In this document: one piece after another, positions 1 to 64,000 of the stretch | Layout of the letters: the number at the start of each line of letters is the position of its first letter | Position numbering within the stretch: the first letter of the stretch is position 1 | Origin: Promethearchaeia archaeon | Lineage (GTDB): Archaea > Asgardarchaeota > Lokiarchaeia > Sigyniarchaeales > SOKP01 | Direction of reading: 5' to 3' | Assembly (NCBI GenBank): GCA_029856125.1 | Contig: JAHQWJ010000148.1 | Location: 8,588 to 72,587 of the forward strand | Length of the DNA stretch: 64,000 nt | Position numbers and translations under genes: made by a program | Notes under the pieces: generated by a model | Told to the model about the DNA's origin: nothing | Seen by the model: the letters and a program-made list of their open reading frames with translations, nothing else | The model's database searches: none

Positions 1-704
1 ATTCGTTATTGGCGTTTTTAGCTTTACCTTTAGTTATTATTGTCAGTTATTTATATCGCTTACTTACCGTAGGTTTAATAACTCGATTTTTCTGGAAATT
101 TACTGAATATAGAAGTCCAACGAAGGATGGCGTAATTCCACGAAATATCGGTTCCAAGACCGCTAATTATTACCATATTAGATCTTTTATGCTAAAATAC
201 GGAAAAAACGCATTTATGAAAGGAGTCTTCCCATGGTTAGCTAATTTTTACTTTAATTTTGTGGGTTCTGGTATCATTAAGAAAGGCTCCACATTAGAAG
301 AATCAGTTGTTACAGATAAAAATATAAATGTTGGAAGGAATTGCTACATCGGTGTTAATTCTGCATTATCATCTCACTTTGTAGAAGGAATATTTGGCAA
401 TATCGTCTTTTTCGAAATCAAATTGGGAGAAAACACCACATTAGGAGGATTTAACAATATTGCTCCTGGATGTGAACTAAGTGATAATTCATATCTTTTA
501 CCAATAGCGGCCGCGACAAAACATAATAAAACTAAAGGGAATAATTATTACTTCGGGATGCCATTCCGACGCATATTTAAGAAGAAAATTATGGATTACT
601 TAAAAGTGAGCGAAGGGGATTTAGATCGAGCTGAGGAATTAAGAGCTAAACAAGAGAATGAAAAATTAAAAAGACAGTTAAAAGCTACAAATACTGAGAA
701 CTAA
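1..704 (+). CDS. Membrane-anchored hexapeptide-repeat (LbH) protein, paralog 1; 5' end cut by the window edge
   Basis: The frame is open to position 1. The product aligns with the C-terminal ~230 aa of the next two ORFs ('RSPTKDGVIPRNI', 'KYGKNAFMKG', hexapeptide-like 'VGRNCYIGVNSALSSHFVEGIFGNIVFFEIKLGENTTLGG'). The TTG at 9 is unlikely to be the true start. Confidence 0.6.
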   Translation, partial: SLLAFLALPLVIIVSYLYRLLTVGLITRFFWKFTEYRSPTKDGVIPRNIGSKTANYYHIRSFMLKYGKNAFMKGVFPWLANFYFNFVGSGIIKKGSTLEESVVTDKNINVGRNCYIGVNSALSSHFVEGIFGNIVFFEIKLGENTTLGGFNNIAPGCELSDNSYLLPIAAATKHNKTKGNNYYFGMPFRRIFKKKIMDYLKVSEGDLDRAEELRAKQENEKLKRQLKATNTEN

Positions 705-721
705 AAATTAAATAAAGAGGA

Positions 722-1630
722 ATGTATAAGATTTTGATTGAAGATATAAGTGATTCTGGATCGGATATTCCACGGGAATTAGTTCACTTCCAGTATCATA
801 AATACATGGCATTTTTCTTTGCTATCTATGTTGGTTCTTATTTAGTGCCAGTCATAGTTCTAATGTTTTACCTCTTCCTAATCTTAAAACCCTTGTTCTT
901 TGCAGTAGAAAGTTTTATTATTATCCTTACGAGTTTTGATTCTTTAATAGTTTTTTTAACCATTCCACTTGTGGTTATTATATTCTATTTATCTCACCTA
1001 TTTTTCTTAGGAGTGTTTACCCGAATCTTATGGAGGTACACTGAAAAGAAGAGTCCTACGAAGGACGGTATAATTCCTCGCGATATACAGTCAAAAACGG
1101 CAGATTTTTACCACTACAGAAGTTTCATGATTAAATACGGAAAGAACGCTTTCATGAAAGGATTTTTCCCTTGGTTGGTTAATTGGTTTCTTAATTTTGT
1201 GGGTGCTGGTGTTGTAGATAAAGGCACAACATTTGAAGAATCGGTACTTAACGATAGAAATATAATCGTAGGGAAAAATTGCTATATAGGTGTAAACTCC
1301 ACGCTATGTACTCACGTAGTAGAGGGGATCTTCGGAAATATTATTTACTTTAAAATTGTATTAGGGGAAAATGTCACCCTTGGCGGATTCAATCAAATTG
1401 GACCCGGGGGCGATTTAAAAGAAAATTCTTTCTTATTACCAATGGCCGCCGCAACAAAATTTAATACAACGAAGGGAGATAATTACTACTTCGGGATGCC
1501 ATTACGTCGCATATTTAAGAAGAAAATTATGAATTATTTAAAATTAAGCGAAGATGATTTATCTCGATCTGAAGAATTAAGAGTTAGACGAGAAGAAGAA
1601 AAATTAGGAAAACACAATAAAGTGAACTAA
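722..1630 (+). CDS. Membrane-anchored hexapeptide-repeat (LbH) protein, paralog 2
   Basis: 302 aa. It has an acidic N-terminus, long hydrophobic helices ('FFFAIYVGSYLVPVIVLMFYLFLIL', 'LTIPLVVIIFYLSHLFFLGVF'), a [LIV]-G-x4 run and a K/E-rich tail. AAGAGGA lies just upstream of the ATG. Confidence 0.65.
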   Translation: MYKILIEDISDSGSDIPRELVHFQYHKYMAFFFAIYVGSYLVPVIVLMFYLFLILKPLFFAVESFIIILTSFDSLIVFLTIPLVVIIFYLSHLFFLGVFTRILWRYTEKKSPTKDGIIPRDIQSKTADFYHYRSFMIKYGKNAFMKGFFPWLVNWFLNFVGAGVVDKGTTFEESVLNDRNIIVGKNCYIGVNSTLCTHVVEGIFGNIIYFKIVLGENVTLGGFNQIGPGGDLKENSFLLPMAAATKFNTTKGDNYYFGMPLRRIFKKKIMNYLKLSEDDLSRSEELRVRREEEKLGKHNKVN

Positions 1631-1668
1631 GAAAAATTTAGATAAAATAAAGAGGAATGTAGTAGATT

Positions 1669-2589
1669 TTGATTGAAGACACAAGTGATTCTGGACCTGA
1701 ACTTCGAAAGGAAATTGTTCAATTCCAATATCAGAAATATATAGCTTTCTTCTTTTTTATTTATGTAGGGTCTTATTTAGCGCCAGTCATAGCTCTAATG
1801 TTCTACCTTTTCTTAGTATTAAAACCCTTATTTTTAGAAGTAGATAACTTTATTGTTATCCTTACGAGTCTTGATTCATTAATAATTTTTTTAACAATTC
1901 CACTTGTGGTCGTTGGCTTCTATTTAACACACCTATTTTTCTTAGGAGTTTTTACAAGAATTTCATGGAAATTTACAGAGAAAAGAAGCCCATCAAAAGA
2001 TGGAATAATTCCTCGCAATATCGCTTCTAAAACCGCAGATTATTACCACTATAGAAGTTTTATGATTAAATACGGAAAGAATACTTTCATGAAAGGAATT
2101 TTTCCTTGGCTGGCAAACTGGTTTTTTAATTTTGTAGGTGCTTGTGTTATTGATAAAGGCACAACATTTGAAGAATCTGTAAGTAATGATCGAAATATTG
2201 AAGTCGGAAGAAATTGTTATATTGGAGTGAATTCGGCATTAGCATCTCATGTTGTTGAAGGTGTTTTTGGTAACATCGTCTATTTTAAAGTAAAAGCAAG
2301 AGATAATGTTACGTTTAGTGGTTTTAACGTTGTAGCTCCAGGGTGCGAGTTAAAAGATGATACTTACTTATTGCCAATGGCTGCAGCAACAAAATTTAAC
2401 ACAACTAAGGGGAATAATTTCTATTATGGTATGCCTTTTAGACGGATCTTCAAGAAGAAACTAATAGATTACCTAAAAGTAAGTGAAGATGATTTGAACA
2501 GAGCAGAAGAACTAAGAATTAAGCAAGTAAACAAGAAACTGAACAGTTCGAATAAAGAAGAAATAAAAAGTAGAGAAAAATTAAATTAA
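1669..2589 (+). CDS. Membrane-anchored hexapeptide-repeat (LbH) protein, paralog 3 (TTG start)
   Basis: 306 aa, co-linear with paralog 2. The position homologous to the paralog 2 ATG (1657) is followed by two in-frame TAG codons, so the ORF can only start at TTG 1669 or nearby. Confidence 0.6.
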   Translation: MIEDTSDSGPELRKEIVQFQYQKYIAFFFFIYVGSYLAPVIALMFYLFLVLKPLFLEVDNFIVILTSLDSLIIFLTIPLVVVGFYLTHLFFLGVFTRISWKFTEKRSPSKDGIIPRNIASKTADYYHYRSFMIKYGKNTFMKGIFPWLANWFFNFVGACVIDKGTTFEESVSNDRNIEVGRNCYIGVNSALASHVVEGVFGNIVYFKVKARDNVTFSGFNVVAPGCELKDDTYLLPMAAATKFNTTKGNNFYYGMPFRRIFKKKLIDYLKVSEDDLNRAEELRIKQVNKKLNSSNKEEIKSREKLN

Positions 2590-2607
2590 AATCATATGTG
2601 AAATAAA

Positions 2608-3522
2608 ATGACAGAAGAAGAAAAAGACAAGCAAGATATTGTTAAGGAAAATGATGAGACAGATGATGATTCAGATTTCGTTATAGACTTTACAACAAGT
2701 TCAGCAATAAATAAAGTAACTTTGAAATTTTTAGTTGTGTATATCCCAATATTTTGGTTTAGTGGTTTAGTAGTAGCAACTCTATGGTATGGATACACAG
2801 TAAGTCTAGTTCCTTGGATCATCAAATTATTATTTTTACCGTTATTATTGTTATTCTTTTCGTTTCTTTTCATATTTAGTTGCTTGTTCTTCAGTAAATT
2901 ATTCCTTATATTTATTAATCTTATTCACCTCCCTAAAGAAGGGATTTTCCGCACTGATTCGGGTAACCCTGACTTTGAGTTTTGGCGATTTAGAACTGAG
3001 ATAAAGAAGATTACTTTGTGGCTGATAAGAAATTGGCCTCTACCGTGGATTGATGTAATAGCTTTCCGCTGGTTTGGAATAAGGATGGATTTTTCAAGCC
3101 ATTTAAACGACGCATGGTGCGACGCAGAATTCATTTCTTTTGGAAAAAACGTGACTATCGGCCAAGGCGCGGCTATTATGAGCTCAATGGTTGTAGGTAA
3201 TTACCTTATCATTAAAACGATCAGATTTGATGATTATTCGCTCATAGGAGGTCAGAGCACTATCGCCCCAGGAACGCATTTTGGAGAAGATACAGTGCTC
3301 GGTGCTGTTTCTGTAACAACCCTTAATCAAGAATTAGAATCTGGATGGATCTATTCTGGAATCCCCGCAAGAAAATTAAAACCTAACAAATACGCTGAAA
3401 TGCGGAGGGATATTATTCATAAAGTAGATGTTGACGAAGAAGAAGCAGTCGAAACCGAGCACGAAGTTAATATTGACGAAGATAAAAAGCACCTAATTAA
3501 AAAAAAGAGCGAGGATGATTGA
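2608..3522 (+). CDS. Membrane-anchored hexapeptide-repeat (LbH) protein, subfamily B, paralog 4
   Basis: 304 aa. It has an acidic N-terminus, hydrophobic helices, 'LPKEGIFRTDSGNPDFEFWRFR', the hexapeptide run 'FGKNVTIGQGAAIMSSMVVGNYLIIKTIRFDDYSLIGGQSTIAPGTHFGEDTVLGAVS' and an acidic/basic tail. Confidence 0.65.
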   Translation: MTEEEKDKQDIVKENDETDDDSDFVIDFTTSSAINKVTLKFLVVYIPIFWFSGLVVATLWYGYTVSLVPWIIKLLFLPLLLLFFSFLFIFSCLFFSKLFLIFINLIHLPKEGIFRTDSGNPDFEFWRFRTEIKKITLWLIRNWPLPWIDVIAFRWFGIRMDFSSHLNDAWCDAEFISFGKNVTIGQGAAIMSSMVVGNYLIIKTIRFDDYSLIGGQSTIAPGTHFGEDTVLGAVSVTTLNQELESGWIYSGIPARKLKPNKYAEMRRDIIHKVDVDEEEAVETEHEVNIDEDKKHLIKKKSEDD

Positions 3523-4420
3523 GATGAGCGTTCCTAATTCTATGCGTATTGGTCCTTTCTGTGCCTCGGTCTTAGTTAAGAAAAAATACTTGATAGCCTA
3601 CATTTTTTTGATTTGGATAAGCATCCTTCCCGCTATTTTAGAAATTTGGTGGTACTGGCAGATGTTATGGTACGACCCTCGGCCACTCCATTTCTACGTG
3701 TTCCTGCCCCTTTATTTGATAGTAATTTATGTTACAACTGTCTTTGCAGCCATCTTTTCCGCAAAAGTTATGTTAATGATCGCGAGTATTTTCCATAAGC
3801 CTAAAGAAGGAGTATTTCTTCGAGATCCTTCTGATAGGGATTATCGTTATTGGAGCCTTAGAAACACGATAAAGAAATGGCCTACTTGGCTCGCACATAA
3901 GTTTCCATTTCCCTTCTTAGATAATATTTGCTTTAAAGTGTTTGGCGTAAAAACTAAATTTTCTAATTCCCTTTTTGAAGGCTGGGTAGATACAGAATTT
4001 ATAGAGTTCGGTAAAAATGTAGTTATTGGACAAGGTGCTATAGTTCAGTCTTCGGTTATTATAGGGAATTTTTTAATTATTAGAAAAACAGTTATCGAAG
4101 AAAATGTCAGAGTTGGAGCACACGTGATTATTATGCCAGGAACTCACATAGGAAAAAACTGTATTTTAAATACGTGGTCTTCTACGATGGTAGGACAGGA
4201 ATTAGAAGAAGGTTGGATATACAATGGAGGTCCGGCAAAAAAATTTAAGAGAAATAGGTTTTTTGAAGATATCCCAATTGAAAAACTTACTAAATCTATT
4301 GGAGACATGGGCGAATTATTAAAGAAATACGATGACCAAAGAGTCGCTAGAGTAATGAAGAAGCGGAGATCGATTAAGAGAAAAGATAAAGAAGAAAAAG
4401 ACGCGGAAGAAAAAGAATAA
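3515..4420 (+). CDS. Membrane-anchored hexapeptide-repeat (LbH) protein, subfamily B, paralog 5
   Basis: 301 aa, paralog of 2608-3522 ('KPKEGVFLRDPSDRDYRYWSLR', 'FGKNVVIGQGAIVQSSVIIGNFLII'). The ATG at 3515 overlaps the upstream stop by 8 nt. An in-frame ATG at 3524 is an alternative start. Confidence 0.65.
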   Translation: MIEMSVPNSMRIGPFCASVLVKKKYLIAYIFLIWISILPAILEIWWYWQMLWYDPRPLHFYVFLPLYLIVIYVTTVFAAIFSAKVMLMIASIFHKPKEGVFLRDPSDRDYRYWSLRNTIKKWPTWLAHKFPFPFLDNICFKVFGVKTKFSNSLFEGWVDTEFIEFGKNVVIGQGAIVQSSVIIGNFLIIRKTVIEENVRVGAHVIIMPGTHIGKNCILNTWSSTMVGQELEEGWIYNGGPAKKFKRNRFFEDIPIEKLTKSIGDMGELLKKYDDQRVARVMKKRRSIKRKDKEEKDAEEKE

Positions 4421-4422
4421 AC

Positions 4423-5211
4423 ATGAAGATCGGTTACGTACAAACTTCTCCAATTTTTGGTGAAATAACTCAAAACTTTAAACAAGTTGAAGATTTACTA
4501 GGAAATGCTAAAGGAGATTTGCTTGTTTTACCCGAACTATTCGCAATAGGATACACATTTATATCTAAAGAAGAAGCAGAATCTATGGCTGAAACTACTG
4601 AAGGAAAAACTGCCAATTTTTTAATAGGGTTAGCTAAAAAAACGGGTGCTGTGGTTGTAGGCGGATTCATAGAAAAAGATGGTAAACAAATTTATAATTC
4701 GTCTATGATAGTATCTGGTAGCGAAGTTCTTGGGACTTATCGGAAACTCCACCTTTATTACAAAGAAAAACTGTGGTTTTCTCCGGGGAACAAACCTTTA
4801 GAAATATTTGAAGTAAAAAAAACAAAGGTAGGAATCATGATTTGTTTCGATTGGTTCTTTCCTGAGACTCTCCGAAGTCTTGCTCTTCTTGGAGCAGACA
4901 TTATAGCTCACCCCGCTAACTTAGTGCTTCCGTATTGCCAAAGGGCGATGACAACTCGTTGTTTGGTAAATCGAGTTTTCGCTGTAACATGTAATAGGAT
5001 TGGAAACGAAGCAAGGGGAGAAGATAATTTTGTATTTACGGGGGGTAGTCAAATTACTTCTTATAAAGGCGAAGTTCTCTCATCCGCCCCAAAAGATAAA
5101 CCACATATTGACTTTGTTGAAATAGATGTTAAACAAGCGAGAGATAAAAACCTTAACAAATATAATAATGTATTTAGTGATAGAAGAACCGAGTTTTATT
5201 CTCTTGAATAA
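4423..5211 (+). CDS. Carbon-nitrogen hydrolase (nitrilase-superfamily amidase)
   Basis: 262 aa. Candidate Glu-Lys-Cys triad context: 'LPELF', 'YRKLHLY', 'GIMICFDWFFPE'. It starts 2 nt after the preceding stop. Confidence 0.8.
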   Translation: MKIGYVQTSPIFGEITQNFKQVEDLLGNAKGDLLVLPELFAIGYTFISKEEAESMAETTEGKTANFLIGLAKKTGAVVVGGFIEKDGKQIYNSSMIVSGSEVLGTYRKLHLYYKEKLWFSPGNKPLEIFEVKKTKVGIMICFDWFFPETLRSLALLGADIIAHPANLVLPYCQRAMTTRCLVNRVFAVTCNRIGNEARGEDNFVFTGGSQITSYKGEVLSSAPKDKPHIDFVEIDVKQARDKNLNKYNNVFSDRRTEFYSLE

Positions 5212-5227
5212 TAGATAGAGTGATGTT

Positions 5228-6235
5228 ATGAAAGCGGCTGTATTCGACGGGCAAGATATCTCCATTAAGGAAGTACCGATACCAAGACTTGAAGATTCTC
5301 AAGTTTTAATTCAAATAAAAGCGTCAGGAATATGTGGGACCGATATAGCTATAGCAAAAGGGGATTTACCAACGCCAACGCCGATCATTTTAGGTCACGA
5401 GTTTGCAGGTGAAGTTATAGAAGTCGGTAAGAAAATTAACTCAAACTGGGAAGGAAAACATGTCACATCCGAAATTAATAGCAACATCGATTTCAGCTGT
5501 TATTACTGTCAACGAAATATTTTCTCTCAATGCCTATCGCGCAAAGCCTTAGGTATAGATATTAATGGCTCCTTTGCTGAATACATAGTTGTTGAGCCAT
5601 ATATGCTTCACGAAATACCGAGAAAGATTTCTTACAAGGAAGCAACATTTATAGAACCTTTAGCAGCAGCGTATCAAACATTTGAAATGATGCCATTAGC
5701 AGATGAAGACAAAATTATCGCAATCTATGGGCTTGGAAAATTAGGTTTATTACTAGCCCAAGTGGCCTTAGTTAAAGGATTGGATGTAATAGCAGTTGAT
5801 GGTTCAGATAAAAAGCTTTCTATGGCTGAAAAGTATGGTGCAAAGCAACTAATTAACCGTTTTGAGGTAGAAAATATAAGTGATGAAATCAAAGGTTCAA
5901 CTGATAATCTTGGAGCAGATATTGTCGTAGATACTACAGGCAATCCAGAAGCTCTTATAGATATCGTTGCTTCGTGTAAAACGCGAGGTAAAATCCACAT
6001 TAAAAGTACTCATGGATTAAGAACTCCAATCAATCTTACTGATATAGTAGTTCGAGAAATCACCGTTTACAGTAGTAGATGTGGTCCATTTGATAAAGCA
6101 ATTGAGGGACTAAGCTCTGGAGATATTAAAGTTAAAAGTTTAGTCTCCAAAATGTATGACTTAGAAAAAATTAGAGAAGCATTTGCTGCTTACGATGAAG
6201 ATCCAGATTTTATAAAAGCAGTTATCATAATTTAG
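5228..6235 (+). CDS. Zn-dependent medium-chain alcohol/threonine dehydrogenase family protein
   Basis: 335 aa with 'GICGTDIAIAKGD', 'GHEFAGEV' and a Rossmann-type 'IYGLGKLGLL'. Confidence 0.8.
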   Translation: MKAAVFDGQDISIKEVPIPRLEDSQVLIQIKASGICGTDIAIAKGDLPTPTPIILGHEFAGEVIEVGKKINSNWEGKHVTSEINSNIDFSCYYCQRNIFSQCLSRKALGIDINGSFAEYIVVEPYMLHEIPRKISYKEATFIEPLAAAYQTFEMMPLADEDKIIAIYGLGKLGLLLAQVALVKGLDVIAVDGSDKKLSMAEKYGAKQLINRFEVENISDEIKGSTDNLGADIVVDTTGNPEALIDIVASCKTRGKIHIKSTHGLRTPINLTDIVVREITVYSSRCGPFDKAIEGLSSGDIKVKSLVSKMYDLEKIREAFAAYDEDPDFIKAVIII

Positions 6236-6620
6236 TAAATAATACCTGATTTTCCAAGAATCTAACAATTTTTTTACATGTTTGCATCTGGTAGTTTTTA
6301 TTAGGATAAAATACTTCTGGTCTCGGGCAGTCTTGGTCTAAAGTACAGTGTCCTTTATCAGGATCATAAATCAATGGGTAAAAACGGCACCCTTGTGGCC
6401 TCACATCATATATTGTACACAATTTAGCAGCACTATCAAAGAACACACAATATCCTTTAACATTTATTAATTGATTAAATCCTTCTTCGGTTCTTCGAAT
6501 AAAACTGGTTATTTTTAAATGTTTAGGGTTATTTTTTTTAATACGAGCAATATCCTTACTAGATAAGAGCATCTCCGTTTCAATACAGCATTTTCCACAA
6601 TCCTTACATATATTTTTCAT
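6225..6620 (-). CDS. YkgJ-like Cys-cluster (zinc/iron-chelating) protein
   Basis: 131 aa with N-terminal 'CKDCGKCC' plus later Cys residues, typical of the CxxCxxCC family. Confidence 0.55.
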   Translation of the reverse strand: MKNICKDCGKCCIETEMLLSSKDIARIKKNNPKHLKITSFIRRTEEGFNQLINVKGYCVFFDSAAKLCTIYDVRPQGCRFYPLIYDPDKGHCTLDQDCPRPEVFYPNKNYQMQTCKKIVRFLENQVLFTKL

Positions 6621-6801
6621 TTTCCTAATTCTTCTCTCTTAATTAGAACTTCTTTTACATTATAGTCAATCTAGATTGAAAATCATCATGTTTTTAAACA
6701 TAAACAGCATAATTTATAGTAAATTATTATTTTATTGAAATCCTAAGAATACTAATTATAATAGAGAGACGAGATTATTAAAATTAGATGGAGGTAATAT
6801 T

Positions 6802-7923
6802 ATGTCTATTTTAAAACAACTTATGGAGGCAACTCGACTTACCAATCCTTGGATTACTAGCTGGAAAAATGAAGGAAAAAAAGTATTAGGATATTTTTGT
6901 TCGTATATTCCTGAAGAGATTATCTACGCTGCAAATATTTTGCCGATTAGGGTAAGAGCAAGAAAGTGTACTGATACACCAATGGCGGATGCCTATTTAA
7001 GTTCTACCATGTGTAGTTATACGAGATGTTGTCTTGAGCAAGCCAATAGAAAAGAATTTGGATATCTTGATGGAATTGTTTCGTGTAATTGCTGCGACCA
7101 AGTTAGGAGACTTTACGATAATATAAGATATAAGGCCCCGTTTCCTTATCATTACATCATGGGAGTTCCCGGTAATATCAGTGAAACTACATTAGATTGG
7201 TTTAAACATGAACTCTCTAAATTTAAAGTAAGTATTGAGAAAAATTTCAATACTAGAATTACTGATGAAAAGTTAGGTGATACGATTAGATTATATAATA
7301 ATTCTCGTAAATTGCTTAAAGAGATATATGAGCTCAGAAAACATGATTCCCCTCCTATTACAGGTAGTGATGTACTAAATATCATTTCAGCAGGAATCTC
7401 TATTCCAAGAAACGAGTTCAATGCTTTATTAACACAGCAACTTGAGGAGCTTAAAAGTAAAGAGGGTATTTCCGATCATAAATCGAGAATAATGGTAATC
7501 GGTAGTATGCTTGATGAGCCGGAATATATACAAATTATTGAACATCTCGGCGGATTAGTAGTTACTGATTCTACATGTATAGGAACTCGATATTTTTGGG
7601 ATATGGTTGATGAAACTTCAAGTCCTCTTGATGCACTTGGAGAACGTTATCTATCGAAAATCTCATGTCCTCGTATGACTGGTGAACATTTGAAAAGAGC
7701 GCAATTTATGATGGATATGATTAAAGATTTTAATGTAGATGGAGTAATTTTTCAAAGAATGAAGTTTTGTGCGATATGGTGGGCTGAAATTTTCATGTTA
7801 AGGGACAAATTAAAAGAAGAAGGTATTCCATTTCTTGATTTAGAAAGAGAATATGTGTTAAGCGGTGCTGGAGCTATGAAAACTCGTGTCCAAACCTTTA
7901 TAGAAATTTTAGAAGCGAGGTGA
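6802..7923 (+). CDS. 2-hydroxyacyl-CoA dehydratase / benzoyl-CoA reductase BcrBC-family subunit (smaller subunit)
   Basis: 373 aa with 'GKKVLGYFCSYIPEEIIYAANILPIRV' and conserved Cys residues. GGAGGT precedes the ATG. Paralog of 52070-53218. Confidence 0.75.
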   Translation: MSILKQLMEATRLTNPWITSWKNEGKKVLGYFCSYIPEEIIYAANILPIRVRARKCTDTPMADAYLSSTMCSYTRCCLEQANRKEFGYLDGIVSCNCCDQVRRLYDNIRYKAPFPYHYIMGVPGNISETTLDWFKHELSKFKVSIEKNFNTRITDEKLGDTIRLYNNSRKLLKEIYELRKHDSPPITGSDVLNIISAGISIPRNEFNALLTQQLEELKSKEGISDHKSRIMVIGSMLDEPEYIQIIEHLGGLVVTDSTCIGTRYFWDMVDETSSPLDALGERYLSKISCPRMTGEHLKRAQFMMDMIKDFNVDGVIFQRMKFCAIWWAEIFMLRDKLKEEGIPFLDLEREYVLSGAGAMKTRVQTFIEILEAR

Positions 7924-7928
7924 AAAAT

Positions 7929-9248
7929 ATGGATATAGAAGTGTATAATAAATATAAAAAACTTGGAAGAGGAAATTGGGGAAAAGATCTTACTATGTGG
8001 AAAATGATGTATTTGGGATTGTTAAATCAAAATAAAGATGAAGAATTTACACCAGTTTTCGAATTATTATTTAATATCTTCCTTGACCTCCCTAAGGCAA
8101 GGAAAGAAGGAAAACTTGTTATAATGCATTCATTTAATTATGGTCCTGAATTATTTCACGCAATGAACTTAGCACCTCTCATGCAGGAATTATTTAGTGT
8201 TGGATTAGCCCCGTTACATCTAAATGAACCTTATATAGATTTTAGCAATCAAATTGGATATGGAGACAATCCAACAATCTGTAACGCTCAAAGGCCATTG
8301 ATTGGTTCATTTCTGCAAGGTGCCTCGCCAATTCCTGATTTATTATTCTTTCTTTCAACGCCTTGTAATTCTCTTGCTATGACTTATCAAGTTTTTGAAC
8401 ACATAGCAAAAATTCCTGCACATAGTATAGATGTTCCTTATTGGGCTTATGAACACAAAGATAACGAATTTTATGATGAGAATACTATTTCATATATGGT
8501 AAAGCAAGTAAAAGATTTAATACTATGGTTAGAAAAAGAAACAAAGCAGAAGTTAAATCCTGAAAATCTCCAAGAAACAATGAAAAATGTGAATCAATCA
8601 AGGGAATATATATTAGAGTTTAACGAACTTTTAAAAACTGTTCCTTGCCCAGTGCCGAGCCGAGCAGGTTTTGGAAACTTTCTTTCCATGGTGACTCGTG
8701 GCGGCACTGATGATGCTGTTAAAGCTACCAAATGGTTACGTGATTCTGCTTTAGAGAATGTTAGGAATGGGATAGGAGGTGTACCTGATGAGAAGATTAG
8801 AATTGCTTGGCCTTATACTCATGTCTTCTTTGATGCTGACCTTCTCATTTGGTTAGAAGAAACATTCAATGCAGTGGTGATTATGGATATACTTGGATAC
8901 TACCAAGTCCTACCTCACGATATATCTACACTCGAAAAATGTTATGAGAATTTAGCTAAGGGAACATTAGATTTCTCAATGGTAGGAACGTGTCGTGGCC
9001 CAATTGAGTTTTATATCGAATTTTTATTAAATTATGTAAAAGAATATAAAATAGATTGTGTGATTATGCCAATGCAATTTGCGTGTAAACATGCATATGC
9101 AATAGCTCGAGTTGCTTCTGAAGCTGTGCGAGAACAAACAGGAATTCCGACTTTAATTTTTGGTTGTGATCCGTACGATTCACGAGAAGTAACTTCAGAT
9201 GCTATAAGAGAAAGGATTTCAGAATTTCTGACTCAAGTAGTTTTATAA
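7929..9248 (+). CDS. 2-hydroxyacyl-CoA dehydratase family subunit (larger subunit)
   Basis: About 440 aa, paralog of 50734-52023. The ORF track starts at GTG 7920, but ATG 7929 has GAGGTG about 5 nt upstream. Confidence 0.7.
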   Translation: MDIEVYNKYKKLGRGNWGKDLTMWKMMYLGLLNQNKDEEFTPVFELLFNIFLDLPKARKEGKLVIMHSFNYGPELFHAMNLAPLMQELFSVGLAPLHLNEPYIDFSNQIGYGDNPTICNAQRPLIGSFLQGASPIPDLLFFLSTPCNSLAMTYQVFEHIAKIPAHSIDVPYWAYEHKDNEFYDENTISYMVKQVKDLILWLEKETKQKLNPENLQETMKNVNQSREYILEFNELLKTVPCPVPSRAGFGNFLSMVTRGGTDDAVKATKWLRDSALENVRNGIGGVPDEKIRIAWPYTHVFFDADLLIWLEETFNAVVIMDILGYYQVLPHDISTLEKCYENLAKGTLDFSMVGTCRGPIEFYIEFLLNYVKEYKIDCVIMPMQFACKHAYAIARVASEAVREQTGIPTLIFGCDPYDSREVTSDAIRERISEFLTQVVL

Positions 9249-9266
9249 AAGAGGTTTATTATAGAA

Positions 9267-10037
9267 TTGTTAGTAGCTGGATGTGATGTTGGTTCATTAA
9301 CAGGAAAAGCAGTAATATTACAGGATGGTGAAATTTTATGTTATAGTATTGTTCCTACAACACCCAAACCTGAGAAGACTGCTCAAAATGCAATGGATGC
9401 GGCACTTCAAAAAAAAAACTTATCTCTGAATGATATTGAATTCATTGTAGGGACGGGATATGGTAGAATAAAAATTCCTTTTGCCACGTCTCAAATATCA
9501 GAATTGACATGTCATGGTAAAGGCGCTCACTCTTTAATCCCATCAATTAGAACAATAATTGATGTGGGCGGTCAGGATTGTAAGGTAATTAAAGTGGATA
9601 AGAACGGAAAGATTCTGGATTTTGCCATGAATGATAAGTGTGCCGCAGGAACGGGACGATTTTTGGAAGTGATGGCTAGAACTCTGGAACTCAAGCTTGA
9701 AGAGCTCGGCCCTATATCTTTAGAGTCAAAGAATCAGGCTAAAATAACTGCTCAATGTAGCGTTTTTGCTGAAACAGAGGTAGTTAGTCTTATGGCTGAT
9801 GGTATAGAAGTATCAGACATAGTTGCGGGGATTCATGACGCTGTAGCCTCTAGAATTATGTCTCTTGTGTATAGAGTTGGCCTTGAAGAAGATTTGACAA
9901 TAACTGGAGGAGTAGCAAAGAATATAGGAGTTGTAACCTATTTAGAGAAAAGGCTGGAGGTCACATCTAAAAAATTACCGGTTGATCCTCAAATAATAGG
10001 AGCGTTAGGAGCTGCATTAACAGCAAAAGAACAATAA
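9267..10037 (+). CDS. Dehydratase activase (BcrAD/BadFG/HgdC-family ATPase)
   Basis: 256 aa with 'GCDVGSLTGKAV', 'DVGGQDCKVIKV' and 'DKCAAGTGRFLEVMA' (ASKHA fold with a bridging-cluster Cys). TTG start with AGAGGT upstream. Confidence 0.85.
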   Translation: MLVAGCDVGSLTGKAVILQDGEILCYSIVPTTPKPEKTAQNAMDAALQKKNLSLNDIEFIVGTGYGRIKIPFATSQISELTCHGKGAHSLIPSIRTIIDVGGQDCKVIKVDKNGKILDFAMNDKCAAGTGRFLEVMARTLELKLEELGPISLESKNQAKITAQCSVFAETEVVSLMADGIEVSDIVAGIHDAVASRIMSLVYRVGLEEDLTITGGVAKNIGVVTYLEKRLEVTSKKLPVDPQIIGALGAALTAKEQ

Positions 10038-10089
10038 AAAAAAATTATTTTTTATTTTAATTTTAAGAAAAAATCTATTTATTTCTTTA

Positions 10090-11349
10090 TCATTTAATCG
10101 TTTTCTCTATTAGCTGAGAAATATCGTATGCCTTGATTTCATCATTTTTAATATTAGTCTTGAATTGATTTAGACAAAATGGGCAAGATGAGACTATTGC
10201 TGAGGCATCAGTATCTTTAGCTTCTTCAATACGCTCACGAGCAGCGAATTCTGACAAGTCTTTAAATGCAGATCTCACTCCACCACCAGAACCACAACAC
10301 CATGCGTTATGCTTATTTCGATTCATCTCAACGAGTTCAATCCCCGGAATTTCTTCTAAAACAGCTCTGGGTTCTTTATACATTCCCATATGACGACCTA
10401 TATGGCAAGGATCATGATACGTTATTTTCATATTAACATTTTGTTTAAATTTTATTGTCCCATTTTTTAAGTTTCTTAGTATAAACTCGGGTAAATGCAA
10501 AACTTCAATTCCATGCTTAATTCCAAACTTTTTGGGATAAACTTCCTTTAACGCTCTATAACATCCAGCACAGGAGGTTATTATCTTTTCTACCCCCGAA
10601 TTCGTAAACATCTCAACATTACCTTCAGCTATTTTTCTTGCATAATCCACTTGACCCGTCATATATACAGGAGAACCACAACAACTTTCGTTTTCAAGAA
10701 TCTTAAAGTCAATACCAAGTGTATTCAAGATTCTAACGGTAGAAATAGCAATTTCTTTTTCTCGATAACTCGATGTACAACCAACAAAGTATGCTAATTT
10801 AGCGTTTGGAGATTGGAAAGCATCTGAAGGAAACCAATCTTGTCGACTTTCATGTTTTTCTCCATAAGGATTATGAAGATCTTCTACATATTTCGTATAC
10901 TGTTTTTGTTCGGGCATTGGACCATATCCCGCTCGAACGGCTTCTTCTCTCATCGCCATTAACCATTCGCCAGCATAAGTGTGAAGCTCTGGTATTTGAC
11001 ATTGCTGTGTGCATGCTAAACATAAAGAACATTCGTAAAAAATCCGAGCTAGATTATTAGTCCATTTTAGTTTATTTGACATTAAACCCCAAGAAAGCAA
11101 ATTTTTTCCTCCCAAATAATAAGCTTCAAATTGCCCAAATTCACCTGAGGGACAAACCCGAGCCCAATTAACATCTTGAAAAACAGTTCTACAGGTTCCA
11201 CATTTTCCACATTGGTATATTATATCCTTATAATGTTCAATTTCTTTATGTCTATCTATCTCATGATCTTCTTGTTTCATATCTATCTTTTCTATACCCG
11301 TACCTCTTATATATCTGATTTTCTTTGCCATACTAACTACCCCAACCAT
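10090..11349 (-). CDS. (Fe-S)-binding CCG-domain oxidoreductase, GlcF/HdrD-like
   Basis: 419 aa. Two ferredoxin-type motifs ('CGKCGTCRTV..CP', 'CSLCLACTQQC') and two CCG-type motifs ('CCGS', 'CCGSGGG'). An alternative ATG at 11331 sits 1 nt after the upstream stop. Confidence 0.75.
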   Translation of the reverse strand: MVGVVSMAKKIRYIRGTGIEKIDMKQEDHEIDRHKEIEHYKDIIYQCGKCGTCRTVFQDVNWARVCPSGEFGQFEAYYLGGKNLLSWGLMSNKLKWTNNLARIFYECSLCLACTQQCQIPELHTYAGEWLMAMREEAVRAGYGPMPEQKQYTKYVEDLHNPYGEKHESRQDWFPSDAFQSPNAKLAYFVGCTSSYREKEIAISTVRILNTLGIDFKILENESCCGSPVYMTGQVDYARKIAEGNVEMFTNSGVEKIITSCAGCYRALKEVYPKKFGIKHGIEVLHLPEFILRNLKNGTIKFKQNVNMKITYHDPCHIGRHMGMYKEPRAVLEEIPGIELVEMNRNKHNAWCCGSGGGVRSAFKDLSEFAARERIEEAKDTDASAIVSSCPFCLNQFKTNIKNDEIKAYDISQLIEKTIK

Positions 11350-12754
11350 GTCCTGGATTCATTATCGCATTTGGATCCAAAAGCTTTTTTATTTTTTTGA
11401 TCAATTCGTTAGTAGCTGGTAATGTCTTTTCCTCATATACCTCATGAGCCCAAAGTGGAGCCTTATACATTACAACACCATCAATTGATTGAACTTCTTC
11501 ATGAATTTCCTTTAATACTTGGCGAGCAGATTCAATTTCCTCGGGATCGTCTTTATTAAAATTTATGTTAGTTCGAGCAACACAATAATGACCGCCAAAT
11601 AAAATTCGGGAGTAAAATTGCGGAGTACGTCCGTATTTTAGAGCTTTTTCTCTTGCTAGAGCGTAAAATTTTGCAATGTCTCGAGTTGAACAATAACTCC
11701 CAATCCATTGGCCCCCACCTCCCCTAGAGAAATTCCAGCACCCCCATAATTGAATTGGTATCGCATCAAGAAGAGTTGTATCAATTCCTTGGGGTTCAAT
11801 AAGCCCACCTTCTTTTAAGATGGCTTCAATTGCTTCGCATTGAGCTTCATGTTGTTTTTGGGTATAGGCTTGTGTAGTAATAATTCCTGCGAAATCTGGT
11901 AATTTTTTTTCTAAGGGATCTATAGGAATCTTATTTTCATTTGCAGCGAATGAGGATTGAAGCCACCCATAATTTTGAATTACAAGATCACATATACCTA
12001 AACCCACCTTAGAAAGCTTAAGCATAACTGGGACTCCATCATCCATAGTTCTCCCCATCACAACATAATTCCTTCGATATGGTAGTTTTGGCCATAATTT
12101 TATAGCCGCTTTAGTCACGATTCCTGTAGTGCCTTCCCAGCCAATGAACAAACCTGCTAAATCAGGTAATGGTTGCCTTCCATACCAGTAATCAGAAAGA
12201 CAACAAGAACCTACTTTCACTAATTCACCCGAACCTAAGACAGCTTCTAAACCATTAATGAATTCTGCTCCTGTTCCACCAAGCATTCCCAAATCAAACA
12301 TACCATAACATAAGCAAGAAGCTACTACCCCTGTTCCGGGTGGTGACCAAGTTACGCCCGCTCTTAAACCAGAATGGTGTTTTTCAAGATATCCTACTAA
12401 ATCGGCCCATGTAGTTCCCCCTTCGACTAAAGCATACATATCATCTTCATTTACTTCAATTATTCGATTCAGCCTTCTCAGGTCAACAACAATTCCTCCC
12501 TTTATTGGAGTAGCAGTAGAACCAAAGTTGATCCCCGAAACCCAAGGTACTAGTGGAATTTTGTGATTATTTGCAATTTTAACGATTTCTTGGACTTCTT
12601 CTGCTGAATTTGGCATTATTACAATATCACATATTCCTTCTGGTTCAGCCGTGATAAAATCGTAGTGATAGAGAAATGTTATTTCAGGTTGATCTGAAAC
12701 GTATTTTTCTCCAACAACTTTTCCTAATTCATTAACTATTTCACTATTAATCAT
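11333..12754 (-). CDS. FAD-linked oxidase, GlcD / D-2-hydroxyacid dehydrogenase-like
   Basis: 473 aa. PCMH-type FAD-binding N-terminus ('IVIMPNSAEEVQEIVKIANNHKIPLVPWVSGINFG') and C-terminal 'LDPNAIMNPG'. Confidence 0.8.
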   Translation of the reverse strand: MINSEIVNELGKVVGEKYVSDQPEITFLYHYDFITAEPEGICDIVIMPNSAEEVQEIVKIANNHKIPLVPWVSGINFGSTATPIKGGIVVDLRRLNRIIEVNEDDMYALVEGGTTWADLVGYLEKHHSGLRAGVTWSPPGTGVVASCLCYGMFDLGMLGGTGAEFINGLEAVLGSGELVKVGSCCLSDYWYGRQPLPDLAGLFIGWEGTTGIVTKAAIKLWPKLPYRRNYVVMGRTMDDGVPVMLKLSKVGLGICDLVIQNYGWLQSSFAANENKIPIDPLEKKLPDFAGIITTQAYTQKQHEAQCEAIEAILKEGGLIEPQGIDTTLLDAIPIQLWGCWNFSRGGGGQWIGSYCSTRDIAKFYALAREKALKYGRTPQFYSRILFGGHYCVARTNINFNKDDPEEIESARQVLKEIHEEVQSIDGVVMYKAPLWAHEVYEEKTLPATNELIKKIKKLLDPNAIMNPGHGWGS

Positions 12755-12881
12755 AATTTATTCACCCATTAAATAATATTAATTCGCACCCATTATTTAA
12801 ATAAATTTTTGAGAATTTAATTTTTATTTAACCAAATTATTATTTAAATATAAAGAAACAAGTATAGAAGTCCCATCAGTA

Positions 12882-13979
12882 ATGAGAAAAAAAATTAAAG
12901 TCTTTGGTGCTGCAGTTGATGCGAGTGACTTCCCTCTTAGTATTCAGATGAAACTTGCCTACTTAAATCAATTAGCTCAAAATTTTGGTAAGAGGACAAA
13001 TTTCATTGATCCCTACGAAGCTTTTCTTATGCATTCTAGTATTTTAACAGAGCAAAAATTCCTCAAGATTGGTAAATTTCCTATTGACTCTTGGCTAACA
13101 CCTAAACCCAAACTGGAAGATTCCCATCTAATAAATCAATTAAATTTTTCAAAATTTACAAATGATGGCTTATTAAAACCAATTTCAGATAAACTTAAGA
13201 GATATATAACTACTAGTGTATTGCCAGACATTCCCCTAATGGTTGGAGTGGATCACTCGCTAACGGGAGGAGTTTTGACTGCTCTTTCTAAAGAATACGG
13301 ACCTGAAAATCTATTAGTCTTAATTTTTGACGCCCATTTTGATGGATTACCAGCGAATATATCAATCGACATCGCAAAATATACAAACGAACATCCCAAT
13401 GAAGTAAATCCTTTAATACCTGAATATTATTATTCACAAATGGAAGGTCGTGAGATTAGAAATACTTACACATGTGCTTCGTTTCTAAATAATTTGATAA
13501 ATGCGAAAATCATAAGACCTGAAAATTTGATAATTTTTGGATGTCAAGATTATCCAGATGAAAAATATCGAGCCTTAAATGACCCAAGAATTGTAGAATT
13601 TGTTGAGTTTTATGATACAATGGAAAGAAACGGTGTTAAATTCATACCCAAAGCAGAACCTTCACAAATGCTTGATAAATTAAAGCAAATCCTAAAGGAT
13701 ACAGCGAAATCAAATTTTTATCTGTCCTTTGACGTAGATGTTGGTGCTTTAAAAGAAATTATTGCTTCTCGATTTAGAAATGTTCTAGGACTTGATCAAT
13801 CTACTATCCTTAGTGCTGCTAAAATAATTAACAACACAATAAAAACCGCTAATAATAAGCTAGTCGGTCTTGATGTGATGGAAATTGAAACTTATTTGTT
13901 GAAAAAGGTTTTTCCTAAGTCAGGGAGGGAAGATCAAACAATTGAAGTGGTGGATAATTTTCTTAGAATCTTTTTTTAA
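12882..13979 (+). CDS. Arginase/agmatinase/formiminoglutamase-family (ureohydrolase) protein, divergent
   Basis: 365 aa. Metal-site-like blocks 'VGVDHSLTGG', 'IFDAHFDG' and 'LSFDVDVGAL'. Confidence 0.55.
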   Translation: MRKKIKVFGAAVDASDFPLSIQMKLAYLNQLAQNFGKRTNFIDPYEAFLMHSSILTEQKFLKIGKFPIDSWLTPKPKLEDSHLINQLNFSKFTNDGLLKPISDKLKRYITTSVLPDIPLMVGVDHSLTGGVLTALSKEYGPENLLVLIFDAHFDGLPANISIDIAKYTNEHPNEVNPLIPEYYYSQMEGREIRNTYTCASFLNNLINAKIIRPENLIIFGCQDYPDEKYRALNDPRIVEFVEFYDTMERNGVKFIPKAEPSQMLDKLKQILKDTAKSNFYLSFDVDVGALKEIIASRFRNVLGLDQSTILSAAKIINNTIKTANNKLVGLDVMEIETYLLKKVFPKSGREDQTIEVVDNFLRIFF

Positions 13980-14031
13980 TTAAAATGGATTTTTTATTAA
14001 TTAAAAAAAAAAATAGGAATTAATTTGATGC

Positions 14032-14430
14032 CTATTTCTTCTCTTCTCTTAGATAGAAAAAGACATTGAAGACAATTAATACTATCATTACTATGGTGTC
14101 TAACCAATGAAAGACGAGATTAGTTGCTGAGCGAGTTACGTATATATTAGAGGTAAGATTGACAAGAGCCATTATAATAAGAGCTATAATCGCAAATAAA
14201 TAAAACAATTTGATATGTTCCCAATCTCCTTTTAGTATTCCAAGCAAAATTGGAATTCCCATAGCAATTAAGACTCCACCAAAAAGACGCCAAAAGTGAG
14301 GATCAAAATAGGGGGCATCGTTAAGAGAATATACAGCTTCTGGAAGAAACACATACATTATACCATAGACGAATGCGACGATCATGTTAATAATTAACAC
14401 AATTTTCATTTCTTTTGAGAATTCTGCCAT
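14032..14430 (-). CDS. Small integral membrane protein (4 predicted helices)
   Basis: 132 aa, almost entirely hydrophobic segments. Confidence 0.45.
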   Translation of the reverse strand: MAEFSKEMKIVLIINMIVAFVYGIMYVFLPEAVYSLNDAPYFDPHFWRLFGGVLIAMGIPILLGILKGDWEHIKLFYLFAIIALIIMALVNLTSNIYVTRSATNLVFHWLDTIVMIVLIVFNVFFYLREEKK

Positions 14431-14634
14431 GATTTTTATGCCTTGAATTTAGTTTTATTAGTTTTATAAAAAAATTACGAATAATTATTATGAATAATAC
14501 GCAAGACGCATATAAAAGGTTTTACAATAATGTAAATCAAAGTGTAATAATAAAGGGATTTTATGATTTACTAGCTTGGTATTTCATACAAAATTATAAA
14601 AAGAATAAAAAAGATTAGCCATCTTGATTGTTAA

Positions 14635-15342
14635 TTATTTGAGAACAAAGTACATTCTCCTATTATTCTTTCCCTTATTTACCGTTTTAGTCATCTCAAT
14701 TTCGCCAATTTCCATGAGACTTTTAACGTGGGTTCCACCGTCTACTTGTTTATCGATGTCTCCGATTTTAACTATGCGGAATTCTTGTAAGTTTTTAGGT
14801 AAGCCAACTGCTAATCTTGCAAGCTCGGGTTCTTCCAGGACAGCGGCTCTAGACATCGTCTCAATAGTGATGGGAAGGTCGTGCTTAATAATTTCGTTAG
14901 CTTCTTCAACAAAGGTCCGCAATTTTTCTGGTGAATAATCCTCCATAGAGAAATCCATTCGTGCTTTGTCTAATTCAATCTGGTTTCCGGTGATTTTAGC
15001 GTTCGTTCTACGATATAGCAGGTTTGAAAGAAGATGACAAGCAGTATGGTATCGCATATATGTATATCGCCTCACCCAATCGATTTCGCACGAAACTAAG
15101 TCTCCTTCTTTTAGTCCCGGTTTTTCTACTTCGTGGCTAATTTCTCCAGAAAATTTACCTACATACACTACCTTGAATTTCTCACCATTTTTGATTATAT
15201 ATCCTTCGTCCCATGGTTGGCCGCCTCCTTTAGGATAAAAGGCGGTTTTATTAAGGACAATGAATTTATCATCTTTCACAGAAATAACTTTTGCATCCCA
15301 CGTCTTTAAATAGGAGTCGTTCATGTATAAAGCTTCAGTCAT
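14635..15342 (-). CDS. alaX: Alanyl-tRNA editing protein AlaX (Ser/Gly-tRNA(Ala) deacylase)
   Basis: 'YMRYHTACHLL' and 'DGGTHV' zinc motifs of the Thr/Ala-tRNA synthetase second additional domain. I prefer the ATG at 15342 ('MTEALYMNDSYLKTWDAKV') over the longer ORF ending at 15405. Confidence 0.75.
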   Translation of the reverse strand: MTEALYMNDSYLKTWDAKVISVKDDKFIVLNKTAFYPKGGGQPWDEGYIIKNGEKFKVVYVGKFSGEISHEVEKPGLKEGDLVSCEIDWVRRYTYMRYHTACHLLSNLLYRRTNAKITGNQIELDKARMDFSMEDYSPEKLRTFVEEANEIIKHDLPITIETMSRAAVLEEPELARLAVGLPKNLQEFRIVKIGDIDKQVDGGTHVKSLMEIGEIEMTKTVNKGKNNRRMYFVLK

Positions 15343-15539
15343 AGAGTATAAAAAAGTAGTTATGCTTATAATTTTGATCTTAAAAAATTTTTGTTTACAA
15401 CGCACAAAATTAACAGAAATGTATACAAAGAAGACCTCTTTAACATTTTTGTATATGTATAATGAATAATTATGCTAAATTTTAAATCCTTTTAAATTTT
15501 TAAGAGAAATAATTAAATAAATTAATTTATCGACAAAAA

Positions 15540-18179
15540 ATGAAAAATCTAAAGAATTGTATAATTTTATCTGTATTTGTATCAATACTTTTGATGCCAA
15601 TCACTTTTCATCTAATAGATATACAAGGGAATAATAAAAATGATGAGCTAGAATTTGGTTATCTAAATTCTGCAGGTTCTTGGGTGTTAGCCCCATTTGC
15701 AATTAATCCCTACGGCACGCGAGACTATACATGGATTGAAGCTAATGCAACTGAATGGTGTTCTGGAGCAGGAACGGAATTAGATCCTTGGATAATAGAA
15801 AATGTTACTATTGATTCTGGAGGCTTAAGTCATTGTTTAGAAATAGGTCAATCAGTTGATTATTTTATCATTAGAAATTGTACGTTTAACAACGCTTATC
15901 CAAATTATGGTATTTATAGTTGGAGTACGAGTAATGGGATTATCGAAGATTGCACTTTTTTTGATAACTTATATGGGGTATACATAAGCGGTAGTGCTGA
16001 GAATAATACGCTTCAACATAATTATTTCTATAACAATACTGGAGCAAACGTTAGGCTTTCCGGTTCGTCTACTTGTATTAATAATACTATTTCCAACAAT
16101 ATATTCGTTAATCGCCTTACTGCCACACTCCCAACAGGGCTTAGGATTCAAGGATACAACAATAAAATAATCAACAATACGGTGGATAATTTTTTCTGGG
16201 GAGTAAATTTAGACTATGCTCACGATACAATAATAAAATCAAACACTTTCATTTCATCGTGGCGAGGGATATCTATGGGAAGCAACAATTTTAATGCCAC
16301 AGTTTTTAATAACACGATAAGAGATAATCACAATGATTATGGCGTGTATGTGAATGGTAATGGATCACTATTTTATAGGAACAGATTCATTAACAATAAC
16401 ATAAACGCAAAAGATAGTGGTAATTTCAATCGTTGGGATAATGAAGTAATAGGGAACTATTGGGACGATTATGGAGGATTAGATCTCAACGATGATGGTA
16501 TAGGTGATACGGCTTATATTCTTCCTGATTCTGGAGGTTCACAAGATAATTATCCTATCTGGGACGATGGTTTTAATGGTACTAAAATTCATATTGATGA
16601 TACTGGTGTTAATTCATTTGATTGGGAATCTGCTTCTAAACTGATTTGGTGCACTGGTTCCGGAACGTACGATGATCCTTACACTATCCAAGACTTAGCG
16701 ATTGACGCTGGTAATGTTGGTTCACCTATTTTTATTGAAAGCTCAAGCGTCTATTTCGTTATAGAAAACTGTAATTTGACAAATTCTCAAGCAACTGGAG
16801 AGGACGCAGGTATTAAGTTTGAAGATGTATACAATGGCAAAATAGTTGAGAACAATATAACAGATAACTATGCCGGTGTCAAATTAATACGTAGCGATAA
16901 TAACTCGATTTCAGCAAACTATATCTACGATAATACAGGGCAAGGAATAGTTCTTCAACAAAGCAAATATAATGTGATTGCGGGTAATACTGCAAACAAT
17001 AGTAATTATTATGGTCTAATAATTGTTTCCGCGAGTCATAATAATACAATAGAAGAAAACACTTTTGGCAATAATAAGGGAGCTAGTGGATACGGTTCAG
17101 GAATTAAAATATCTGGTAGCAACGATTGTGAAATATCAGAGAATCTGTTAAGCGATAACGATCAAGGAATTAGGATTACTGATAATTCCCATGGCAATAA
17201 ATTCTACGACAATGTAATTCATAACAACGCAAAGTATGGCATTCTGATACAAGATCTTACTAGAAATTGTAATAATTCCGTTTTTTACAACAATAGCCTC
17301 AAAAATCCTCTAGGAATTAACGCTTACGATAATGGATCGAATTCTGAATGGGATAATGGGATACGTGGAAATTTCTGGAATGATTATGAAGGTGCTGATA
17401 ATAACGGAGATGGAATTGGAGACACACCATATTTAATCAGTGGTGATGCTAATAGACAAGACAATTATCCAATATGGAACAAAGGTGACGAAATATACCC
17501 TACAATATCAATTAATTCTCCCTCTGGAGGATCTATCTTTGGAACTGATGCTCCTACGTATAGTCTAAATATCTTTGACTTGTACTTAAATTCGTCTTGG
17601 TATACACTAAATAACTCAGCAACCAGATATTTTTTCACACCGAGTAATGGAAATAATGTCGTCATTATTGATGAAACCGGATGGGATATTTTTTCTGATG
17701 GATCAATGCTAATGACTTTTTACATAAACGATACTGGCGGGAATATTGCAAGTGTCTCAAATATGATCGAAAAAGATGTAACCAATCCTACGATTGCATT
17801 AAATTCTCCTATTGGAGGTACAGTATTTGGTTCTGACGCTCCGCAATTCAACTTAACAATATTCGACTTAAATTTACACGATGCATGGTATACAATAGGC
17901 TCTTCTGTTACGCCACACTCTTTCTCGCCTAGTAATGGTATAAACATTATCCCGATTGACGAAAGTAGCTGGGATACCCTCCCTGATGGTAGTATTACAA
18001 TTGATTTCTTTGTAAATGATATCGCTGGAAATATTCACACTATTCAAGTTATTCTTACTAAGGACCTACCTTCAAGTGATCCAGAACCAGCAATTCCTTT
18101 TGGAGATTATTACATCTTATTTCTTGGAATTGGAATCGCCGCGATATTAGTAGTAGAGCGTAAAAAAAGGAAAAAGTAA
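15540..18179 (+). CDS. Secreted, C-terminally anchored right-handed parallel beta-helix (PbH1/NosD-like) surface protein
   Basis: 879 aa. N-terminal signal-like helix, many N-x-[ST]-rich beta-helix turns, and two 'N[YF]W[DN]DY.G.D.N.DGIGDT.Y......QDNYPIW' blocks. Two 96-aa tandem domains precede a C-terminal TM helix and 'ERKKRKK'. Confidence 0.7.
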   Translation: MKNLKNCIILSVFVSILLMPITFHLIDIQGNNKNDELEFGYLNSAGSWVLAPFAINPYGTRDYTWIEANATEWCSGAGTELDPWIIENVTIDSGGLSHCLEIGQSVDYFIIRNCTFNNAYPNYGIYSWSTSNGIIEDCTFFDNLYGVYISGSAENNTLQHNYFYNNTGANVRLSGSSTCINNTISNNIFVNRLTATLPTGLRIQGYNNKIINNTVDNFFWGVNLDYAHDTIIKSNTFISSWRGISMGSNNFNATVFNNTIRDNHNDYGVYVNGNGSLFYRNRFINNNINAKDSGNFNRWDNEVIGNYWDDYGGLDLNDDGIGDTAYILPDSGGSQDNYPIWDDGFNGTKIHIDDTGVNSFDWESASKLIWCTGSGTYDDPYTIQDLAIDAGNVGSPIFIESSSVYFVIENCNLTNSQATGEDAGIKFEDVYNGKIVENNITDNYAGVKLIRSDNNSISANYIYDNTGQGIVLQQSKYNVIAGNTANNSNYYGLIIVSASHNNTIEENTFGNNKGASGYGSGIKISGSNDCEISENLLSDNDQGIRITDNSHGNKFYDNVIHNNAKYGILIQDLTRNCNNSVFYNNSLKNPLGINAYDNGSNSEWDNGIRGNFWNDYEGADNNGDGIGDTPYLISGDANRQDNYPIWNKGDEIYPTISINSPSGGSIFGTDAPTYSLNIFDLYLNSSWYTLNNSATRYFFTPSNGNNVVIIDETGWDIFSDGSMLMTFYINDTGGNIASVSNMIEKDVTNPTIALNSPIGGTVFGSDAPQFNLTIFDLNLHDAWYTIGSSVTPHSFSPSNGINIIPIDESSWDTLPDGSITIDFFVNDIAGNIHTIQVILTKDLPSSDPEPAIPFGDYYILFLGIGIAAILVVERKKRKK
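17499..18074 (+). repeat. Tandem duplication of a 288-nt (96-aa) domain inside the surface-protein gene
   Basis: 'PTISINSPSGGSIFGTDAPTYSLNIFDLYLNSSWYTL...' (from 17499) versus 'PTIALNSPIGGTVFGSDAPQFNLTIFDLNLHDAWYTI...' (from 17787). Confidence 0.75.
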
Positions 18180-18191
18180 CCAAAAAATCTC

Positions 18192-18204
18192 TTTTTTTTT
18201 TTTT
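18192..18204 (+). terminator. Oligo-T tract (13 T), candidate archaeal-type terminator
   Basis: A run of 13 T begins 13 nt after the stop at 18179. Confidence 0.4.
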
Positions 18205-18215
18205 AATTTATTTCA

Positions 18216-18368
18216 TTATTCTTTCTCGTAAAGTTCTCCGGGTTTCGCACCGCAGAAAGCTTCAATCTTTAAGAATTTCATTTCTTTGGAACAATTAGGG
18301 CAAAAAAACTTTCCCGGTTCTTTATTTTCGAAAGAATAACCACATTCTTTGCAAGCTACAGCATTCAT
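18216..18368 (-). CDS. Unannotated 50-aa zinc-ribbon mini-protein
   Basis: Hand translation: MNAVACKECGYSFENKEPGKFFCPNCSKEMKFLKIEAFCGAKPGELYEKE. It has a CxxC...CxxC pair and is below the 60-aa cutoff of the ORF track. Confidence 0.45.
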   Translation of the reverse strand: MNAVACKECGYSFENKEPGKFFCPNCSKEMKFLKIEAFCGAKPGELYEKE

Positions 18369-18611
18369 ATTATTCAAATGAGGAATAGAATTTTAAAATG
18401 TTCTTATTATGAAAAGAAGATGATTCATTTAATTTTATATTGAAAAATAAGGTTTCTTAAGGTTATTACATAATATAAAAGTCAAATCGGTAAAAAGTGA
18501 AAATTTATACCCCTTAACCTTTAGCGAGGTTGTCAACAAACATCTATAATTTTTTATATTTGTTTCATTCTTCAAAGGGTATTTCATTTTATTATCGCAC
18601 AAAGCTCCCTA

Positions 18612-18722
18612 TCACTTAAATCTTAGCGTAAAGAACTTAGTAAATTTTTCACATACATGACAATAATAGTAGCCTTCTTTTGAGCCACTAGCTTTTGTTC
18701 TACAATTAAGACAAAATATCAT
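18612..18722 (-). CDS. Unannotated 36-aa zinc-ribbon mini-protein (tentative)
   Basis: Hand translation: MIFCLNCRTKASGSKEGYYYCHVCEKFTKFFTLRFK, with a CxxC...CxxC pair. Confidence 0.3.
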   Translation of the reverse strand: MIFCLNCRTKASGSKEGYYYCHVCEKFTKFFTLRFK

Positions 18723-18912
18723 TTTAATCACTTATTAAAGCGCTCGATTCGTTTTAAAGCTTCAATTTATAAGATATAGGTGGATAATTGGCTTGATTAA
18801 TATTTAAAAATGTAAGGAATTTAAGGTAAAACTATATATTTTAAAGAATTTATAATAATTCTCAGATATATCATATTATTTTAATACCGAATTATAATAT
18901 CAAGTGTTATAT

Positions 18913-19947
18913 ATGGCAGCTGTGGAATACAAGGGCGAAAAATACGAAGTTAAAGACGGATTTTTAGACCTGGGCCTACTAGAAATTGAAGACATATCTG
19001 ATATTAAAGGATTAGATAAACTTGATATCAAACATTTAGAGCTGAGTTCCAACGAAATTATCGAAATACAAGGTTTAGAAGAGCTTCACAATTTAGAAAT
19101 TCTTAATTGTGGAAGTAATAACCTATCCAAGATATCTGGGTTGGAAGATTTAACAAATTTAGAAGTTCTACATCTAGCGTCTAATCAGATTACCGAAATT
19201 AAGGGACTTGATCAGTTATCTAATTTAAAAGAAATATATCTAAGAGCTAATCAAATAACTCACTTAAAAGGTTTAGATTCTTTAAAATCGCTTCAGAAAT
19301 TAGATTTGTCTTGGAATATGATTGAAAAAATCGAAGGATTCGATAGTTTGGAGAATTTAGAAGTTTTGTGGCTAGCAGGAAATCAGCTCACAACAATCCA
19401 AGGATTGGAAAAGTTGAAAAAATTAAAAGTTTTAAATTTAGCAGGAAACCAAATTTCTGAGATACAAGGACTTGATCATTTAAAAAATGTAAGTGAAATA
19501 TATCTTAACGATAATAAAATACAAGAAATCAAAGGTTTAGAGAATCTTACCGAATTAGACACGCTGTGGATAACAGCAAACCAAATTGAGAAAATCAACA
19601 ACCTTGATAAATGTAAAAACTTACAAGTTCTTAACTTGAAAGATAATAACATTGCTGAAATTAGTGGTTTATATCCGTTAACTAAATTAAATAAACTATT
19701 TTTATCTAGCAATATTATTTCGACGATTAAAGGATTAGAAACCCTCCAAAATTTAGAGACCTTAGATTTAGGGAATAATTATGTTAAAGCTATAAGAGGT
19801 TTAGAATCTTTAATGGTTTTGAAGGATTTGTGGCTTCAGGGAAATGAGATTGACGAAGAATTGCTAGCTCAATTAGGTGGATTGGATTCAGGTGGTTGTG
19901 CCTTAGAACCGTTAAAATTTGTGGAATATTGCCTTGTTAACTTATAG
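18913..19947 (+). CDS. Leucine-rich-repeat protein (SDS22-like 22-residue LRRs), LRR-only
   Basis: About 13 consecutive 'LxxLxxLxLxxNxIxxIxGLexL' units. I prefer the ATG at 18913 over the GTG at 18904. Confidence 0.8.
   Translation: MAAVEYKGEKYEVKDGFLDLGLLEIEDISDIKGLDKLDIKHLELSSNEIIEIQGLEELHNLEILNCGSNNLSKISGLEDLTNLEVLHLASNQITEIKGLDQLSNLKEIYLRANQITHLKGLDSLKSLQKLDLSWNMIEKIEGFDSLENLEVLWLAGNQLTTIQGLEKLKKLKVLNLAGNQISEIQGLDHLKNVSEIYLNDNKIQEIKGLENLTELDTLWITANQIEKINNLDKCKNLQVLNLKDNNIAEISGLYPLTKLNKLFLSSNIISTIKGLETLQNLETLDLGNNYVKAIRGLESLMVLKDLWLQGNEIDEELLAQLGGLDSGGCALEPLKFVEYCLVNL
19021..19860 (+). repeat. 66-nt periodic coding repeat (LRR units)
   Basis: The 'N.I..I.GL' core recurs every 22 codons. 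Confidence 0.7.
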
Positions 19948-19974
19948 ATAACTTGTTACAAAGAGAATTCGCCA

Positions 19975-20745
19975 TTATTCCAATATCTGATGAATATTAT
20001 CTTTTATTATTTGATAACTAGTTGATTTATCGGATATGTCGATTATTGGTTTACCTTCTAAATCAAATTCTGTTAAGATTTCATCCTCGGGAATCGAAGC
20101 AATCGCAGTTAGATCGTACTCTTTAAGCTTATCTGTGATTTTAGCAATATCTCCTTTAACTCTATTAATAATAACCCCGATTTTTCTGTAATTTGTAAAT
20201 TTTTTAGCACTTTGACTTATCGAATACGCCGTTTCTACGCTCCTAAGAGAAATATCTGTTACGATTATTACGTAATCTACAGATTTTATTACCATCCTAT
20301 TAATTTGTTCGAGACCGGCCTCACAATCAATCAATACGATATCAAAATCCTGTGAAATAGATTCAATAACTTTTCGTAGAAGAGCGTTGGAAGGGCAAAA
20401 GCAACCTGGCCCTTCAGGTTGACCAATTGAAAACAAGCTAAAATCTTTACTTTCCTTTATGGCGCTATAGACCTTAAAATCTATTGACTCTGCTATCGCT
20501 TGAATATTTTCCTTTTTACTAATTGTGTTATCAATTAGATCTGCTCTTATCTTTTCGAGACTTTCCTCCGGGACTAATTTAACCATTTTACTGAGGTGTG
20601 GATGGGTTGGATCCGCATCAATCAATAATAATTTAAACTTATAGGATGTAGAAATAGCTTTAGCAATAAGAGTAGTTATAATTGTTTTACCGACGCCTCC
20701 TTTTCCGGTGATAGCAATTATAAGCGGGGTTTTTTTCAGTTCCAT
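19975..20745 (-). CDS. CooC/AcsF-like MinD-family ATPase (putative metallocentre maturation factor)
   Basis: 256 aa with the deviant Walker A 'GKGGVGKT' and the CooC-type 'GPGCFCP' C-x-C motif. Confidence 0.7.
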   Translation of the reverse strand: MELKKTPLIIAITGKGGVGKTIITTLIAKAISTSYKFKLLLIDADPTHPHLSKMVKLVPEESLEKIRADLIDNTISKKENIQAIAESIDFKVYSAIKESKDFSLFSIGQPEGPGCFCPSNALLRKVIESISQDFDIVLIDCEAGLEQINRMVIKSVDYVIIVTDISLRSVETAYSISQSAKKFTNYRKIGVIINRVKGDIAKITDKLKEYDLTAIASIPEDEILTEFDLEGKPIIDISDKSTSYQIIKDNIHQILE

Positions 20746-20776
20746 TATTTGATTCCATCTATTCGCTATTTTTAAT

Positions 20777-21538
20777 TTAAATCTCTTCTCGAGAAACTAA
20801 CACTTGTTTGATTTTGAAGCATTCTTCTCTATACGGGCATATTTCACAGCCCCAATCGTAATCACAATCAATTCTTTTTTTCCATTCGTCTATTTTCTTT
20901 TTCCATTTTTCTTTTAACTTAGAATGGATATCTGCCGAATGCACAATAAATTGCTCAATAGAGTCTTGATAAGAATTAATGAAAATGATTTCTACTGATT
21001 TAATTAAACCTTTAAATTTTTGTTGATACAGAGAAATTATCGCATTTCCTAAGAATTCGAACGAAAAGCCTTTCTCTAGAGCTGAAGTATTAATTCTACA
21101 CCAAAACCTACGAGGAATTGTTCGAATTGAAAACCCTTCGATACCATTTGAGATGAAATTCAAATGTCTTAACTCATCGATTTCCTTATCAGTACCTTTA
21201 TTGATTCCAATTAATACCATCATTCCAAAATCTATGTTCGTCTCTCCTATCGCATTTATTTCTCTCCCTAATAATGTTATTTTTCCGTGCTCAACTAATC
21301 GAGCGTCGCTAATTGGAAATATAATTGAAAATGATTTTCTATTGACCCCACCAAGCTCTAAACCAGTTTCCTCTCCAAGGATTATTTCTTTGTGGCTATT
21401 TAATCCTACTTTTATGTTAGAATTATGAACTAAATTGATCTGGTTTGAGTCACATCGATAGGAAAATAAGGTTTTTCCACGATTCTGCTCTTGTTCTAAG
21501 AAATCTCTTATCTTTTCAAGAATAACTTTATTTTCCAT
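20777..21538 (-). CDS. Hypothetical protein with C-terminal Cys cluster; possibly related to part of acetyl-CoA synthase (CdhC/AcsB)
   Basis: 253 aa. 'GLELGGVNRKSF', 'IEGFSIRTIPRRFWCRINTSALEKGFSFEFLGNAI' and 'VEIIFIN' resemble, from memory only, CdhC/AcsB blocks. The C-terminus reads 'CDYDWGCEICPYREEC'. Confidence 0.4.
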   Translation of the reverse strand: MENKVILEKIRDFLEQEQNRGKTLFSYRCDSNQINLVHNSNIKVGLNSHKEIILGEETGLELGGVNRKSFSIIFPISDARLVEHGKITLLGREINAIGETNIDFGMMVLIGINKGTDKEIDELRHLNFISNGIEGFSIRTIPRRFWCRINTSALEKGFSFEFLGNAIISLYQQKFKGLIKSVEIIFINSYQDSIEQFIVHSADIHSKLKEKWKKKIDEWKKRIDCDYDWGCEICPYREECFKIKQVLVSREEI

Positions 21539-21741
21539 TAAAATTTTTACCTTATTCAGAATAGTCCAGTATAAAATTATAATAAAGGGGTATTAATCTT
21601 TATTTAGGTTTTAACCGTTTTTTAAGATTTCTATTACCAATTATGCTTTAAATTAGTACTGCCCAACAAGAAATAGTCTTTTATATTTGGAAGTAGAATA
21701 AAAATTAGAAAAAACAAAATTACTTGAAAAAATGAATAAAA

Positions 21742-22437
21742 ATGAATTTACATTCTAAAGAGGAGGAAGAGAAAGATCCAACATGTCACCAATGTGATAG
21801 TTTTAAATATTGTGTTAGGGGCAGAGCGAATAATAAGAAAGATAACTGCCCAATGAAGATTTCTCCGGAAATTGAGAAAGAAGCTCTTGAACTGTACGAA
21901 AAAGATGATTTCGTAAAAAGATCAACGGGCGTAGCTTCTATTGTAGAAGCTAAAGGATATATAAAATGGCCTAGATTAAAAGATACGGTTGAATACGCTA
22001 AAGGAATGGATTATAACAAATTAGGTTTAGCATTCTGTATAGGGTTACACGCTGAAGCAGAACAAATTGCTAAGATTTTAATTGATTATGGTTTTGAGGT
22101 CGCATCGGTTTGCTGTAAAACAGGTAGCGTTCCAAAAACAAAAGTAGGCGTCCCTGAAGAATACACAATGTTTTCTAAGACGGGATATCCTATCGGAACG
22201 ATTACTTGTAATCCTGCAGCCCAAGCATTGTTGTTTAATAAGGCTAAAACAGATCTGAATATCATAATCGGTTTATGCGTTGGACACGACATAACTTTTA
22301 CTCATTTATCGAACGCACCAGTTACCACGTTAATCGCAAAGGACAGATCCTCACCTCATAATCCAGCAGCGTGTTTACTCAATCACTATGGAAAAACGTT
22401 CTTCTCAATGGATCTTAGTGAGATGAAACGAAAATAA
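21742..22437 (+). CDS. DUF1847-like Cys-rich metal-binding protein
   Basis: 231 aa with N-terminal 'CHQCDSFKYC...CP', then 'LGLAFCIGL' and 'GLCVGHD'. Confidence 0.5.
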   Translation: MNLHSKEEEEKDPTCHQCDSFKYCVRGRANNKKDNCPMKISPEIEKEALELYEKDDFVKRSTGVASIVEAKGYIKWPRLKDTVEYAKGMDYNKLGLAFCIGLHAEAEQIAKILIDYGFEVASVCCKTGSVPKTKVGVPEEYTMFSKTGYPIGTITCNPAAQALLFNKAKTDLNIIIGLCVGHDITFTHLSNAPVTTLIAKDRSSPHNPAACLLNHYGKTFFSMDLSEMKRK

Positions 22438-22764
22438 TTTGAAAAAAAGAAGCAAATAGGATAATTGTAGGTAAAACTATTAAAACGATACCTAAGGTCT
22501 ATTTTATTTCTATTTTTTTAAATTTGGTACTTTTATAATAATTTCCAATTTTATTTCGAATAAATTTAAATAGTATATATGAGATAATAGATCGGAGAAC
22601 TAATTCGAATAATTATTCAGCTCGAAAATTAATCGTAAAATTCGTATATTGGAATCCCTTTAGGAGCAAAATAGAGTAAGGTCAAAAAATTTGTTCGAGA
22701 ATATCAGATAGATTCGAATTAGGGCTTAACTTCATAATTAGGAAATTTGAGAGAGTATGGATTA

Positions 22765-23721
22765 ATGATTGCTTTAATCATAGCTATTTTCATTCTTATA
22801 GGGGGGATTGTTCTTGTAATCTTTTCAAGTAAATACGCTGTAAAACACTCGGCAATGCTTGCCGTAGCTTTAGGAATATCGCCACTAATAATCGGAGTAA
22901 CGTTAGTTTCCATAGGTACGGATATTTCTGAAATATTTAATTCGATTATTTCTTGTTCTTTAGGTCACGGAGATATTGACGTAGGAGATTCTGTTGGCTC
23001 AGACCTTACCCAACTCACGTTAGTCTTCGGACTTTTGCCAATAGTTTGCGGCGCGTTTCATATTCATAGAAGAGACATAATAATTCTAGGTTCTTGTGAA
23101 GTTTTATCGCTTATTGTGATATTTTCAATTGTGGAGAAAGGATATATCACGAGGCTAAACGCAATTTTTATGGTTTTCAGTCTAACTATTTATATTTGGC
23201 TGATTTACAGTACGAATAAAGATAGCGTTCAACATAGAATAGAACATCTAGACATAGCGCAACCAACTAAGAAAAAAAGATACCATCTCCTAATTGCCGT
23301 AATTGGCTTCGGTGGCGTGACTATTAGCGCATTTGCTATTGTACAATCCGTAATTTTCATATCACAAGCTATAAACATCCACGAATATATTATTAGTTTC
23401 TTCATCCTTGCTATCGGCACATCCCTTCCAGAGCTTGTAGTTGATATTCACGCTCTCCGAGCTGGTCACCATGGTATAGCTATTGGGGATATTGTTGGTT
23501 CTTGTATTGTTGATTCTACGCTATCTATTGGCATCGGTCAGGTCTTCTTCCCTCAAGCTGTCACAGCAGAATTAGCAGTTCCAACAGTGTTATATACGCT
23601 TATTGTTAGCATAATTGTTATTATTACCGTAGCAGTAAGACAGAAAATAGACAAAAAAGCGGGAGTTTTCTTTATTATACTTTATTTTAGTTCTTACTTT
23701 ATGCTTTTCACTATAATTTAA
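22765..23721 (+). CDS. Ca2+/cation antiporter (CaCA, YrbG-like) family membrane protein
   Basis: Two alpha-repeats: 'SIGTDISEIFNS' and the canonical 'AIGTSLPELVVD'. About 10 hydrophobic helices. I prefer the ATG at 22765 over the TTG at 22747. Confidence 0.7.
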   Translation: MIALIIAIFILIGGIVLVIFSSKYAVKHSAMLAVALGISPLIIGVTLVSIGTDISEIFNSIISCSLGHGDIDVGDSVGSDLTQLTLVFGLLPIVCGAFHIHRRDIIILGSCEVLSLIVIFSIVEKGYITRLNAIFMVFSLTIYIWLIYSTNKDSVQHRIEHLDIAQPTKKKRYHLLIAVIGFGGVTISAFAIVQSVIFISQAINIHEYIISFFILAIGTSLPELVVDIHALRAGHHGIAIGDIVGSCIVDSTLSIGIGQVFFPQAVTAELAVPTVLYTLIVSIIVIITVAVRQKIDKKAGVFFIILYFSSYFMLFTII

Positions 23722-23981
23722 TCAATATTGAATTTTAGATTAACTGAATTATTTTCAAAATTCATTCAATTATTTTTTAAATTAGTTCTAACGATAAAAA
23801 GAAGATTTAATCCAAATCTTATAAATAACAAGATCTATTTATAGTTTTCAGCCTCATTCTTCTAGAAAAAGAAAACTAGATTAGGAATTATTCCAAAGGC
23901 AAAAAATCTTTATATACAATAAGAAACAATCGTTTACATAATAAATTTTTAAATTTATAAAAAAAAACATGATACTGAATT

Positions 23982-25427
23982 ATGAATGAAACAATTGCTT
24001 TTACTGAAACTGAAGTAACAAGACATTCAAAAAAGACATTCCTTTCTAATGCTTCCAGTCTCCTTTGCTCTACTTTAATCGGTTCTATTCAAGGATTTAC
24101 ACTTGTCTATTATGAAACTGTTATTGGATTAAATGTGTGGTTAGTCTTTGTCGCCATGAGTATCTTTCTAGTATATAACGGAATTAACGACCCTATTTTT
24201 GGTTTTTTAATCGATCGGAATTTGAGATTTACGAGAAAATGGGGAAGACGATTTCCATGGATCGCCATAGGCATCATCCCTTGGGCCTTTTCTGTTTTCC
24301 TTCACTTCTCAGCCCCAATTATCGCTACTCCTGCTAATCCTTGGCCTGCTTTTTGGTGGTTATTATTAACATTAGTTTTACTCGACACCTTTGGCACCAT
24401 TGTGAATATTAATTACAAGGCACTTCAAATGGAAAAATTTCGGACGGAGTACGAGCGTAGAAGATTCACAAAATATTATGTACCTCTCGACATTGCAGCA
24501 ATGGTCCTCGGGATGTTATTACCTACCCTTTTCCTTGATAACGAGGCACCAAAAGCCATTCAATTAGCCAATTATTCTTTAATGGGAATAGTCGTCGCCA
24601 TAGTAGCTCTTCTTTTTGGTATTTTGTCTCTTTATGGTAACCGTGAGGATAAAATAATGATTGATCGGCATTTTTCACCCGAGTCTGTGAAGCGAATGAA
24701 TTTTTTTAAAGCCTTCAAAGAAGCTGTAAAATCGAAAACTTTCATGGTATATTTTATCTTTGGAACGTGTCTTGGAATTCAAATAAGCCTTGTAGTAGTA
24801 AATGTGTATTATCTAACGACTTATGTGTTAAATGCTGGTACCTTAACATATTTTCTTGTTTTAGGTTTATATCTCATAGGTACCTTGGTATCTATTCCTA
24901 TCTGGCTCAGGTATATCAAGAAAATAAATAATAACAAGAAGGCGCTAGTGGTTGCGGGTCTCGCATCGTGTGCTGCGTTATTTCCATTAACATTCTTTTA
25001 TGGACCTACTGATTTAATGATCATGGCATTCATTCTCGGACTCGCCCAAGGAGGCTTAAACTCATACGTATATACTATTATCGGTCCGAGCGTGACTGAG
25101 GATGTGATTGTTAAGATGGGGAGAAATCAAAAAGGAGTTCTCTTCGGGATTTCTGCGTTGCTTGGACGGCTTGTAGCATCTATTGACGAGTTAATTATTG
25201 CTGTCATTCATGATATTTCAGGATTCCTTCCCGGATATCCTTCTTATAAAGAATTGGCTGCCGTGGTTTTTGACATGACCCGTATTCAAATAGGAATCCG
25301 CCTTCTTCAGGGAGTCATTCCAGCGTATATTTTGCTCATAGGAATTCTGATTATCTGGTTGTATTTCCCTCTAACTCAAGAAAAGATATTAAGTAATAAA
25401 GCTAAGATGGAAGAACTCGGATTTTAA
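23982..25427 (+). CDS. Glycoside-pentoside-hexuronide (GPH):cation symporter-family MFS transporter
   Basis: 481 aa, about 12 helices, with a GPH-type loop 'NDPIFGFLIDR......WGRRFPW'. Confidence 0.7.
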   Translation: MNETIAFTETEVTRHSKKTFLSNASSLLCSTLIGSIQGFTLVYYETVIGLNVWLVFVAMSIFLVYNGINDPIFGFLIDRNLRFTRKWGRRFPWIAIGIIPWAFSVFLHFSAPIIATPANPWPAFWWLLLTLVLLDTFGTIVNINYKALQMEKFRTEYERRRFTKYYVPLDIAAMVLGMLLPTLFLDNEAPKAIQLANYSLMGIVVAIVALLFGILSLYGNREDKIMIDRHFSPESVKRMNFFKAFKEAVKSKTFMVYFIFGTCLGIQISLVVVNVYYLTTYVLNAGTLTYFLVLGLYLIGTLVSIPIWLRYIKKINNNKKALVVAGLASCAALFPLTFFYGPTDLMIMAFILGLAQGGLNSYVYTIIGPSVTEDVIVKMGRNQKGVLFGISALLGRLVASIDELIIAVIHDISGFLPGYPSYKELAAVVFDMTRIQIGIRLLQGVIPAYILLIGILIIWLYFPLTQEKILSNKAKMEELGF

Positions 25428-25440
25428 TAATTTAAAACTA

Positions 25441-25452
25441 TTTTTTTTTTTT
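25441..25452 (+). terminator. Oligo-T tract (12 T), candidate terminator
   Basis: The run begins 14 nt after the stop at 25427. Confidence 0.4.
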
Positions 25453-25551
25453 AATTTAAAAACTACATAATATTACAATAGAAGTAAAAAGAAAGCTCAA
25501 TTTTGTAAGAGTCTTACATTAAAAAGATTGTGAAGAATTTAAATGGATTAA

Positions 25552-26901
25552 GTGATTTGTATAACGAGTGAAGAAAACAAGCAAAAACATGGTAGAATCC
25601 AAGTGAGAAGAATTGGAAAACGAAATATTTTGTCTATTCTCTTCTTAGGAACCGCAGGACAAATAGCCTGGGTTGTTGAAAATAGCTGGTTTAATACATT
25701 TGTCTTCGATCGGATTACTACCGATCCAACACCCGTTGCGTTGATGGTAGCAGTAAGTGCTATAACTGCTACAATTACCACAATTATAATGGGTATTCTT
25801 AGCGATCGAACTTCTGGGAAATGGGGTAAAAGAAAACCATTCATTGTCTTTGGATATATTCTTTGGGGTATAATAACTGCAATCTATCCTATGGTCGAAT
25901 GGATTCAAACGATTGGGGTTGCTATTTTAATAGTAATCATAACCGATGCAGTCATGACCTTTTTTGGCTCAACCGCAAACGATGCTGCATACAATGCTTG
26001 GTTAACTGATATAGGACATTCGAGTAATCGTAATCGAATACAAAGTATTAATAATATAACTGTATATGTTGCAGCCATATCTTCACTTGTTCTAGCGGGA
26101 GTGATTATTGATATCTTCGGGTATTTCGTGTTTTTCTATATTTTAGGTGGAGTAGTAACTATTGCTGGTTTGATTGCTACGTTTTTAATTGAATCCACTC
26201 CAATAAAAAAAGAAGATATTAAATTTGAAAAATCTTTTCTTAAAGAATTTGCAGATCTCATAAATCCGAAAATTCTGAAAGAAAATCGGACTCTTTTTTT
26301 GCTGTTTCTTAGCATGGCTTTAGGAAGTATAGGAGCGAATGTCTACGGACCATACCTCTTTATATTCATGGAACATTACATTGGTTTCTCAAAAACGGAA
26401 CTAAGTATTTTTGGGGCGCTTTTCTTGCTTCTCACAGTAGTTATATTAGTTATTGCAGGGATCTATAGTCATCGAGTTAATCGCAAGACTTTAGTCATAA
26501 TTGGCTCAATCTTGGGGGCAATGCTAACGATTTTATTAGGGTTAACATCATTATTAGTTGGAGGAAATAGTTCTCTAGCAGTATTGACATTCCTCCTTTA
26601 TTTTGTGGCAACTATACCATCATTACTTTCTTCAGTTGCGTTTGGAGGGTGGCTTTTTGATAATTATCCTGAAGGAAATATTGGAAAATTTCAAGGTATC
26701 CGCATGATTTTCATGGTACTGATACCTATGGTGTTAGGACCTCCGATTGGATCGGCTATTATCAGCACATTCGGAATCCCTATAGCTGATGGATACATTC
26801 CTACACCCGAGATATTCATTTTTGGAGGACTAATTTCCTTGTTGTCAGTGATTCCAATATTTTTTATTAGTAAATCTGAAGGACAAATAAACCTTGATTA
26901 G
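25552..26901 (+). CDS. MFS/GPH-like transporter
   Basis: 449 aa, multi-helix, with 'GILSDRTSGKWGKRKPF'. The start codon is uncertain (GTG at 25552 or an internal GTG). Confidence 0.65.
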   Translation: MICITSEENKQKHGRIQVRRIGKRNILSILFLGTAGQIAWVVENSWFNTFVFDRITTDPTPVALMVAVSAITATITTIIMGILSDRTSGKWGKRKPFIVFGYILWGIITAIYPMVEWIQTIGVAILIVIITDAVMTFFGSTANDAAYNAWLTDIGHSSNRNRIQSINNITVYVAAISSLVLAGVIIDIFGYFVFFYILGGVVTIAGLIATFLIESTPIKKEDIKFEKSFLKEFADLINPKILKENRTLFLLFLSMALGSIGANVYGPYLFIFMEHYIGFSKTELSIFGALFLLLTVVILVIAGIYSHRVNRKTLVIIGSILGAMLTILLGLTSLLVGGNSSLAVLTFLLYFVATIPSLLSSVAFGGWLFDNYPEGNIGKFQGIRMIFMVLIPMVLGPPIGSAIISTFGIPIADGYIPTPEIFIFGGLISLLSVIPIFFISKSEGQINLD

Positions 26902-27100
26902 TTTTGGTGATTTATCAACACTTAAAAAAATTAAATCGTCATCTTATCTATTTATTTAGATTACGATTGATTCTTACTACCATCTCGCCCTTACCACGAT
27001 GGGCCCATGCGTAATAAGATATCGCTACAATATCTTTTTCAATTTGTTTCTTTTTGATTTCTTAAGATGTCATATTAAAAAAAAATTGAATCGACCTAAG

Positions 27101-27168
27101 AAGTAAATTTTTAACACTTCGAACCATATAATTTATTAATTTTTATTAGATATTAGCAAGGTAAAATT
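27101..27168 (+). promoter_or_regulatory. Conserved upstream region shared with the paralog at 29767-29834 (contains TATA-like 'AAATTTTTAA')
   Basis: By hand alignment, 39 of the first 49 positions are identical to 29767-29815. Confidence 0.35.
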
Positions 27169-28425
27169 ATGGGTAATAAAGAAGAAAATGAATCATCGTC
27201 CAAGAAGATTTTGAAAGAAACAAAAGAAAATGGCGAAATAGCCATGCGAGAGAAGGAAGCTAAAGTTAGAGGGCTTTACGTGAAGATGTTGGAAGATGCC
27301 GCGAAGTATGCAGTGCAGTATGAGTTCTACGCAGAGGACATGAAGGATTTCCACGAAGTAGTGCAATGGAAGTTCGGTCCTATCAGAGGATATCAAGTAT
27401 TCGACGAAACAGAGTATTCATTCAAAATCGACGAAGAGGCTGAAGATCCGACCTTAATACTGGGGTGCAAGGATCTTGATCTGGCCTACCAGTTCCTCAA
27501 CGACGAAATCAGTCATTGGCCGGCCCTTCTGGGGACTAAGTTCTTGGTTGGCACAAAGGGCCCCGACGGGACTTATAAGGAAAAGAGAATTGGAAAGTTA
27601 ACTGGTTTTGCCCCCGGCAATGCCCCTAGGTTGAGTACCGCAAAAGAGAATGCCCCCCCCGAGCAAAAAAGATTGTCTTCTCGTCTGTTGAGAATACCCG
27701 TGTTTCGGCCGATCATGGAGCGAACCACAGATCCCGAGAACTCGAACGACGTTCGCATTCCAATCAATGAGTCCTTGGGTACATATGAGAACCAGTCGAT
27801 ACCGCTCGCAGTTCTCGAATACTTCATAAACAAGGCAAGTGACGTCTATATCTTCAATATGTGCCCGTGTCGCTCGCTCGCCAATTGCGAGAATTATGAC
27901 CATTCCATCGGATGCATGGCCCTGGGTAAGGGGGCCCTGAGGATGAATACCTTTGGAAGGATCGGTACCAAAGAAGAGGCATTGGAACGATCGCGACGTG
28001 CTGTTGCTGCTGGTCTCCTGCCTTCTCTGGGGAGAGTCAAATCCGATACGATCGTCTATAGGGCTTTGCCTGAACAGGGCGATCTGATGCATATTTGCTT
28101 CTGTTGCCCCTGTTGCTGTGTCGAGGGCTCTGGAAAGGACTCGCCAAGGTATCTAAGGCTGTGGCATCAGAAGATGGAGGGTGTGTCCGTCACGGTCAAT
28201 GAGGATCTCTGTAATGGATGCGAGCTATGCCTCGAGGTGTGCATATACGGTGGAATGGAGGTCATCGACCACATAGCCGTGATTGACCGGGAGGGCAAGG
28301 ATCACTGCAGAGGCTGCGGAAGGTGCGAGAGGGTATGCCCCACTGGAGCGATAACCATCACCATCGAGGATGATGGTGTGGAGAGGATGATTGCTCGCAT
28401 AGAGTCCTCCGTCGACGTCAGCTAG
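27169..28425 (+). CDS. Cys-rich Fe-S protein ('CPCR', 'CFCCPCCC', C-terminal 2x[4Fe-4S] ferredoxin domain); G+C-rich mosaic copy
   Basis: 418 aa, co-linear with 29835-31007. Motifs: 'CNGCELCLEVC' and 'CRGCGRCERVCP'. The gene body is markedly richer in G+C than the rest of the window. Confidence 0.7.
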   Translation: MGNKEENESSSKKILKETKENGEIAMREKEAKVRGLYVKMLEDAAKYAVQYEFYAEDMKDFHEVVQWKFGPIRGYQVFDETEYSFKIDEEAEDPTLILGCKDLDLAYQFLNDEISHWPALLGTKFLVGTKGPDGTYKEKRIGKLTGFAPGNAPRLSTAKENAPPEQKRLSSRLLRIPVFRPIMERTTDPENSNDVRIPINESLGTYENQSIPLAVLEYFINKASDVYIFNMCPCRSLANCENYDHSIGCMALGKGALRMNTFGRIGTKEEALERSRRAVAAGLLPSLGRVKSDTIVYRALPEQGDLMHICFCCPCCCVEGSGKDSPRYLRLWHQKMEGVSVTVNEDLCNGCELCLEVCIYGGMEVIDHIAVIDREGKDHCRGCGRCERVCPTGAITITIEDDGVERMIARIESSVDVS

Positions 28426-28500
28426 GGGGATGCCAGGTTGTCATAAAGCATATAAATGCTATATATAATAGGAATAGTTTTTAAGAAAAATGATGTGAAT

Positions 28501-29631
28501 TTATGGTTCAAATTTTTCTACGATTTTGGAAACTTTCTTTAACCTTCTCCCATCTCCAATGCACAATTCGTCGCTTATTCCGAGGATTAGGTTTGGAGAA
28601 AATAAGTCAAGGACTTTTTTTGTCAGGTCTATTAATCTCGATTCTTTAAATTCTCGCAAGAATAAGGTAGCTGGAATTCCGTCGACGAGTATTTTTCCAG
28701 AATCCCCTAATGCTCTTGCAATATCTTCCAAAGGCACATCTCCTAGAGGTGGTGGGGTTAACGCCTCGTATCCGTCAAAAGACATCGTGGAGAGATAGGG
28801 TAATAACTGTTTGAAAGAACCATCAATGTGAATGAAGGCAAACTTCCTTGCGTCGTGTAGTAATTTAACGCGGGTTTCATAATAATCCAAGAGGTATTTT
28901 TCAAAATATGGCGGAGACGATAAATTATGATCAATATTTTCTCCAAAATTTACGAGTTTTAAAGGGGATTTTGTTATCACTCGTTTATACTTCTTTAGAT
29001 CAATGGATTCGAGATGGTGAAAGAAATCCTCCATTTCATGCTTGTATTTTCGTAAAAAGATTATCGTTCTTTCAAAGCCGAGATAATTAAGAACGCATTT
29101 CATGTAAGGACTTCGAAAATAATAGCTTGTTGGGATGCCAAAACCTTCCATTTCCTTTTTAGCTTTCTCGTACATGACATTTGAGAAATTAAATTCAGTT
29201 TGATCCTCGAGATACATCATTACTTTAAGATCCTTAATTTTTTTGACGGGAAAATCAATTATTCGAGTATCTTTTTCAACATGAGATACTTCCCCTACCG
29301 GTGTTATCATTTTTATAAGATATGTTTTGTAGTTCAATCGTTTCCTAATTGTTTTTATTTGGTGATTCGGTTTTCTAGTTTCGTGAAATAAAGGATAACC
29401 AAAAGTTTCTTGAGGATATCGAATTGAACCATTAATGTCCTTATAGATTTCCTTGATATTTTTTCCGATGTACTCTTTTGGCACATATTTTTCAACGGCA
29501 GGGTATTTTTCGGGAGTAAGTGATTGAATTCTATTACTATTATACCAATACATTATTCGAGGTTGCCATACAATCCCATCGATGGATTCGTGTGCGAATG
29601 TCCGCAAAATTAATTTGGCAAAATCAATCAC
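28501..29631 (-). CDS. Uroporphyrinogen-decarboxylase (URO-D/MtaA)-fold family protein, divergent
   Basis: 376 aa. The C-terminal half 'FIHIDGSFKQLLPYL....DGYEALTPPPLGDV.LEDI....G..ILVDGIPATLF' resembles URO-D-family barrels. No H-x-C zinc site was seen. Confidence 0.4.
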   Translation of the reverse strand: MIDFAKLILRTFAHESIDGIVWQPRIMYWYNSNRIQSLTPEKYPAVEKYVPKEYIGKNIKEIYKDINGSIRYPQETFGYPLFHETRKPNHQIKTIRKRLNYKTYLIKMITPVGEVSHVEKDTRIIDFPVKKIKDLKVMMYLEDQTEFNFSNVMYEKAKKEMEGFGIPTSYYFRSPYMKCVLNYLGFERTIIFLRKYKHEMEDFFHHLESIDLKKYKRVITKSPLKLVNFGENIDHNLSSPPYFEKYLLDYYETRVKLLHDARKFAFIHIDGSFKQLLPYLSTMSFDGYEALTPPPLGDVPLEDIARALGDSGKILVDGIPATLFLREFKESRLIDLTKKVLDLFSPNLILGISDELCIGDGRRLKKVSKIVEKFEP

Positions 29632-29766
29632 TTTAGCAAATTAGGACCGGATAGAATATAAAGTTACTTTATAAGGATACTGTATTTTTATTTTTGAACC
29701 TTTGATTTTCTGGAAATTATTCGCTCTAACTCAAGAAATCTTTTTGAAGTAAAACCAAGTCTGAAG

Positions 29767-29834
29767 AATTAAATTTATAATATTTCACCTCATATTATTT
29801 ATTAATTTTAATTAGGAAATATTAAAGTGGGAAA
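29767..29834 (+). promoter_or_regulatory. Conserved upstream region shared with 27101-27168 (TATA-like 'AAATTTATAA')
   Basis: See 27101-27168. Confidence 0.35.
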
Positions 29835-31007
29835 ATGGTAGAAAATAAAGCTGAAATTGAATCATTGTTTAAAAATATGCTAAAAGAAACTGAAAAAAAC
29901 GCTCCAAAAGACGCGATTTATCAGGAGGACATTAAAACTATCGGAACGCTTAAAGTCCAGTGGAAGATTTGTGGTATTTTGGGATATCAAATCTTCGAGC
30001 AAGATAAAGTCTCCTACAAATTTGGAGAAAAATTAGAAAAGCCAGATATATCGTTAGTTATTAGAGATAGCGAGATATCACTCACTTTCTTAAAGGGAGA
30101 ACTCTTTGAATTTGATTACGGCCCGGCTTATGGCGGTAATTTTAAAATCAATCAAACTATCGGATGGAAAGAGATTGAAAAAGAAACGGGTAAAAAAAAT
30201 GCTAGGATAAATAAACCTTTCCTGACAGCCCGATTTAACAAAGAAAAAGAATACCATCCTTATGTCTTATCAAAAATACCTATTTTTAGAAAACTTGTAA
30301 CACAACGAGTATCAGAAGATGATTTTGGAGCATTTATACCTATCAATAAAGCTCTTGGAACATATGAAAGTCAAATCATTCCTCTCAAGGTTTTTAAACA
30401 TTTTATTGATAAAGCGAGTAATATTGTCAAGATGAATGACTGTCCTTGTAGAACATACCATGAATGTAAAGATCACAATCGTGATCTAGGATGTATGCAC
30501 ATGGGTAATGATACGTTAAATTTCCCTTCACCCCATTTCAGGAGTAAAGTTATTTCGAAGGAGGAAGCCTTAGAACATGTTAGACTTTGCATTGAGGACG
30601 GTTTAATTCCATTACTCGGTAGAGTAATGGATGAAGCTGAGGGGTTTGGAGTTCCAGATACGGGACATTTCTTATCAATGTGTTTTTGCTGTCCTTGTTG
30701 CTGTATAGATGGTACTATCGTACAAAATGCCTCAAAAGGTCTAACTACGATTTTTAAAAGGATGGAGGGTATCACTGTGAAAGTTGACGAAGACCTTTGT
30801 GTTGGTTGTGAAGAATGTTTCGAGGTTTGTGTCTTTAATGGGATGGAAATGATTGATAACAAGGCTGTAGTGAACCAGGACAACTGCTTAGGCTGTGGCA
30901 GATGTGAAACCACTTGTCCTAACGAAGCCATCTCTATAACTATTACAGATCTTAGTTACGTTGATAATTTGATTAAAAAATTAGAAGCCCATGTTGATGT
31001 TACCTAA
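29835..31007 (+). CDS. Cys-rich Fe-S protein ('CPCR', 'CFCCPCCC', 2x[4Fe-4S] ferredoxin domain); AT-rich native copy
   Basis: 390 aa with 'CVGCEECFEVC' and 'CLGCGRCETTCP'. The N-terminal ~130 aa look SCP2-like ('KPDISLVIRDSEISLTFLKGEL'). Confidence 0.7.
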   Translation: MVENKAEIESLFKNMLKETEKNAPKDAIYQEDIKTIGTLKVQWKICGILGYQIFEQDKVSYKFGEKLEKPDISLVIRDSEISLTFLKGELFEFDYGPAYGGNFKINQTIGWKEIEKETGKKNARINKPFLTARFNKEKEYHPYVLSKIPIFRKLVTQRVSEDDFGAFIPINKALGTYESQIIPLKVFKHFIDKASNIVKMNDCPCRTYHECKDHNRDLGCMHMGNDTLNFPSPHFRSKVISKEEALEHVRLCIEDGLIPLLGRVMDEAEGFGVPDTGHFLSMCFCCPCCCIDGTIVQNASKGLTTIFKRMEGITVKVDEDLCVGCEECFEVCVFNGMEMIDNKAVVNQDNCLGCGRCETTCPNEAISITITDLSYVDNLIKKLEAHVDVT

Positions 31008-31161
31008 TCTGTTAGTACGTTTAGTTATTCAAAGGATATTTTGATGTTATTTTTTTCTCTTTTTTTTCAAAATCTTATTTGATCCTTTTAACGAATAGTT
31101 ATTTTAATTTTGAAGTTTAACTACACCTATATATAGAAAAAATTAATTTTAGGTTAACTAC

Positions 31162-31584
31162 ATGATCTCAATTCAAAAAGGGGAGGATTTGCTCTCAATT
31201 TCCTTAAGCACCATCTTAAACCATAGGAAAGACGAGCCCGAATTTCAAAAACTTGTTATCGATTGGAACAAGAAGATTCTAATTGATATTGAAGATTTCT
31301 ATCCACTTGAAATTATATTTCATCGCAACGAGATTAAATTTAAAGTAAACGATATCGATAAAAAAGTAGATCTTAAAGTTAAAATGAACATTTACACCCT
31401 TTTAGATTTGGCTTACAGAAGACTAAACCCTGTAAAAGCCGTTTTTCAGCGTAAATTAAGATTTAAGGGATTGTTGAAATTTAGAATTTTATTAAAATTT
31501 ATGAACATTTTTCTGAAAAGCATGCAAATGGTTGCTTCAGACCCTAACAATAAATATTACGAATTAAATAAAGATATTAGGTAA
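31162..31584 (+). CDS. SCP2 (sterol-carrier-protein-2)-like small protein
   Basis: 140 aa with 'VDLKVKMNIYTLLDLAYRRLNPVKAVFQRKLRFKGLL', which fits the SCP2 pattern. Paralog of 34273-34695. Confidence 0.5.
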   Translation: MISIQKGEDLLSISLSTILNHRKDEPEFQKLVIDWNKKILIDIEDFYPLEIIFHRNEIKFKVNDIDKKVDLKVKMNIYTLLDLAYRRLNPVKAVFQRKLRFKGLLKFRILLKFMNIFLKSMQMVASDPNNKYYELNKDIR

Positions 31585-31602
31585 AATGGTGAAAGAAAAC
31601 AT

Positions 31603-33078
31603 ATGACTGCAACAAAGGAAAGAAATTTGTACGAGAAAATAAGGAAGGAGAATGTGTTTAAAAAATTAGGAGAAATATTTGGAAGTAAAAACGTCACAGA
31701 TAAATCTGTAGATTTATATCCTTACTCATACGATATGACCGAATGCGAAGCACACATGCCTGATTTTGTAGTTATTCCTGAAAATTCAGCTCAATTAATC
31801 GAACTAGTAAAATTTTGTAATCAAAATTCCATACCAATTGTACCTTACATATCTGGGAATAACGTTGGAGGTTTGACAATTCCAGAATACGGGGGTGTTG
31901 TCGTCGATTTTAGTAAGAAAATGAACAGAATTCTCCACATCAATGAAAATATGATGTATGCTCTCTTAGAGCCAGGAGTTACCTTCGGAGAATTAAAGAA
32001 ACAGTTAGACGAACATTATCCACATCTAAGATATAGTTACCCATTTGCTCCACCTTACGCAGGAGTGGTTGGAAATGTAATTTTGAGCGGTATGAATAAT
32101 CTTTCGTGTAAACTTGGTTCAATGGGAGATTCTATCAATGGACTAGAAGTTATAACTGCTGATGGCGAACTTATTCGAATTGGTTCTTGCTTTTATGGTA
32201 AGGATACCGCAGATGATGATTCTTGGTGGAGCAGATATCCGATGCCAGATTTAATGGGTTTATTTATCAATTGGCAAGGTATGACGGGTTTAGTAACCAA
32301 ATGCGCCGTACAGTTATGGCCAAATCCCCCTCTTAAGAAAACCTATCTTGGAATTGTTTTCGGCTTACCTGATATCGCACCGGTCATAAGAGAAGTTGGG
32401 AGGACTGAAATTGTTGATGACATTTCAGCAGTAAGTATTGAAGTTGTAAAAATGGCTGTAGAACTTCCAGAACCGGTAAAAATACCTGGTGAACCAGATT
32501 TTGCTGCACTTTTTTCTATTTCTGGGAAAACTGAAAGCCTTTTCAAAGCTAAGGAGGAATATTTAAAGCTAACTATAGAAAATTTGAAGAAAAAGGGCAT
32601 AAAAGTTCTTTTAGTTGATGCTGACGAGTTTACAAAGTTATTCAGTTTAAGAGTAAGATGCCATTTAGATCTACCAGCAGTCATTTTATCGTTAGTAGAA
32701 TATTCGGGGTTAACATGGTTTGGATCCTATGCTCCAACACATAAACTCGAAGATTTAATACCTCAAGTGAACGACCTGTTTATAAAATACAAAGTTCCTC
32801 CATTTATTTACATGAAAATAATGAAGCATTCTCATTATGGAATTTTTCGACCTATCCTTAGATATAATAAATACAAAGATGAGGAAAACATTCATAGCTT
32901 ACTAAACGAGATTGCAGAACTATGCATCGCCGAGGGCTGTATTCCTTATAAGACGCCTGCGTGGATGACGGAAAAAATGCGTGAGATAATCAATCCAGGT
33001 TGGCAAAAATTATTCGACAAAATTAAAAATTGCATTGATCCAAATAAAATATTTAATCCCGGAAGATGGAATACATGA
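31603..33078 (+). CDS. FAD-linked oxidase (PCMH/GlcD-type)
   Basis: 491 aa with 'FVVIPENSAQLIELVKFCNQNSIPIVPYISGNNVGG' and C-terminal 'IDPNKIFNPGRW'. Close paralog of 34706-36181. Confidence 0.75.
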   Translation: MTATKERNLYEKIRKENVFKKLGEIFGSKNVTDKSVDLYPYSYDMTECEAHMPDFVVIPENSAQLIELVKFCNQNSIPIVPYISGNNVGGLTIPEYGGVVVDFSKKMNRILHINENMMYALLEPGVTFGELKKQLDEHYPHLRYSYPFAPPYAGVVGNVILSGMNNLSCKLGSMGDSINGLEVITADGELIRIGSCFYGKDTADDDSWWSRYPMPDLMGLFINWQGMTGLVTKCAVQLWPNPPLKKTYLGIVFGLPDIAPVIREVGRTEIVDDISAVSIEVVKMAVELPEPVKIPGEPDFAALFSISGKTESLFKAKEEYLKLTIENLKKKGIKVLLVDADEFTKLFSLRVRCHLDLPAVILSLVEYSGLTWFGSYAPTHKLEDLIPQVNDLFIKYKVPPFIYMKIMKHSHYGIFRPILRYNKYKDEENIHSLLNEIAELCIAEGCIPYKTPAWMTEKMREIINPGWQKLFDKIKNCIDPNKIFNPGRWNT

Positions 33079-33138
33079 ATCATTATTAAGAATTTTTAAA
33101 AATTCTGTTAATTTATCCAAATAAAGGTGATACATTAA

Positions 33139-34170
33139 ATGATCGAAACAAATATAACAAAAATGTTTGGGATTAAACATCCTATATTTAGCGCTCCAAT
33201 GGGTCCCTTTTTTACCCGCGATTTAGCTCTAGCTGTCAGTGAAGCCGGGGGATTAGGAGTGTTATCAAACGTGAATATAGCTGGTACAGATCCCGTTAAG
33301 GAACATAAAGCAAGCCTTGAACACATGATTGAACATACTGATAAACCGTTCGGTCTTAATATCCTAACATCTCGGAATAATCCTGGAGTGAGACAAATGG
33401 TCAGATCATTACCAAGAATAGTCATGGGTAATGTAAAAATGCGCGATCAGTGTAAATATTGGCTGACTTCGGCAGGTTCTTCAAGAGTTCTCGCAGAATC
33501 GAAAAGTTTTATAGAATTAAGAGAGAATTCAGAAGTTAAACACTTTCACGTTGCTCCAGCTGTATGGTTGGCTCAGAAATGTATAGCTTCAAAAGTAGAT
33601 GGAATAGTGGTGACTGGTACTGAAGGTGGAGGTCATCAATCGTATGAGAGAGTTAGTACTCTTGTTCTACTACAACAGATTAATGAGAAATTCCCTGATT
33701 TGCCAAAGATTGCTTGTGGGGGTTTTGCTACTGGAGAGTCTTTAGCTGCAGCACTTTCGTTAGGTGCAGGAGCAGTAGCAATGGGATCAAGATTTATAGC
33801 TTCTAAGCAGAGCGAATTTCACGAAAAATACAAAGCGTTAATTCCCCCTGGAAATCCGCAAGATACAGGGCTCTATACTGGATCGTTCGGTCCTATTCGG
33901 TTGTATAAAAACGAATACGCATTATCGCATCCTGCGCCCAGTAGTAAAGAGGAAATGATCGCTTACGAAAACTCTATATCTCCAGAACAAAGAGCAAAAG
34001 ATATGGGTGCCTATGATAGGGTATACAATGGGGATATTAATACTGGAGCTGTTTTACTAGGTCAATCAATAGGAATTATTGATAGTATAGAGAATGTCAA
34101 TGATATTATTGAACGAATAATGAAAAACGCTGAAACTGCTATTAGAAGAAATAGTTCCATGTTAAAATAA
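33139..34170 (+). CDS. Nitronate monooxygenase / FabK-like FMN enoyl reductase family protein
   Basis: 343 aa with 'MFGIKHPIFSAPMGPF..DLALAVSEAGGLGVLS' and 'GTEGGGH'. Confidence 0.75.
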   Translation: MIETNITKMFGIKHPIFSAPMGPFFTRDLALAVSEAGGLGVLSNVNIAGTDPVKEHKASLEHMIEHTDKPFGLNILTSRNNPGVRQMVRSLPRIVMGNVKMRDQCKYWLTSAGSSRVLAESKSFIELRENSEVKHFHVAPAVWLAQKCIASKVDGIVVTGTEGGGHQSYERVSTLVLLQQINEKFPDLPKIACGGFATGESLAAALSLGAGAVAMGSRFIASKQSEFHEKYKALIPPGNPQDTGLYTGSFGPIRLYKNEYALSHPAPSSKEEMIAYENSISPEQRAKDMGAYDRVYNGDINTGAVLLGQSIGIIDSIENVNDIIERIMKNAETAIRRNSSMLK

Positions 34171-34272
34171 GACCAAATCTAAACTAAAAATAACCAATTT
34201 ATTCCTTTTTTTATAAATTGGGCAAAAGGTTAATTTGTTTTTAAAAAAAAAAACTAATATAAGTGAATTAAT

Positions 34273-34695
34273 ATGCTTAATATAGAATTCCCGGATGATT
34301 TAATTTCTATATCGTTGTATAATGTTTTCAGTTCGAGGAAGGACGATAGAAAATTTATAAAACACGCGAAAGATTGGAATACAAAAATAGTACTTCATAT
34401 CGAGCCTTTCTATCCCGTGACAGTAATCTTCGACGGTAGTAATATAAGGTTTGAAAGGAAAGAATATCCAAAACCAGACATGAAGGTTAAAATTCATATC
34501 AACACCATGCTTGATATCGCTAACGATAGGTTAAATCCTTTTTTTGCTATTGAAGAAAAAAAAATGGAAATTGAAGGATTAGGTGAAGATAGCGAAAAAA
34601 TTATGCGGTTTTTCAATATTTTTGTCTTATCTATGCAGATGGTAGCTCAAGAGCCTAATGTGAATTATTTTGAATTAAACAAGAATACCAGGTGA
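34273..34695 (+). CDS. SCP2-like small protein
   Basis: 140 aa, co-linear with 31162-31584 ('KPDMKVKIHINTMLDIANDRLNPFFAIEEKKMEIEGL'). Confidence 0.5.
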   Translation: MLNIEFPDDLISISLYNVFSSRKDDRKFIKHAKDWNTKIVLHIEPFYPVTVIFDGSNIRFERKEYPKPDMKVKIHINTMLDIANDRLNPFFAIEEKKMEIEGLGEDSEKIMRFFNIFVLSMQMVAQEPNVNYFELNKNTR

Positions 34696-34705
34696 TATAA
34701 CTCTA

Positions 34706-36181
34706 ATGACAGCAACAAAACAACGAAATGTGTTTGAAAAAATTTCAAAAGATAATGTTTATTCTAAATTAGTCGAGATTTTTGGTAGCGATTATGTTAC
34801 TGATAAAAATGTTGACTTGTACCCCTATTCTCAAGATATGACTGAGAACAAACCTCACATGCCCGATTTTGTGGTTATCCCTGAAAATAAAGAGCAATTA
34901 GTGGAACTAGTTAAGTTTTGTAACGAATATTCAGTTCCATTAGTTCCCTATACCACGGGAAATAATGTTGGAGGGCTTACAATCCCTGATTATGGCGGTA
35001 TTATTGTAGATTTTGGAAAAAGGATGAATAAAATCTTACATGTAGATGACAATATGATGTACGCCCTCTTAGAACCCGGTGTTACCTTTGGTCAACTTAA
35101 GAAACACCTAGATGAGAATTTCCCAAGTCTAAGATATAGCTACCCAAACGCGCCCCCTTACTCAGGTGTAGTTGGAAACGCCTTATTAAGCGGCATGACA
35201 AATTTGGGTGCAAAAATCGGCTCAATGGCAGATGGCATTAATGGTCTTGAGGTTATAACCTTTGATGGAACTGTATCTCGAATTGGATCGTGCTTCTACG
35301 GAAATGATAAATCAGAAGACGATAGCTGGTGGTGTAGATATCCGATGCCTGACCTTATGGGATTATTCGTCAATTGGCAAGGCATGACCGGCTTGATAAG
35401 CAAATGCGCCGTTCAATTATGGCCAAAAGAACCAATTGAAAAACCTCAGCTCGTTGTCTTTTTTGGGTTAACAGATTTAGGTCCTTTTTTGAGAGAGGTA
35501 GGTAGAGCAGATATTGTTAACGATGTTGCTGCATTTTCAGTGGAGGTTGCTAAAATGGAGGTTGGAATACCAGAACCCGTAAGATATCCTGGAGAACCTC
35601 TTTATACTGCCGTAATGCCGATGACGGCAAAAACTGAAAACCAAATGAATGCCAAATTAGAAATTCTTAACGATATAATTGAAAAGCTAAATAAAGAAGG
35701 AACTGATATTCATTTAATTGATTATAACGAGTTTGCTAAGCTTTTTGGTCTAAAAGCTCTCAATATTTACAACTTACCATCACAGATTCTTTCCTTACAC
35801 GAATATAGCGGACTTACGTGGTTTGGCGCCTATGCTCCCTCTCATAAATTTGAAGAATTAATTGAGAAAACAGATGCGTTGTATCATAAACATGGGGTAC
35901 CCCCGTTTAACTATCTTAAGATTATGAAAGGAGGTCATTATGGTATATTTAGACCTATCTTTCGGTTTAAGAAATTTACAGATCAAGACAAAATCGTTAA
36001 GTTATTGGAAGAAATAGCTGATGTTTGTATAGACTTAGGGTGTATACCTTATAAAACGCCATCGTGGTTGACTGCAAAATTGCGTAAGAAAATCAATCCA
36101 GGATGGATTAGTCTTTTTGAAAAGATAAAACATTGTATGGATCCTAATAATATATTTAATCCAGGAAGGTGGAACACATAA
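34706..36181 (+). CDS. FAD-linked oxidase (PCMH/GlcD-type)
   Basis: 491 aa, same length as and co-linear with 31603-33078. Confidence 0.75.
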   Translation: MTATKQRNVFEKISKDNVYSKLVEIFGSDYVTDKNVDLYPYSQDMTENKPHMPDFVVIPENKEQLVELVKFCNEYSVPLVPYTTGNNVGGLTIPDYGGIIVDFGKRMNKILHVDDNMMYALLEPGVTFGQLKKHLDENFPSLRYSYPNAPPYSGVVGNALLSGMTNLGAKIGSMADGINGLEVITFDGTVSRIGSCFYGNDKSEDDSWWCRYPMPDLMGLFVNWQGMTGLISKCAVQLWPKEPIEKPQLVVFFGLTDLGPFLREVGRADIVNDVAAFSVEVAKMEVGIPEPVRYPGEPLYTAVMPMTAKTENQMNAKLEILNDIIEKLNKEGTDIHLIDYNEFAKLFGLKALNIYNLPSQILSLHEYSGLTWFGAYAPSHKFEELIEKTDALYHKHGVPPFNYLKIMKGGHYGIFRPIFRFKKFTDQDKIVKLLEEIADVCIDLGCIPYKTPSWLTAKLRKKINPGWISLFEKIKHCMDPNNIFNPGRWNT

Positions 36182-37359
36182 TGGTTGAAATTAAAGAAGA
36201 TTTAATGGGAAAAGAAGTTTTGGAAATGGCATTTGATCGTTGTATCAAGTGCAGTACTTGTAAATATAGCTACAAGGATTTCGAAAAAATGTGCCCAAGT
36301 GGAGAAAAATTCCTATTCGAATCGTATTGGGCATCAGGCCGAATCAGAATAATACGAGGTGTTTTAAATGGCGATCTGGAGTGGACGGAGGATTTACTAG
36401 ATCCTATTTTTGCTTGTACAACTTGTGGCGCTTGTATGGACGCTTGTCAGGCACCCCACGCGGATTATATTGTCGAGATGATAGAAGCCCTAAGAGAATT
36501 AGCTGTAAAAAACATTGGACCAGCGGAAAACCAAAAATTCTTAGTTACCCGATGCGAAGACAGTTGTAATCCTTACGGCGATCCAAACTCAGATAACGCA
36601 GAGTTGAAAAAAGAGTACGACCTACCGGATAAAGCCGAATGGGTCTATTTTATAGGATGTACCTCAAACTACCGTCAAAAAAGCCTAAGAGATTCTACTC
36701 TGAGGTTTTTGAAAAAAGCGGGTATTGATTTTACATTAATAGACGAACATTGTTGTACAAGCCCTATGATTAGAACTGGTCAATTGAGCATTGTTGATGA
36801 ATATATGAAATATAATATCGATCAAATAAAAAAGGCTGGTGCGACTAAAGTAATCACCTCATGCGCAGGATGTTATAAAACTTTATCGAAAGATTTCGAG
36901 AGGTTTGTAAACGCATTAGAATTTGAAATCTACCATTCGCTCGAATTAGTGAAGAACCTCTTAGACGAGAAAAAGATAGAGTTTAAATTTGAATATAATA
37001 AAACCGTTACCTACCACGATCCGTGCCATTTAGGAAGACACATGGGGGTCTATGAGTTACCAAGAGAGATTTACAAACAGATACCCGGATTAAATTTAGT
37101 AGAAATGAAAAGAAATCGAAATTTTGCGTGGTGTTGTGGTGCAGGCGGCGGAGTGAAAATTGGTTATCCTGATTGGGCGTTAGAGGTTTCTAAAGATCGC
37201 TTAGAAGAAGCACAGGAAACCGGAGCAACGGTTATAACATCAACATGTCCATTCTGTAAAACTAACTTAAGCGACGCTAACGATAATTATAACTTTGATT
37301 TTGAAGTACTTGACCTAATGGAAATCATAGATCAATTGGATATTGAAATTGAGAAGTAA
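36181..37359 (+). CDS. (Fe-S)-binding CCG-domain oxidoreductase, GlcF/HdrD-like
   Basis: 'CIKCSTCKY...CP', 'CTTCGACMDAC', 'CCTS' and 'CCGAGGG'. The ATG at 36181 overlaps the upstream TAA (TAATG). Homolog of 10090-11349. Confidence 0.75.
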   Translation: MVEIKEDLMGKEVLEMAFDRCIKCSTCKYSYKDFEKMCPSGEKFLFESYWASGRIRIIRGVLNGDLEWTEDLLDPIFACTTCGACMDACQAPHADYIVEMIEALRELAVKNIGPAENQKFLVTRCEDSCNPYGDPNSDNAELKKEYDLPDKAEWVYFIGCTSNYRQKSLRDSTLRFLKKAGIDFTLIDEHCCTSPMIRTGQLSIVDEYMKYNIDQIKKAGATKVITSCAGCYKTLSKDFERFVNALEFEIYHSLELVKNLLDEKKIEFKFEYNKTVTYHDPCHLGRHMGVYELPREIYKQIPGLNLVEMKRNRNFAWCCGAGGGVKIGYPDWALEVSKDRLEEAQETGATVITSTCPFCKTNLSDANDNYNFDFEVLDLMEIIDQLDIEIEK

Positions 37360-37494
37360 AAACAAATAGAATTATCACTTTTCCTTAATTTTTTATTCTA
37401 AAATTACTTTTTAGTAAAAATCTTTTTAAACTAATTTAGTAAATTAATAGTAATAATTGATTTTGAAGAGAGATATTGTATAAGGGTGTAAAAT

Positions 37495-38544
37495 ATGGAA
37501 TTAGAAGATGAAAGATTTTCGGAAGACGAAAACCTATGGGAAGACCATAAGATTCCATTGACTTATGATCAAGAGAGTATGACAGAATGGTTTAATGAAA
37601 AAAGAGGGGGGATTAAAGGAAGAGCAGATGTCTTCTATCTTATGTTTGGTATAACATATAACTGTCAGCTCAAATGTCCACATTGTTGTGTGGGTAATTA
37701 TAAAAATGAACCGCGTCGGGAACTTTCAACGGATGAAATTAAGGACATATTAGATCAATCTGCTAAAGCTTTTGTGGTCAACTTCTTTGGAGGTGAACCA
37801 ACCATGAGAGCAGACATAATGGAATTAATAAAATACGCTTCAGAAAGAGCTGTATACGTATTTTGTGATACAAATGGATTAAAAATCACGAAGGATTTTG
37901 CAAGACAATTAAAGGATAGCGGTTTAGAAATGCTTTATGTTAGCATCGATAGTCCAATTCCAGAAAAACACGATCAATTGCGCGGAATGAAAGGAACATA
38001 TAATAAAGCCGTTCAGGGTATAAAAAATGCGCTTGAAGTGAGACTAAAATGTTGTCTTTCAACTTATGTAACCAAAGAAAATCTAGCTAACGGTGAATTT
38101 GAAGATGTAATCAAATTTGCAAGAGAGTTAGGGGCAAATGGAGTGAGATATTTATTACCTACCCCAGCGGGTAGATGGTTATATAATCCTGAGGTAAAAT
38201 TAACGCCTCAAGAAGAGAGAAAGGTTAGAAAAATTGCGACATTTCCATATGTATGTAGAGATTTTTATTTTCAAACTCAAAGTTCAAATCAATGCAGGGG
38301 AATAGCAGATAACGTGTATTTTTATATTTCGCCTTATGGAGATGTCCAGCCTTGCTGCTTCATGCCACTTACTTTCGGAAATGTTAGGGAAGAACCTCTG
38401 AAAACAATTTTAGAAAGAATGTGGGGGCACCCAATGATGTGCGAAAGTTGGACAAAAAAAGAATGCCCGATGTTACATGAAGAATTCAGGAGCAAATATA
38501 TAGAAACTATTCCTCCTAAAGCTAAACTACCATTTAAAATGTAA
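37495..38544 (+). CDS. Radical SAM protein with C-terminal SPASM/twitch-like Cys-rich domain
   Basis: 349 aa with 'CQLKCPHCC' (CxxxCxxC), 'NFFGGEPT', and C-terminal Cys residues 'QCRG......YGDVQPCCFMP'. Confidence 0.75.
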   Translation: MELEDERFSEDENLWEDHKIPLTYDQESMTEWFNEKRGGIKGRADVFYLMFGITYNCQLKCPHCCVGNYKNEPRRELSTDEIKDILDQSAKAFVVNFFGGEPTMRADIMELIKYASERAVYVFCDTNGLKITKDFARQLKDSGLEMLYVSIDSPIPEKHDQLRGMKGTYNKAVQGIKNALEVRLKCCLSTYVTKENLANGEFEDVIKFARELGANGVRYLLPTPAGRWLYNPEVKLTPQEERKVRKIATFPYVCRDFYFQTQSSNQCRGIADNVYFYISPYGDVQPCCFMPLTFGNVREEPLKTILERMWGHPMMCESWTKKECPMLHEEFRSKYIETIPPKAKLPFKM

Positions 38545-38560
38545 AGATTATTATATATTA

Positions 38561-38677
38561 TCAAATTTATCTGAGGCTTTGGTACACTACAATTTCGATT
38601 TCCAGGTATTGGATTTGATGGAAATTTTGGATCAGATTGAAATTATTTTCCATTTAGGGAATAATCATTCAGATTAA
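38561..38677 (+). pseudogene. Remnant of the 3' end of a GlcF/HdrD-like CCG gene
   Basis: Hand translation 'SNLSEALVHYNFDFQVLDLMEILDQIEIIFH..' matches the C-terminus of 36181-37359 ('TNLSDANDNYNFDFEVLDLMEIIDQLDIEIEK'). No upstream ORF body is present. Confidence 0.7.
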
Positions 38678-38781
38678 GCCTTACAATTAGTTTCTATGTA
38701 ATAATTGCAAATACATTTAAATTGAGTGAAATTCTAATGTACCCTAACACTTGATATAACAACATTTAGAGTGAGAAAAGG

Positions 38782-39282
38782 ATGAAGTATAAAAGAAATC
38801 AATATTCTGAAGGAGTAAGCGTTTGCTCCTTCATTATAGCAGGTATTTTAATTTATATGGGAACTAACGATATATTTGTACCCCTTTGGGCAGGTACGGA
38901 TATAAATTGGTGGGGGCTTGTCTGGATTGGCATTGCAGCAGCAATAATAATAGGACAGATCGCAGCGTTGGCTAACAAAAGTAAGTTAAGAAACGCAGTT
39001 TTATACGAATACGAGGAACATCCGGAAGCAACCATCGATCAAATTAGTCAAAACACGGGAATTACGATAAGAGACGTACAAGCCATAGTATTAGACCTAA
39101 AAGCAAATGGCTTATTACGAGGTAAATTCTCTTCTACTACAGGACAAATGACGCATGCAGATATTATAAAAAAACCCCAAGAAGAAGTTTCAGAAGGAAA
39201 AGTAGTTTATTGTCCTAATTGTGGAACCGCCAAAGTTAAAGAATCGGCTATTTTTTGCTCGTATTGCGGAACTAAATTATAA
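38782..39282 (+). CDS. Membrane protein with wHTH-like middle region and C-terminal zinc ribbon
   Basis: 166 aa with two hydrophobic helices, 'IDQISQNTGITIRDVQAIVLDLKANGLL' and 'CPNCGT....CSYCGTKL'. Confidence 0.5.
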   Translation: MKYKRNQYSEGVSVCSFIIAGILIYMGTNDIFVPLWAGTDINWWGLVWIGIAAAIIIGQIAALANKSKLRNAVLYEYEEHPEATIDQISQNTGITIRDVQAIVLDLKANGLLRGKFSSTTGQMTHADIIKKPQEEVSEGKVVYCPNCGTAKVKESAIFCSYCGTKL

Positions 39283-39331
39283 TATTTTAGTACGATAATG
39301 TGCTGTATGTATGTACGCTACTAAACAGCCA

Positions 39332-39341
39332 TTTTTTTTTT
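39332..39341 (+). terminator. Oligo-T tract (10 T), candidate terminator
   Basis: Located about 50 nt after the stop at 39282. Confidence 0.3.
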
Positions 39342-39415
39342 CATCGATAGAGTTAATTATTAAATATTTCACGAATAGTAAATATCATATTAACTAAAAT
39401 TTAAAGTGATAAATA

Positions 39416-40897
39416 ATGGCAATAATTGAAACAAAATCCGGTAAAGTTCAAGGTTACATCGAAAATGATGTAGAAGTATATAAGGGCATTCCTTATGCTG
39501 AACCTCCTATTGACGATTTACGTTTTAGCCCCCCAGTTATGAAAAAGCCTTGGGATGGTGTGCTTGAAGCTAAAGAGTATAGTCCTTTTGCATTTCAAGG
39601 CTACTCGATGCTTGAAGATTATTTTGGCAAAAATGAGCCTGAAAGCGAAGATTGCTTGTACCTAAATATTTGGACTCCAGTAGCAGACAATGAGAAGCGC
39701 CCAGTGATGTTCTGGATTCACGGGGGAGCTTTTATAACCGGAGGCGGAGGAGTTCCGATCTATGATGGGTCAGTCTTAGCCAAACGTGGTGATGTAGTGG
39801 TGGTTACCATTAACTACCGATTAGGAGCTTTTGGATATTCCTACATTCCAGGAGTTACTGCCAATGTTGGGCAATTGGATCAAATAATGGCTCTTGAATG
39901 GGTTCGAGATAATATTGAAAAGTTTGGTGGTGATCCAGAAAACGTGACTATTTTCGGTGAATCTGCAGGAGGTTATGCGGTTCTCACTTTATCTGCTATG
40001 TCCGCTGCTAAAGGTCTTTTCCATCGTGTGATTGCCCAAAGCGCTCCGTTTATTAATCCAAAAGTAACTGAGAAACATACTAAAGGTTTGATGAAAATGT
40101 TGAACCTTAAGAAGGGGGATATAGACGCCTTTCGAAAAACTCCTCCGGAAGATATTATTGATGTCCAAAATAAATACCTTGAAAAAATAAACTCAGCAAT
40201 GGAATTCAGGCCTTTAATCGATGGTGTCTCTCTTCCAATACACCCATTAAAAGTATTTCAAAATGGCGATTGCTTAAATATAGATTTTATGATAGGGAGT
40301 AATTTAGACGAAGCTAAAATGTTTACTTCAATGGGAGGGGAAGTATTTGCTAATCCTGAAAAAGCAATATTAATGTTTTTAGGTATGTTTGGAATTGATG
40401 CAACTAATAGTGCCAAAATGTACGAAACTTATAAAAAGGCAAGGGAGGGTAATCTTTCTACTGATCCAAAAGACATTGCAGATGCGATTATAACAGATTT
40501 CATGTTTCGCATTCCTACAATACGTTTCCTCGAAGCTCAATTTAAACACCAAAAAAATACCTATAATTATTTGTTCACGTGGGAATCTCCAGGATTTGAT
40601 GGACAATTAGGATCTTGTCATGCCCTTGAACTTGCATTTGTTTTTGACACTCTGAACATTCCTGGAATGGAAAATTTTACGGGTCAAGGTCCAGAAGCAG
40701 AATTGTTAAGCCAAAAAATAATGGATGCTTGGATAGCTTTTGCTCGTACAGGAAATCCCAATCATGAAGGATTACCGGAATGGCAATCTTATGATACTGA
40801 AAAAAGAGCGACAATGTGTTTAGGAAAAGACTGTAAACAAGTTACTGCTGCTTACGATAAAGAAAGAGAAGCCTGGGATGGGTTCTTAGAAGTTTAA
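39416..40897 (+). CDS. Type-B carboxylesterase (para-nitrobenzyl esterase-like)
   Basis: 493 aa with 'GIPYAEPP', 'EDCLYLNIW', 'HGGAF' and the nucleophile elbow 'FGESAGG'. Confidence 0.85.
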   Translation: MAIIETKSGKVQGYIENDVEVYKGIPYAEPPIDDLRFSPPVMKKPWDGVLEAKEYSPFAFQGYSMLEDYFGKNEPESEDCLYLNIWTPVADNEKRPVMFWIHGGAFITGGGGVPIYDGSVLAKRGDVVVVTINYRLGAFGYSYIPGVTANVGQLDQIMALEWVRDNIEKFGGDPENVTIFGESAGGYAVLTLSAMSAAKGLFHRVIAQSAPFINPKVTEKHTKGLMKMLNLKKGDIDAFRKTPPEDIIDVQNKYLEKINSAMEFRPLIDGVSLPIHPLKVFQNGDCLNIDFMIGSNLDEAKMFTSMGGEVFANPEKAILMFLGMFGIDATNSAKMYETYKKAREGNLSTDPKDIADAIITDFMFRIPTIRFLEAQFKHQKNTYNYLFTWESPGFDGQLGSCHALELAFVFDTLNIPGMENFTGQGPEAELLSQKIMDAWIAFARTGNPNHEGLPEWQSYDTEKRATMCLGKDCKQVTAAYDKEREAWDGFLEV

Positions 40898-40990
40898 CCA
40901 ATTACAATCTGATTTTATTTTTTTATTTATCTTTGTTATTTTCTGAGAAGATTTTATCAGATAATCATAAAAAATTAGTTCAATCACTCA

Positions 40991-41209
40991 TTACCAGGCA
41001 AAATGTTTTAGTATCGCATTAGTGGGGCACGCGTCTTGGCAAGCTAAGCATTCGATGCAATCAATAATATCTTCGGCAACAACTTTACCGTTTACAAGAC
41101 TGTAGACCTCTGCCGGGCAACCACTGACACAATTCGATGCTCCTACGCAGCGATCTAAATCTACTTCTACCCAATTGTCGCCATCTTCCCATCTTTTTAC
41201 ATTTACCAT
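40991..41209 (-). CDS. 2x[4Fe-4S]-type ferredoxin
   Basis: 72 aa with 'CVGASNCVSGCP' and 'CIECLACQDACP'. Confidence 0.75.
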   Translation of the reverse strand: MVNVKRWEDGDNWVEVDLDRCVGASNCVSGCPAEVYSLVNGKVVAEDIIDCIECLACQDACPTNAILKHFAW

Positions 41210-41281
41210 ATTATTTTCTATTTTGGTAATAAATTATTTAAAATTAATTAAAAAAAAAGTAAAAAATAAGATTTATTTCTC

Positions 41282-42382
41282 TTAAGCACTTTGAGCATTA
41301 GCATTGACACTGCCAGTAGATGTTTTTAATGAAAACACATATCTATACATCGCATCTCCGTAGTTTAAAGTCGAGTAAACGCTTCCTAAACTTGTGATCT
41401 CCATAGTTGCGTGAGGTGTGTAATTAAGTGATCCTAGACTAGTTGAACCAACAAATTTAACATTGGTGTTAATTAAATTATCTCTATAAAGCACATCAAC
41501 GCTTCCTGTGGAAGTTTCCCAACTACCGGTTACATTTGCATCCATAGAGATATACTGATAAATTTCCGCATCGATACTACCTGTAGACGTTTTTAGATTT
41601 AAACTAATGTCTTTTGTGTATACCATATTATAACACTTGAAGGTCACACTGCCTGTGGAAACTGTTCCTATTAAATCATCCCCCATTAAACAGTTTGTAT
41701 AGTTTAACGATAACGATCCCGTTGATGTTAGAGCTCGAAAACCGCTGGTAAAATTAGTGTTAGCGGCAAAAGATTCTACGCTACCCGTGCTACTCGCGAG
41801 TCTAACTTTTCCTTGGAACTCGTTGTTTCCTAATGTTGTTAATTTGATTGAGCCCGTGCTTGAAGTTAATGAAGTTCCATTTAGAATGACATCATCAGAA
41901 ACCAGCATTTCAATAGATCCTACAGAAATTAAGGCGGTGAGATCGTATACTACATCTGTTCGTAAAGTAACAGCGACAGTAATGTTATATGATTTAAACC
42001 AATGCGATGGATTGAACCAGGCATCTGGTAGAGCTTGGAGATTAAAGATACCAGTCGTATTATCCCACCATTGTGTACTTGGATGAAAGAAATCCGTGTA
42101 TGTCTTTCCTTCCATATACAAGCCTGCAACTTCTATGTTTACATCGATTTTAGCGTAAGACGTAGTTGGAGTAGTATTATATGTAAAGAGAATTTTTCCG
42201 ATGTCTACATTGAAGGTAAGTTCTTCTATCGGATCGGGAGAACTTGGCTCGTACGAAAAATTAAACGAGTTTTCGATACTCCCTGAAGTTGCGAAACCGT
42301 AGATAACGAATCCTGCACCGCCACCTACAATTAGAGCAACTGCAATAATTAGAGCAATTTTATAATTTCTCATTTTTTTCAC
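41282..42382 (-). CDS. N-terminally anchored DUF4097-like ('toast-rack' beta-structure) repeat protein
   Basis: 366 aa with an N-terminal TM helix and about 9 '[ST]STGS[IVL]' repeats at about 20-aa spacing. Confidence 0.55.
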   Translation of the reverse strand: MKKMRNYKIALIIAVALIVGGGAGFVIYGFATSGSIENSFNFSYEPSSPDPIEELTFNVDIGKILFTYNTTPTTSYAKIDVNIEVAGLYMEGKTYTDFFHPSTQWWDNTTGIFNLQALPDAWFNPSHWFKSYNITVAVTLRTDVVYDLTALISVGSIEMLVSDDVILNGTSLTSSTGSIKLTTLGNNEFQGKVRLASSTGSVESFAANTNFTSGFRALTSTGSLSLNYTNCLMGDDLIGTVSTGSVTFKCYNMVYTKDISLNLKTSTGSIDAEIYQYISMDANVTGSWETSTGSVDVLYRDNLINTNVKFVGSTSLGSLNYTPHATMEITSLGSVYSTLNYGDAMYRYVFSLKTSTGSVNANAQSA

Positions 42383-42561
42383 AATAATTTTATTTGTTTT
42401 TTTTTAAATTACTTAATAGTGAAAGATTTTGGATTATATTTAAATGAAATTTAGACTGATTTTTATAAAGATCTCTGATGATATAAACTTTAATGCAAAA
42501 ATTGCCCCTTAAATAGCATTTTATGATAATTATTCATAAAAGCTTGTTAAAAAAAATGAAT

Positions 42562-43092
42562 TTAGAGATTTTTAATTAAAGAAGTAGCAAAATTCTTAGC
42601 ATTTTCGAGATCTATTTCATTAGGACGGCCTTTCATTTTCTCCATATCTTTTATCGCTTTCTCTTTTTGATCTTCCGGCAATTTTTCTAACATCCCTAAC
42701 TGAGTCTCTAAAGGAATGCCTAAATTCTCTCCAACGCAATCGAATTTTCCAATAATTTCACAATTATGTTCTTTAGCGATATTATTGATCCGCTTAAATG
42801 GTTCTTGATATAGTTTTAAACTTGCATGAGTACAAAAATAAGCGAGTTTCGCAGGGAGATCAGGAACAGCTTTTTTTACCAGAGTTAATACTGATTTATC
42901 AATTCGACTGGCATAAACTCCTGAGCCTAAAAACACAATATCGTATGAGTTCAATGTTTTAGGTTCAACATCTTTAACAGGAATCATGTCCACATCGTGG
43001 TCTGTTAAGCCGTCTTTCAAGCTATTTGCTACTTTTTCGGTATTTCCCGTATTTGAAAAAAAAGTAATTAAAATCTTCAATTTATACATCAA
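42562..43092 (-). CDS. Flavodoxin-like protein
   Basis: 176 aa with N-terminal 'ILITFFSNTGNTEKVA' and 'FLGSGVY'. Confidence 0.6.
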   Translation of the reverse strand: MMYKLKILITFFSNTGNTEKVANSLKDGLTDHDVDMIPVKDVEPKTLNSYDIVFLGSGVYASRIDKSVLTLVKKAVPDLPAKLAYFCTHASLKLYQEPFKRINNIAKEHNCEIIGKFDCVGENLGIPLETQLGMLEKLPEDQKEKAIKDMEKMKGRPNEIDLENAKNFATSLIKNL

Positions 43093-43185
43093 CTCTTTAT
43101 AGTAGAATAAAAATAAGAAATTTTTATGATTTTAAGATTTATGTAAAAAAAGCAATCTATAAACTGCTCATCAGATTAGAGACAA

Positions 43186-44094
43186 TTAACTTTCTACTTC
43201 TATTTTGAAGAAGTTTATAGCATTTTCAACAGTTATTCTACTTACTTCTTGTTGAGAGGTATTGTGAGAATAAGCAATTGCCGCTATAGAATATTTTACA
43301 TTTAAGGGCACATTTACGGGGCCTCTTAGATAAGGATGCTGGTAGTAACTATCTGTTTCTGTAACTAAAGCAGATAATGGAGATTGTTTTGTCACTCTAC
43401 GCCATTTGTTAATCCCATAAGCTGAACTTGGAACTGATAAAGTGTATCCTTGTTTGGGCAAACTTATTCCATACTCGTCTGGACCGGAGAAACAATGCCA
43501 CATAACGCGTTTAGGACTTATATTAAAGTCTTTAATTATATTAAGAATTTCTTTTGTTGCGCCATCCTTTTTATTATATCGATGCTGAGGGTGGTCTCGA
43601 TCAAATTCGTGCTCAGCTGCATTTCTAACATGTAGAACATAGGGTTTATTAATCTCCTCTGTTAATTCGAATATTTTTTTTAGTTCTGTAACCTGTTTTT
43701 CTCGTTTTTCAAGAGTTTTTGCGTGATGAAAATCCAAACCAATTTCTCCAATAGCCAGTAAGTTTTCCTTATATTTTTGAACATTTTCAACCCAATCTTT
43801 CCAATCTCTATTGTATTGGAGTTTAGCAGTGTAGGTGACAGTTTGAGGCGCCCAACCAATTGTAAAACCAATTTTCTCCTTTCCTTTAATAAAATTTAGG
43901 ATTAATTCAAGAGTACTATTATTGATCGAGCTGGTTACTAAGTACACGCCTCCATTATTCAAGAAGTCTCGATATTGCTGCTCATCAGAAGGTAATCTAT
44001 CGTTTTTTTTAGGTCGAGGGAATGGTAGGTGACAATGAACATCGATAATTTTCAGATTTTCTTCTGGTTCTGGGATATTGATTTTCTTGGTCAT
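43186..44094 (-). CDS. tatD: TatD-family metal-dependent hydrolase
   Basis: 'IDVHCHL', 'GEIGLDFHH', 'VLHVRNA', 'HCFSG' and 'ETDSYY'. Confidence 0.8.
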   Translation of the reverse strand: MTKKINIPEPEENLKIIDVHCHLPFPRPKKNDRLPSDEQQYRDFLNNGGVYLVTSSINNSTLELILNFIKGKEKIGFTIGWAPQTVTYTAKLQYNRDWKDWVENVQKYKENLLAIGEIGLDFHHAKTLEKREKQVTELKKIFELTEEINKPYVLHVRNAAEHEFDRDHPQHRYNKKDGATKEILNIIKDFNISPKRVMWHCFSGPDEYGISLPKQGYTLSVPSSAYGINKWRRVTKQSPLSALVTETDSYYQHPYLRGPVNVPLNVKYSIAAIAYSHNTSQQEVSRITVENAINFFKIEVES

Positions 44095-44223
44095 AGGGTC
44101 ACAAAACTATAATATGGAATTTATTTTATGATGAAGTTGTTCTAATAATTTAATCTTTGTTCAAATATCAAATTAAGGGGGGTAATAAAATTTTTAATCA
44201 ATCAACTTTATTTAGATGATATA

Positions 44224-44637
44224 ATGACCGAACAATTAGAATCGAAACTAAAAGAGTTAGAAATTAAAAAACTGGAGTTACAACCTAAAATTGATGAGAT
44301 TGAAGCGAGAAAAGCTGAGGAAATCCAAGAATTAAACAAAAAATACGATCACATGATCCAGGACGCTAATAGTGAAGTTGACGATTTTGAACAGAAAATT
44401 ATGAACGAAATTATTGATTTATTTTCGAAAGCCGTGATGGATGAGTTTGACGCCAAAAGAAGCACAAGTGAATATACAGTTACAGAAAATTTTAAAGATT
44501 TTAGGGAGGGCGTTTCGAAAATTGATCTTTTTCCAAGAGATTTAATAGAGAGATTAGATAAGGTCATCGAAGGCGGCCTTATAGAAAATGTGGCCTACGA
44601 TTTAGAAAAAATCGAAGCAAGCTATAAGAGAAATTAG
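44224..44637 (+). CDS. Hypothetical coiled-coil protein
   Basis: 137-aa ORF, E/K-rich, with no recognised motif. Confidence 0.4.
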   Translation: MTEQLESKLKELEIKKLELQPKIDEIEARKAEEIQELNKKYDHMIQDANSEVDDFEQKIMNEIIDLFSKAVMDEFDAKRSTSEYTVTENFKDFREGVSKIDLFPRDLIERLDKVIEGGLIENVAYDLEKIEASYKRN

Positions 44638-44951
44638 AAAAGAAATTTAATTTCATCTTTTTCTTTATCCATAATTACAACCAATTCTTAGTGTCATTCT
44701 TGGTATTATGTGGATATTAGTGGGTTAAATATGTTCTAGTGAGGCTAGACTTTTCAATATTAAGAAATAATGAGTATATAGGTAAAATGGAAATATTTGA
44801 AGAGGAAGTCGAGATTTATAACGCAAAAATGCGATTATTGACGTGGTTATACGACGAAATCAAAATCCAATCGGGTTTATCTAAAGATTTACTCAATGAA
44901 AAAGGTCAAAAACTACCAATAAATCAATAATTCAATCGATTACTTATTGTG

Positions 44952-45515
44952 TTAACAGATATTCAATATTTCTTCAATAATTTTCTTAATATAAGATATG
45001 CAATCCTCTAATTTACCTTTTCTTGGAATATGAATAAAAATCACAGGGTAATTATTTTTTGAAATATCTAAAGCCCAATGGTATATATAATTACATAAAT
45101 AGAATCCAGGAAAATAAGAAATAGAGAGCCTTAAGCTATCTTTGAGAGCTTTATAAATTTCTTTTATATTTAAAATTGTATTAAATTTTATTGATTTTTT
45201 TATATTAATAAAACCCATTTTATAAAATCCATCCACATCTTTACCAAAAGCCAAATTTAATGAAAATTTTTCTAAATAAATTCTTTTTTTTGAATGGATT
45301 CCCATAAGTATAACTAAATACGGTTTTACTTTAGTTGACTTTAAGAATTCTAGGTATGACTTGACGCACCTTTTCCAACTAACAGGTAAAATGATTTTTT
45401 CAATAGAATACTGTTGAAAGTTATCATCAAAGTATCTAACAATATCACCACTAAGATTTGAAGAAAGTTTCCCAAATTTCTCAAAACCAGTTAAAAGTAT
45501 CGTATTTTTTATCAT
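44952..45515 (-). CDS. pcp: Pyroglutamyl peptidase I (peptidase C15) family protein
   Basis: 'ILLTGFEKFG', 'YLEKFSLN', 'GFYLCNYIY' and 'IFIHIP' match the Glu-Cys-His contexts. Confidence 0.6.
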   Translation of the reverse strand: MIKNTILLTGFEKFGKLSSNLSGDIVRYFDDNFQQYSIEKIILPVSWKRCVKSYLEFLKSTKVKPYLVILMGIHSKKRIYLEKFSLNLAFGKDVDGFYKMGFINIKKSIKFNTILNIKEIYKALKDSLRLSISYFPGFYLCNYIYHWALDISKNNYPVIFIHIPRKGKLEDCISYIKKIIEEILNIC

Positions 45516-45592
45516 TTACCCATGAAGTGTAAAAATTCATTAAAAGTAGAAAATCTATTAGTAAAAAATAAAAGGATAATAAAAATACACAT

Positions 45593-46012
45593 TTATTCTA
45601 CGGTTTTGCTTTTTAGTTCATCTGCTTCCAATTTGTCCAATTTTTTCCTCAAAGCTTTAATGTCTGTCTCGTAAGATTTTATTTTTGTCTTTTTCTCTTT
45701 GAGGATATTGTCCAGTTTCTTATTTAAAGCTTTAGTCTTTCCCTTAACTAAATTATCGTATTTCTTTTTTAATGAAGATACTTCCACAGTTAATTTATTC
45801 ATTTTTTTTGTCCATTCTTTAGATTTTTCTGTGGCTTCTTTTAAATCTACTTCACCCACTTCAAGTTTAGATTTGGTATCGTTAATCTTATCATCAAAAT
45901 CAGCTTCAATTTCTTTCTCAGCAGAAGCCTCCTTTTTAGAGGCGTCCTCTTCAACCCTCGTAATCTCGTCTTCCTTTTCTGAGATTTGCGTCCTAATTTC
46001 TTGTTCTGACAT
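45593..46012 (-). CDS. Hypothetical Lys/Glu-rich coiled-coil protein
   Basis: 139-aa ORF with heptad-like K/E pattern. Confidence 0.4.
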   Translation of the reverse strand: MSEQEIRTQISEKEDEITRVEEDASKKEASAEKEIEADFDDKINDTKSKLEVGEVDLKEATEKSKEWTKKMNKLTVEVSSLKKKYDNLVKGKTKALNKKLDNILKEKKTKIKSYETDIKALRKKLDKLEADELKSKTVE

Positions 46013-46169
46013 ATTATTTTCTCTTAATTATAATAGTTTTGCATTATGTTTTGTTATATTTGATTCCTTAAAAATTAATAAGATTGAGTTACAAATCGAT
46101 CTTATTACTCAAAATGAAAAAAAGATAGTAATTATTTTCGTGTAGAGCGCATTGAAATAAATATAAAAG

Positions 46170-47198
46170 TTAATCTATCGACTCCCCTAAAGCTAATCGA
46201 CAGAGATCGCTAAGGATATAATTTTTTAACCCTTTTCGGCCAACTTTAGAGCCTAAGCTTTCCATACACATAGAACAATTGTAAACGCATGCTTCAGCAT
46301 CATGTTCTATCATATCATCTACGTTATCGCTTTGAGTTTTGCGCCCTAAAGCTTTTTTACCAAGAGTGGCAAATAATCCACCGCAGCATAAAGCGTTTTC
46401 TCGATCGTATTCCCTCTCTACCCTCTCAACACCTATTAATTCGCAAATTTTATCTACCCATTCGTCAACTTCAGGGAGAAAACGATTTGAGCAGGATCTT
46501 TGATAGGCTATTTTCATGCCTAGTTGTTTAACAGCAGATTTATGCTCTTTTAAATAGTTATAGAGATATTCGTAGATGTGAACAGGTTTAAAGCCAGGTG
46601 GAAGATCAATGTTATTTCTAGGACAAAAGGAAGCGTAAAATCCATAGCACTCGTCGTGAAAACATATCATTTCTTTAATACCTTGAGCTTTGATATTTGC
46701 CAATATCATTGGAGCCCTTTCTTTGATAATAGAGTCTCTTCCGTAATGATGATACATTAGGTTGCAAAAAAAGTCAAGGCCACTCACATATTGTAAATTT
46801 TCAAACAACTGCCCTTCCATATTTTTAGCATTTAATTTACCCAATCCACATTTATTTAACACTGGTTTATCAGAGTCAATTTCTTTTAATCTTACTTGAT
46901 CGTGGGGAGCAAATCTATTTACTGTACTCTCAATAATACCAGGGTTTATATTTAACGAATTGTATTTCTCGTGCAATTCTGTTATTAGATCGAAGGGATG
47001 AGATTCATAAGGACAATATTCCTCGCATGCAAAACAAGTAACACAGTCGGACAACACTCGAGATTCTTCCCCGTTGATCATTTTAGTTTTTTCTACTCGC
47101 GCTTCTTCAATATCGCTAAATTCCATCCATTGACAGCGAGTCAAACAATCTATATTTTCACATTTATCACAATTAGATTCGTCGAAAATTTTCTTCAC
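46170..47198 (-). CDS. HdrD-like (Fe-S) CCG-domain protein
   Basis: 342 aa with 'CVTCFACEEYCPY' and the C-terminal 'CCGG' block. Paralog of 47282-48316. Confidence 0.55.
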   Translation of the reverse strand: MKKIFDESNCDKCENIDCLTRCQWMEFSDIEEARVEKTKMINGEESRVLSDCVTCFACEEYCPYESHPFDLITELHEKYNSLNINPGIIESTVNRFAPHDQVRLKEIDSDKPVLNKCGLGKLNAKNMEGQLFENLQYVSGLDFFCNLMYHHYGRDSIIKERAPMILANIKAQGIKEMICFHDECYGFYASFCPRNNIDLPPGFKPVHIYEYLYNYLKEHKSAVKQLGMKIAYQRSCSNRFLPEVDEWVDKICELIGVERVEREYDRENALCCGGLFATLGKKALGRKTQSDNVDDMIEHDAEACVYNCSMCMESLGSKVGRKGLKNYILSDLCRLALGESID

Positions 47199-47281
47199 CC
47201 TTTTATAATTTAGTTTGATTTGTGTATATGTATTTCTCTACACTAATAATAATTATGATGAGATAAAAAAAATAGAAAAAA

Positions 47282-48316
47282 TTAGTATTCCAACTTTTCC
47301 CCTAACGCAAGTCGAGCCAAGTCGCTAATGAAATAGCACTTCATTCCTTTAGCTGTAACTTTCCTTTCTAACGTATCTTTACACATAGGACAATTGAATA
47401 TACAAACCTCAGCACCATGGTCTACCATATCCTGAACGTTGTCATTTTGAGTTTTACGAACGAGATTTTTATGACCCCTCATTGCAAAGGGTGCAGCGCA
47501 ACATAAACCATTTTCTCTATCGTATTTCCTAGCAACCCGTTCTACTCCGATAAGTTCGCATATGTTATCAAGGATTTTATCAGTTTCGGTTACATAACGA
47601 TTGGAACAGTTACGCTGATAAGCGGCTTTAAAGTTTAATTTTGTTATTTCAGATTCGTGATCCTTAAGATAATTATATACATATTCAAATATATGGACGG
47701 GTTTAAAAGGCACTTCAATGTTATTCCTTTGACAATATGAAGTATACAGTCCATAGCATTCGTCATGCCAACAGATGACCTCAGTATCCTTCTTAACACC
47801 AGTTTTTTTGAAGTTTTCAAGAATCAACGGAACTCTTTCCTTGATAATGGAAGGTGTGGCCGTGTGTTGATACATTAATTGACAAAAGAAATGTAAACCA
47901 CCAACTGATTGTAGATCATCAAACATTGGTCCTTTCATTTCTTTTGCATTCGTTTTAGGGAACGCGCACTTATCTAAAATTGGCTTTTCAGGATCAATCG
48001 GGCGTGGTACAAATTCTCCCTTTGCTTTAAACGTATCGATTGCATTTTGAGCAATTGCAGGTAAAATATTTTGAGAACTGTACTTTTCCTGAAGCTCATT
48101 GATTAAGTCAAAAGGATGCGAATTATATGTACAATACTCATCACAGGAAAAACATAGCATACACTCCTTCAAAATACGACAATCCTCATCCTCATTAATC
48201 AATTTAGCAACTTCTTTTCTAGCTGCGTCAATGCTCTCAAAAATGATCCATTGACACTTCATCATACAAGCAACTGTTTTACAATCTTTACAATGCGATT
48301 TATCAAACATATTCAT
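47282..48316 (-). CDS. HdrD-like (Fe-S) CCG-domain protein
   Basis: 344 aa, co-linear with 46170-47198 ('CMLCFSCDEYC', 'LCCAAPF', 'CPMC'). Confidence 0.55.
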   Translation of the reverse strand: MNMFDKSHCKDCKTVACMMKCQWIIFESIDAARKEVAKLINEDEDCRILKECMLCFSCDEYCTYNSHPFDLINELQEKYSSQNILPAIAQNAIDTFKAKGEFVPRPIDPEKPILDKCAFPKTNAKEMKGPMFDDLQSVGGLHFFCQLMYQHTATPSIIKERVPLILENFKKTGVKKDTEVICWHDECYGLYTSYCQRNNIEVPFKPVHIFEYVYNYLKDHESEITKLNFKAAYQRNCSNRYVTETDKILDNICELIGVERVARKYDRENGLCCAAPFAMRGHKNLVRKTQNDNVQDMVDHGAEVCIFNCPMCKDTLERKVTAKGMKCYFISDLARLALGEKLEY

Positions 48317-48409
48317 ACAGCTTTTTGTTATTTTGAATAATTATTATTTATATATTTTTTTATTAGTTTTAATCACGCTACAACCATTATTAATTTTATT
48401 TTCTGGAAT

Positions 48410-48925
48410 TTATTCTTCAATAGTAAATTCCCAAGCGCAATAATAGTTATCTGGATGTTGATCAGGGGGGCAACATATACACTTAGTTTTTATTCTTGGA
48501 TCTATGGTCTTAGCGAAATCTTCGTATTCTATAATTCCTACAGGTTTACAAGGGAAATCCGGAAGTTTTCTTCTTTTTCTAGCAGATTGCACCCGACAAT
48601 CATTCATCCGAAAAACACAACGATTTTCAGAAATCTCTACTGTTTCTTGTATGTTTATATTGGCGTAAACTCTATAATTTAGCGCCTTAACCAATGCTGA
48701 AATTCCTCCATTTTCTTGAATATTGAACCGTCTCATGATTCGTTTTGCTTCAACTATAGTAAATCTTTTCCACTGTGTAGCATCAAGTTCAATGGCTTTC
48801 TCCAATCCAAATTCTCTTTCAACGGCTTGGAACCAAGTTCCATCAATTGCGAGCCAATTCTTGCTTAAATCTTCAATATAGTCTATCAGTTCTTCTTTGG
48901 TTAATCCTTCTAAATCTTTTCTCAT
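48410..48925 (-). CDS. Hypothetical Cys-containing protein
   Basis: 171 aa with the C-terminal cluster 'C..........CICCPPD....YYCAWEF'. No family recognised with confidence. Confidence 0.4.
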   Translation of the reverse strand: MRKDLEGLTKEELIDYIEDLSKNWLAIDGTWFQAVEREFGLEKAIELDATQWKRFTIVEAKRIMRRFNIQENGGISALVKALNYRVYANINIQETVEISENRCVFRMNDCRVQSARKRRKLPDFPCKPVGIIEYEDFAKTIDPRIKTKCICCPPDQHPDNYYCAWEFTIEE

Positions 48926-48949
48926 TATTCCACCACATCATTTTAGTTT

Positions 48950-50662
48950 TTAGTTTTTTTCCTTCCACAATTTACGCAATAAATGTGCTGCCATTTTAGG
49001 TCTTCTATCTCGAGTAAACACACCTTTATAGTTTGTCGATCCCATTCGAGTAATTCCTTGAGATGTTTTAAAGTCACACATATTCCATACATGTTCTCCA
49101 ATTACATAAGGTTTACTCCGACAGACATCAATATATTTTTTTATGAATTCTGTTTGGTATTCTTCGCTAAACATTTCAGGCGGTTGAGAATGCCATCCAG
49201 GAATTGTGTCAGCTCCAAATTCACTAAGAATAATAGGTTTACGATGTTTTTCATATAAATTATCCATTTCTTTTGAAAGGAGTTCGCAAGCTTCATCTAT
49301 GTTTCCTGGTTGCAAATACCATCCATAATATCGATTGATACATAATACTTCGCAGAATTCAAAAGCTTTTTCTTTTACACCCATCATATTTACAACAGTT
49401 ACAGGCCTTGTGTTATCTAAATCTTTTGTCTTGTCGTATAATTTTCTAAAGAATTCCCCAGATTTCAAGCTATTATGGGGTTCGTTTGCTAAACTCCACA
49501 TTATAACGCTTGGATGGTTTTTATCTCTCTTTATTAATACTTCAATGAATTGATCGCATAATTCTTGTTGCCTCTCAATTACATCTTTTCTTAACGTAAG
49601 ACCTACCGCAGGAATTTCGTCAATGACTAAAAAACCAAGGCGATCTGCTAATTCCATCATTTGTTCTGAGTAAGGATAATGCGATGTTCGAAAGGAATTA
49701 GCTCCGATCCAATTCATCAAAGAGTAGTCTTTGATTATTACTGCTGGAACATACCCTCGCCCTGTAATTGGAAAATCCTCGTGACGCCCAAATCCTGTTA
49801 AATAAATGGGTTTACCATTTAATAACAACTTGTCTCCTTTCACTTCAATAGTCCGAATTCCTACTTTAAGCGAATAAGAATCGATTATAGTATCTGCTTT
49901 TACGATCTCAACTATTAGATCGTATAAATTAGGTGTTTCTGGATTCCAAAACTTCGCTTGTTTTACTTCTAAAGTCATTTTTTGAATATTAAGCTCAATT
50001 TTCGATGTATTAGTTATCTCTGAACCAAATCCTTTTAGAGATAGATTCACATAGGCATCATTTAAGCCAACAGTTTCTAAAGTAACATCTAATATTCCCG
50101 TAGTGTCTTTTATAGATGGTCTAACAGTTATGTCTCTTAATCCTTCGTTAGGAATAGCGTAAAGCAAGACTGGTCGATGAATTCCGCAAAAGGGATAAAA
50201 ATCAAAATTAGTTTGCGGATTGTTCATTGGACGCCCGCGAGGTGGCACATGATTATCTGATAACCTCCCATCCACTCTAACTACTAATAAATTATCTTCC
50301 GAGACTATCTTGTCAGATATCTCGTACTCAAAGGGTAGATGTCCTCCCTCGTGATGTCCTACCACCTCTCCATTTAACCTTACATCAGAGAGGTAATTAA
50401 CCGATCCAAACCTAATCATGATTTTCTTTTTATCCCATTCCCTTGGCATCATAAATTTCAGTTGATACCAGGCAGGTCCTAAAAAATCGCGGTCGTCAGC
50501 AAATTGATCGTTCCAACTGGCAGGTACAGCTATTGGACAGCCATTATTAAATCCCTTGGTCCAATTTTCTCCAACCCCTTTATCATCAGGATCAAAACGA
50601 AAATCCCAAAATCCAGATAGGTCTACAAAATGACGATTCTTATTTCTTTGCGGATAGAGCAT
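48950..50662 (-). CDS. Glycoside hydrolase family 2, beta-glucuronidase-like
   Basis: 570 aa. The N-terminus resembles E. coli UidA as I recall it ('L.G.W.F..D....G....W', 'AVPASWNDQFAD', 'WYQ'). Acid/base context 'WSLANEP' and nucleophile context 'ILSEFGADT'. Confidence 0.8.
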   Translation of the reverse strand: MLYPQRNKNRHFVDLSGFWDFRFDPDDKGVGENWTKGFNNGCPIAVPASWNDQFADDRDFLGPAWYQLKFMMPREWDKKKIMIRFGSVNYLSDVRLNGEVVGHHEGGHLPFEYEISDKIVSEDNLLVVRVDGRLSDNHVPPRGRPMNNPQTNFDFYPFCGIHRPVLLYAIPNEGLRDITVRPSIKDTTGILDVTLETVGLNDAYVNLSLKGFGSEITNTSKIELNIQKMTLEVKQAKFWNPETPNLYDLIVEIVKADTIIDSYSLKVGIRTIEVKGDKLLLNGKPIYLTGFGRHEDFPITGRGYVPAVIIKDYSLMNWIGANSFRTSHYPYSEQMMELADRLGFLVIDEIPAVGLTLRKDVIERQQELCDQFIEVLIKRDKNHPSVIMWSLANEPHNSLKSGEFFRKLYDKTKDLDNTRPVTVVNMMGVKEKAFEFCEVLCINRYYGWYLQPGNIDEACELLSKEMDNLYEKHRKPIILSEFGADTIPGWHSQPPEMFSEEYQTEFIKKYIDVCRSKPYVIGEHVWNMCDFKTSQGITRMGSTNYKGVFTRDRRPKMAAHLLRKLWKEKN

Positions 50663-50733
50663 TATAATTCCTCTTTATACGTTATAAATTACAAAAAACT
50701 TCTTGAAATATTAATATAATTGAATCCTCTCAA

Positions 50734-52023
50734 CTACAGTAAGGTCTGAACAAACATCGATATTTTGTCTTTAATAGCCTTTGCCGAGGTTATTCGGGCG
50801 TCTCCAACATCGAAATCAATGACCAACATAGGAATTCCTACTTCGTCCATGAGAGCTTCCCTTAACAGCTGGGGAACGCCTCCAAATTGCTTGCACGCAA
50901 TACTCTGTGTATAAATGAAGCAATCAGCGCTAAAATCTTTTGCCATTCTAATACAATCGTCTAAGAAGGGGTAATAAAACTCAGTTGATTGTTTTATCAT
51001 TGGCCAACCCATAGCTTTTCTGGCCATCTGATAAAATAGAGAATCTAAATCAGCTTTAATATCAACAGGATCTGATAAATTATAGTTAAAGATATCGAGT
51101 AAAACGCTCATCCCCATTTTACGATCCAACCATTCGCATAAAGAAATATCAAAGAAAGTAAGCATGTAAGGCCAGATTGATCTTATCTTTTCTTCGCCTC
51201 CATGATGTTCTTTGTTCTTGTATCTGGATTTTGCGATATCGAGTATCCTACGATAAAAAGAAATGTTTTCAGGAGTTCCAGAAATAATTATCGTTGCTGC
51301 CGCTGAAATTGGATTGAATATGTTTTCAATTGGGCTTGGAACAGCTTTTATTAAGTCAAACAATTCCATTCTTAATTTAGAAACTTCATTCTCTACTTCT
51401 AAAGCCTTTCTCATTTTATAAAAATCGGGTTCTTGACCGATTACTTCCCCCAGACTATGAAGACTTAGCTTTAATTGTTCACCGTAATATTTGTAACTTT
51501 TTTCATCGTGAAGAAAGGGCATATCAGCAATTATTAGAGGAATTTTTTTTTCAAATTGGAAAAAGGGATATGACGCACATGTGGAATCGCATGGCGCTGT
51601 TGGAGTGATAATTGCGTCAAAATGGTACAAGTTTTCTAAACTCATCCCCATTGCTCCTTTTTGTGCGGAACACGTATGAAAGGGATGACCCCAATTTCCA
51701 ATTACATCGTAATACTTTTCAACACCGTTCATTAATAGAGTTCCTAGAAAATAAGAAACTCCTTCAATGCATATAGGTACGCAATCAAAGCATTTAAGAT
51801 AATCAGCTTGAAATGCAAAGTGGTATCCAACGATGGGCACGCCTTCTCGAGCTTTTTCAATATCTCTCCTAACTACCGTTATCATTTCTTCCAAACCTAT
51901 ATTTAAAGAGGGAATTCCTGTTTCGGGAAGGATCTTTTCTACTAACTCGTAGGTCGTTTCCATCGCGTTTAATAACATTTGATAAGGGATAATCCTATTT
52001 TCATTCTTACTTGTAGTATTCAA
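50734..52023 (-). CDS. 2-hydroxyacyl-CoA dehydratase family subunit (larger)
   Basis: 429 aa, homolog of 7929-9248 ('IRSIWPYMLTFFD' versus 'IRIAWPYTHVFFD'). Confidence 0.65.
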   Translation of the reverse strand: MNTTSKNENRIIPYQMLLNAMETTYELVEKILPETGIPSLNIGLEEMITVVRRDIEKAREGVPIVGYHFAFQADYLKCFDCVPICIEGVSYFLGTLLMNGVEKYYDVIGNWGHPFHTCSAQKGAMGMSLENLYHFDAIITPTAPCDSTCASYPFFQFEKKIPLIIADMPFLHDEKSYKYYGEQLKLSLHSLGEVIGQEPDFYKMRKALEVENEVSKLRMELFDLIKAVPSPIENIFNPISAAATIIISGTPENISFYRRILDIAKSRYKNKEHHGGEEKIRSIWPYMLTFFDISLCEWLDRKMGMSVLLDIFNYNLSDPVDIKADLDSLFYQMARKAMGWPMIKQSTEFYYPFLDDCIRMAKDFSADCFIYTQSIACKQFGGVPQLLREALMDEVGIPMLVIDFDVGDARITSAKAIKDKISMFVQTLL

Positions 52024-52069
52024 AAATTCACATCTTTTTGTTTTATTTTTATTCTGAAATTTCTCTAAG

Positions 52070-53218
52070 CTAAATCATTTCTAAAAATGCTTCTATTCTT
52101 GTTTGAAGTCTAGTGGTATCTGCTTGGTAAAATTCGCGATCTAAATTTAATACTGGAATCTCTAAATCCTTTAACTCATGGACATATAACATGTTATCGC
52201 ACCCGTGTAGGTCGCAATTGTTTATTCTTTGTAAGATGACTCCATCAACCTTTGCTCTTTTAATTTCATTTTTTACAAAATCTAATCGTCGTTCGTGATC
52301 GTCCATCATTCTAGGGCAAGACATTCTGTAATACACTCGCTCGACTATGCTTCTTAGTGGATCGCGGTTGAAACCTAAATGAACATCGTCCAGGAAATTG
52401 CGAGTTCCAAAGCATAAAAAATCGCTAACAATTAAGGCTCCAGAATCTTCTATTAATCCAGTAAAATCAGTGCTGTCAACTTCACTTCCAACAAGCATGA
52501 TTCTTTTCGCGTTGGATTTAACACCTTCGCTTTCTTTTAAGGTGTTGATAATTCGTTCTAATTCCCGGTTAGCAGCTTCTTTGGGAATTGAATTGTTCGA
52601 CATTGATATCTGTAACGCTTCACTACCGGTAATTTTGGGAGCGTCAATAACTCTCATTTCGTGGATTTCCCGTAAAAGTTCACGATTCTTATTGTAGATG
52701 TTAATTGTTTCAAGTAAATCTTGATTAGTTATGGTTTCTAGATTAAATTTTTCTTCTAATTCAGTTTTTAATTCTTTTATCTCATCATAATACCATTCAA
52801 AGCCTTCATCCGTAATAACATGAGGGATAGAGTAGTAAAATTGAGAAGCTGGTTTGGGATAATCTTTTCTCCTAAATACTTTTAAATCGAAAAGTTCAAA
52901 CATTCGGCGAGAGTGATCGCAGGAATTACAAATCAAGAGACCATCCAAAAAATCATAGATACCTCTTAGAGCCATATCAAATGTTGCGCGAACAAAAGAG
53001 CATGTAAATCGTACCATATATACATCCGCCAGATTCGTTTCTGTATTCCCCGTTGCTCGTATTCGATATGGTAATAAATTCGCAGCATATAAGAGTTCAT
53101 CCGGGATATAAGTACAATAGTATCCTAAAACTTTCTTACCGTCTGCTAGCCATTCTGTTATGTAGGGATTAGATATTGAGTCTGAAATATGAAGAAATTG
53201 ATCGTTTTTTAAGCTCAC
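52070..53218 (-). CDS. 2-hydroxyacyl-CoA dehydratase family subunit (smaller)
   Basis: 382 aa, homolog of 6802-7923 ('GKKVLGYYCTYIPDELLYAANLLPYRI'). The GTG start overlaps the upstream stop (GTGA). Confidence 0.7.
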   Translation of the reverse strand: MSLKNDQFLHISDSISNPYITEWLADGKKVLGYYCTYIPDELLYAANLLPYRIRATGNTETNLADVYMVRFTCSFVRATFDMALRGIYDFLDGLLICNSCDHSRRMFELFDLKVFRRKDYPKPASQFYYSIPHVITDEGFEWYYDEIKELKTELEEKFNLETITNQDLLETINIYNKNRELLREIHEMRVIDAPKITGSEALQISMSNNSIPKEAANRELERIINTLKESEGVKSNAKRIMLVGSEVDSTDFTGLIEDSGALIVSDFLCFGTRNFLDDVHLGFNRDPLRSIVERVYYRMSCPRMMDDHERRLDFVKNEIKRAKVDGVILQRINNCDLHGCDNMLYVHELKDLEIPVLNLDREFYQADTTRLQTRIEAFLEMI

Positions 53219-53712
53219 GCAAATAAGCCTCCTTTGTAACTATAAACCTCGTGTTTTCCAATCATAAGACATCTTATTAGCTTAATGGCGGCTACATAGG
53301 ATCCTTTAATTTTTGCTTTACCGGGGATTATATACTTCATTAATTTTATTAAACTGAAAAGGTTGTTCTTAGAGCGAATCATGCTACTAATCACACCAAG
53401 GATTTTTTCTTCTTCGACAGTTATAATGAGCCTTGCTACTGGACTGTTAGCTTTTTCGGCACGACAGTCAAAATTTCCCCTTTCGGATGTAAGAATAAAT
53501 GTAATATATCCATCTAATTCGGCGAAATACATTTCTATTTCCTGGCCGTTATGTTTTCCTACTTTTTTAAATGGAGCGTCAAGCCCAAATAAATCTACTA
53601 ACATTTTTGCTAATCTTGCTATGGTTAATACTTTAGTTTCTCTTAATAAGTCGTCTGCTCTAGAATCAATGCTTGTCTTTTCTTGGTCTTCAATTTGACT
53701 AATAATAACCAC
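53215..53712 (-). CDS. Hypothetical protein, possibly SCP2-like
   Basis: 165 aa. 'YIIPGKAKIKGSYVAAIKLIRCL' fits the SCP2 C-terminal pattern. Confidence 0.35.
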   Translation of the reverse strand: MVIISQIEDQEKTSIDSRADDLLRETKVLTIARLAKMLVDLFGLDAPFKKVGKHNGQEIEMYFAELDGYITFILTSERGNFDCRAEKANSPVARLIITVEEEKILGVISSMIRSKNNLFSLIKLMKYIIPGKAKIKGSYVAAIKLIRCLMIGKHEVYSYKGGLFA

Positions 53713-54007
53713 TAAATTCTTATTTTTTTGAAGCCTTTGCCTAGAAATTATATTAGTTAGATTAGTTAATAAAGTTAAAGATTTTGTTTATAAAGTACGA
53801 GAATCATCCGACACGACTTTTTTTTTAAAAACTCCTTGTTTAAAGGGAGAAAAGTAGGCAAATCGCTTGATTTATCAAAGGAAAAGTTTAATAACATTTT
53901 CAATTTCAATAACTTGTATCTATTTTGTTCACAAATAGATTAAATTAAGACTATCAATAAAATAAAAAAATAAAAAATAAAACTAAATTGATTGGTTATA
54001 AGTTATT

Positions 54008-55927
54008 ATGGGGAAAACTTTAACTGAAAAAATAATAGAAGAGCACTTGGTTGATGGTAAATCAGAACGAGGAACGGATATTAGTATAAAAATTGACCAA
54101 ACTCTAACCCAAGATGCTACTGGTACAATGGCTTATTTACAATTCGAAGCGATAGGTATACCTCGAATACAGACAGAATTATCGGTTTCTTATGTAGATC
54201 ACAATACTTTACAAACTGATTTTAAGAATCCCGACGATCACAGATATTTACAAAGTATTGCTGCTAAATACGGACTTTATTTTTCTCGCCCAGGAAATGG
54301 AATTTGTCACCAACTTCATCTGGAACGCTTTGCACGCCCTGGAAAAACTTTATTAGGGAGCGATAGCCACACACCAACTGGTGGAGGCGTAGGCATGATT
54401 GCGGTTGGAGCTGGAGGACTTGACGTAGCAGCTGCGATTGCAGGAGAATCTTTCCATTTAAAAATGCCTAAGGTTGTAAACGTGCTTCTTACTGGAAAAC
54501 TACCTGATTTTGTGTCAGCAAAGGACGTGATTCTCGAAGTCTTAAAGAGAATTGGTGTTAAAGGGGCAGTTAATAAAGTGTTGGAATATACTGGCCCAGG
54601 AGTTAAGACTTTAAGCGTGCCTGAAAGAGGTACAATAACAAATATGGGAACTGAAACGGGAGCTACAACCTCAATATTTCCTTCCGACGAGATCACAAAA
54701 GAATTCTTGATTGCTCAAGAAAGAGGAGAACAATGGGTTCTTTTGGAGCCAGATGAAGGTGCTTTATACGACGAAACCATAGAAATAAATCTAAACGAGC
54801 TCGTTCCTCTTGTATCCTTACCTCATAGTCCAGGCAATGTAAAAACAGTAAAGGAAGTAGAAGGATTAAAAGTTGATCAAGTTTGTATTGGGAGTTGTAC
54901 GAACTCAACTTTAAGGGATCTTAAAGTTTCTGCCAACATTTTAAAAGGAAAAACTATAAGCGAGAATACAGTTTTAACTGTCTCACCTGGTTCTCGTCAA
55001 GTTGTTGATCACATGATAACATCTGGCGAGATGGCATATTTAATTGAAGCGGGAGCAAGAATTCTCGAAAACGCATGCGGCCCATGTATTGGTATGGGAC
55101 TGGCGCCAAAAACTGATGCCGTTACTTTAAGAACTTTTAATAGAAATTTTCTTGGAAGATCTGGAACTAAGAGCGCCCAAGCTTATCTTGTAAGCCCCGA
55201 AACTGCGGCTGTATCTGCAATTCATGGCAAGATTACGGATCCAAGATCTTTTGGAAAATTACCAGAAATAAAAATGCCAGAAAAATTTATGGTTAACGAT
55301 AACATGATTATTCCACCAAAAACAGGTATGGAATCTATTGAAATCGTTCGTGGTCCTAACATCAAACCTTTACCAGAATTCAACCCGTTACCAGATAAAT
55401 TAGAAGGAGAAGTTCTTCTTAAAGTTGAGGACGATATTACCACAGACCATATAATGCCCGCAGGCGCTAAAATATTGCCTTTAAGGTCAAATATTCCAGA
55501 GATAAGCAAGTTTGTGTTTAACCTTGTTGATCCAACCTTCCCTGACAGATCCTTAGAGAAGGGAGGAGGGTTTATCGTTGGAGGAGATAACTATGGTCAA
55601 GGTTCCAGTAGAGAACACGCAGCTATAGCACCAAAATATCTCGGACTTAAAGCAGTCATAGTGAAATCGTTTGCTCGAATCCATCTAGCTAACCTTGTAA
55701 ACTTTGGCATCGTGCCATTAACATTTGCAAATAAAGACGATTATGCTAAGGTCGAACAAGGAGATAAGTTTGAAATCGATCTAACCACGATAGAATCAGG
55801 AAATGTAGCACTAAAGAATCTCACTAAAGGTATTGAAATCAAACTGACTCATTCTTTAAGCGAGACAGAGATTAAAGTTCTAAAAGCGGGAGGAAAACTT
55901 CCGTTCATAAAACAAAAACACAGCTAA
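54008..55927 (+). CDS. Aconitate hydratase (aconitase-family, fused catalytic + swivel domains)
   Basis: 639 aa with 'IDQTLTQDATG', 'GSDSHT', 'IGSCTN', 'ACGPCIGMG' and a swivel domain containing 'GGDNYGQGSSREHAA'. Confidence 0.8.
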   Translation: MGKTLTEKIIEEHLVDGKSERGTDISIKIDQTLTQDATGTMAYLQFEAIGIPRIQTELSVSYVDHNTLQTDFKNPDDHRYLQSIAAKYGLYFSRPGNGICHQLHLERFARPGKTLLGSDSHTPTGGGVGMIAVGAGGLDVAAAIAGESFHLKMPKVVNVLLTGKLPDFVSAKDVILEVLKRIGVKGAVNKVLEYTGPGVKTLSVPERGTITNMGTETGATTSIFPSDEITKEFLIAQERGEQWVLLEPDEGALYDETIEINLNELVPLVSLPHSPGNVKTVKEVEGLKVDQVCIGSCTNSTLRDLKVSANILKGKTISENTVLTVSPGSRQVVDHMITSGEMAYLIEAGARILENACGPCIGMGLAPKTDAVTLRTFNRNFLGRSGTKSAQAYLVSPETAAVSAIHGKITDPRSFGKLPEIKMPEKFMVNDNMIIPPKTGMESIEIVRGPNIKPLPEFNPLPDKLEGEVLLKVEDDITTDHIMPAGAKILPLRSNIPEISKFVFNLVDPTFPDRSLEKGGGFIVGGDNYGQGSSREHAAIAPKYLGLKAVIVKSFARIHLANLVNFGIVPLTFANKDDYAKVEQGDKFEIDLTTIESGNVALKNLTKGIEIKLTHSLSETEIKVLKAGGKLPFIKQKHS

Positions 55928-56050
55928 TTTTTTATTTTTTTCATTTATTTTACTTATTCCCTGCTATTCATTTACAGACAATACTACGATCAAAAGGTTT
56001 TTAAAGATTTTTAGAAAATAATTAATTCAATTAAGTGTTATCGAGATTCA

Positions 56051-56812
56051 ATGAGCAATAGGAAGTATGTTATTGAACCGAAGAAGAGATTTTCTTCCAG
56101 AGTAGAAAACTATATTAAATACCGACCAAGTTATCCATTAGAAATTATAGAATTTCTAAAAGGGAAAAAAATTTTAGCAGAAGATAGTGTAATTGCCGAT
56201 ATAGGTTCAGGTACAGGAATTCTAACAAGACTCTTCTTGGATAATGGTAATCAAGCTTATGGGATTGAACCCAATAAAGATATGAGAAAAGCAGCTGAAA
56301 AATTCCTCCAAAAATATACAAATTTTACAAGTCTTGATGGTTCTGCTGAATCCACCGGATTAGAAGAGAATTGTATAGATCTTATTACTGCGGGACAAGC
56401 GTTTCATTGGTTCGATGTAAAGAAGTCTAAGAGAGAATTTAAAAGAATATTAAAACCGAACGGTAACATAGCATTAATTTGGAACAATCGTGGAAAAGCC
56501 GGAGGAGGTTTTAACAGTAGCTATGAAAATTTCATTTTAAAATACGGCGTAGATTATAGAGAAGTAAGAAAAAATGAGCGAAATGTTGATCTCTTCTTTA
56601 ATTTTCAAAAAGAAATATTTTATAATTTTCAAGAATTAGATTTTACCAGTTTTAAAGGTAGAGTTCTTTCTTCGTCTTATATTCCTTTAGCTAATAATCC
56701 CATTTTCCCTAAAATGATATTGGAATTGGAAGATTTATTTAACAAGAACCAACGGAATGGATTTATTAGAATTGAATACGATACAGAAATATACCTTGGC
56801 AATGTAGAATAA
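56051..56812 (+). CDS. Class I SAM-dependent methyltransferase
   Basis: 253 aa with motif I 'IADIGSGTGILT' and 'LKPNGNIAL'. Confidence 0.75.
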   Translation: MSNRKYVIEPKKRFSSRVENYIKYRPSYPLEIIEFLKGKKILAEDSVIADIGSGTGILTRLFLDNGNQAYGIEPNKDMRKAAEKFLQKYTNFTSLDGSAESTGLEENCIDLITAGQAFHWFDVKKSKREFKRILKPNGNIALIWNNRGKAGGGFNSSYENFILKYGVDYREVRKNERNVDLFFNFQKEIFYNFQELDFTSFKGRVLSSSYIPLANNPIFPKMILELEDLFNKNQRNGFIRIEYDTEIYLGNVE

Positions 56813-56864
56813 TTTTTAATAGTAAAATTGCTTCTATAAAATACTAATTAGTAGATGTTAAAAT

Positions 56865-57449
56865 ATGAAAGTAATTGTTTTTAATGGAAGTCCAAGGAGT
56901 GATGGTAATACCGCCATATGTTTAAACGTGGTAATGGACGAATTGAAAAGTGCCGGGATTGAGACTGAATACATCTGGATGGGTATGGATAAAATTCAAG
57001 GGTGTGTCTCCTGTTATCTGTGTGCTAAGAATAAAGATAAGAAATGTGGAGTTAAAACTGATAAATTAAACGAATACTTGGAAAAAATGGTAGAAGCTGA
57101 TGGTATAATATTAGGTTCTCCTACCTATTTTGCGGATACTACTGCAAGAATGAAGGCTTTAATTGAAAGAGCTGGTCTTGTAAGTAAAGTGAATGGAGAT
57201 TTATTAAAACATAAAGTAGGCGCAGCCGTAGTGTCAGTAAGGCGAGCAGGAGCAACGCATGTTTTTTCTAGTATAAATTATTTTTTCCTAATTAACCAAA
57301 TGTTTGTAGTTGGTTCAAGCTATTGGAATTTAGGCGTTAATCCAAATACTTCAGAACCAGAATTAATTAAAGAAGACAAAGAAGGTATAGCTACTTTTCA
57401 AAATTTAGGTAAAAATATGGCTTACCTACTCCAAAAACTTAATACCTAA
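56865..57449 (+). CDS. Iron-sulfur flavoprotein (Isf) / NADPH-dependent FMN reductase family
   Basis: 194 aa with 'VFNGSPRSDGNT', the compact 'CVSCYLCAKNKDKKC' cluster motif and 'GSPTYF'. Confidence 0.65.
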   Translation: MKVIVFNGSPRSDGNTAICLNVVMDELKSAGIETEYIWMGMDKIQGCVSCYLCAKNKDKKCGVKTDKLNEYLEKMVEADGIILGSPTYFADTTARMKALIERAGLVSKVNGDLLKHKVGAAVVSVRRAGATHVFSSINYFFLINQMFVVGSSYWNLGVNPNTSEPELIKEDKEGIATFQNLGKNMAYLLQKLNT

Positions 57450-57453
57450 TATC

Positions 57454-57462
57454 TTTTTTTTT
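57454..57462 (+). terminator. Oligo-T tract (9 T), candidate terminator
   Basis: Begins 5 nt after the stop at 57449. Confidence 0.35.
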
Positions 57463-57594
57463 CATTTAGGGCGATCTTTTGTTTAATAAAAATATACTTT
57501 TTAAACCAATATTTATTGTATTTATATTAGTGCTTTTTATTTATTTTAAAAACATCGAAATTAGTTAAGCATAAAGCACTTGAAGGCATTTAAA

Positions 57595-59955
57595 ATGAAT
57601 GAGCGAATAAAAAAACTACGAGCACAAAGTCGTAGAGCAATTCCGTATCTTTCATTGGAACGTGCTTTATTAATAACAGATTTTTATAAGAAAGGAGCAG
57701 CTCATAAATATTCTGCTCCAGTTGCTAGAGCTAAGGCATATGAATATATTCTAAAAAATAAAGAAATTTGTTTTAATGACGATGAGCTTATTATTGGAGA
57801 ACGTGGTTCAAAACCGAAGGCGACTCCATCTTACCCAGAAGTTTGTTGTCATACGTTAAATGATTTAGAGATATTAGATTCTCGCGAAAAAATATCTTAT
57901 AAAGTGCAGGACGAAGTGCGGCAAAAATCTAAAGATATCGTCATTCCATTTTGGAAAGGAAAAACAATTAGAGAAAAAATCTTTTCTCAGGTCGACCAAG
58001 AGTGGGTAGATGCCTATTCAGCAGGAATTTATACCGAATTCATGGAACAAAGGGCTCCTGGGCATACTGTAGCTGGAAAGAATATTTGGAACATGGGTTT
58101 TATGGATTTTAAAAAACGAATTCAAGTTTCAATCGAGAACTTAGATTTTTACAACGATCAAGACGCTTTCAACAAAAGAGAGCAATTAAAGGGGATGGAT
58201 ATAGCCGCTGATGCTATAATTATGTATGCTAAAAGGCATTCTGAAAAAGCTCGAAATTTAGCTGAGAACGAGCCTGATCCAATTAGAAGAACTGAATTAG
58301 AAAAAATCGCTGAAATTTGCTCACACGTTCCAGCTCAGGCTCCAAGAACTTTCTGGGAAGCTCTACAACATTACTGGTTTATTCATTTAGGTGTTATTAC
58401 GGAATATAATACTTGGGATGCCTTTAATCCCGGACGGCTAGATCAACATTTATACCCTTTTTACAAGAAAGATCTTTCTGAAGGCATTTTAACAAAAGAG
58501 TGTGCCGTCGAACTGCTCCAAGCTTTCTGGATCAAGTTTAATAACCAACCAGCACCTCCAAAAGTTGGTGTAACGGCCGAAGAAAGCGGTACTTACACAG
58601 ATTTTTGCAATATTAATCTCGGAGGGCTAAAAGAGGATGGTTCTGATGGAGTAAACGAACTGTCTTACGTACTTTTAGATGTAATTGAAGATATGAGAAT
58701 ACTACAGCCTAGTAGTAACATTCAAATAAGTGAAAAAACTCCAGACGATTTTATTAAAAGAGCCCTTAAGATTGTTAAAACCGGTTTTGGTCAACCATCA
58801 GTTTTTAATGCAGATGCTATTATTCAAGAACTTACACGCCAAGGAAAATCGGTACTAGATGCTCGAAACGGTGGTGCGAGTGGATGTGTTGAAACAGGAG
58901 CTTTTGGAAAGGAAGCCTATATATTAACAGGATACTTTAATCTTGTCAAAATTTTAGAAGTTACTTTACATAATGGAAGCGATCCTTTAACGGGTAAACA
59001 AGTTGGATTAAAGACGGGAGATCCTACATCTTTTAGTACTTTTCACGAGTTGCTCGAAGCGTATACAAAGCAAATCCAGCATTTTGTTGATATAAAAATA
59101 AAAGGTAATCTAATAATAGAACGGATATGGGCACAAAATCCCGCCCCATTTTTATCAATTATTATTGACGATTGCATCTTAAATGGAAAAGATTATAATG
59201 ATGGTGGAGCTAAATACAATACATCCTACATTCAAATAGTTGGCATGGGAAGCATAACTGATTGCTTAGTTTCTTTAAAATATAATGTTTATGACAATAA
59301 TATTTATACTATGGAACAGATGCTCGAAGCGCTCAAAAATGACTTTGAAAGTTTTGAGGAAATAAGGCAAAAACTGATTTCTAGAACGCCTAAATATGGG
59401 AACGATAAAGATTACGCCGATCTTATCACCCAACAAGTTTTCGAGATTGTTTTTAGTGCCATTGACGGGCGCCCGAACACTAGAGGAGGAGTTCATAGAA
59501 TTAATCTTCTTCCTACAACAGTCCACATTTATTTTGGAAAGGTAACTGGTGCCACACCCGATGGTAGAAAAGCGTTTACACCTTTATCTGAAGGGATTTC
59601 GCCGGTCCAAGGGATGGATATTAACGGTCCAACCTCAGTAATAAAGTCAGCCGGTAAAATTGACCATCTTCGAACTGGAGGGTCTTTATTAAATCAAAAA
59701 TTTTCACCTAAATTCTTTTCAAGTGAATCAGGTATTAATAATGTAGCTCATCTAATTCGTTCTTATTTTAAAATGGGAGGTCACCATATCCAGTTTAACG
59801 TAGTATCGGCAAAAACCTTACGCGCTGCTCAAAACGATCCAGTACAATATCATAATCTAATTGTTCGCGTAGCAGGTTATAGCGATTATTATGTAAACCT
59901 AGAAAGAGATTTGCAGGACGAAATCATTAAAAGAACCGAACATCTCTCTGTGTAA
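57595..59955 (+). CDS. Glycyl radical enzyme, PFL2/dehydratase-lyase type
   Basis: Glycyl radical motif 'RVAGYS' (59866-59883) and Cys loop 'GGASGCVETG' (Cys codon 58885-58887). I prefer the ATG at 57595 over the TTG at 57580. Confidence 0.85.
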   Translation: MNERIKKLRAQSRRAIPYLSLERALLITDFYKKGAAHKYSAPVARAKAYEYILKNKEICFNDDELIIGERGSKPKATPSYPEVCCHTLNDLEILDSREKISYKVQDEVRQKSKDIVIPFWKGKTIREKIFSQVDQEWVDAYSAGIYTEFMEQRAPGHTVAGKNIWNMGFMDFKKRIQVSIENLDFYNDQDAFNKREQLKGMDIAADAIIMYAKRHSEKARNLAENEPDPIRRTELEKIAEICSHVPAQAPRTFWEALQHYWFIHLGVITEYNTWDAFNPGRLDQHLYPFYKKDLSEGILTKECAVELLQAFWIKFNNQPAPPKVGVTAEESGTYTDFCNINLGGLKEDGSDGVNELSYVLLDVIEDMRILQPSSNIQISEKTPDDFIKRALKIVKTGFGQPSVFNADAIIQELTRQGKSVLDARNGGASGCVETGAFGKEAYILTGYFNLVKILEVTLHNGSDPLTGKQVGLKTGDPTSFSTFHELLEAYTKQIQHFVDIKIKGNLIIERIWAQNPAPFLSIIIDDCILNGKDYNDGGAKYNTSYIQIVGMGSITDCLVSLKYNVYDNNIYTMEQMLEALKNDFESFEEIRQKLISRTPKYGNDKDYADLITQQVFEIVFSAIDGRPNTRGGVHRINLLPTTVHIYFGKVTGATPDGRKAFTPLSEGISPVQGMDINGPTSVIKSAGKIDHLRTGGSLLNQKFSPKFFSSESGINNVAHLIRSYFKMGGHHIQFNVVSAKTLRAAQNDPVQYHNLIVRVAGYSDYYVNLERDLQDEIIKRTEHLSV

Positions 59956-60003
59956 TTTGCCAAAATTAGAAAAATTTTTAGTTTAAGAAAGACTCTAAGA
60001 ATT

Positions 60004-60693
60004 ATGGCACCAGAACCTCAAGTCATGATGGAAACAACTTTCAATGTTATCTATTTGATTTACATTTGTGTTATTGTTATACTCATGTCAAAAAATATGA
60101 GTAAGGTAACTCAAAAAGAATTAGCTACAGCAAAAAGAATACGGCTAGCTTTTTTAGCTTTGTTTATCGGCGATTTAGGGCATGTAGGAGCTCGCTTAAT
60201 CGCTCTTTTCTCGGGAGATGTAGATTTGAATTACATTGTATTAGGAATCGGGACTCTATTTGAGATGGTTGGTTTAATCTTTCTCTTTATGATTTACACA
60301 GATGCTTGGAGGGTACATTTTGATCATCAAAAGAGTGTACTGTTTAAAGTATTAGTTGGCGTAGGAATAGTAGGATTGATTATTTTTGTATTTCCTCAAA
60401 ACCAATGGACCGCTCCAACAGCTCCATACGAATGGCAGGTAATTCGAAACATTCCCTGGGTGATACAAGGAATTGCGTTATCCATATTAATATTTCGTGA
60501 TGCGAAAGCGGCTCATGACAAACAACTACTAAGAATTGGTATTTACATCTTTGTATCGTTCTTCTTCTACACACCAGTGCTCTTCTTCGGAGAATTAGCC
60601 CCTATGCTTGGTATGCTCATGATAATAGGAACTTTGATTTACATGCTTTGGCAATATACGTCCTACAGTCGCTTCTTCAAGCAGAGAGAATAA
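60004..60693 (+). CDS. Seven-helix integral membrane protein of unknown function
   Basis: 229 aa with seven hydrophobic segments by eye. Confidence 0.5.
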   Translation: MAPEPQVMMETTFNVIYLIYICVIVILMSKNMSKVTQKELATAKRIRLAFLALFIGDLGHVGARLIALFSGDVDLNYIVLGIGTLFEMVGLIFLFMIYTDAWRVHFDHQKSVLFKVLVGVGIVGLIIFVFPQNQWTAPTAPYEWQVIRNIPWVIQGIALSILIFRDAKAAHDKQLLRIGIYIFVSFFFYTPVLFFGELAPMLGMLMIIGTLIYMLWQYTSYSRFFKQRE

Positions 60694-60739
60694 AAAAAAT
60701 AGAAAATTTTTTTCCTTGTTCTTTTTATTGATTGTTTCC

Positions 60740-62950
60740 CTAAAATCGAAATTTACTTTCCATAATTTTATTATAAATATCTTTAGTCAGAAGGACATAC
60801 CCTGAACTTTCCGGTAAATACGTATAGATTGCATCATTTGTTTTATTGATATCAAAATTTTCTTTCTTCATATCGGATTTTTGTATTTTAAAGGTGCTTG
60901 TTGTTGATAACTTCGATGAAAAGCGTATAAACTTAGGGATAGCGTACCGGGGTAAGTCAGTTTGTAATATTTCAAATAGACTTTTAAAGTTAAATTCAGT
61001 ATGAGCTTTTGTTGCGATTATAGATGCCATTCCAGCTCGACCATTAGTAGATGGGATTTCGACACCATAAACAGATGAGTGGTTGATTTCCTCAAAAGAA
61101 GCTAGAACATCTTCGACTTCAGATGTAGATACGTTCTCTCCTTTCCAACGGAAAGTATCGCCAAGGCGGTCTACAAATTGAGCATGGTAAAATCCAATAT
61201 TCCTGATCAAATCTCCTGTATTTAACCAGATTTCATTATTTCCAAATGAATTCCGAAATATTTTTCGTTCAGTGGCTTCTTTATTTTTATAACCGGCGAA
61301 AGTAGTTCCATCTCGAATTTTTATCAATAATAACCCTGCTTCGCCGTCATCCACGTTTTGAAAATAGCCCTTTTCATTTTCTACTGGTTTATCGGCATCG
61401 ATGTCATATTTAACAATTGTGTAGGGTTCAAAATTACATCCAATTGTTCGATCCAAATTTAAATAATTGCAGAACATTCCTCTAATCTCAGTTGCTCCAT
61501 AATGTTCAATCACTTCTCGTATACCAAAACGCTCCTTGAATTCGTTCCAAATCTCTGGTTTAAGTCCGTTACCACAGACTTTGTAGACATTATGATTACG
61601 ATCATTAGGATTGGGAGGCTGATTTAAAAGATACCTGCATAATTCCCCAATATAGTTAAAACAGGTAACATTGTACTTTCTAACATCTTTCCAGAAATTT
61701 CGGACGCTAAATTTACGAGCTAAAGCTACTGCTGAACCACCACAAATAGCGGAACTCCAACCAATATGCATCGCGTTGCTGTGAAATAACGGAAGAGTGA
61801 TATACATAACATCGTCAGGATGCATATCCATCGCCATCCGCCCCCAACCATTAATGGCCCCCGCCATGTGAATATTCCGCATAGGGCTTGCTTTTGGAAA
61901 CCCAGTTGTTCCTGAAGTAAATATATAGGCATACGGATCTTTTCCTATAACTTCATCTATTGTAGAAGGTGTAGTCGTACTTTCGTTTTTGACTTCCTTC
62001 TTTAGGTCGATGAAACCTTCAGGTAACCCCAATTCACCTTTATCTTCCAAAAAATAAAGCTTATCATCATTAGAAAGCTCCAGTTTAGAAATAACGTTTT
62101 TAAATGCAGGATATAATTCTTCGCCGACTATGTATGCTTTTACTTTGTTTACTTTTAAACTATGTACTAATGACGCTGATCTCTGTCTTGTGTTAATTAA
62201 TGACGCACTTGAACCTATTTTTGTCATAGCACCGACGATAAACATTAACTCAGGCCGGTTTTCTAAAAAAACATTGATTGTATCTCCCCTTTTAATACCA
62301 ATTTTTATAAAGTAATTAGCGTAACGATTCATTATTTCGTTAAGTTCTCGGTGGGTGTATTTGATGTCCTCATACAAAACGGCAGGTCGATTAGGGTAAG
62401 TTTCGGCATTATATTCAAAATAAGTGCCTACCGACAATTTTTCGTTTGGAATCATAGTTTTAGCGATATTAGCTGCAGTAAAAAGAGAATTTAAACGCCA
62501 ATCAATAGAAAGTATTCCAAATATGAAATCTTTATAGCGGAGCTTGTAACCAGTTATTGATTTGGATTGAATCTCAAGATCTGGACTTATTGGTCCTAAA
62601 AATCCTTCAAATGTAGCAATTAGTTGGTGAAGAAATCGTTTTAAAGAAGAACTGTTCTCTAAGCGAGATAGTAGTTCATCTTCGCCTTTGGGTGTTATCT
62701 TGTACCACATTTCACCGTCAAATTTATATTCTTCTACGAAATCGTTAGTTTTTAAAGCTTCTATCCATTTGTCGAAAACTTTCTCATCTAACCGATCGAC
62801 AATAGAATTCTTATGATCATTGAGAAATTCCTGCAATTTATGAGGGCCATAGACTGCTAAAACGAATAGAATAATGTTGTCGTATTTATCTTCCTTTTTA
62901 TCTCTCAAAATTCTTTTAGGAATTTTAGCTGGAATTGTGTTAATCATCAT
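60740..62950 (-). CDS. FATP / very-long-chain acyl-CoA synthetase-type AMP-forming ligase with N-terminal wHTH-like extension
   Basis: 736 aa with 'YIFTSGTTGFPKA' and the FATP signature 'DRLGDTFRWKGENVST'. The first ~130 aa look winged-helix-like ('YKITPKGEDELL'). Confidence 0.8.
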   Translation of the reverse strand: MMINTIPAKIPKRILRDKKEDKYDNIILFVLAVYGPHKLQEFLNDHKNSIVDRLDEKVFDKWIEALKTNDFVEEYKFDGEMWYKITPKGEDELLSRLENSSSLKRFLHQLIATFEGFLGPISPDLEIQSKSITGYKLRYKDFIFGILSIDWRLNSLFTAANIAKTMIPNEKLSVGTYFEYNAETYPNRPAVLYEDIKYTHRELNEIMNRYANYFIKIGIKRGDTINVFLENRPELMFIVGAMTKIGSSASLINTRQRSASLVHSLKVNKVKAYIVGEELYPAFKNVISKLELSNDDKLYFLEDKGELGLPEGFIDLKKEVKNESTTTPSTIDEVIGKDPYAYIFTSGTTGFPKASPMRNIHMAGAINGWGRMAMDMHPDDVMYITLPLFHSNAMHIGWSSAICGGSAVALARKFSVRNFWKDVRKYNVTCFNYIGELCRYLLNQPPNPNDRNHNVYKVCGNGLKPEIWNEFKERFGIREVIEHYGATEIRGMFCNYLNLDRTIGCNFEPYTIVKYDIDADKPVENEKGYFQNVDDGEAGLLLIKIRDGTTFAGYKNKEATERKIFRNSFGNNEIWLNTGDLIRNIGFYHAQFVDRLGDTFRWKGENVSTSEVEDVLASFEEINHSSVYGVEIPSTNGRAGMASIIATKAHTEFNFKSLFEILQTDLPRYAIPKFIRFSSKLSTTSTFKIQKSDMKKENFDINKTNDAIYTYLPESSGYVLLTKDIYNKIMESKFRF

Positions 62951-63006
62951 GACATCTCTTTTTATTTTGGTTTTTCACTTTCTTTTTATAATTAATTGAT
63001 TATTTT

Positions 63007-63591
63007 TTACAACTTTCTCTTTGGTTTAGGGGGGAGATAATGGATCGAAGGATCCGTTCCCATTTCAGGTTTTAATTGAAAATTGATCCTATTTAAAAGA
63101 AGTTGGGAAACCTCACTGGTTGGATCGTTCAAATCACCAAAATGTAAGGCTTGTCCCTCGCAACAAATAACGCAAAAAGGTTCGAGACCCTTATCAATTC
63201 GATGAACGCATAAGTTACATTTTTCAGCAAGATTACTTTCTTCATTAAAAACGATAACATCGTATGGACATGCTTTCATACAAGCTTTACAACCTGTGCA
63301 TAAATCCTGATCTAATACTACTGGCCCATCATCTCGCTTTTGAAGCGCATCAGCGGGACAAACATCAACACAAGGCGGATTTGAACAATGATTGCATAAT
63401 TTTGGGAGATAATTTAAAGTCAGATTTTGATATTTGCCAGCTGGAGTGTCCTTCGCTTTTCCTCCTTGAGTTTCAACCTTAATCCAGAATTCTGTTGAGT
63501 TATTTTCGATCCGACAAGCTAAGCTGCACGCCTCGCATCCAATACATCGTTCTTGATCAATTACCATACCGAAATGATTTGTTATGCTCAT
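63007..63591 (-). CDS. 4Fe-4S electron-transfer subunit of a molybdopterin oxidoreductase (DmsB/PsrB-like)
   Basis: 'CIGCEACSLAC', 'CNHCSNPPCVDVCP', 'CTGCKACMKACP' and 'CNLCVHR'. The ATG at 63591 overlaps the upstream TGA (ATGA). Confidence 0.8.
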   Translation of the reverse strand: MSITNHFGMVIDQERCIGCEACSLACRIENNSTEFWIKVETQGGKAKDTPAGKYQNLTLNYLPKLCNHCSNPPCVDVCPADALQKRDDGPVVLDQDLCTGCKACMKACPYDVIVFNEESNLAEKCNLCVHRIDKGLEPFCVICCEGQALHFGDLNDPTSEVSQLLLNRINFQLKPEMGTDPSIHYLPPKPKRKL

Positions 63592-64000
63592 CTTTCTGAA
63601 TCCTGCCAAATTTTTATTTGTACCGCAACATCATTCATGTGCATATTAGGTTCATAAACTTTTTCTTGTACTGGGTTAATTATATCGTGAGTGAGATGGT
63701 TAACGCTTCCCTCTTTGAATTGGTCAATCCACCAACCTTCGTTAATGTTTACTACGCCTGGACCTACGCTTTCTGATATACGCGCTTTTAATGTAGTTTT
63801 ACCTCGGTCGTTAAATACGGTAACATAATCATCATCAAAGATTCTTCTAGCCCTTGCATCAATAGGATTAATCTCAACAAAAGGTTCAGGATTCATGTCA
63901 AGTAGAGATTTCACATTAGCAAAGGATGAATGCGTGCGAAAACGACTATGCCCTTGTATGAACGTTAATGGATACTTTTTATCACCAGGAGTAATTGGAG
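63588..64000 (-). CDS. Molybdopterin oxidoreductase catalytic subunit, C-terminal part (gene continues beyond the window)
   Basis: The frame stays open from 63914 to 64000 ('PITPGDKKYPLTFIQGHSRFRTHSSF'). The tail is typical of the molybdopterin dinucleotide-binding domain ('VEINPIDA....I.D.D.V.V.N.RG'). Confidence 0.7.
   Translation of the reverse strand, partial: PITPGDKKYPLTFIQGHSRFRTHSSFANVKSLLDMNPEPFVEINPIDARARRIFDDDYVTVFNDRGKTTLKARISESVGPGVVNINEGWWIDQFKEGSVNHLTHDIINPVQEKVYEPNMHMNDVAVQIKIWQDSER

Follow-up and report, generated by a model that had tools for sequence, protein, structure and literature searches.

The window (the whole stretch of DNA analysed, 64 kb in length) opens with an array of five paralogous genes on the same strand, each encoding a TM hairpin and a left-handed beta-helix (LbH), followed by genes for a hydrolase, a dehydrogenase and a small CxxCxxCC protein. 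The ORF coordinates were re-checked and the features are as follows.

1..704, plus strand: unit A copy 1 (A1), incomplete at the window edge (ORF 9/3-704; frame 3-704 gives 233 of ~303 aa).
722..1630, plus strand: unit A copy 2 (A2), 302 aa.
1669..2589, plus strand: unit A copy 3 (A3), 306 aa with a TTG start, 72% identical to A2.
2608..3522, plus strand: unit B (copy 4), 304 aa, with TIGR02353 as its top match (36 bits).
3515..4420, plus strand: unit C (copy 5), 301 aa, with a probable start at Met4 (nt 3524).
4423..5211, plus strand: nitrilase-superfamily C-N hydrolase, 262 aa (Pfam CN_hydrolase, 130.6 bits).
5228..6235, plus strand: Zn-dependent MDR dehydrogenase (ADH), 335 aa, threonine/polyol/inosose dehydrogenase-like.
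6225..6620, minus strand: CxxCxxCC (PF03692) Zn/Fe-S-type small protein, 131 aa, a convergent gene.

The array genes are separated by spacers of 17, 38 and 18 nt, copies 4 and 5 overlap by 8 nt, and gaps of 2 nt and 16 nt then precede the hydrolase and the MDR dehydrogenase, respectively. Homologs of copy 5 begin at its Met4 ('MSVPNSM'), so the 8-nt overlap may instead be a 1-nt spacer. Five tandem TM-hairpin/LbH paralogs on one strand had been described at these coordinates and spacings in the initial annotation, with which the ORFs, hydrophobic stretches, hexapeptide matches and identities agree, as do the spacing and Pfam matches of the hydrolase and dehydrogenase that follow. The C-N hydrolase scored 286 bits against an archaeal nitrilase model, under its 500-bit cutoff. 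A related locus, L008, is colinear with the window at 90.5% nucleotide identity and carries an A-A-A-B-C array; on its 5' side, 478 bp of intergenic DNA separate this array from a divergently oriented gene for class II ribonucleotide reductase (RNR). Because this array is bounded by the RNR gene and A1 lacks ~73 codons (~220 nt) relative to the first A gene of L008, comparison of the two loci indicates that the array most likely has exactly five genes; the earlier count of at least five was right as to the five present but probably too open-ended. No glycosyltransferase or flippase genes, a possibility considered initially for the upstream region, were found close to the Asgard arrays examined.

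The units had further been described as separate genes unaccompanied by an adenylation or carrier gene, and neither was found near the array in the window, in close relatives or in the distant relatives examined, with RNR lying upstream in L008. Pfam and NCBIfam profile searches detected no AMP-binding or PP-binding domain in the five array ORFs, no carrier motif was present within the 64-kb window, and the sole AMP-binding gene of the window lies 56 kb from the array. PADLOC models gave no match for A, B, C, the CN-hydrolase, ADH, CxxCxxCC, DUF6512 or a 546-aa protein (unk546), the latter being a conserved neighbour at other Asgard loci that the window lacks.

Pairwise identity is 66-72% among copies 1-3 (E 1e-111 to 1e-171), 39% between copies 4 and 5 (E 3e-60) and ~22% between the two sets (E 1e-9 to 1e-12); by these alignments the paralogy of the five copies is far above chance. 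Every copy has two long hydrophobic stretches (~aa 25-105) plus hexapeptide matches. The initial division into two subfamilies held for copies 1-3, which form one, but not for copies 4 and 5. Since these are two distinct, separately conserved orthologous families, the sequences define three unit types: A (copies 1-3), B (copy 4) and C (copy 5). A2 consists, in order, of an acidic N-terminus, the TM hairpin (~aa 28-104), a 'SPTKDGIIPR...YH.RSFM.KYGKN' block, the LbH and a K/E tail. Unit B has the TM hairpin, a 'PKEG' motif, W/R-rich helices and the LbH, and unit C the TM hairpin, 'HKPKEG', 'WLAHKFPFP' containing the invariant His128, and the LbH. Copy 5 scored 41.7 bits against PF00132 (Pfam Hexapep), above the 27-bit threshold, whereas copies 1-4 fell below it (14-23 bits); the LbH fold was found in all three unit types through an AF2 model of a paralog and matches to LbH enzymes in the PDB.

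The unit types are set apart by a single loop position. His198 of A2 ('CTHVVEG') is conserved without exception across the A family (130/130 sequences), and the three A copies of the window all have it, the A1 loop reading 'SSHFVEG'. At this position unit B has an invariant Ser-Ser (Ser in 130/130) and unit C has Ser in 96/97, while the polar residues H128 and H203 of unit C are invariant. The A loop His matches the position of the catalytic His (general base) of MAT/LacA O-acetyltransferases, and alignment assigns it a putative catalytic role.

Resemblance of the array to the C-terminal region of Pls/PosA proteins, a family that includes epsilon-poly-L-lysine synthetase and delta-poly-L-ornithine synthetase, had been suggested from the outset. 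We know of no solved structure or defined mechanism for the polymerisation domain of these proteins. The resemblance is borne out by profile comparisons and by the C-A-B fold described below. TIGR02353 was the top-ranked NCBIfam for copy 4 (36 bits), copy 5 (41.9 bits) and A+B+C concatenates (74.8 bits for copies 3, 4 and 5; 93.4 bits for A-B plus C of locus L005); with A copies alone, copy 1 gave 9.6 bits and copies 2 and 3 no match. These scores of 36-93 bits are far under the curated cutoff of 423.1 bits and modestly above generic LbH families. When the A, B and C family profiles were compared by hhalign with the C-terminal regions of six genuine Pls proteins, probabilities were 97.2-97.7% for B, 97.4-97.9% for C and 94-95% for A, and the whole-unit alignments took in the TM hairpin. 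Taken separately, the non-LbH N-terminal parts did not match genuine Pls significantly (E 0.09-0.5; reversed controls 0.6-0.9) and had modest similarity to units of bacterial stand-alone proteins (C, E 5.5e-5; B, E 1e-3; A, none). Because similarity outside the LbH is weak, the TM hairpin could in principle have originated independently.

Like A+B+C taken together, the Pls/PosA polymerisation domain comprises three units of TM hairpin, strand, two helices and five-turn LbH. It is predicted to form a pseudo-trimer on a six-helix bundle, as the separate A, B and C polypeptides may also do. It also keeps the loop His in one of three units only, as does the Asgard triad: among the three units of the six genuine Pls proteins, unit 3 alone has an invariant 'Q-T/N-H-x-x-E-D' loop. 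Profile comparison gave no 1:1 orthology of A/B/C to Pls units 1-3. In Pls/PosA this domain is one C-terminal region of ~700 aa with units of ~235 aa, whereas the Asgard units are separate genes with A triplicated, each of ~300 aa and with acidic heads and K/E tails. Pls/PosA moreover carry adenylation and thiolation domains in the same protein, unlike the Asgard units, which have neither in cis nor nearby. The split version is hosted by an archaeon.

Further relatives were found among bacterial stand-alone three-unit proteins (for example P0312, 683 aa; P0342, 680 aa; and the SDR-fused P0358, 960 aa), none of which has been characterised to our knowledge. They scored 168-184 bits with TIGR02353, aligned to annotated Pls/PosA genes over >90% of their own length, and matched both genuine Pls units (hhalign 98.3-99.4%) and Asgard B and C (98-98.7% over ~175 columns including TM2). 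At profile probabilities of 98-99%, these proteins bridge Asgard B/C to Pls. Like the Asgard triad they are A/T-less, Pls-C-terminal-like membrane LbH proteins, but each is one continuous chain whose three ~225-aa units all carry a juxtamembrane 'HYQN' motif. An association with a dehydrogenase recurs, as an SDR fusion or neighbour in bacteria and an MDR neighbour in Asgard archaea. Their genes lie with GT1, GMC oxidoreductase and dTDP-sugar genes or with FemAB-like and EamA genes, contexts that look glycoconjugate-type or lipid-linked-type rather than NRPS. Such A/T-less 'Pls C-terminal' modules form a broad family of ~2,500 representative clusters, which current annotation masks as 'hypothetical' or 'DapH/DapD/GlmU-related'.

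A survey of neighbourhood conservation, called for in the initial annotation, covered 78 Asgard species loci. A-B-C were adjacent, on one strand and in fixed order at 67/78 loci (86%), and a further 4/78 (5%) had the order C-A-B, giving 91% together. A-B fusions numbered 82, against 43 cases with the two genes apart; B and C were split in all cases. Natural single-chain C-A-B proteins of 789-805 aa also occur and represent a cyclic permutation. The most widely conserved neighbour was the CxxCxxCC gene (60/78 loci, 77%), followed by the MDR dehydrogenase (43/78, 55%). The C-N hydrolase was found at 22/78 loci (28%) and is a partner specific to this Loki lineage; the proposed coupling to an amidase thus holds here but does not extend to the wider cluster, whose partners are CxxCxxCC and the MDR dehydrogenase. 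The 546-aa protein carries P-loop, 'Y-x-x-S-E' and 'G-D' motifs in order, resembling adenylate-forming enzymes, yet its match to ANL enzymes is confined to the P-loop and non-significant (probability under 5%, E ~0.01).

The AF2 model of one single-chain C-A-B paralog, P0242, had a mean pLDDT of 90.4 and a pTM of 0.90; P0242 is ~31-43% identical to the window proteins, and the packing of its units is judged from pTM. Each unit of the model shows two long helices, a strand, two helices and an LbH, the anatomy of the PosA model, in which units of TM hairpin, short strand, two helices and LbH were described (PMC10522769). Unit C modelled by itself as a monomer gave a poor result (pLDDT 59). The PDB structure search turned up no solved membrane LbH structure; its best folds for the soluble part of a unit were MAT/LacA O-acetyltransferase monomers (~187 columns, TM-score ~0.55 on target). 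MAT/LacA share the catalytic loop His position with unit A only and, unlike the Asgard units, form soluble, acetyl-CoA-using homotrimers in which the three active sites are identical, and lack a TM hairpin. Copy 5 also matched complex I gamma-CA-like subunits in the PDB (E 2e-5). The gamma-carbonic-anhydrase/CAL assembly of plant/protist complex I is, like the triad, a membrane-attached LbH heterotrimer of paralogous subunits, some catalytically degenerate; it is anchored by an amphipathic helix rather than an integral TM hairpin, and the Asgard units have neither the Zn-ligand His triad pattern nor respiratory-complex neighbours.

Three other readings were weighed. The units might be ordinary membrane-anchored sugar/glycan O-acetyltransferases (MAT/LacA/WcaF-like) forming independent homotrimers, the array then being a simple gene duplication. 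The structural proximity to MAT/LacA monomers, generic LbH matches to WcaF, LacA, MAT and heptaprenylglyceryl-phosphate O-acetyltransferase, and the glycoconjugate-like operon of one bacterial relative agree with this, but we regard it as unlikely. Gene order is fixed in 91% of loci, cyclic permutants included, A-B fusions are frequent, the single-chain C-A-B protein is predicted as one assembly, and no glycosyltransferase/flippase genes lie near Asgard arrays; with the loop His confined to A, homotrimers of B and C would be without a catalytic-loop His. Every sugar O-acetyltransferase equivalog is also far below cutoff: MAT/LacA-type HMMs gave 10-20 bits on Asgard units against cutoffs above 300, and the best scores were 29 bits for the WcaF family (cutoff 192), 16 for LacA (347), 19 for MAT (314) and 18 for EpsC (150). 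That the heterotrimer is instead a non-catalytic structural or assembly module of a membrane complex, as gamma-CA/CAL are on complex I, seems very unlikely: the copy 5 match and the missing loop His in two of three unit types speak for it, whereas the A-unit His and H128 and H203 of C are invariant, the best structural matches are MAT/LacA enzymes rather than gamma-CAs, and the conserved neighbours are enzymes (dehydrogenase, amidase) rather than respiratory subunits.

A genuine split Pls-type polymer synthetase, in which A-B-C would polymerise an amino acid or amide-linked monomer activated in trans by a free-standing enzyme and extrude the chain via the TM bundle, shares homology and architecture with the Pls/PosA polymerisation domain and the single-His asymmetry of Pls unit 3. 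Splitting has a precedent, since the A domain of a Pseudonocardia Pls is a separate gene; the adenylate-forming-like motifs of the 546-aa neighbour at other loci and the nitrilase-type amidase apparently translationally coupled to C in this lineage also fit. We nevertheless judge it improbable: the array, in the window as in every relative examined, neither contains nor adjoins an adenylation or carrier gene, the 546-aa protein is missing here and its ANL match is non-significant, bacterial relatives adjoin glycosyltransferase/dehydrogenase/dTDP-sugar or FemAB-like/EamA genes instead of NRPS parts, and TIGR02353 scores stay far under cutoff.

We consider it probable that interchangeable A subunits, encoded by the three paralogs, and single B and C subunits form a heterotrimeric membrane-embedded LbH acyltransferase, a split stand-alone relative of the Pls polymerisation domain. 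Computation supports the assembly and the homology; the donor, acceptor and single-site model are what we infer. Each subunit would contribute a bent TM hairpin, a short strand, two juxtamembrane helices and a cytoplasmic MAT/LacA-like LbH, and one A, one B and one C would be arranged with pseudo-threefold symmetry on a membrane bundle of six helices. One principal catalytic centre would be built on the invariant loop His of A, equivalent to the Pls unit 3 His and the MAT/LacA catalytic His, with B and C (invariant Ser at the loop position) serving as walls and in substrate binding. The donor of the transferred acyl or aminoacyl group would be soluble and activated, most simply a CoA thioester, and the acceptor membrane-associated or exported. 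Having three A paralogs may provide isoforms that differ in specificity, and the probably co-transcribed dehydrogenase and nitrilase-type amidase and the neighbouring CxxCxxCC protein may make or process the substrate. A literature search found no description of this split gene arrangement, in keeping with the initial view that it was undescribed.

The triad cluster spans Loki-, Thor-, Hod-, Hermod- and Odinarchaeial genomes, and A-B-C with CxxCxxCC, the MDR dehydrogenase, DUF6512 and the 546-aa protein is among the more strongly conserved uncharacterised Asgard gene clusters. Its probable role, in the archaea most closely related to eukaryotes, is the synthesis or modification of some membrane or envelope component. 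A bolder and improbable extension is that Asgard archaea almost universally carry a carrier-protein-independent heterotrimeric Pls relative that both builds and exports its product, either an amide-linked polymer or an acylated component of the envelope. Activation of the monomer in trans could come, for example, from the 546-aa protein and its GH3/ANL-like motifs or proceed through aminoacyl-tRNA, and a swappable A would set specificity; if true, Asgard archaea would have a cell-surface pathway not recognised before and, with it, a new class of membrane polymer synthase. A version that is split by nature, its subunits expressible one by one and its catalytic asymmetry obvious (His only in A), would offer a tractable system for dissecting the Pls/PosA polymerisation domain.

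The initial annotation described five same-strand paralogous open reading frames (ORFs) followed by a nitrilase-type hydrolase (CN_hydrolase) and an MDR dehydrogenase. ORF calls, protein comparison and spacers bore this array out, and coordinates and spacing agreed throughout:

3-704, plus strand: copy 1 (family A), ORF cut by the window edge
722-1630, plus strand: copy 2 (family A), ORF
1669-2589, plus strand: copy 3 (family A), ORF
2608-3522, plus strand: copy 4 (family B), ORF
3515-4420, plus strand: copy 5 (family C), ORF
4423-5211, plus strand: CN_hydrolase, downstream of copy 5
5228-6235, plus strand: MDR Zn-dehydrogenase, after CN_hydrolase
6225-6620, minus strand: CxxCxxCC (PF03692) gene, convergent to the array

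Intergenic distances along the array are 17, 38 and 18 nt, an 8-nt overlap, 2 nt and 16 nt; since homologs of copy 5 start at its fourth codon, the overlap may be a 1-nt spacer. At the protein level copies 1-3 are 66-72% identical and copies 4 and 5 share 39% identity. Comparing copies 1-3 with copies 4-5 gave ~22% identity (E 1e-9 to 1e-12), and the five copies are unambiguously paralogous. Every complete copy carries two long hydrophobic stretches (~aa 25-105), a conserved post-membrane block, hexapeptide repeats and a charged tail. In databases, the array proteins are labelled hypothetical or 'DapH/DapD/GlmU-related'. The copies had been assigned to two subfamilies (1-3 and 4-5); comparison with other Asgard loci showed instead that copies 1-3 form one family (A), and that copies 4 and 5 belong to two distinct, separately conserved families, B and C.

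Window positions 1-6620 are colinear with the contig of a close relative (L008) at 90.5% nucleotide identity, in the order A-A-A-B-C, CN-hydrolase, ADH and CxxCxxCC (minus strand). Copy 1 is therefore a 303-aa gene from which ~73 codons are missing, and the array comprises five genes. Upstream of the L008 array lies a 478-bp intergenic region and then a divergent class II ribonucleotide reductase (RNR) gene, behind which somewhat more distant relatives carry four copies (A-A-B-C). The adenylation, carrier or ATP-grasp genes that the initial annotation proposed to look for beyond the left edge were absent from these upstream regions, recovered from relatives at 85-93% identity, where we found the divergent RNR and no NRPS parts. 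The window holds no carrier-domain motif, and its sole AMP-binding gene (60740-62950, minus strand) lies 56 kb from the array. A standard glycan cluster was sought around the Asgard arrays and none was found; no PADLOC match was obtained, which excludes membership of a defence system at that level.

Synteny with close relatives stops at 6620, and the block that follows (6802-12754) is not shared with them. It encodes two HGD-D (2-hydroxyacyl-CoA dehydratase-type) subunits and a BcrAD/BadFG-type activator ATPase, with a CCG/4Fe-4S protein and an FAD-binding oxidase on the opposite strand. Two probable surface or interaction proteins, of a kind that Asgard genomes typically carry, are encoded further along at 15540-19947: one (879 aa) has right-handed beta-helix/NosD repeats, the other (347 aa) leucine-rich repeats. 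Region 57580-62950 encodes a 791-aa pyruvate-formate-lyase-like glycyl-radical enzyme on one strand and, on the other, a 736-aa AMP-binding protein of the acyl-CoA-synthetase type that carries a long N-terminal extension; neither is related to the array by position.

Homologs of the array proteins were found in Loki-/Promethearchaeota, Thor-, Hod-, Hermod- and Odinarchaeota. A search returned 184 matching stretches, from which we took a census of 78 species-representative loci, all of them Asgard:

Occurrence of the triad and its neighbours among 78 Asgard loci
A-B-C adjacent on one strand: 67/78 (86%)
Cyclic permutant C-A-B alone: 4/78
CxxCxxCC gene: 60/78 (77%)
MDR dehydrogenase: 43/78 (55%)
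CN-hydrolase: 22/78 (28%)
DUF6512 membrane protein: 27/78
546-aa unknown protein (unk546): 25/78
Extra A-B pair without its own C: 33/78

Loci with neither A-B-C nor C-A-B were mostly truncated contigs. Fused A-B proteins of ~610-640 aa account for 82 instances, against 43 in which A and B are split, and B and C are separate in 86/86. A tandem of three A genes is confined to the window's lineage (4 loci), outside which the commonest layout is unk546(-), DUF6512(-), ADH, A-B, CxxCxxCC(-), A-B-C. By this census the proposed coupling to an amidase is lineage-specific; the conserved core is the triad with its CxxCxxCC and dehydrogenase partners. A paralogous second Asgard clade (loci L045, L048, L062 and L066) has its units cyclically permuted (C-A-B) in a single chain (P0242, P0397 and P0398; 789-805 aa), and also holds C-A two-unit proteins of ~525-540 aa.

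The array had been likened to the C-terminal polymerisation region of polylysine and polyornithine synthetases (Pls/PosA), for which TIGR02353 is the profile (cutoff 423 bits). This profile was the best NCBIfam match of B (36 bits, E 3e-9) and C (42 bits, E 4e-11), and of A+B+C concatenates from the window (74.8 bits) and a Hermod-type set (93.4 bits in three stretches). The likeness stands to that extent, but every score on this profile lay far under the cutoff and only modestly above generic left-handed beta-helix (LbH) models. We retrieved six genuine Pls proteins and compared profiles using hhalign:

Profile-profile comparison of LbH units (hhalign probability)
Asgard A against genuine Pls: 94-95%
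Asgard B against genuine Pls: 97.2-97.7%
Asgard C against genuine Pls: 97.4-97.9%
Asgard B and C against bacterial stand-alone units: 97.6-98.7% (147-179 columns, into TM2)
Bacterial stand-alone units against genuine Pls units: 98.3-99.4%

Several of the Asgard-to-Pls alignments cover an entire unit, TM hairpin included. The N-terminal parts that are left when the LbH is trimmed off are clearly homologous among A, B and C (92-99.8%). Against genuine Pls these parts gave nothing significant (E 0.09-0.5; reversed controls 0.6-0.9), so that the non-LbH portion of the proposed likeness was not upheld directly. Homology of the TM and juxtamembrane parts was modest through bacterial intermediates, which matched the N-terminal part of C at E 5.5e-5, that of B at 1e-3 and that of A not at all, and themselves matched Pls at E 9e-5. 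No one-to-one match between the families A, B and C and Pls units 1-3 emerged, since all three score best against unit 1. Pls/PosA have adenylation-thiolation (A-T) domains, whereas the Asgard module has none and consists of three genes (five in the window); on these domains and the profile cutoff, the array falls outside the Pls/PosA family.

An exhaustive profile search with family C matched 2,500 representative clusters, among them stand-alone three-unit proteins without A/T domains. P0312, P0342 and the SDR-fused P0358 scored 168-184 bits against TIGR02353 and at most ~100 bits against generic LbH families, and ~90% of the length of P0312 aligned with plasmid genes that carry a Pls/PosA NRPS annotation (E 1e-13 to 1e-19). 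P0342 (L010:10001-18407; GCA_964572155.1, a bacterial 1.34-Mb contig) is the first gene of an apparent operon with a GT1 (EryCIII-like) glycosyltransferase, a GMC oxidoreductase, an SDR and dTDP-sugar genes (RmlA-like nucleotidyltransferase, RmlD-like and 4,6-dehydratase-like), which looks like an uncharacterised glycoconjugate pathway. P0358 (L011:9304-12883) joins an SDR dehydrogenase and three Pls-like units in one protein, and a soluble hexapeptide transferase is encoded just before it. On either side of P0312 (L096:1626-6034) lie a FemAB-like gene, a glyoxalase/Ble-like gene and two EamA half-transporters of 120 aa. At least in bacteria, these contexts point to glycoconjugate or lipid-linked chemistry over free amino-acid polymerisation. 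One Pls/PosA gene, on the Pseudonocardia plasmid pBCI1-2 (L095:2426-6399), is annotated at just 796 aa with a separate 428-aa AMP-binding gene ~300 bp upstream; its A domain may be split by nature, or the gene may be frameshifted.

In AlphaFold and RoseTTAFold models, the PosA polymerisation domain has six bent helices in the membrane and three LbHs of five turns each, which pack as in a sugar-nucleotide acyltransferase trimer; a strand and two helices separate each TM pair from its LbH (PMC10522769). The predicted fold of P0242, a natural single-chain C-A-B paralog of 797 aa, reached a mean pLDDT of 90.4 and a pTM of 0.90 from a 136-sequence alignment. Its TM helices lie at 22-48/52-88, 285-320/332-370 and 578-604/607-643, and after each pair come a strand, two helices and an LbH, which repeats the PosA anatomy three times. 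The high global pTM indicates that P0242 is one defined assembly in the model. Against the PDB, Foldseek matched it to soluble MAT/LacA-type monomers only, covering the soluble part of one unit, and no experimental structure of the membrane LbH architecture was among the matches. Copy 5 by itself gave a low-confidence AF2 monomer (pLDDT 59), as expected for a subunit taken out of context, and this model was kept out of the fold comparison.

Where MAT/LacA enzymes have their catalytic His in the LbH loop, all A sequences carry His (130/130; 'S/T-H-x-V-E/D/Q-G-I-F-G-N'), including the three window copies; B shows Ser-Ser there and C shows Ser, both of them invariant. The equivalent loop of genuine Pls (n=6), 'Q-T/N-H-x-x-E-D', is invariant in unit 3, units 1 and 2 being without His, and in the bacterial stand-alone proteins the loop His is in unit 2 only. 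Family C has two further invariant residues, His128 (in the juxtamembrane 'WLAHKFPFP' block) and His203. From these residue patterns we infer one principal active centre per heterotrimer, around the A subunit. That each gene instead encodes an independent homotrimeric sugar O-acetyltransferase seems unlikely, being hard to square with the fixed triad order, the fusions, the predicted single-chain fold and a loop His confined to A. A non-catalytic scaffold resembling the gamma-CA heterotrimer of complex I is very improbable given the invariant catalytic-type residues and the enzymes encoded alongside.

Homology to Pls would also suit a true split polymer synthetase, for which the chief further support is the motif-level resemblance of unk546 to adenylate-forming enzymes. 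This conserved soluble 546-aa protein adjoins Asgard clusters (L005:2043-3683, minus strand, in the Hermod-type set), and its consensus has ANL/GH3-like motifs in order ('CHTSGTTNS..K', 'NLYVASEIGPF', 'NID.GD' and C-terminal 'GKNPKGILKKWP'). The resemblance failed every significance test and the gene is absent from the window; a split synthetase is an unlikely reading. We rejected unk546 as an adenylate-forming enzyme, hhalign aligning the P-loop alone at a probability <5%; it has no match in Pfam, NCBIfam or the PDB. Invariably beside it is the gene for DUF6512, a small polytopic membrane protein (179 aa; L005:3812-4351, minus strand). An AlaX-like tRNA-editing-domain gene (tRNA-synt_2c + tRNA_SAD; window 14635-15405 and L005:10991-11698, both minus strand) recurs near the arrays in 28/78 loci, at most ~200 bp downstream of C in 16. 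Its recurrence may reflect synteny and nothing more, or may hint that aminoacyl-tRNA is involved; as the gene is always convergent, we rejected it as a functional partner and keep it as a synteny observation.

The units are homologous, co-occur in a fixed order and are fused in many genomes, and their single-chain form is predicted to be a Pls-like pseudo-trimer. Plausibly the array works like a Pls polymerisation domain in architecture. In the mechanism we propose for this genome, B and C would assemble in the membrane with one of three alternative A subunits, and the LbH domains would face the cytoplasm; the residues following TM2 are rich in Lys/Arg ('TEKKSPTKDG', 'HKPKEG'). The A-unit His would act as general base when an acyl or aminoacyl group passes from an activated, soluble donor to an acceptor that is membrane-associated or exported. 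The dehydrogenase, the CxxCxxCC protein and the amidase, whose sequence shows Glu-Lys-Cys motifs, may supply or process the substrate. Our literature searches found no description of Asgard membrane hexapeptide proteins or of stand-alone Pls-like modules, nothing on TIGR02353, and no experimental (cryo-EM) structure of a Pls polymerisation domain. The array represents a form of the Pls/PosA polymerisation module that is conserved throughout the Asgard archaea, lacks A/T domains and is spread over three genes, or five in the window.

Follow-up and report, generated by a model that had tools for sequence, protein, structure and literature searches.

Replacement of a resident gene at its own locus by a distant acquired homolog, with the neighbouring genes left intact, was reportedly described by Omelchenko et al. 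in 2003 in a study of 'mosaic operons'. An amelioration model for compositionally atypical acquired genes is attributed to Lawrence and Ochman, who are said to have put it forward in 1997. Both PMC1274311 and PMC4455057 refer to the concept of xenologous gene displacement in situ, and inter-domain transfers from bacteria to Asgard archaea have been described, for instance, for thymidylate and folate enzymes (PMC9931769).

The window analysed here is a 64,000-nt stretch of a contig from a Promethearchaeia archaeon. It contains a G+C-rich island of about 1.2 kb whose history is best read, with a probability of about 0.8, as that of a bacterial-type gene grafted in frame into a resident paralog (PARA'), once, and thereafter inherited and ameliorating. 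The initial annotation had already proposed that a xenolog replaced the body of a paralog in frame while the host promoter and first codons were kept; composition, phylogeny and paralog homology at both the 5' and the 3' end now speak for that proposal. As in xenologous displacement, the incoming gene lies at the exact locus of a resident homolog within a conserved neighbourhood: the order MFS, island, PARA, SCP2, FAD-oxidase is kept and paralog relics flank the incoming ORF. Unlike the usual case, the event appears to have been intragenic, yielding an in-frame chimera of 21 resident codons and a complete foreign ORF with its own Met, served by the resident promoter. It also struck one of two tandem paralogs, so that the original function was not necessarily lost (the intact paralog PARA still adjoins the island gene), and it appears to have crossed domains, from a bacterium to an Asgard archaeon. 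The features of the locus are as follows.

23982 to 25427, forward strand: MFS2 transporter gene, the upstream synteny anchor, its order conserved in relatives.
25552 to 26901, forward strand: MFS1 transporter gene, between MFS2 and the island, variably present among genomes.
27098 to 27162, forward strand: paralog-type upstream (promoter-proximal) region of the island gene, a repeat of 29764-29828.
27169 to 27231, forward strand: first 21 codons, MGNKEENESSSKKILKETKEN, A+T-rich (32% G+C) and, from their paralog similarity, putatively derived from the resident paralog PARA'.
27232 to 27243, forward strand: leader GGC GAA ATA GCC, putatively donor-derived, the 5' end of the foreign segment as placed by the G+C change point at 27232.
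27244 to 28425, forward strand: ORF of 393 codons plus stop, foreign (bacterial-type) by phylogeny, G+C 0.512, with a Pfam Fer4 match.
28426 to 28443, forward strand: 18-nt G+C-rich tail GGGGATGCCAGGTTGTCA in the 3' junction region, common to relatives, containing the change point at 28437.
28501 to 29553, reverse strand: lineage-specific 350-aa ORF between the island and PARA, without homolog in related loci.
29683 to 29738, forward strand: remnant of the 3' end of an MFS-transporter gene, upstream of PARA, which matches 25328-25383 at 71% identity over 56 nt.
29764 to 31007, forward strand: intact low-G+C paralog PARA (CDS 29835-31007, 390 aa) with its upstream region, identified by homology to the island.

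The island is the most extreme compositional outlier of the window. Overall G+C is 34.5%, and 1200-bp windows average 0.345 with a standard deviation of 0.031; the top one, starting at 27251, reaches 0.512, or about 5.4 standard deviations over the mean. The jump that had been noted within 27169-28425 was recovered on recomputation: the ORF has a G+C content of 0.50 and a GC3 of 0.582, against GC3 values of 0.19-0.37 in the remaining ORFs of at least 150 aa, the single exception being an antisense ORF inside the island. PARA, which is 39% identical to the island protein over its full length, has a G+C content of 0.355 and a GC3 of 0.294. The four 60-nt hand counts of the initial annotation were reproduced (0.567 for 27481-27540, 0.533 for 28141-28200, 0.333 for 29881-29940 and 0.383 for 28561-28620), and both of the codon strings it quoted were located, at 28201 in the island and at 30789 in the paralog. 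A maximum-likelihood fit of G+C with two change points places the boundaries at 27232 (support 27221-27298) and 28437 (support 28428-28452), with 0.515 G+C between them and 0.331 outside. These positions lie 12 nt ahead of the internal ATG (27244) and 12 nt beyond the stop codon, close to the extent first proposed, from that ATG to about 20 nt past the stop. As expected of an acquired gene, the island thus combines atypical composition and codon usage with defined boundaries.

The sequences on the 5' side of the boundary resemble those of the paralog. Positions 27098-27162 and 29764-29828 form a 65-nt direct repeat of 75% identity, in register with the repeat of the coding regions, and this segment also has matches ahead of the PARA orthologs of eight relatives (L011, L012, L013, L018, L022, L023, L033 and L039). 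Upstream of the two genes, island and PARA sequences are homologous over about 140 nt, a stretch in which a remnant of the 3' end of MFS1 is also found. By this resemblance, 27098-27162, with an A+T-rich box at about 27130-27150, probably acts as the archaeal promoter of the island gene. Downstream of it, codons 1-25 (27169-27243) are only 32% G+C, in agreement with the A+T-rich, paralog-like start that had been noted. A BLASTP alignment of the island protein with the paralog opens at island M26 and paralog M1; codons 1-21 nevertheless align with paralog residues 3-22 with a score of 50, against 21.6 +/- 4.0 for shuffled sequences. Among 14 orthologs, the 25-aa extension scores 41-69 against the paralog N-terminus in 13 (p <= 0.001; shuffles 21 +/- 4) and 35 in the remaining one, L023 (p = 0.0125); scores as high as 69 are reached by copies that have decayed less. 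The significant extension similarity and the conserved 65 nt upstream bear out the contention that host promoter and first codons were kept. In five orthologs (L013, L020, L022, L024 and L039) the internal ATG corresponding to M26 is missing, so that the upstream start must be used there; it is likely to be used in the window's own genome as well.

The 12 nt between the resident codons and the internal ATG have counterparts on both sides of the domain boundary. They read 'ggc gga gta gcc' in other Lokiarchaeial copies and 'gcc gga gta gcc' in the bacterial copy L019, and in the bacterial copy L047 'gga gga gcc', with its GGAGG, stands immediately ahead of the ATG. The leader at 27232-27243 is, to judge from these alignments, probably the relic of a donor ribosome-binding site.

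At the 3' side, about 18 nt following the stop codon are common to L011, L012, L013, L033 and L039. In L013 this tail runs in frame into a 74-codon fragment of a paralog 3' end, directly behind the island stop, as expected if the body of a resident paralog had been replaced. Such a long relic was found in L013 alone, where the locus is rearranged. It is 81-83% identical to PARA 3' ends, whereas PARA orthologs are 91% alike, which marks the relic as an old, separate copy. The tail GGGGATGCCAGGTTGTCA appears to be a remnant of the foreign 3' flank, of the replaced paralog, or of both. With paralog homology at either end, the mosaic of paralog-derived ends and foreign body is real.

The surrounding genes are consistent with an older duplication at this site. 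PARA orthologs of 89-92% identity occur in L011, L012, L013 and L018. The MFS relic at 29683-29738 may mark an older tandem duplication of an MFS-plus-paralog unit, a suggestion resting on its identity to MFS2; the segment 29703-29752 also matches the MFS2 3' ends of L013, L016, L018 and L039 at 80-84%. The succession of MFS2 and island is kept in L011, L012, L013, L016, L018 and L029. Of the other genomes, L030 has MFS1 (89% identity) and L011 retains 55 aa of it as a relic; the remainder lack it. The 350-aa ORF has no homolog at any related locus and belongs to no Pfam or NCBIfam family; in L011, L012 and L018 PARA directly follows the island with no ORF intervening. Insertion of this ORF truncated the island's 3' tail.

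These observations can be assembled into the following scenario. A piece of bacterial-type DNA of about 1.2 kb would have brought in one complete gene flanked by some 12 nt of leader on the 5' side, with the ribosome-binding site of the donor, and by about 10-18 nt on the 3' side. Illegitimate recombination at short microhomologies may have placed it in PARA', one of two resident paralogs arranged in tandem behind MFS transporter genes, replacing approximately codons 22-315. Ahead of the insert, PARA' would have kept its archaeal promoter and start codon, with its first 21 codons in frame, so that the bacterial ORF was expressed as an N-terminally extended fusion. Bacterial promoters do not work in archaea; the retained archaeal promoter would have solved this problem. 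The PARA' 3' end, by then useless, would have decayed, leaving 74 codons in L013 and 18 nt in the window. We envisage a single event before the divergence of the sampled carrier lineages of Lokiarchaeia, followed by inheritance and partial exchange by recombination among lineages, with the protein held by purifying selection while its synonymous sites eroded toward the A+T richness of the host.

The rival that survives best concerns the order of these steps. About half of the Lokiarchaeial orthologs (L014, L015, L016, L028, L031, L032, L035 and L041 among the carriers of this form) lack the long paralog-type extension and start with an 8-codon leader, MEERGGVA, which matches the leader MDEKAGVA of bacterial L019. 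The upstream regions of these forms are not obviously PARA-like, and long and 8-codon forms are interleaved in the tree. The foreign gene might then have arrived free-standing beside the paralog, complete with its 8-codon leader, the paralog promoter and 21 codons being gained later by gene conversion or unequal recombination. We regard this sequence of events as rather unlikely. The 140-nt upstream homology to PARA, with its MFS1 relic, indicates a former paralog site, and the in-frame paralog end behind the L013 stop points the same way. Furthermore, the in-frame sequence upstream of the 8-codon forms, ..LFK..SKNSEEMEERGGVA, resembles the long extension, ..LFKKMSKETEENGEVA, which suggests that the long form decayed in these copies rather than having been absent.

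That the foreign body came from an organism of higher G+C content, as initially conjectured, is supported by its relatives. In neighbour-joining trees with bootstrap, in which the root of the wider family is unplaced, the island clade groups with L019, L040 and L043, whose contig flanks have 0.60-0.66 G+C, with bootstrap values of 94-96; L019 is a MAG deposited as a delta proteobacterium. Successive outgroups are L047 (flanks 0.65), L048/P0039 and a clade with a Dehalococcoidales protein. A bacterial host is indicated for L048 by a flanking gene, a fucosidase whose closest proteins come from Abyssobacteria and Chloroflexi, and for L051 by a protein labelled Dehalococcoidales. Flanks of the bacterial-type contigs carrying homologs range from 50 to 66% G+C. 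Between the island protein and the Lokiarchaeial low-G+C paralogs, identity is in every case only 35-40%, against 49-75% for copies in a bacterial context. The clade is nested among bacterial-type homologs and its phylogeny, as drawn by neighbour joining, is incongruent with the host lineage. The flanks of L048 point to Abyssobacteria- or Chloroflexi-like bacteria. In all G+C-rich hosts examined the gene departs in composition from its surroundings, so that no native donor can be named. A joint transfer with the upstream MFS gene was also considered and rejected; an MFS gene does precede the homolog in L048, but its product is only 22% identical to the window's MFS2.

The same composition invites the opposite polarity. 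The gene is poorer in G+C than its flanks in every G+C-rich bacterial contig examined, the family is greatly expanded in Lokiarchaeia (with five to six tandem paralogs in L015 and L016), and L019, L040 and L043 agree with the Lokiarchaeial copies in the 8-codon leader as well as in about 14 nt of the 3' flank. Were the clade native to Asgard archaea, or to an unsampled archaeon of intermediate G+C content, the bacteria would be the recipients. We consider this improbable. The successive outgroups (L047, L048/P0039, P0041/P0042 and the Dehalococcoidales clade) are without exception found on contigs of intermediate or high G+C content, the low identity to low-G+C paralogs contrasts with that to bacterial-context copies, and a GC3 of 0.6 is unexpected for a native Lokiarchaeial gene. 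In an amino-acid bias test of the direction of transfer between the Lokiarchaeial copies and the L019/L040/L043 trio, FYMINK residues show 7 gains and 3 losses on the stem branch, a difference that favours neither direction. Bootstrap values for Lokiarchaeial monophyly relative to this trio are low, at 17-45, and on these trees the bacteria may instead have received the gene back from Lokiarchaeia, or it may have been acquired twice. The same clade is a G+C-rich island in archaea of 33% G+C and G+C-poor in bacteria of 60-66%, and the closest bacterial copies (75-84% amino-acid identity) have leader and 3' flank in common with the archaeal ones; these bacterial copies could consequently be back-transfers. 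An ongoing exchange of genes in both directions between Lokiarchaeia and bacteria that live alongside them, perhaps as syntrophic partners, is a speculative extension to which we give little weight. If true, it would be a rare case in which both directions of recent transfer of one gene, between the two domains, are readable from junction sequences.

Transfer in the preferred, bacterium-to-archaeon direction should leave a gene that is converging on its host, and the substitution pattern is of this kind. Synonymous third-position changes polarised on the tree include 274 S>W and 102 W>S in the island (binomial p = 3e-19); the corresponding ratios are 66:98 in PARA and 64:55 in MFS2. Polarisation by parsimony has known biases, but these flanking controls were treated identically. 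Scaled per site, the two classes of change run at 0.048 and 0.027 in the island, no different from the flanks; the GC3 projected for equilibrium is 0.36, compared to 0.58 at present. In triplet tests, an S>W excess is seen in 12 of 12 (348:138 in total). By these counts, the synonymous sites of the island appear to be drifting toward the host composition through ordinary host mutation bias, the directional substitution that defines amelioration. The likeness to the Lawrence and Ochman model extends to the atypical G+C and GC3, the sharp boundaries and the host-like per-site rates. Unlike typical ameliorating islands, this one consists of a single gene without tRNA, integrase or direct-repeat signature, and is common to many diverged lineages while still far from equilibrium. 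The gene itself is under constraint, with a dN/dS of 0.12-0.24 and Fe-S cysteines that are invariant or nearly so (>= 90%) among 48 family members; the purifying selection and conserved cysteines argue that it is functional.

The persistence of a GC3 of 0.47-0.68 in more than 30 lineages, together with a G+C content of about 46-56% in this gene clade in hosts of 33% and 65% G+C alike, could also be taken to mean that high G+C is actively maintained, by codon-usage selection, an overlapping RNA or antisense function, or GC-biased gene conversion, and is no signature of transfer. The polarised substitution counts led us to reject selection or biased gene conversion as the source of the G+C content: the GC-to-AT bias of 274:102, present in all 12 triplets at flank-like rates and heading for an equilibrium GC3 of 0.36, is the reverse of maintenance, and the spread of GC3 among lineages is what decay predicts. 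The G+C boundaries, moreover, coincide with the homology junctions, and the island has no Rfam match. Maintenance is in our judgement a very improbable account.

A structured RNA in or near the island was likewise rejected. No Rfam match at E <= 1 was found there, the patch around ATGGGCCCAT included. The perfect palindrome ATGGGCCCAT reported at 26999-27008 and its surrounding G+C patch (26975-27012, 58% G+C) do exist, but nothing sets them apart: perfect 10-nt palindromes number 82 in the window, including 7 with six or more G/C, and the patch has no match beyond the same species. A mobile-element vector was also discarded. As the initial annotation had observed, there is no integrase or transposase, here among genes called within 10 kb, and no repeats bracket the island; searches of IMG/VR viral contigs and of PLSDB plasmids found no copies of the gene. 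The island thus shows none of the mobility signatures (integrase, transposase, tRNA target, direct repeats) typical of genomic islands, which are not needed for single-gene transfer.

The island is old and widespread. An exact-protein look-up recovered the identical 418-aa protein, in identical context, on 13 contigs of JGI and ENA samples that had been assembled independently and with different assemblers. Orthologs are present on nine genome contigs labelled Promethearchaeota, Promethearchaeia or Hodarchaeota (L011-L018 and L020) and on some 20 further metagenome contigs. In more than 30 related contigs they have a G+C content of 0.45-0.57 and a GC3 of 0.47-0.68, amid flanks of 0.30-0.37 G+C (0.41 for one short flank), with the order MFS2, island, PARA, SCP2, FAD-oxidase conserved. 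Relatives with the same composition as the gene would have spoken against transfer; their genomes proved A+T-rich, with the gene standing out as an island in each. Between the island and the orthologs of the window's gene dS is 0.2-0.8, similar to that of adjacent genes: 0.24 against 0.28-0.52 for neighbours in L011, 0.20 against 0.26-0.52 in L012, and 0.58 against 0.52 in L016. Over the MFS2-island-PARA block dS is 0.33-0.66, compared to 0.95 or more beyond it, and the block may have spread by recombination. The recent, strain-specific event that the initial annotation implied is contradicted by these syntenic islands and their neighbour-like dS, and the transfer appears to be old and common to several Lokiarchaeial lineages. 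A chimera of assembly or binning, or else an insertion acquired very recently by a single strain, as the sharp 1.2-kb block in a metagenome-type genome might have suggested, can be dismissed in view of the 13 contigs from varied samples and assemblers, the orthologous islands on more than 30 further contigs and these dS values.

The encoded protein belongs to a family that is uncharacterised and mis-annotated in public databases, and a literature search found no paper on the island or its gene. It is predicted to have three domains: SCP2-like, Cys-rich, and a 2x[4Fe-4S] ferredoxin. The last is recognised by Pfam models PF00037 (42.8 bits, cut-off 21.1) and PF12837 (41.7 bits, cut-off 25); it contains two CxxCxxCxxxC(P) motifs whose eight cysteines are invariant or nearly so, as befits a member of the Fer4 clan. 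An AlphaFold model (pLDDT 87) compared by Foldseek matched the N-terminal domain to the SCP2 protein AF1534 (PDB 3bn8; probability 1.00, TM-score 0.62 normalised to target, E = 0.014), as well as to alkylsulfatase SCP2 domains and UbiJ, and gave ferredoxin matches at the C-terminus; the Pfam SCP2 model has no sequence-level match in the island protein. The central domain, of about 170 residues, carries conserved motifs CPCR-x4-C...GC and CxCCPCCC, and for it Pfam, NCBIfam, PDB sequence, PDB profile and Foldseek searches returned nothing beyond the SCP2 and ferredoxin matches. The protein's ends thus resemble SCP2 proteins such as AF1534 (3bn8) and the ferredoxin modules of HdrA/FwdF, but unlike these it adds a central Cys-rich domain, and the three-domain architecture is uncharacterised. 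The names DUF362 (given by NCBI to some homologs) and UDP-glucose 4-epimerase (JGI) came up in neither the Pfam nor the NCBIfam scans and look like annotation carry-over. The biochemical role of the protein is suggested by these models.

The island reveals no new kind of system; it is a new, well-resolved example of xenologous displacement in situ, an ordinary kind of horizontal gene transfer. Like the thymidylate and folate enzymes (PMC9931769), it is an Asgard metabolic gene with its closest non-Asgard relatives in bacteria; unlike those phylogeny-based cases, its junctions, recipient gene and compositional decay can be read from the DNA.

Asgard archaea are the closest known prokaryotic relatives of eukaryotes, and most claimed bacteria-to-Asgard transfers rest on trees alone. 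The amount of bacterial DNA in these archaea, and its route to expression, bear on models of eukaryogenesis. In the present case the sequence itself shows which gene received the insert, the two junctions, the archaeal promoter and start codon that were captured, a decaying paralog relic and the compositional decay. By integrating in frame into a resident paralog, a bacterial ORF may come under archaeal expression signals; the island documents this route and provides a calibrated example of slow G+C amelioration in Lokiarchaeial genomes.

The G+C content of the window is 34.5%; over 1200-bp windows it averages 0.345 (sd 0.031) and peaks at 0.512 in the window beginning at 27251. A two-change-point likelihood fit placed the edges of the G+C-rich island at 27232 (support 27221-27298) and 28437 (support 28428-28452), with a G+C content of 0.515 within and 0.331 outside. 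The genes concerned are:

23982-25427 (+), transporter gene MFS2
27169-28425 (+), island gene, 418 aa, G+C 0.50, GC3 0.582
28501-29553, up to 29631 (-), ORF of 350-376 aa, a lineage-specific insertion between the island and PARA
29835-31007 (+), PARA, the intact low-G+C paralog

All other ORFs of at least 150 aa in the window have a GC3 of 0.19-0.37, save an antisense ORF within the island. The hand counts of G+C, the codon strings and the palindrome position reported in the initial annotation were all reproduced exactly on recomputation. The compositional island is real and well past chance. Elsewhere in the window, the lowest G+C of any ORF (0.239, GC3 0.19) is found at 44952-45515 (-), where an A+T-rich trough extends over 44-46 kb. 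At 26975-27012, a 38-nt patch (58% G+C) includes the palindrome ATGGGCCCAT, an ApaI site; the ~145-nt segment around it (26931-27073) has no equivalent in the homologous sequences upstream of PARA in other genomes. The patch shows no conservation past the species and no Rfam match.

The island is not an assembly artefact, the identical 418-aa protein being found on 13 contigs, each with the same gene neighbours, from JGI and ENA metagenomes that were assembled separately. Nor is its presence specific to a strain, as the initial annotation had left conceivable. A scan of one genome per species identified orthologs with 77-94% amino acid identity in contigs labelled Promethearchaeota, Promethearchaeia or Hodarchaeota (Lokiarchaeia-type), and a metagenome scan added about 25 more. 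In every ortholog locus with low-G+C flanks (0.30-0.37, with a single short flank at 0.41) the gene forms an island, with G+C 0.45-0.57 and GC3 0.47-0.68. Related loci keep the gene order MFS2, island, PARA, SCP2, FAD-oxidase. Relative to the window copy, the island has diverged at synonymous sites (dS) about as much as its neighbours (0.24 versus 0.28-0.52 in L011, 0.20 versus 0.26-0.52 in L012, 0.58 versus 0.52 in L016), indicating that the island was in place before these lineages split. When the L018 and L039 loci are compared with 23982-31007, dS is 0.33-0.66 for MFS2, island and PARA and from 0.95 to saturated for the genes on either side, which suggests that this three-gene block was later exchanged among Lokiarchaeial lineages through recombination. 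One ortholog contig, L013 (JBHLJZ010000055.1), is deposited as 'Candidatus Hodarchaeota' but, gene by gene, shares 69-90% identity with the Promethearchaeota-type window; its label or binning may be wrong.

Over its full length the island protein shares 39% identity with the adjacent PARA; with other Lokiarchaeial paralogs the figure is 35-40%. It shares 45-56% identity with a clade containing Dehalococcoidales and Deltaproteobacteria proteins, and 64-75% with additional unnamed proteins.

Homologs of the island gene on mid- to high-G+C contigs (identity to the island protein; G+C of flanks; G+C of gene)
L019, 237-kb contig of a MAG deposited as delta proteobacterium: 75%; flanks 0.60; gene (10001-11210) 0.54 versus surroundings 0.60
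L040 and L043: 81-84% over the part present; flanks 0.61-0.66; L040 gene (1697-2515) 0.56 versus surroundings 0.66
L047: 66%; flanks 0.65; gene (8001-9092) 0.52 versus surroundings 0.65
L048: 70%; flanks ~0.5
L051, Dehalococcoidales genome: gene (8001-9137) 0.46 versus upstream flank 0.59; a tandem paralog lies in the downstream flank (0.47)

The nearest relatives of the gene flanking L048 are Abyssobacteria and Chloroflexi fucosidases, which identifies the L048 host as bacterial. In distance-based (neighbour-joining) trees with bootstrap, built on proteins and on codons, the Lokiarchaeial island clade clusters with L019, L040 and L043 (bootstrap 94-96), with L047 as the next outgroup (96-99), followed by L048/P0039, then P0041/P0042, then the Dehalococcoidales clade. 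Monophyly of the Lokiarchaeial sequences relative to the L019/L040/L043 trio is weak (17-45). As judged from these trees, the island clade is nested among sequences of mid- to high-G+C contigs, with evidence of a bacterial host for two of them (L048 and L051). This placement, together with the distance from PARA, agrees with the foreign, higher-G+C origin put forward in the initial annotation. Since the gene is G+C-poorer than its surroundings in L019, L040, L047 and L051, no sampled genome looks like the native donor, and the gene clade seems to have passed more than once between hosts that differ greatly in composition. The nearest bacterial copies have leader and 3'-flank nucleotides in common with the Lokiarchaeial copies; they may be descendants of the donor lineage or back-transfers from Lokiarchaeia. 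A frameshift divides the L019 copy (L019:9013-11213) into two ORFs, 9983-10990 and 10905-11213, reflecting either a pseudogene or a long-read sequencing error; the copy directly follows a truncated 230-aa paralog without the N-terminal domain.

BLASTP alignment to PARA opens at M26 of the island protein, matching M1 of PARA; thus the foreign ORF is complete, beginning with its own Met (27244). The 25 additional N-terminal residues are encoded by DNA of 32% G+C. In less decayed orthologs this extension reads, for example, (M/L)GNKEEVESFFKKMSKETDQNGEVA or MAKKEELESLFKKMEKETEENGEVA, to be compared with the PARA N-terminus, MVENKAEIESLFKNMLKETEKN. Shuffled sequences gave local alignment scores of 21 +/- 4, whereas the two scored 41-69 (p <= 0.001) in 13 of the 14 orthologs and 35 (p = 0.0125) in the fourteenth, L023; the extension does not resemble the core N-terminus of the island protein itself. 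Upstream, 27098-27162 and 29764-29828 share 75% identity, the start regions reading 'tat tag caa ggt aaa att ATG' (island) and 'tat taa agt ggg aaa ATG' (PARA), and the PARA upstream regions of eight other genomes also match. The final four codons of the extension (GGC GAA ATA GCC in the window, GGC GGA GTA GCC in most orthologs) do not resemble the paralog. Their counterpart is GCC GGA GTA GCC ATG in bacterial L019 and a canonical GGAGG directly before ATG in L047; most simply, they would be a relic of the donor ribosome-binding site. The passage from paralog-like codons to a donor-like leader places the 5' junction at about 27232, in exact coincidence with the G+C change point. The sequence at the junction is rich in purines (A-C/T-R GAA GAR A) and alike in the paralog and the donor-type leader, and so looks like microhomology.

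In L013, L020, L022, L024 and L039 the M26 codon has changed to ATA, ACG or a Leu codon, so that translation must begin at the paralog-derived start. About half of the orthologs start instead at a donor-like 8-codon leader, MEERGGVA (MDEKAGVA in L019); these have stop codons in the upstream frame, yet bear a faint likeness to the long extension. The two 5' forms are interleaved in the tree and can be read as differential decay of an ancestral gene with both starts in frame. A live alternative is that the paralog-type 5' end was gained later, by 5' conversion from the neighbouring paralog.

At the other end, about 18 nt past the island stop codon (GGGGATGCCAGGTTGTCA in the window) are common to many orthologs. 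In L013 this tail passes in the same frame directly into ADARLSVGCGEALDVCVFLGMEMIDDKAVVNQDNCLGCGRCESTCPNEAISITITDLSYVDKLIKELEAHVDVT*, the final 74 codons of a PARA-type protein with its cluster cysteines already mutated. The DNA of the fragment shares 81-83% identity with the 3' end of PARA in L013 and in the window, compared with 91% between the two PARA genes. These values exclude a recent PARA duplicate and identify the fragment as an old, separate paralog copy (PARA'). Together, the junctions give the order PARA' promoter and 21 codons; foreign leader, ORF, stop and ~10-18 nt; PARA' 3' end. The mosaic first proposed, with a foreign body inserted behind the promoter and first codons of a resident paralog, fits both junctions, including the L013 relic. 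MFS 3'-end relics found upstream of PARA suggest that a unit of MFS gene and paralog was duplicated in tandem, giving rise to PARA' and PARA. In L011 (11210-11290), L012, L026, L027, L033 and L039 the island stop is followed by a conserved, G+C-rich tail of ~55 nt (ggggatgccaggttgtcggcgggttcatgtctcatcgcgggactccgagaagtg), with a T-run after it in L011, L012, L027 and L039; past its first 18 nt the tail may represent a terminator or another remnant of a paralog. The window copy is reduced to 18 nt, insertion of the 350-aa ORF after the island having removed the rest in this lineage. That ORF belongs to no Pfam or NCBIfam family, and none of the related loci has a homolog of it.

Synonymous third-position changes were polarised on trees for 31 distinct Lokiarchaeial island orthologs, aligned by codon, and likewise for the flanking genes. 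In the island, GC->AT changes outnumber AT->GC changes by 274 to 102 (binomial p = 3e-19), versus 66:98 in PARA and 64:55 in MFS2 (island against flanks, p = 4e-12). Independent-outgroup triplets gave a GC->AT excess in 12 of 12 cases (summed, 348:138). The per-site rates of GC->AT and AT->GC change are flank-like (0.048 and 0.027 in the island, 0.042 and 0.024 in PARA, 0.054 and 0.023 in MFS2), and the projected equilibrium GC3 is 0.36, against 0.58 at present and 0.27-0.37 in the flanks. The excess and the flank-like rates show the island to be ameliorating under the ordinary host mutation regime; with the equilibrium value, they rule out active upkeep of its G+C content. The encoded protein is under purifying selection, as indicated by a dN/dS of 0.12-0.24 and by cysteines that are invariant or nearly so in the family.

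Pfam, NCBIfam and PDB sequence and profile searches detect only a C-terminal 2x[4Fe-4S] ferredoxin domain in this protein; the database names 'UDP-glucose 4-epimerase' (JGI) and 'DUF362' (NCBI) were not reproduced. In an AlphaFold2 model from a 48-sequence family alignment (mean pLDDT 87.3, pTM 0.83), Foldseek against PDB matched the N-terminal domain to SCP2 folds (AF1534 (3bn8), alkylsulfatase SCP2 domains, UbiJ) and the C-terminal domain to ferredoxin modules. The central domain (~170 residues, conserved motifs CPCR-x4-C...GC and CxCCPCCC) had no match, Foldseek included. Among the neighbouring genes are those for stand-alone SCP2 proteins and GlcD-like FAD oxidases, together with genes for an NMO-type flavoprotein and for an HdrD/GlcF-like CCG protein, arranged within 31162-37359 as follows:

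31162-33078, SCP2 protein and GlcD-like FAD oxidase, first copy
33139-34170, NMO-type flavoprotein
~34270-36181, SCP2 protein and GlcD-like FAD oxidase, second copy
36181-37359, HdrD/GlcF/TfrB-like CCG iron-sulfur protein

The island product may be a redox protein that takes a hydrophobic ligand and sends electrons through its clusters. Five to six low-G+C paralogs lie in or around tandem arrays at L015:2346-4802 and 17009-20722 and at L016:6924-8078 and 11955-18102. The SCP2-like/Cys-rich/ferredoxin family is strongly expanded in Lokiarchaeia and functionally uncharacterised.

No integrase, transposase, tRNA or bracketing repeats were found at the island, in line with what had been noted of the first two and of flanking repeats from inspection, and no viral or plasmid copies of the gene were found. 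The best explanation is xenologous gene displacement in situ with capture of promoter and N-terminus, amelioration being still under way. A short bacterial DNA fragment would have been taken up and joined, by illegitimate recombination guided by microhomology, to a resident paralog that provided an archaeal promoter and start codon. Displacement in situ is an established concept (PMC1274311, PMC4455057) and transfers from bacteria to Asgard archaea are documented (e.g. PMC9931769); our literature search found no paper on the island gene itself. The island adds a new, well-resolved case to a known process and does not constitute a new kind of system.

Follow-up and report, generated by a model that had tools for sequence, protein, structure and literature searches.

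Paired SCP2-like and ferredoxin-linked proteins of a lokiarchaeial archaeon carry a conserved ten-cysteine domain that may bind an unusual Fe-S cluster

Among prokaryotes, Loki-type Asgard archaea are the closest relatives of eukaryotes, and little is yet understood of how they handle energy and lipids. Fe-S enzymes with unusual clusters, including Hdr, ACS/CODH, IspG/H, and the double-cubane proteins, have repeatedly brought new chemistry, and the catalytic subunit of ferredoxin:thioredoxin reductase (FTR) combines CPC-type motifs with a [4Fe-4S] cluster beside reactive Cys residues. In HdrB, ten Cys residues serve two non-cubane clusters, as given in PMC13101534, which cites Wagner et al. 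2017. In O2-independent ubiquinone biosynthesis, the SCP2 protein UbiT and the proteins UbiU and UbiV bring together an SCP2 lipid module and [4Fe-4S] proteins for anoxic work on a hydrophobic substrate (bioRxiv 10.1101/587956).

The window analyzed here, a stretch of 64,000 nucleotides from a Promethearchaeia archaeon, encodes two proteins, A (418 aa) and B (390 aa), whose open reading frames exist as an earlier note on this DNA had described them. The two share 39% identity along about 400 residues (E = 3e-78) and adopt a common layout, in which an SCP2 fold is followed by a central Cys-rich domain and a 2x[4Fe-4S] ferredoxin domain. The features of the pair are as follows.

27101..27149, + strand: upstream element of A, identical to 29767-29815 at 39 of 49 nt, with similarity running on through the first ~22 codons
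27169..28425, + strand: paralog A, with SCP2-like domain, ten-Cys domain, and 2x[4Fe-4S] ferredoxin; GC 50%, GC3 58%
27244..27663, + strand: SCP2-like domain of A, about residues 26-165, by alignment to B, on which the fold was assigned
27862..28119, + strand: ten-Cys core of A, C232 through C317, by motif positions
28210..28341, + strand: ferredoxin motifs of A, C348-P391, two CxxCxxCxxxC(P), by Pfam
28501..29631, - strand: probable divergent URO-D-family gene between A and B, position not conserved
29767..29815, + strand: upstream element of B, counterpart of 27101-27149
29835..31007, + strand: paralog B, architecture as A, native composition, GC 35.5%
29835..30239, + strand: SCP2-fold domain of B, about residues 1-135, by AlphaFold model and Foldseek matches 3cnu, 3bn8, and 6h6p
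30327..30764, + strand: central ten-Cys α/β domain of B, about residues 165-310, including the 'IPIN' element, by alignment, model, and conservation
30441-30494, + strand: C203/C205/R206/C211/C220 of B, within the central domain
30681-30704, + strand: C283-C290 string of B, within the central domain
30798..30920, + strand: ferredoxin motifs of B, C322-P362, two CxxCxxCxxxC(P), then a 29-aa tail ending HVDVT

The central domain carries the motif order C-x-C-R-x4-C-x8-C ... C-x-C-C-x-C-C-C in both proteins. In B, residues C203, C205, R206, C211, and C220 are followed by C283, C285, C286, C288, C289, and C290; the counterparts in A are C232, C234, R235, C240, and C249, followed by C310-C317 (C310-F-C-C-P-C-C-C317). 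Over 222 domains sharing about 30% identity, each of the ten Cys residues is retained in at least 97% and the single Arg in 100%, and an acidic residue is also conserved. The exact CxCCxCCC string is present in 116 of 128 representatives, and the two motifs of the family are carried by 116/128 and 112/128. As judged from these alignments, the conservation of the Cys pattern is far beyond chance. The earlier note had drawn attention to 'CPCR...' and 'CFCCPCCC' and had named non-conservation of the string as grounds for giving up its proposal; the string is kept across both the 222 domains and the 128 representatives, and this objection therefore falls away. The 'IPIN..LGTYE.Q.IPL' element that it listed is likewise present, with I170, N171, and P183 invariant in 33 Asgard homologs. 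The profile and structure searches that it recommended for the central domain return no known family among Pfam, NCBIfam, or PDB sequences, and the confident AlphaFold model has no Foldseek neighbor in the PDB, in agreement with the view that the architecture is that of no characterized enzyme. No flavin or nucleotide site is present in the ten-Cys domain; two-electron chemistry would then fall to the cluster, which counts against an oxidoreductase. An additional or unusual cluster on the Cys string, as the same note suggested, is consistent with these data as a putative feature.

The flanking domains are of more familiar kinds. No match to PF02036 (SCP2) is found by Pfam within the first 150 residues of either protein, even at E <= 10. 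The AlphaFold model (pLDDT 82) matches the AF1534 SCP2 proteins 3cnu/3bn8 in Foldseek, with probability 1.00, a TM score of 0.47-0.49 on the target, and 23-24% identity, and it also matches UbiJ-SCP2 (6h6p). The "SCP2-like pattern" proposed earlier for both proteins is thus right at the level of the predicted SCP2 α/β fold but not as a Pfam sequence membership. The assignment is reinforced independently of the fusion by two bacterial-type loci (L022 and L023), each of which contains a triad made up of a short form, a distantly related member of the family, and an SCP2 gene that stands alone, adjoining genes for acyl-CoA ligase, ACAD, OYE-type reductases, and SnoaL. The C-terminal domain gives Fer4-family matches in A and B at E values of about 1e-11 to 1e-12, with PF00037 and PF12837 scoring 42-47 bits against curated cut-offs of 21-25, as expected for the canonical 2x[4Fe-4S] ferredoxin described earlier; all eight of its Cys residues, in two CxxCxxCxxxC(P) motifs, are invariant. 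A linker with a median of 30 aa connects the ten-Cys and ferredoxin domains. The tail after the second cluster motif has a constant length of 29-30 aa, whereas the 'VDV[ST]' ending, which had been taken as conserved, is kept in only 78/118 Asgard long forms and 50/129 others. The open reading frames, the 39% identity, and the profile and fold matches bear out two paralogs with four common elements.

Both proteins fit a signature, CxC[R]x(4-16)Cx(5-14)C ... CxCCxCCC, followed ~30 residues on by a 2x[4Fe-4S] domain, and on this sequence criterion the core (Cys-rich domain and ferredoxin) defines a large superfamily that had not been curated before. Its constant part comprises the ~130-residue α/β ten-Cys domain, the 2x[4Fe-4S] ferredoxin domain, and the tail, and the N terminus is variable: members have no additional module, one SCP2 domain or two in tandem, an SDR/epimerase, or a wHTH-like module. 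Members of the wHTH-like second type are homologous to the family (hhalign probability 98.9%, E = 1e-17). This 3.7-Mb genome has at least 14 copies, other Asgard genomes contain tandem arrays of 6-7 copies, 64/151 genomes of the phylum carry the superfamily, and bacterial MAGs carry it as well; one subfamily alone comprises about 390 clusters at 50% identity. Several names attached to homologs in databases were also considered. The NCBI name "DUF362" does not apply, PF04015 being unmatched and A, B, and ten members giving only Fer4-clan matches for the Fe-S part. The JGI name "UDP-glucose 4-epimerase" is given to many homologs, and A, B, and the short forms lack PF01370; the name probably traces to a few fusion proteins, P0262 (PF01370 + ten-Cys + Fer4) among them. 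Epimerase genes adjoin family members in one further locus (L021) and in the family f7 loci. The NCBI name "indolepyruvate:ferredoxin oxidoreductase alpha," given to some homologs, corresponds to TIGR03336 scores of 23-26 bits, against a cut-off of 650.9, over the ferredoxin part only.

Within the pair, A is compositionally foreign, its GC content of 50% (GC3 58%) standing against 33% for the genome and 35.5% for B. The upstream elements of A and B match far better than the 49-mer background within the window, where the next-best match is 29/49 (mean 14.8, sd 3.3). Residues 1-25 of A are a leader copied from the 5' end of B, and A, though foreign in composition, carries a copy of the promoter element of B. 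The much larger superfamily, the GPH-type MFS partner, and the foreign composition of A are observations beyond the earlier note.

The antisense gene between A and B had been described as having a divergent URO-D/MtaA fold. The gene is real; its product has no Pfam match at E <= 0.01, and 20 of 22 homologs match PF01208 (URO-D; best E = 9e-13), so that "divergent URO-D family" is a probable assignment by transitive homology. No solved URO-D or MtaA structure was found by sequence with the profile of its clade. A functional link to the pair, raised earlier as a co-occurrence to be looked for, is not seen: the URO-D gene is absent from the close relatives L004-L007, where the orthologs of A and B either adjoin each other or have only the MFS gene between them, and its closest orthologs sit in unrelated contexts.

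The surroundings of the pair include transporters, flavoproteins, and metal-chaperone genes.

19975..21538, - strand: CooC-like ATPase (GPGCFCP motif) and 253-aa CdhC-middle-domain-like protein, paired genes
23982..25427, + strand: GPH-family (MFS_2) symporter, recurring beside family members (at least 8 loci)
25552..26901, + strand: another MFS/GPH-like transporter, peculiar to this window
31162..34170, + strand: stand-alone SCP2, p-cresol-methylhydroxylase-like (PCMH-like) flavoprotein, and NMO/FabK-like reductase, downstream of B

In at least 6 genomes, orthologs of A and B remain grouped with the MFS gene. Genes for GH2, BNR, esterase, ADH, and ACAD-like proteins are interleaved with family members, and the window also encodes a carboxylesterase and PCMH-like flavoproteins. 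For the genes at 31162..34170, synteny with B is confined to close relatives (L004 and L007). The CooC-like/CdhC-middle pair lies directly beside the MFS-A-B cluster, divergently oriented, in L004 and L007 (partly L006). In L028, HypB-HypA has family members on either side; in L025, a five-member cluster is followed by HypB-HypA; and in L015 and L018, the family arrays include a bona fide HypA with the MHE motif.

Our leading reading, a tentative one, is that A and B may be cytoplasmic Fe-S oxidoreductases that are coupled to ferredoxin and act on hydrophobic compounds taken up by the cell. The adjoining GPH-type symporter would bring the substrate in, and the fused SCP2 domain would hold this hydrophobic or amphiphilic molecule, for example an aglycone or a lipid-like compound. 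The ferredoxin domain would exchange electrons with the low-potential ferredoxin pool and relay them to one or two further clusters on the ten Cys residues, where a small molecule would be reduced, oxidation being less probable. The many paralogs near transporters, glycosidases, and esterases could be substrate-specialized versions that also serve as electron sinks of a fermentative archaeon. The analysis shows the architecture, its conservation, the size of the family, the gene neighborhoods, and the lack of known homologs or fold matches; we infer cluster binding by the ten Cys residues, the direction of electron flow, catalysis beyond mere relay, and the class of substrate. The widely conserved short form has no universal neighbor, which makes one common substrate class unlikely. 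The nickel-chaperone genes near the family (L028, L025, L015, L018, L004, and L007) may hint at a heterometal cluster. A bolder proposal, which we regard as unlikely, is that the ten-Cys domain would hold a new metallocofactor, a non-cubane or heterometal (possibly Ni) Fe-S cluster on an unseen fold, matured by dedicated chaperones of the HypA/HypB or CooC type and used for ferredoxin-driven reduction of hydrophobic organics as Asgard electron sinks.

A somewhat unlikely alternative is a pure electron-transfer protein, in which the ten Cys residues would bind two ordinary [4Fe-4S] clusters to form a polyferredoxin-like wire of four clusters that serves the PCMH-like flavoprotein, SDRs, or hydrogenases, with the N-terminal modules docking to partners or membranes. 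The best PDB sequence matches of the C-terminal part are indeed the polyferredoxins MvhB and FwdF, the variable N-terminal modules resemble adaptors, no single neighbor of the short form is conserved, and B lies directly upstream of an SCP2/PCMH-like flavoprotein pair that lacks the HdrD-like partner found with its duplicate. However, the CxC and CxCCxCCC spacing is unlike ferredoxin-type motifs and the fold is not ferredoxin-like, two cubane clusters need two fewer Cys residues than ten, and the invariant Arg beside CxC and the conserved acidic residue suggest a reactive site. Substrate-style expansion of paralogs near transporters is also atypical for generic electron carriers.

Vicinal Cys residues (CC and CCC) readily enter into disulfide chemistry, none of the ten Cys positions varies, and CPCR resembles the CPC motifs in the catalytic subunit of FTR. 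It is conceivable, if improbable, that some Cys residues hold a [4Fe-4S] or non-cubane cluster while adjacent ones make up a redox-active disulfide, with a disulfide or a thiol-linked compound as the substrate to be reduced, as in FTR or in HdrB. HdrB likewise has ten Cys residues for two non-cubane clusters (PMC13101534). Neither the CCG (PF02754) nor the FTR models of Pfam match even at E <= 10, Hdr and FTR structures give no fold match, and thioredoxin-like or CoM/CoB-type genes are not recurrent in the neighborhoods. Least probable are redox- or ligand-sensing regulators, with an SCP2 or wHTH-like module that senses or binds and an Fe-S core that reports redox state: these would explain one copy per catabolic locus, the regulator-like placement beside transporters and catabolic genes, and the weak similarity of the second type to TrmB and Rrf2, both wHTH families (E = 0.07-0.17), but those matches are below significance, a DNA-binding domain is missing from A and B, electron transfer rather than sensing is the typical role of a 2x[4Fe-4S] ferredoxin domain, and adjacent arrays of 6-7 copies are unlike regulators.

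Taken with the dedicated importers, the fused lipid-carrier domain suggests that hydrophobic or glycosidic compounds are metabolized in anoxic sediments by a route not yet described. The superfamily is among the more expanded redox families of Loki-type Asgard archaea, and its ten Cys residues and Arg constitute a widespread, readily recognized signature that has no curated model or structural relative and for which database names are misleading.

Compared with known systems, the C-terminal 2x[4Fe-4S] domain of A and B is a standard member of the group seen in polyferredoxins (MvhB and FwdF) and in the ferredoxin domains of HdrA and RnfB. The polyferredoxins cover only about 60 residues, and the ten-Cys and SCP2 domains are without counterpart there. 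FTR differs in spacing and domain size and gives no profile or fold match. The likeness to the ACS A-cluster (CdhC/AcsB), four Cys residues followed about 65 residues on by C-x-C, is superficial, although Ni chaperone genes (CooC-like and HypA/HypB) recur near some family members; identity with the ACS/CdhC A-cluster domain (Cx2Cx8Cx9C...CGC) was rejected, with an hhalign probability of 0.1% against the genome's own CdhC and no Foldseek match to ACS structures. Similar to UbiT with UbiU and UbiV, an SCP2 module would work alongside [4Fe-4S] proteins, and the best NCBIfam match of the stand-alone SCP2 of the window is UbiT, below cut-off. UbiU and UbiV, however, belong to the U32-peptidase family, hold their clusters by four Cys residues, and have no relation to the ten-Cys domain, and in contrast to UbiT the SCP2 domain of A and B is fused to an Fe-S protein and a quinone-pathway context is absent. 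Identity with the CCG domain (PF02754) was likewise rejected, since the central domain has no match at E <= 10 and no Hdr fold match; CCG proteins contain CxnCCGxmCxxC twice, whereas A and B contain CxCRx4Cx8C...CxCCxCCC. True CCG proteins are encoded in the window beside the duplicate flavoprotein, with PF02754 scores of 1e-35 to 1e-44. What A and B have in common with HdrB, GlcF, and HdrD is the combination of a ten-Cys, non-ferredoxin domain with a ferredoxin-type cluster domain, and the partners of those proteins are FAD dehydrogenases of the GlcD/PCMH superfamily.

The two paralogous Fe-S proteins, A and B, align over their full lengths with 39% identity (E = 3e-78), and their ORFs lie exactly at the coordinates where the earlier note placed them. 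The ORFs and the neighboring features considered here are as follows.

27169-28425, plus strand: paralog A, an ORF of 418 aa
29835-31007, plus strand: paralog B, an ORF of 390 aa
28501-29631, minus strand: divergent URO-D-family gene between A and B, a 376-aa ORF
23982-25427: MFS_2 transporter, a recurrent partner of the family
19975-21538, minus strand: CooC-like MinD-family ATPase (GPGCFCP) and a 253-aa CdhC-middle-domain-like gene
27101-27149: upstream element of A, 39 of 49 nt identical to its counterpart upstream of B (29767-29815)

The C-terminal 2x[4Fe-4S] ferredoxin domain is the sole part of A and B recognized by Pfam and NCBIfam, and a phmmer comparison of B with PDB chains returns this domain only. 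An AlphaFold2 model of B (pLDDT 82, pTM 0.71) is composed of three parts. In this predicted model, the N-terminal ~135 residues resemble the SCP2 structures of AF1534 (3cnu/3bn8; Foldseek probability 1.00, TM 0.47-0.49 on target) and also match UbiJ-SCP2 (6h6p), and the C terminus resembles ferredoxin domains. The SCP2-like N terminus read earlier from the sequence thus has a predicted counterpart at the level of the fold; the N-terminal parts of A and B do not match SCP2 in Pfam. The central domain, modeled alone from a 61-sequence alignment, has a core with pLDDT >90 over most blocks. Compared by Foldseek with 350,542 PDB chains, this model had no hit better than E = 0.83 and no TM value above 0.26, the domain profile matched no PDB sequence, and Pfam returned nothing at E <= 10. 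Since these searches, together with NCBIfam, phmmer, and Foldseek runs with the whole model, matched only the ferredoxin and SCP2 parts, the statement that the architecture is unrecognized holds.

The central domain is defined by ten cysteines. In a 33-homolog alignment, C203, C205, R206, C211, C220, C283, C285, C286, C288, C289, and C290 (B numbering) are invariant, as are the eight ferredoxin cysteines. An exhaustive HMMER search of 1.84 billion representative proteins with the central-domain profile returned 389 clusters (50% identity) at E <= 1e-3, including 224 at E <= 1e-10, and the majority of matches are proteins of 260-300 aa that comprise the central domain and the ferredoxin domain, with SCP2 absent. 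The exact string CxCCxCCC is found in 116 of 128 full-domain representatives and CxCRx4C...GC in 112. Conservation of the Cys string across homologs, named beforehand as a point on which the proposal could fall, is 97-100% at each of the ten cysteines in 222 aligned domains sharing ~30% identity; R206 is conserved at 100%, and G224, A245, G256, L257, and an acidic residue at position 267 at 94-99%. The linker before the first ferredoxin motif has a median length of 30 aa. The proposed conserved VDV[ST] C terminus stands as a tail of constant length (29-30 aa beyond the second ferredoxin motif), of which the VDV ending is kept only partly. Selenocysteine variants, which would mark a catalytic cysteine, were not found, with no in-frame stops in ~150 genomic matches. 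This is a genuine, large family that has no curated model and no structural match in the PDB, and every member found is from an uncultured organism.

The names attached to the closest homologs place the window in a low-GC, Loki-type Asgard archaeon (Promethearchaeota). The 3.69-Mb genome that contains it encodes at least 14 ORFs with an intact signature, counting a second, distant type of family member, and only A and B among them carry SCP2. Of 151 genomes sampled from the whole phylum, 64 carry family members, as do 47 of the 72 that are of high quality. The widespread member is a short form of ~275 aa (ten-Cys and ferredoxin domains), usually single-copy; close orthologs of A and B are found in few genomes only, and some Loki-type genomes (homologous loci L012, L013, L015, and L018) contain tandem arrays of 6-7 copies within 11-20 kb. 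Bacterial MAGs, with source names including Geothermincolia, also carry the family, and some family-bearing contigs encode sigma-70 and TetR. In a maximum-likelihood tree of the core (97 sequences), the second type forms a separate clade (support 100/99), and all SCP2-bearing forms, together with the extended and the array-embedded 285-aa forms, constitute one clade (100/100) nested among short forms. This single nested clade indicates one origin of the SCP2 fusion, within Asgard archaea. In the SCP2-bearing clade, the A orthogroup branches first and B lies deep inside. On this tree, A and B are old paralogs that did not originate by local duplication.

The N terminus of the family is modular. 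The second type, a 367-378-aa Fe-S protein that follows a short form in the metagenomic loci L022 and L023, has the signature CYCR...C...C ... ITREEA ... GL ... CNCCGCCCE plus ferredoxin, preceded by a ~190-aa module with weak winged-helix-turn-helix resemblance; hhalign relates it to the first group with 98.9% probability (E = 1e-17). Forms of 540-560 aa have a long N-terminal extension, which probably carries a second SCP2-like module, because one of them, P0245, shows a weak match to the SCP2-like Alkyl_sulf_C (E = 0.004) upstream of its SCP2 region. Another homolog, P0262, is a fusion to an NAD-dependent epimerase/SDR, and epimerase genes adjoin family genes in Thor-type genomes. The JGI name of many homologs, "UDP-glucose 4-epimerase", refers to a domain absent from A, B, and the short forms, and probably spread from such rare fusions and from the gene adjacency. 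The NCBI names "DUF362 domain-containing protein" and "indolepyruvate ferredoxin oxidoreductase subunit alpha" are unsupported, the named domains being absent; public names of family members are systematically wrong.

Paralog A has a GC content of 50% (GC3 58%), the highest among 1,527 genome ORFs of at least 900 nt; B and all neighbors have 29-39%, and the genome 32.7%. Its orthologs in seven other AT-rich genomes (among loci L004-L007, L013, L014, and L017) are GC-rich too (43-51%), and adjoin the transporter gene wherever that gene is present. Identity at four-fold sites falls in the same range for A (61-89%), B (74-77%), and the MFS gene (70-82%). Because the orthologs are GC-rich in all seven genomes and their synonymous divergence is like that of the neighbors, the data fit a single horizontal transfer of A, from a donor with higher GC content, into the common ancestor of the group, not yet ameliorated. 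Against the 39 identities between the upstream elements of A and B, the highest score of any other 49-mer in the window is 29 (mean 14.8, sd 3.3). The two upstream cores share TTTATTAATTTT, and the similarity extends into the first ~22 codons (27101-27243 and 29767-29900), beyond which A encodes its own form of the N-terminal helix. It looks as if the foreign gene A captured a copy of the promoter and leader of B, which would argue for co-regulation of the two genes.

Orthologs or close homologs of the MFS_2 transporter adjoin family members in L004-L007, L009, L013, L014, and L028, and another MFS_2 gene lies near a short form in the taxonomic family of the window. The best NCBIfam models for the transporter at 23982-25427, the GPH symporter family and a glucuronide transporter, are both below cut-off. 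Among the array members lie genes for GH2, BNR/sialidase-like proteins, beta-lactamase-fold and alpha/beta-hydrolase esterases, Zn-ADH, ACAD-like proteins, and more MFS transporters. The window also encodes a carboxylesterase, an NMO/FabK-like reductase, an HdrD-like CCG protein, and two pairs of SCP2 and flavoprotein, the flavoproteins being closest to p-cresol methylhydroxylase and eugenol oxidase (E = 1e-28). These pairs form a duplicated module of stand-alone SCP2 and flavoprotein (31162-37359), with an HdrD/GlcF-like CCG protein after the second copy only; B, which precedes the first copy, could be its electron partner. Upstream of A and B, the region 6802-12754 is rich in genes of anaerobic redox catabolism: two HGD-D genes form a 2-hydroxyacyl-CoA dehydratase pair, accompanied by a BcrAD-type activator, and next come, on the opposite strand, a third GlcD-like flavoprotein and its CCG protein. 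In L022 and L023, the short form, the second type, and a stand-alone SCP2 form a triad surrounded by acyl-CoA ligase, ACAD, OYE-type reductases, SnoaL proteins, and AOR. SCP2 has thus been linked to the core twice, by the Asgard fusion and by this adjacency. The widespread short form has no universal neighbor across 22 loci; in one Asgard family, it adjoins a UDP-sugar-dehydrogenase-like gene, and an epimerase gene lies close by.

With its 18 invariant cysteines, the constant two-domain core is, from sequence, nearly certain to be a multi-cluster Fe-S module. The ferredoxin domain would connect it to the ferredoxin pool, and the ten-Cys domain would be the likely business end, because the arginine after the first CxC is invariant, the acidic residue is conserved, and the Cys pattern is unlike electron-transfer motifs. 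A pure electron-relay role, the main rival, sits poorly with that pattern and is considered unlikely. The reading tentatively favored, with confidence a little short of even, is that of ferredoxin-linked enzymes acting on diverse imported compounds, because the N termini vary, the paralogs expand in the manner of substrate families, and transporters and hydrolases surround them; everything past the architecture we infer. In A and B, SCP2 would hold a hydrophobic or amphiphilic substrate, whose ferredoxin-driven reduction could be an electron sink useful to a fermentative, syntrophic archaeon.

A heterometal or otherwise new cofactor in the ten-Cys domain is rather improbable, and the lead toward it is a set of nickel-chaperone juxtapositions. 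In L028 (9253-10427), hypB (with an ENVGNLxCP motif) and hypA have a 387-aa SCP2 form on one side and a 272-aa short form on the other, and in L025 (9196-10248) they come after five or more clustered family members. The arrays of L015 (7434-7883) and L018 (9888-10337) contain a gene for a 149-aa HypA that has both CxxC pairs and the canonical MHE nickel motif, and the Asgard HypA copies have a ~30-aa insertion between the zinc CxxC pairs. HypA/HypB lie in or are flanked by ten-Cys arrays in three Asgard genomes and one bacterial-type cluster. In L004 (4672-6232) and L007 (4518-6078), and partly in L006, the CooC-like/CdhC-like pair directly adjoins the MFS-A-B cluster, divergent from it; in the window, two intervening genes separate the pair from the cluster. 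The 253-aa partner of this putative Ni-insertion ATPase matches the CdhC/ACS middle domain only and ends in C-x5-C-x2-C-x5-C; a canonical CdhC is encoded elsewhere in the genome (contig C51). The three or four independent juxtapositions among ~40 loci are more than chance would give, the expectation being well below one. Neither association is a general rule: canonical hypA is not co-located with the family in the 151-genome sample, and array-type HypA is absent from the taxonomic family of the window; CooC-like orthologs in 19 related genomes lie away from family members, with one exception 12 kb off, and the association is limited to the small A/B-bearing group.

The gene between A and B can be assigned to a URO-D-related family: 20 of 22 homologs of its product match PF01208, and the window copy itself does not. 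In L004, L006, and L007, ~300 bp lie between neighboring A and B orthologs, and in L005 the MFS gene alone separates them; the closest URO-D orthologs (82% and 73% identity) lie in other settings, among other URO-D paralogs, MFS genes, and hydrolases, with Fe-S paralogs absent. A functional tie is therefore rejected. The earlier note, largely right about an unrecognized Fe-S family, does not stand in linking the pair to the URO-D-fold gene, which is not a conserved partner. In L051 and L049, the divergent URO-D-like genes are clustered, 2-3 paralogs together, and accompanied by genes for MFS transporters and esterases and by a cellulase-family gene. No corrinoid protein was seen near these clusters, and a methyltransferase role of the divergent URO-D-like genes is not evident.

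Homology to the ACS A-cluster, which the spacing of the cysteines and the CooC/CdhC-like genes in the vicinity had suggested, is rejected at an hhalign probability of 0.1%. None of the papers found mentions the motif of the ten-Cys family. Searches of the literature for SCP2 with 4Fe-4S proteins led only to the work on UbiT, UbiU, and UbiV and to a GlcDEF-like benzene cluster that is unrelated.
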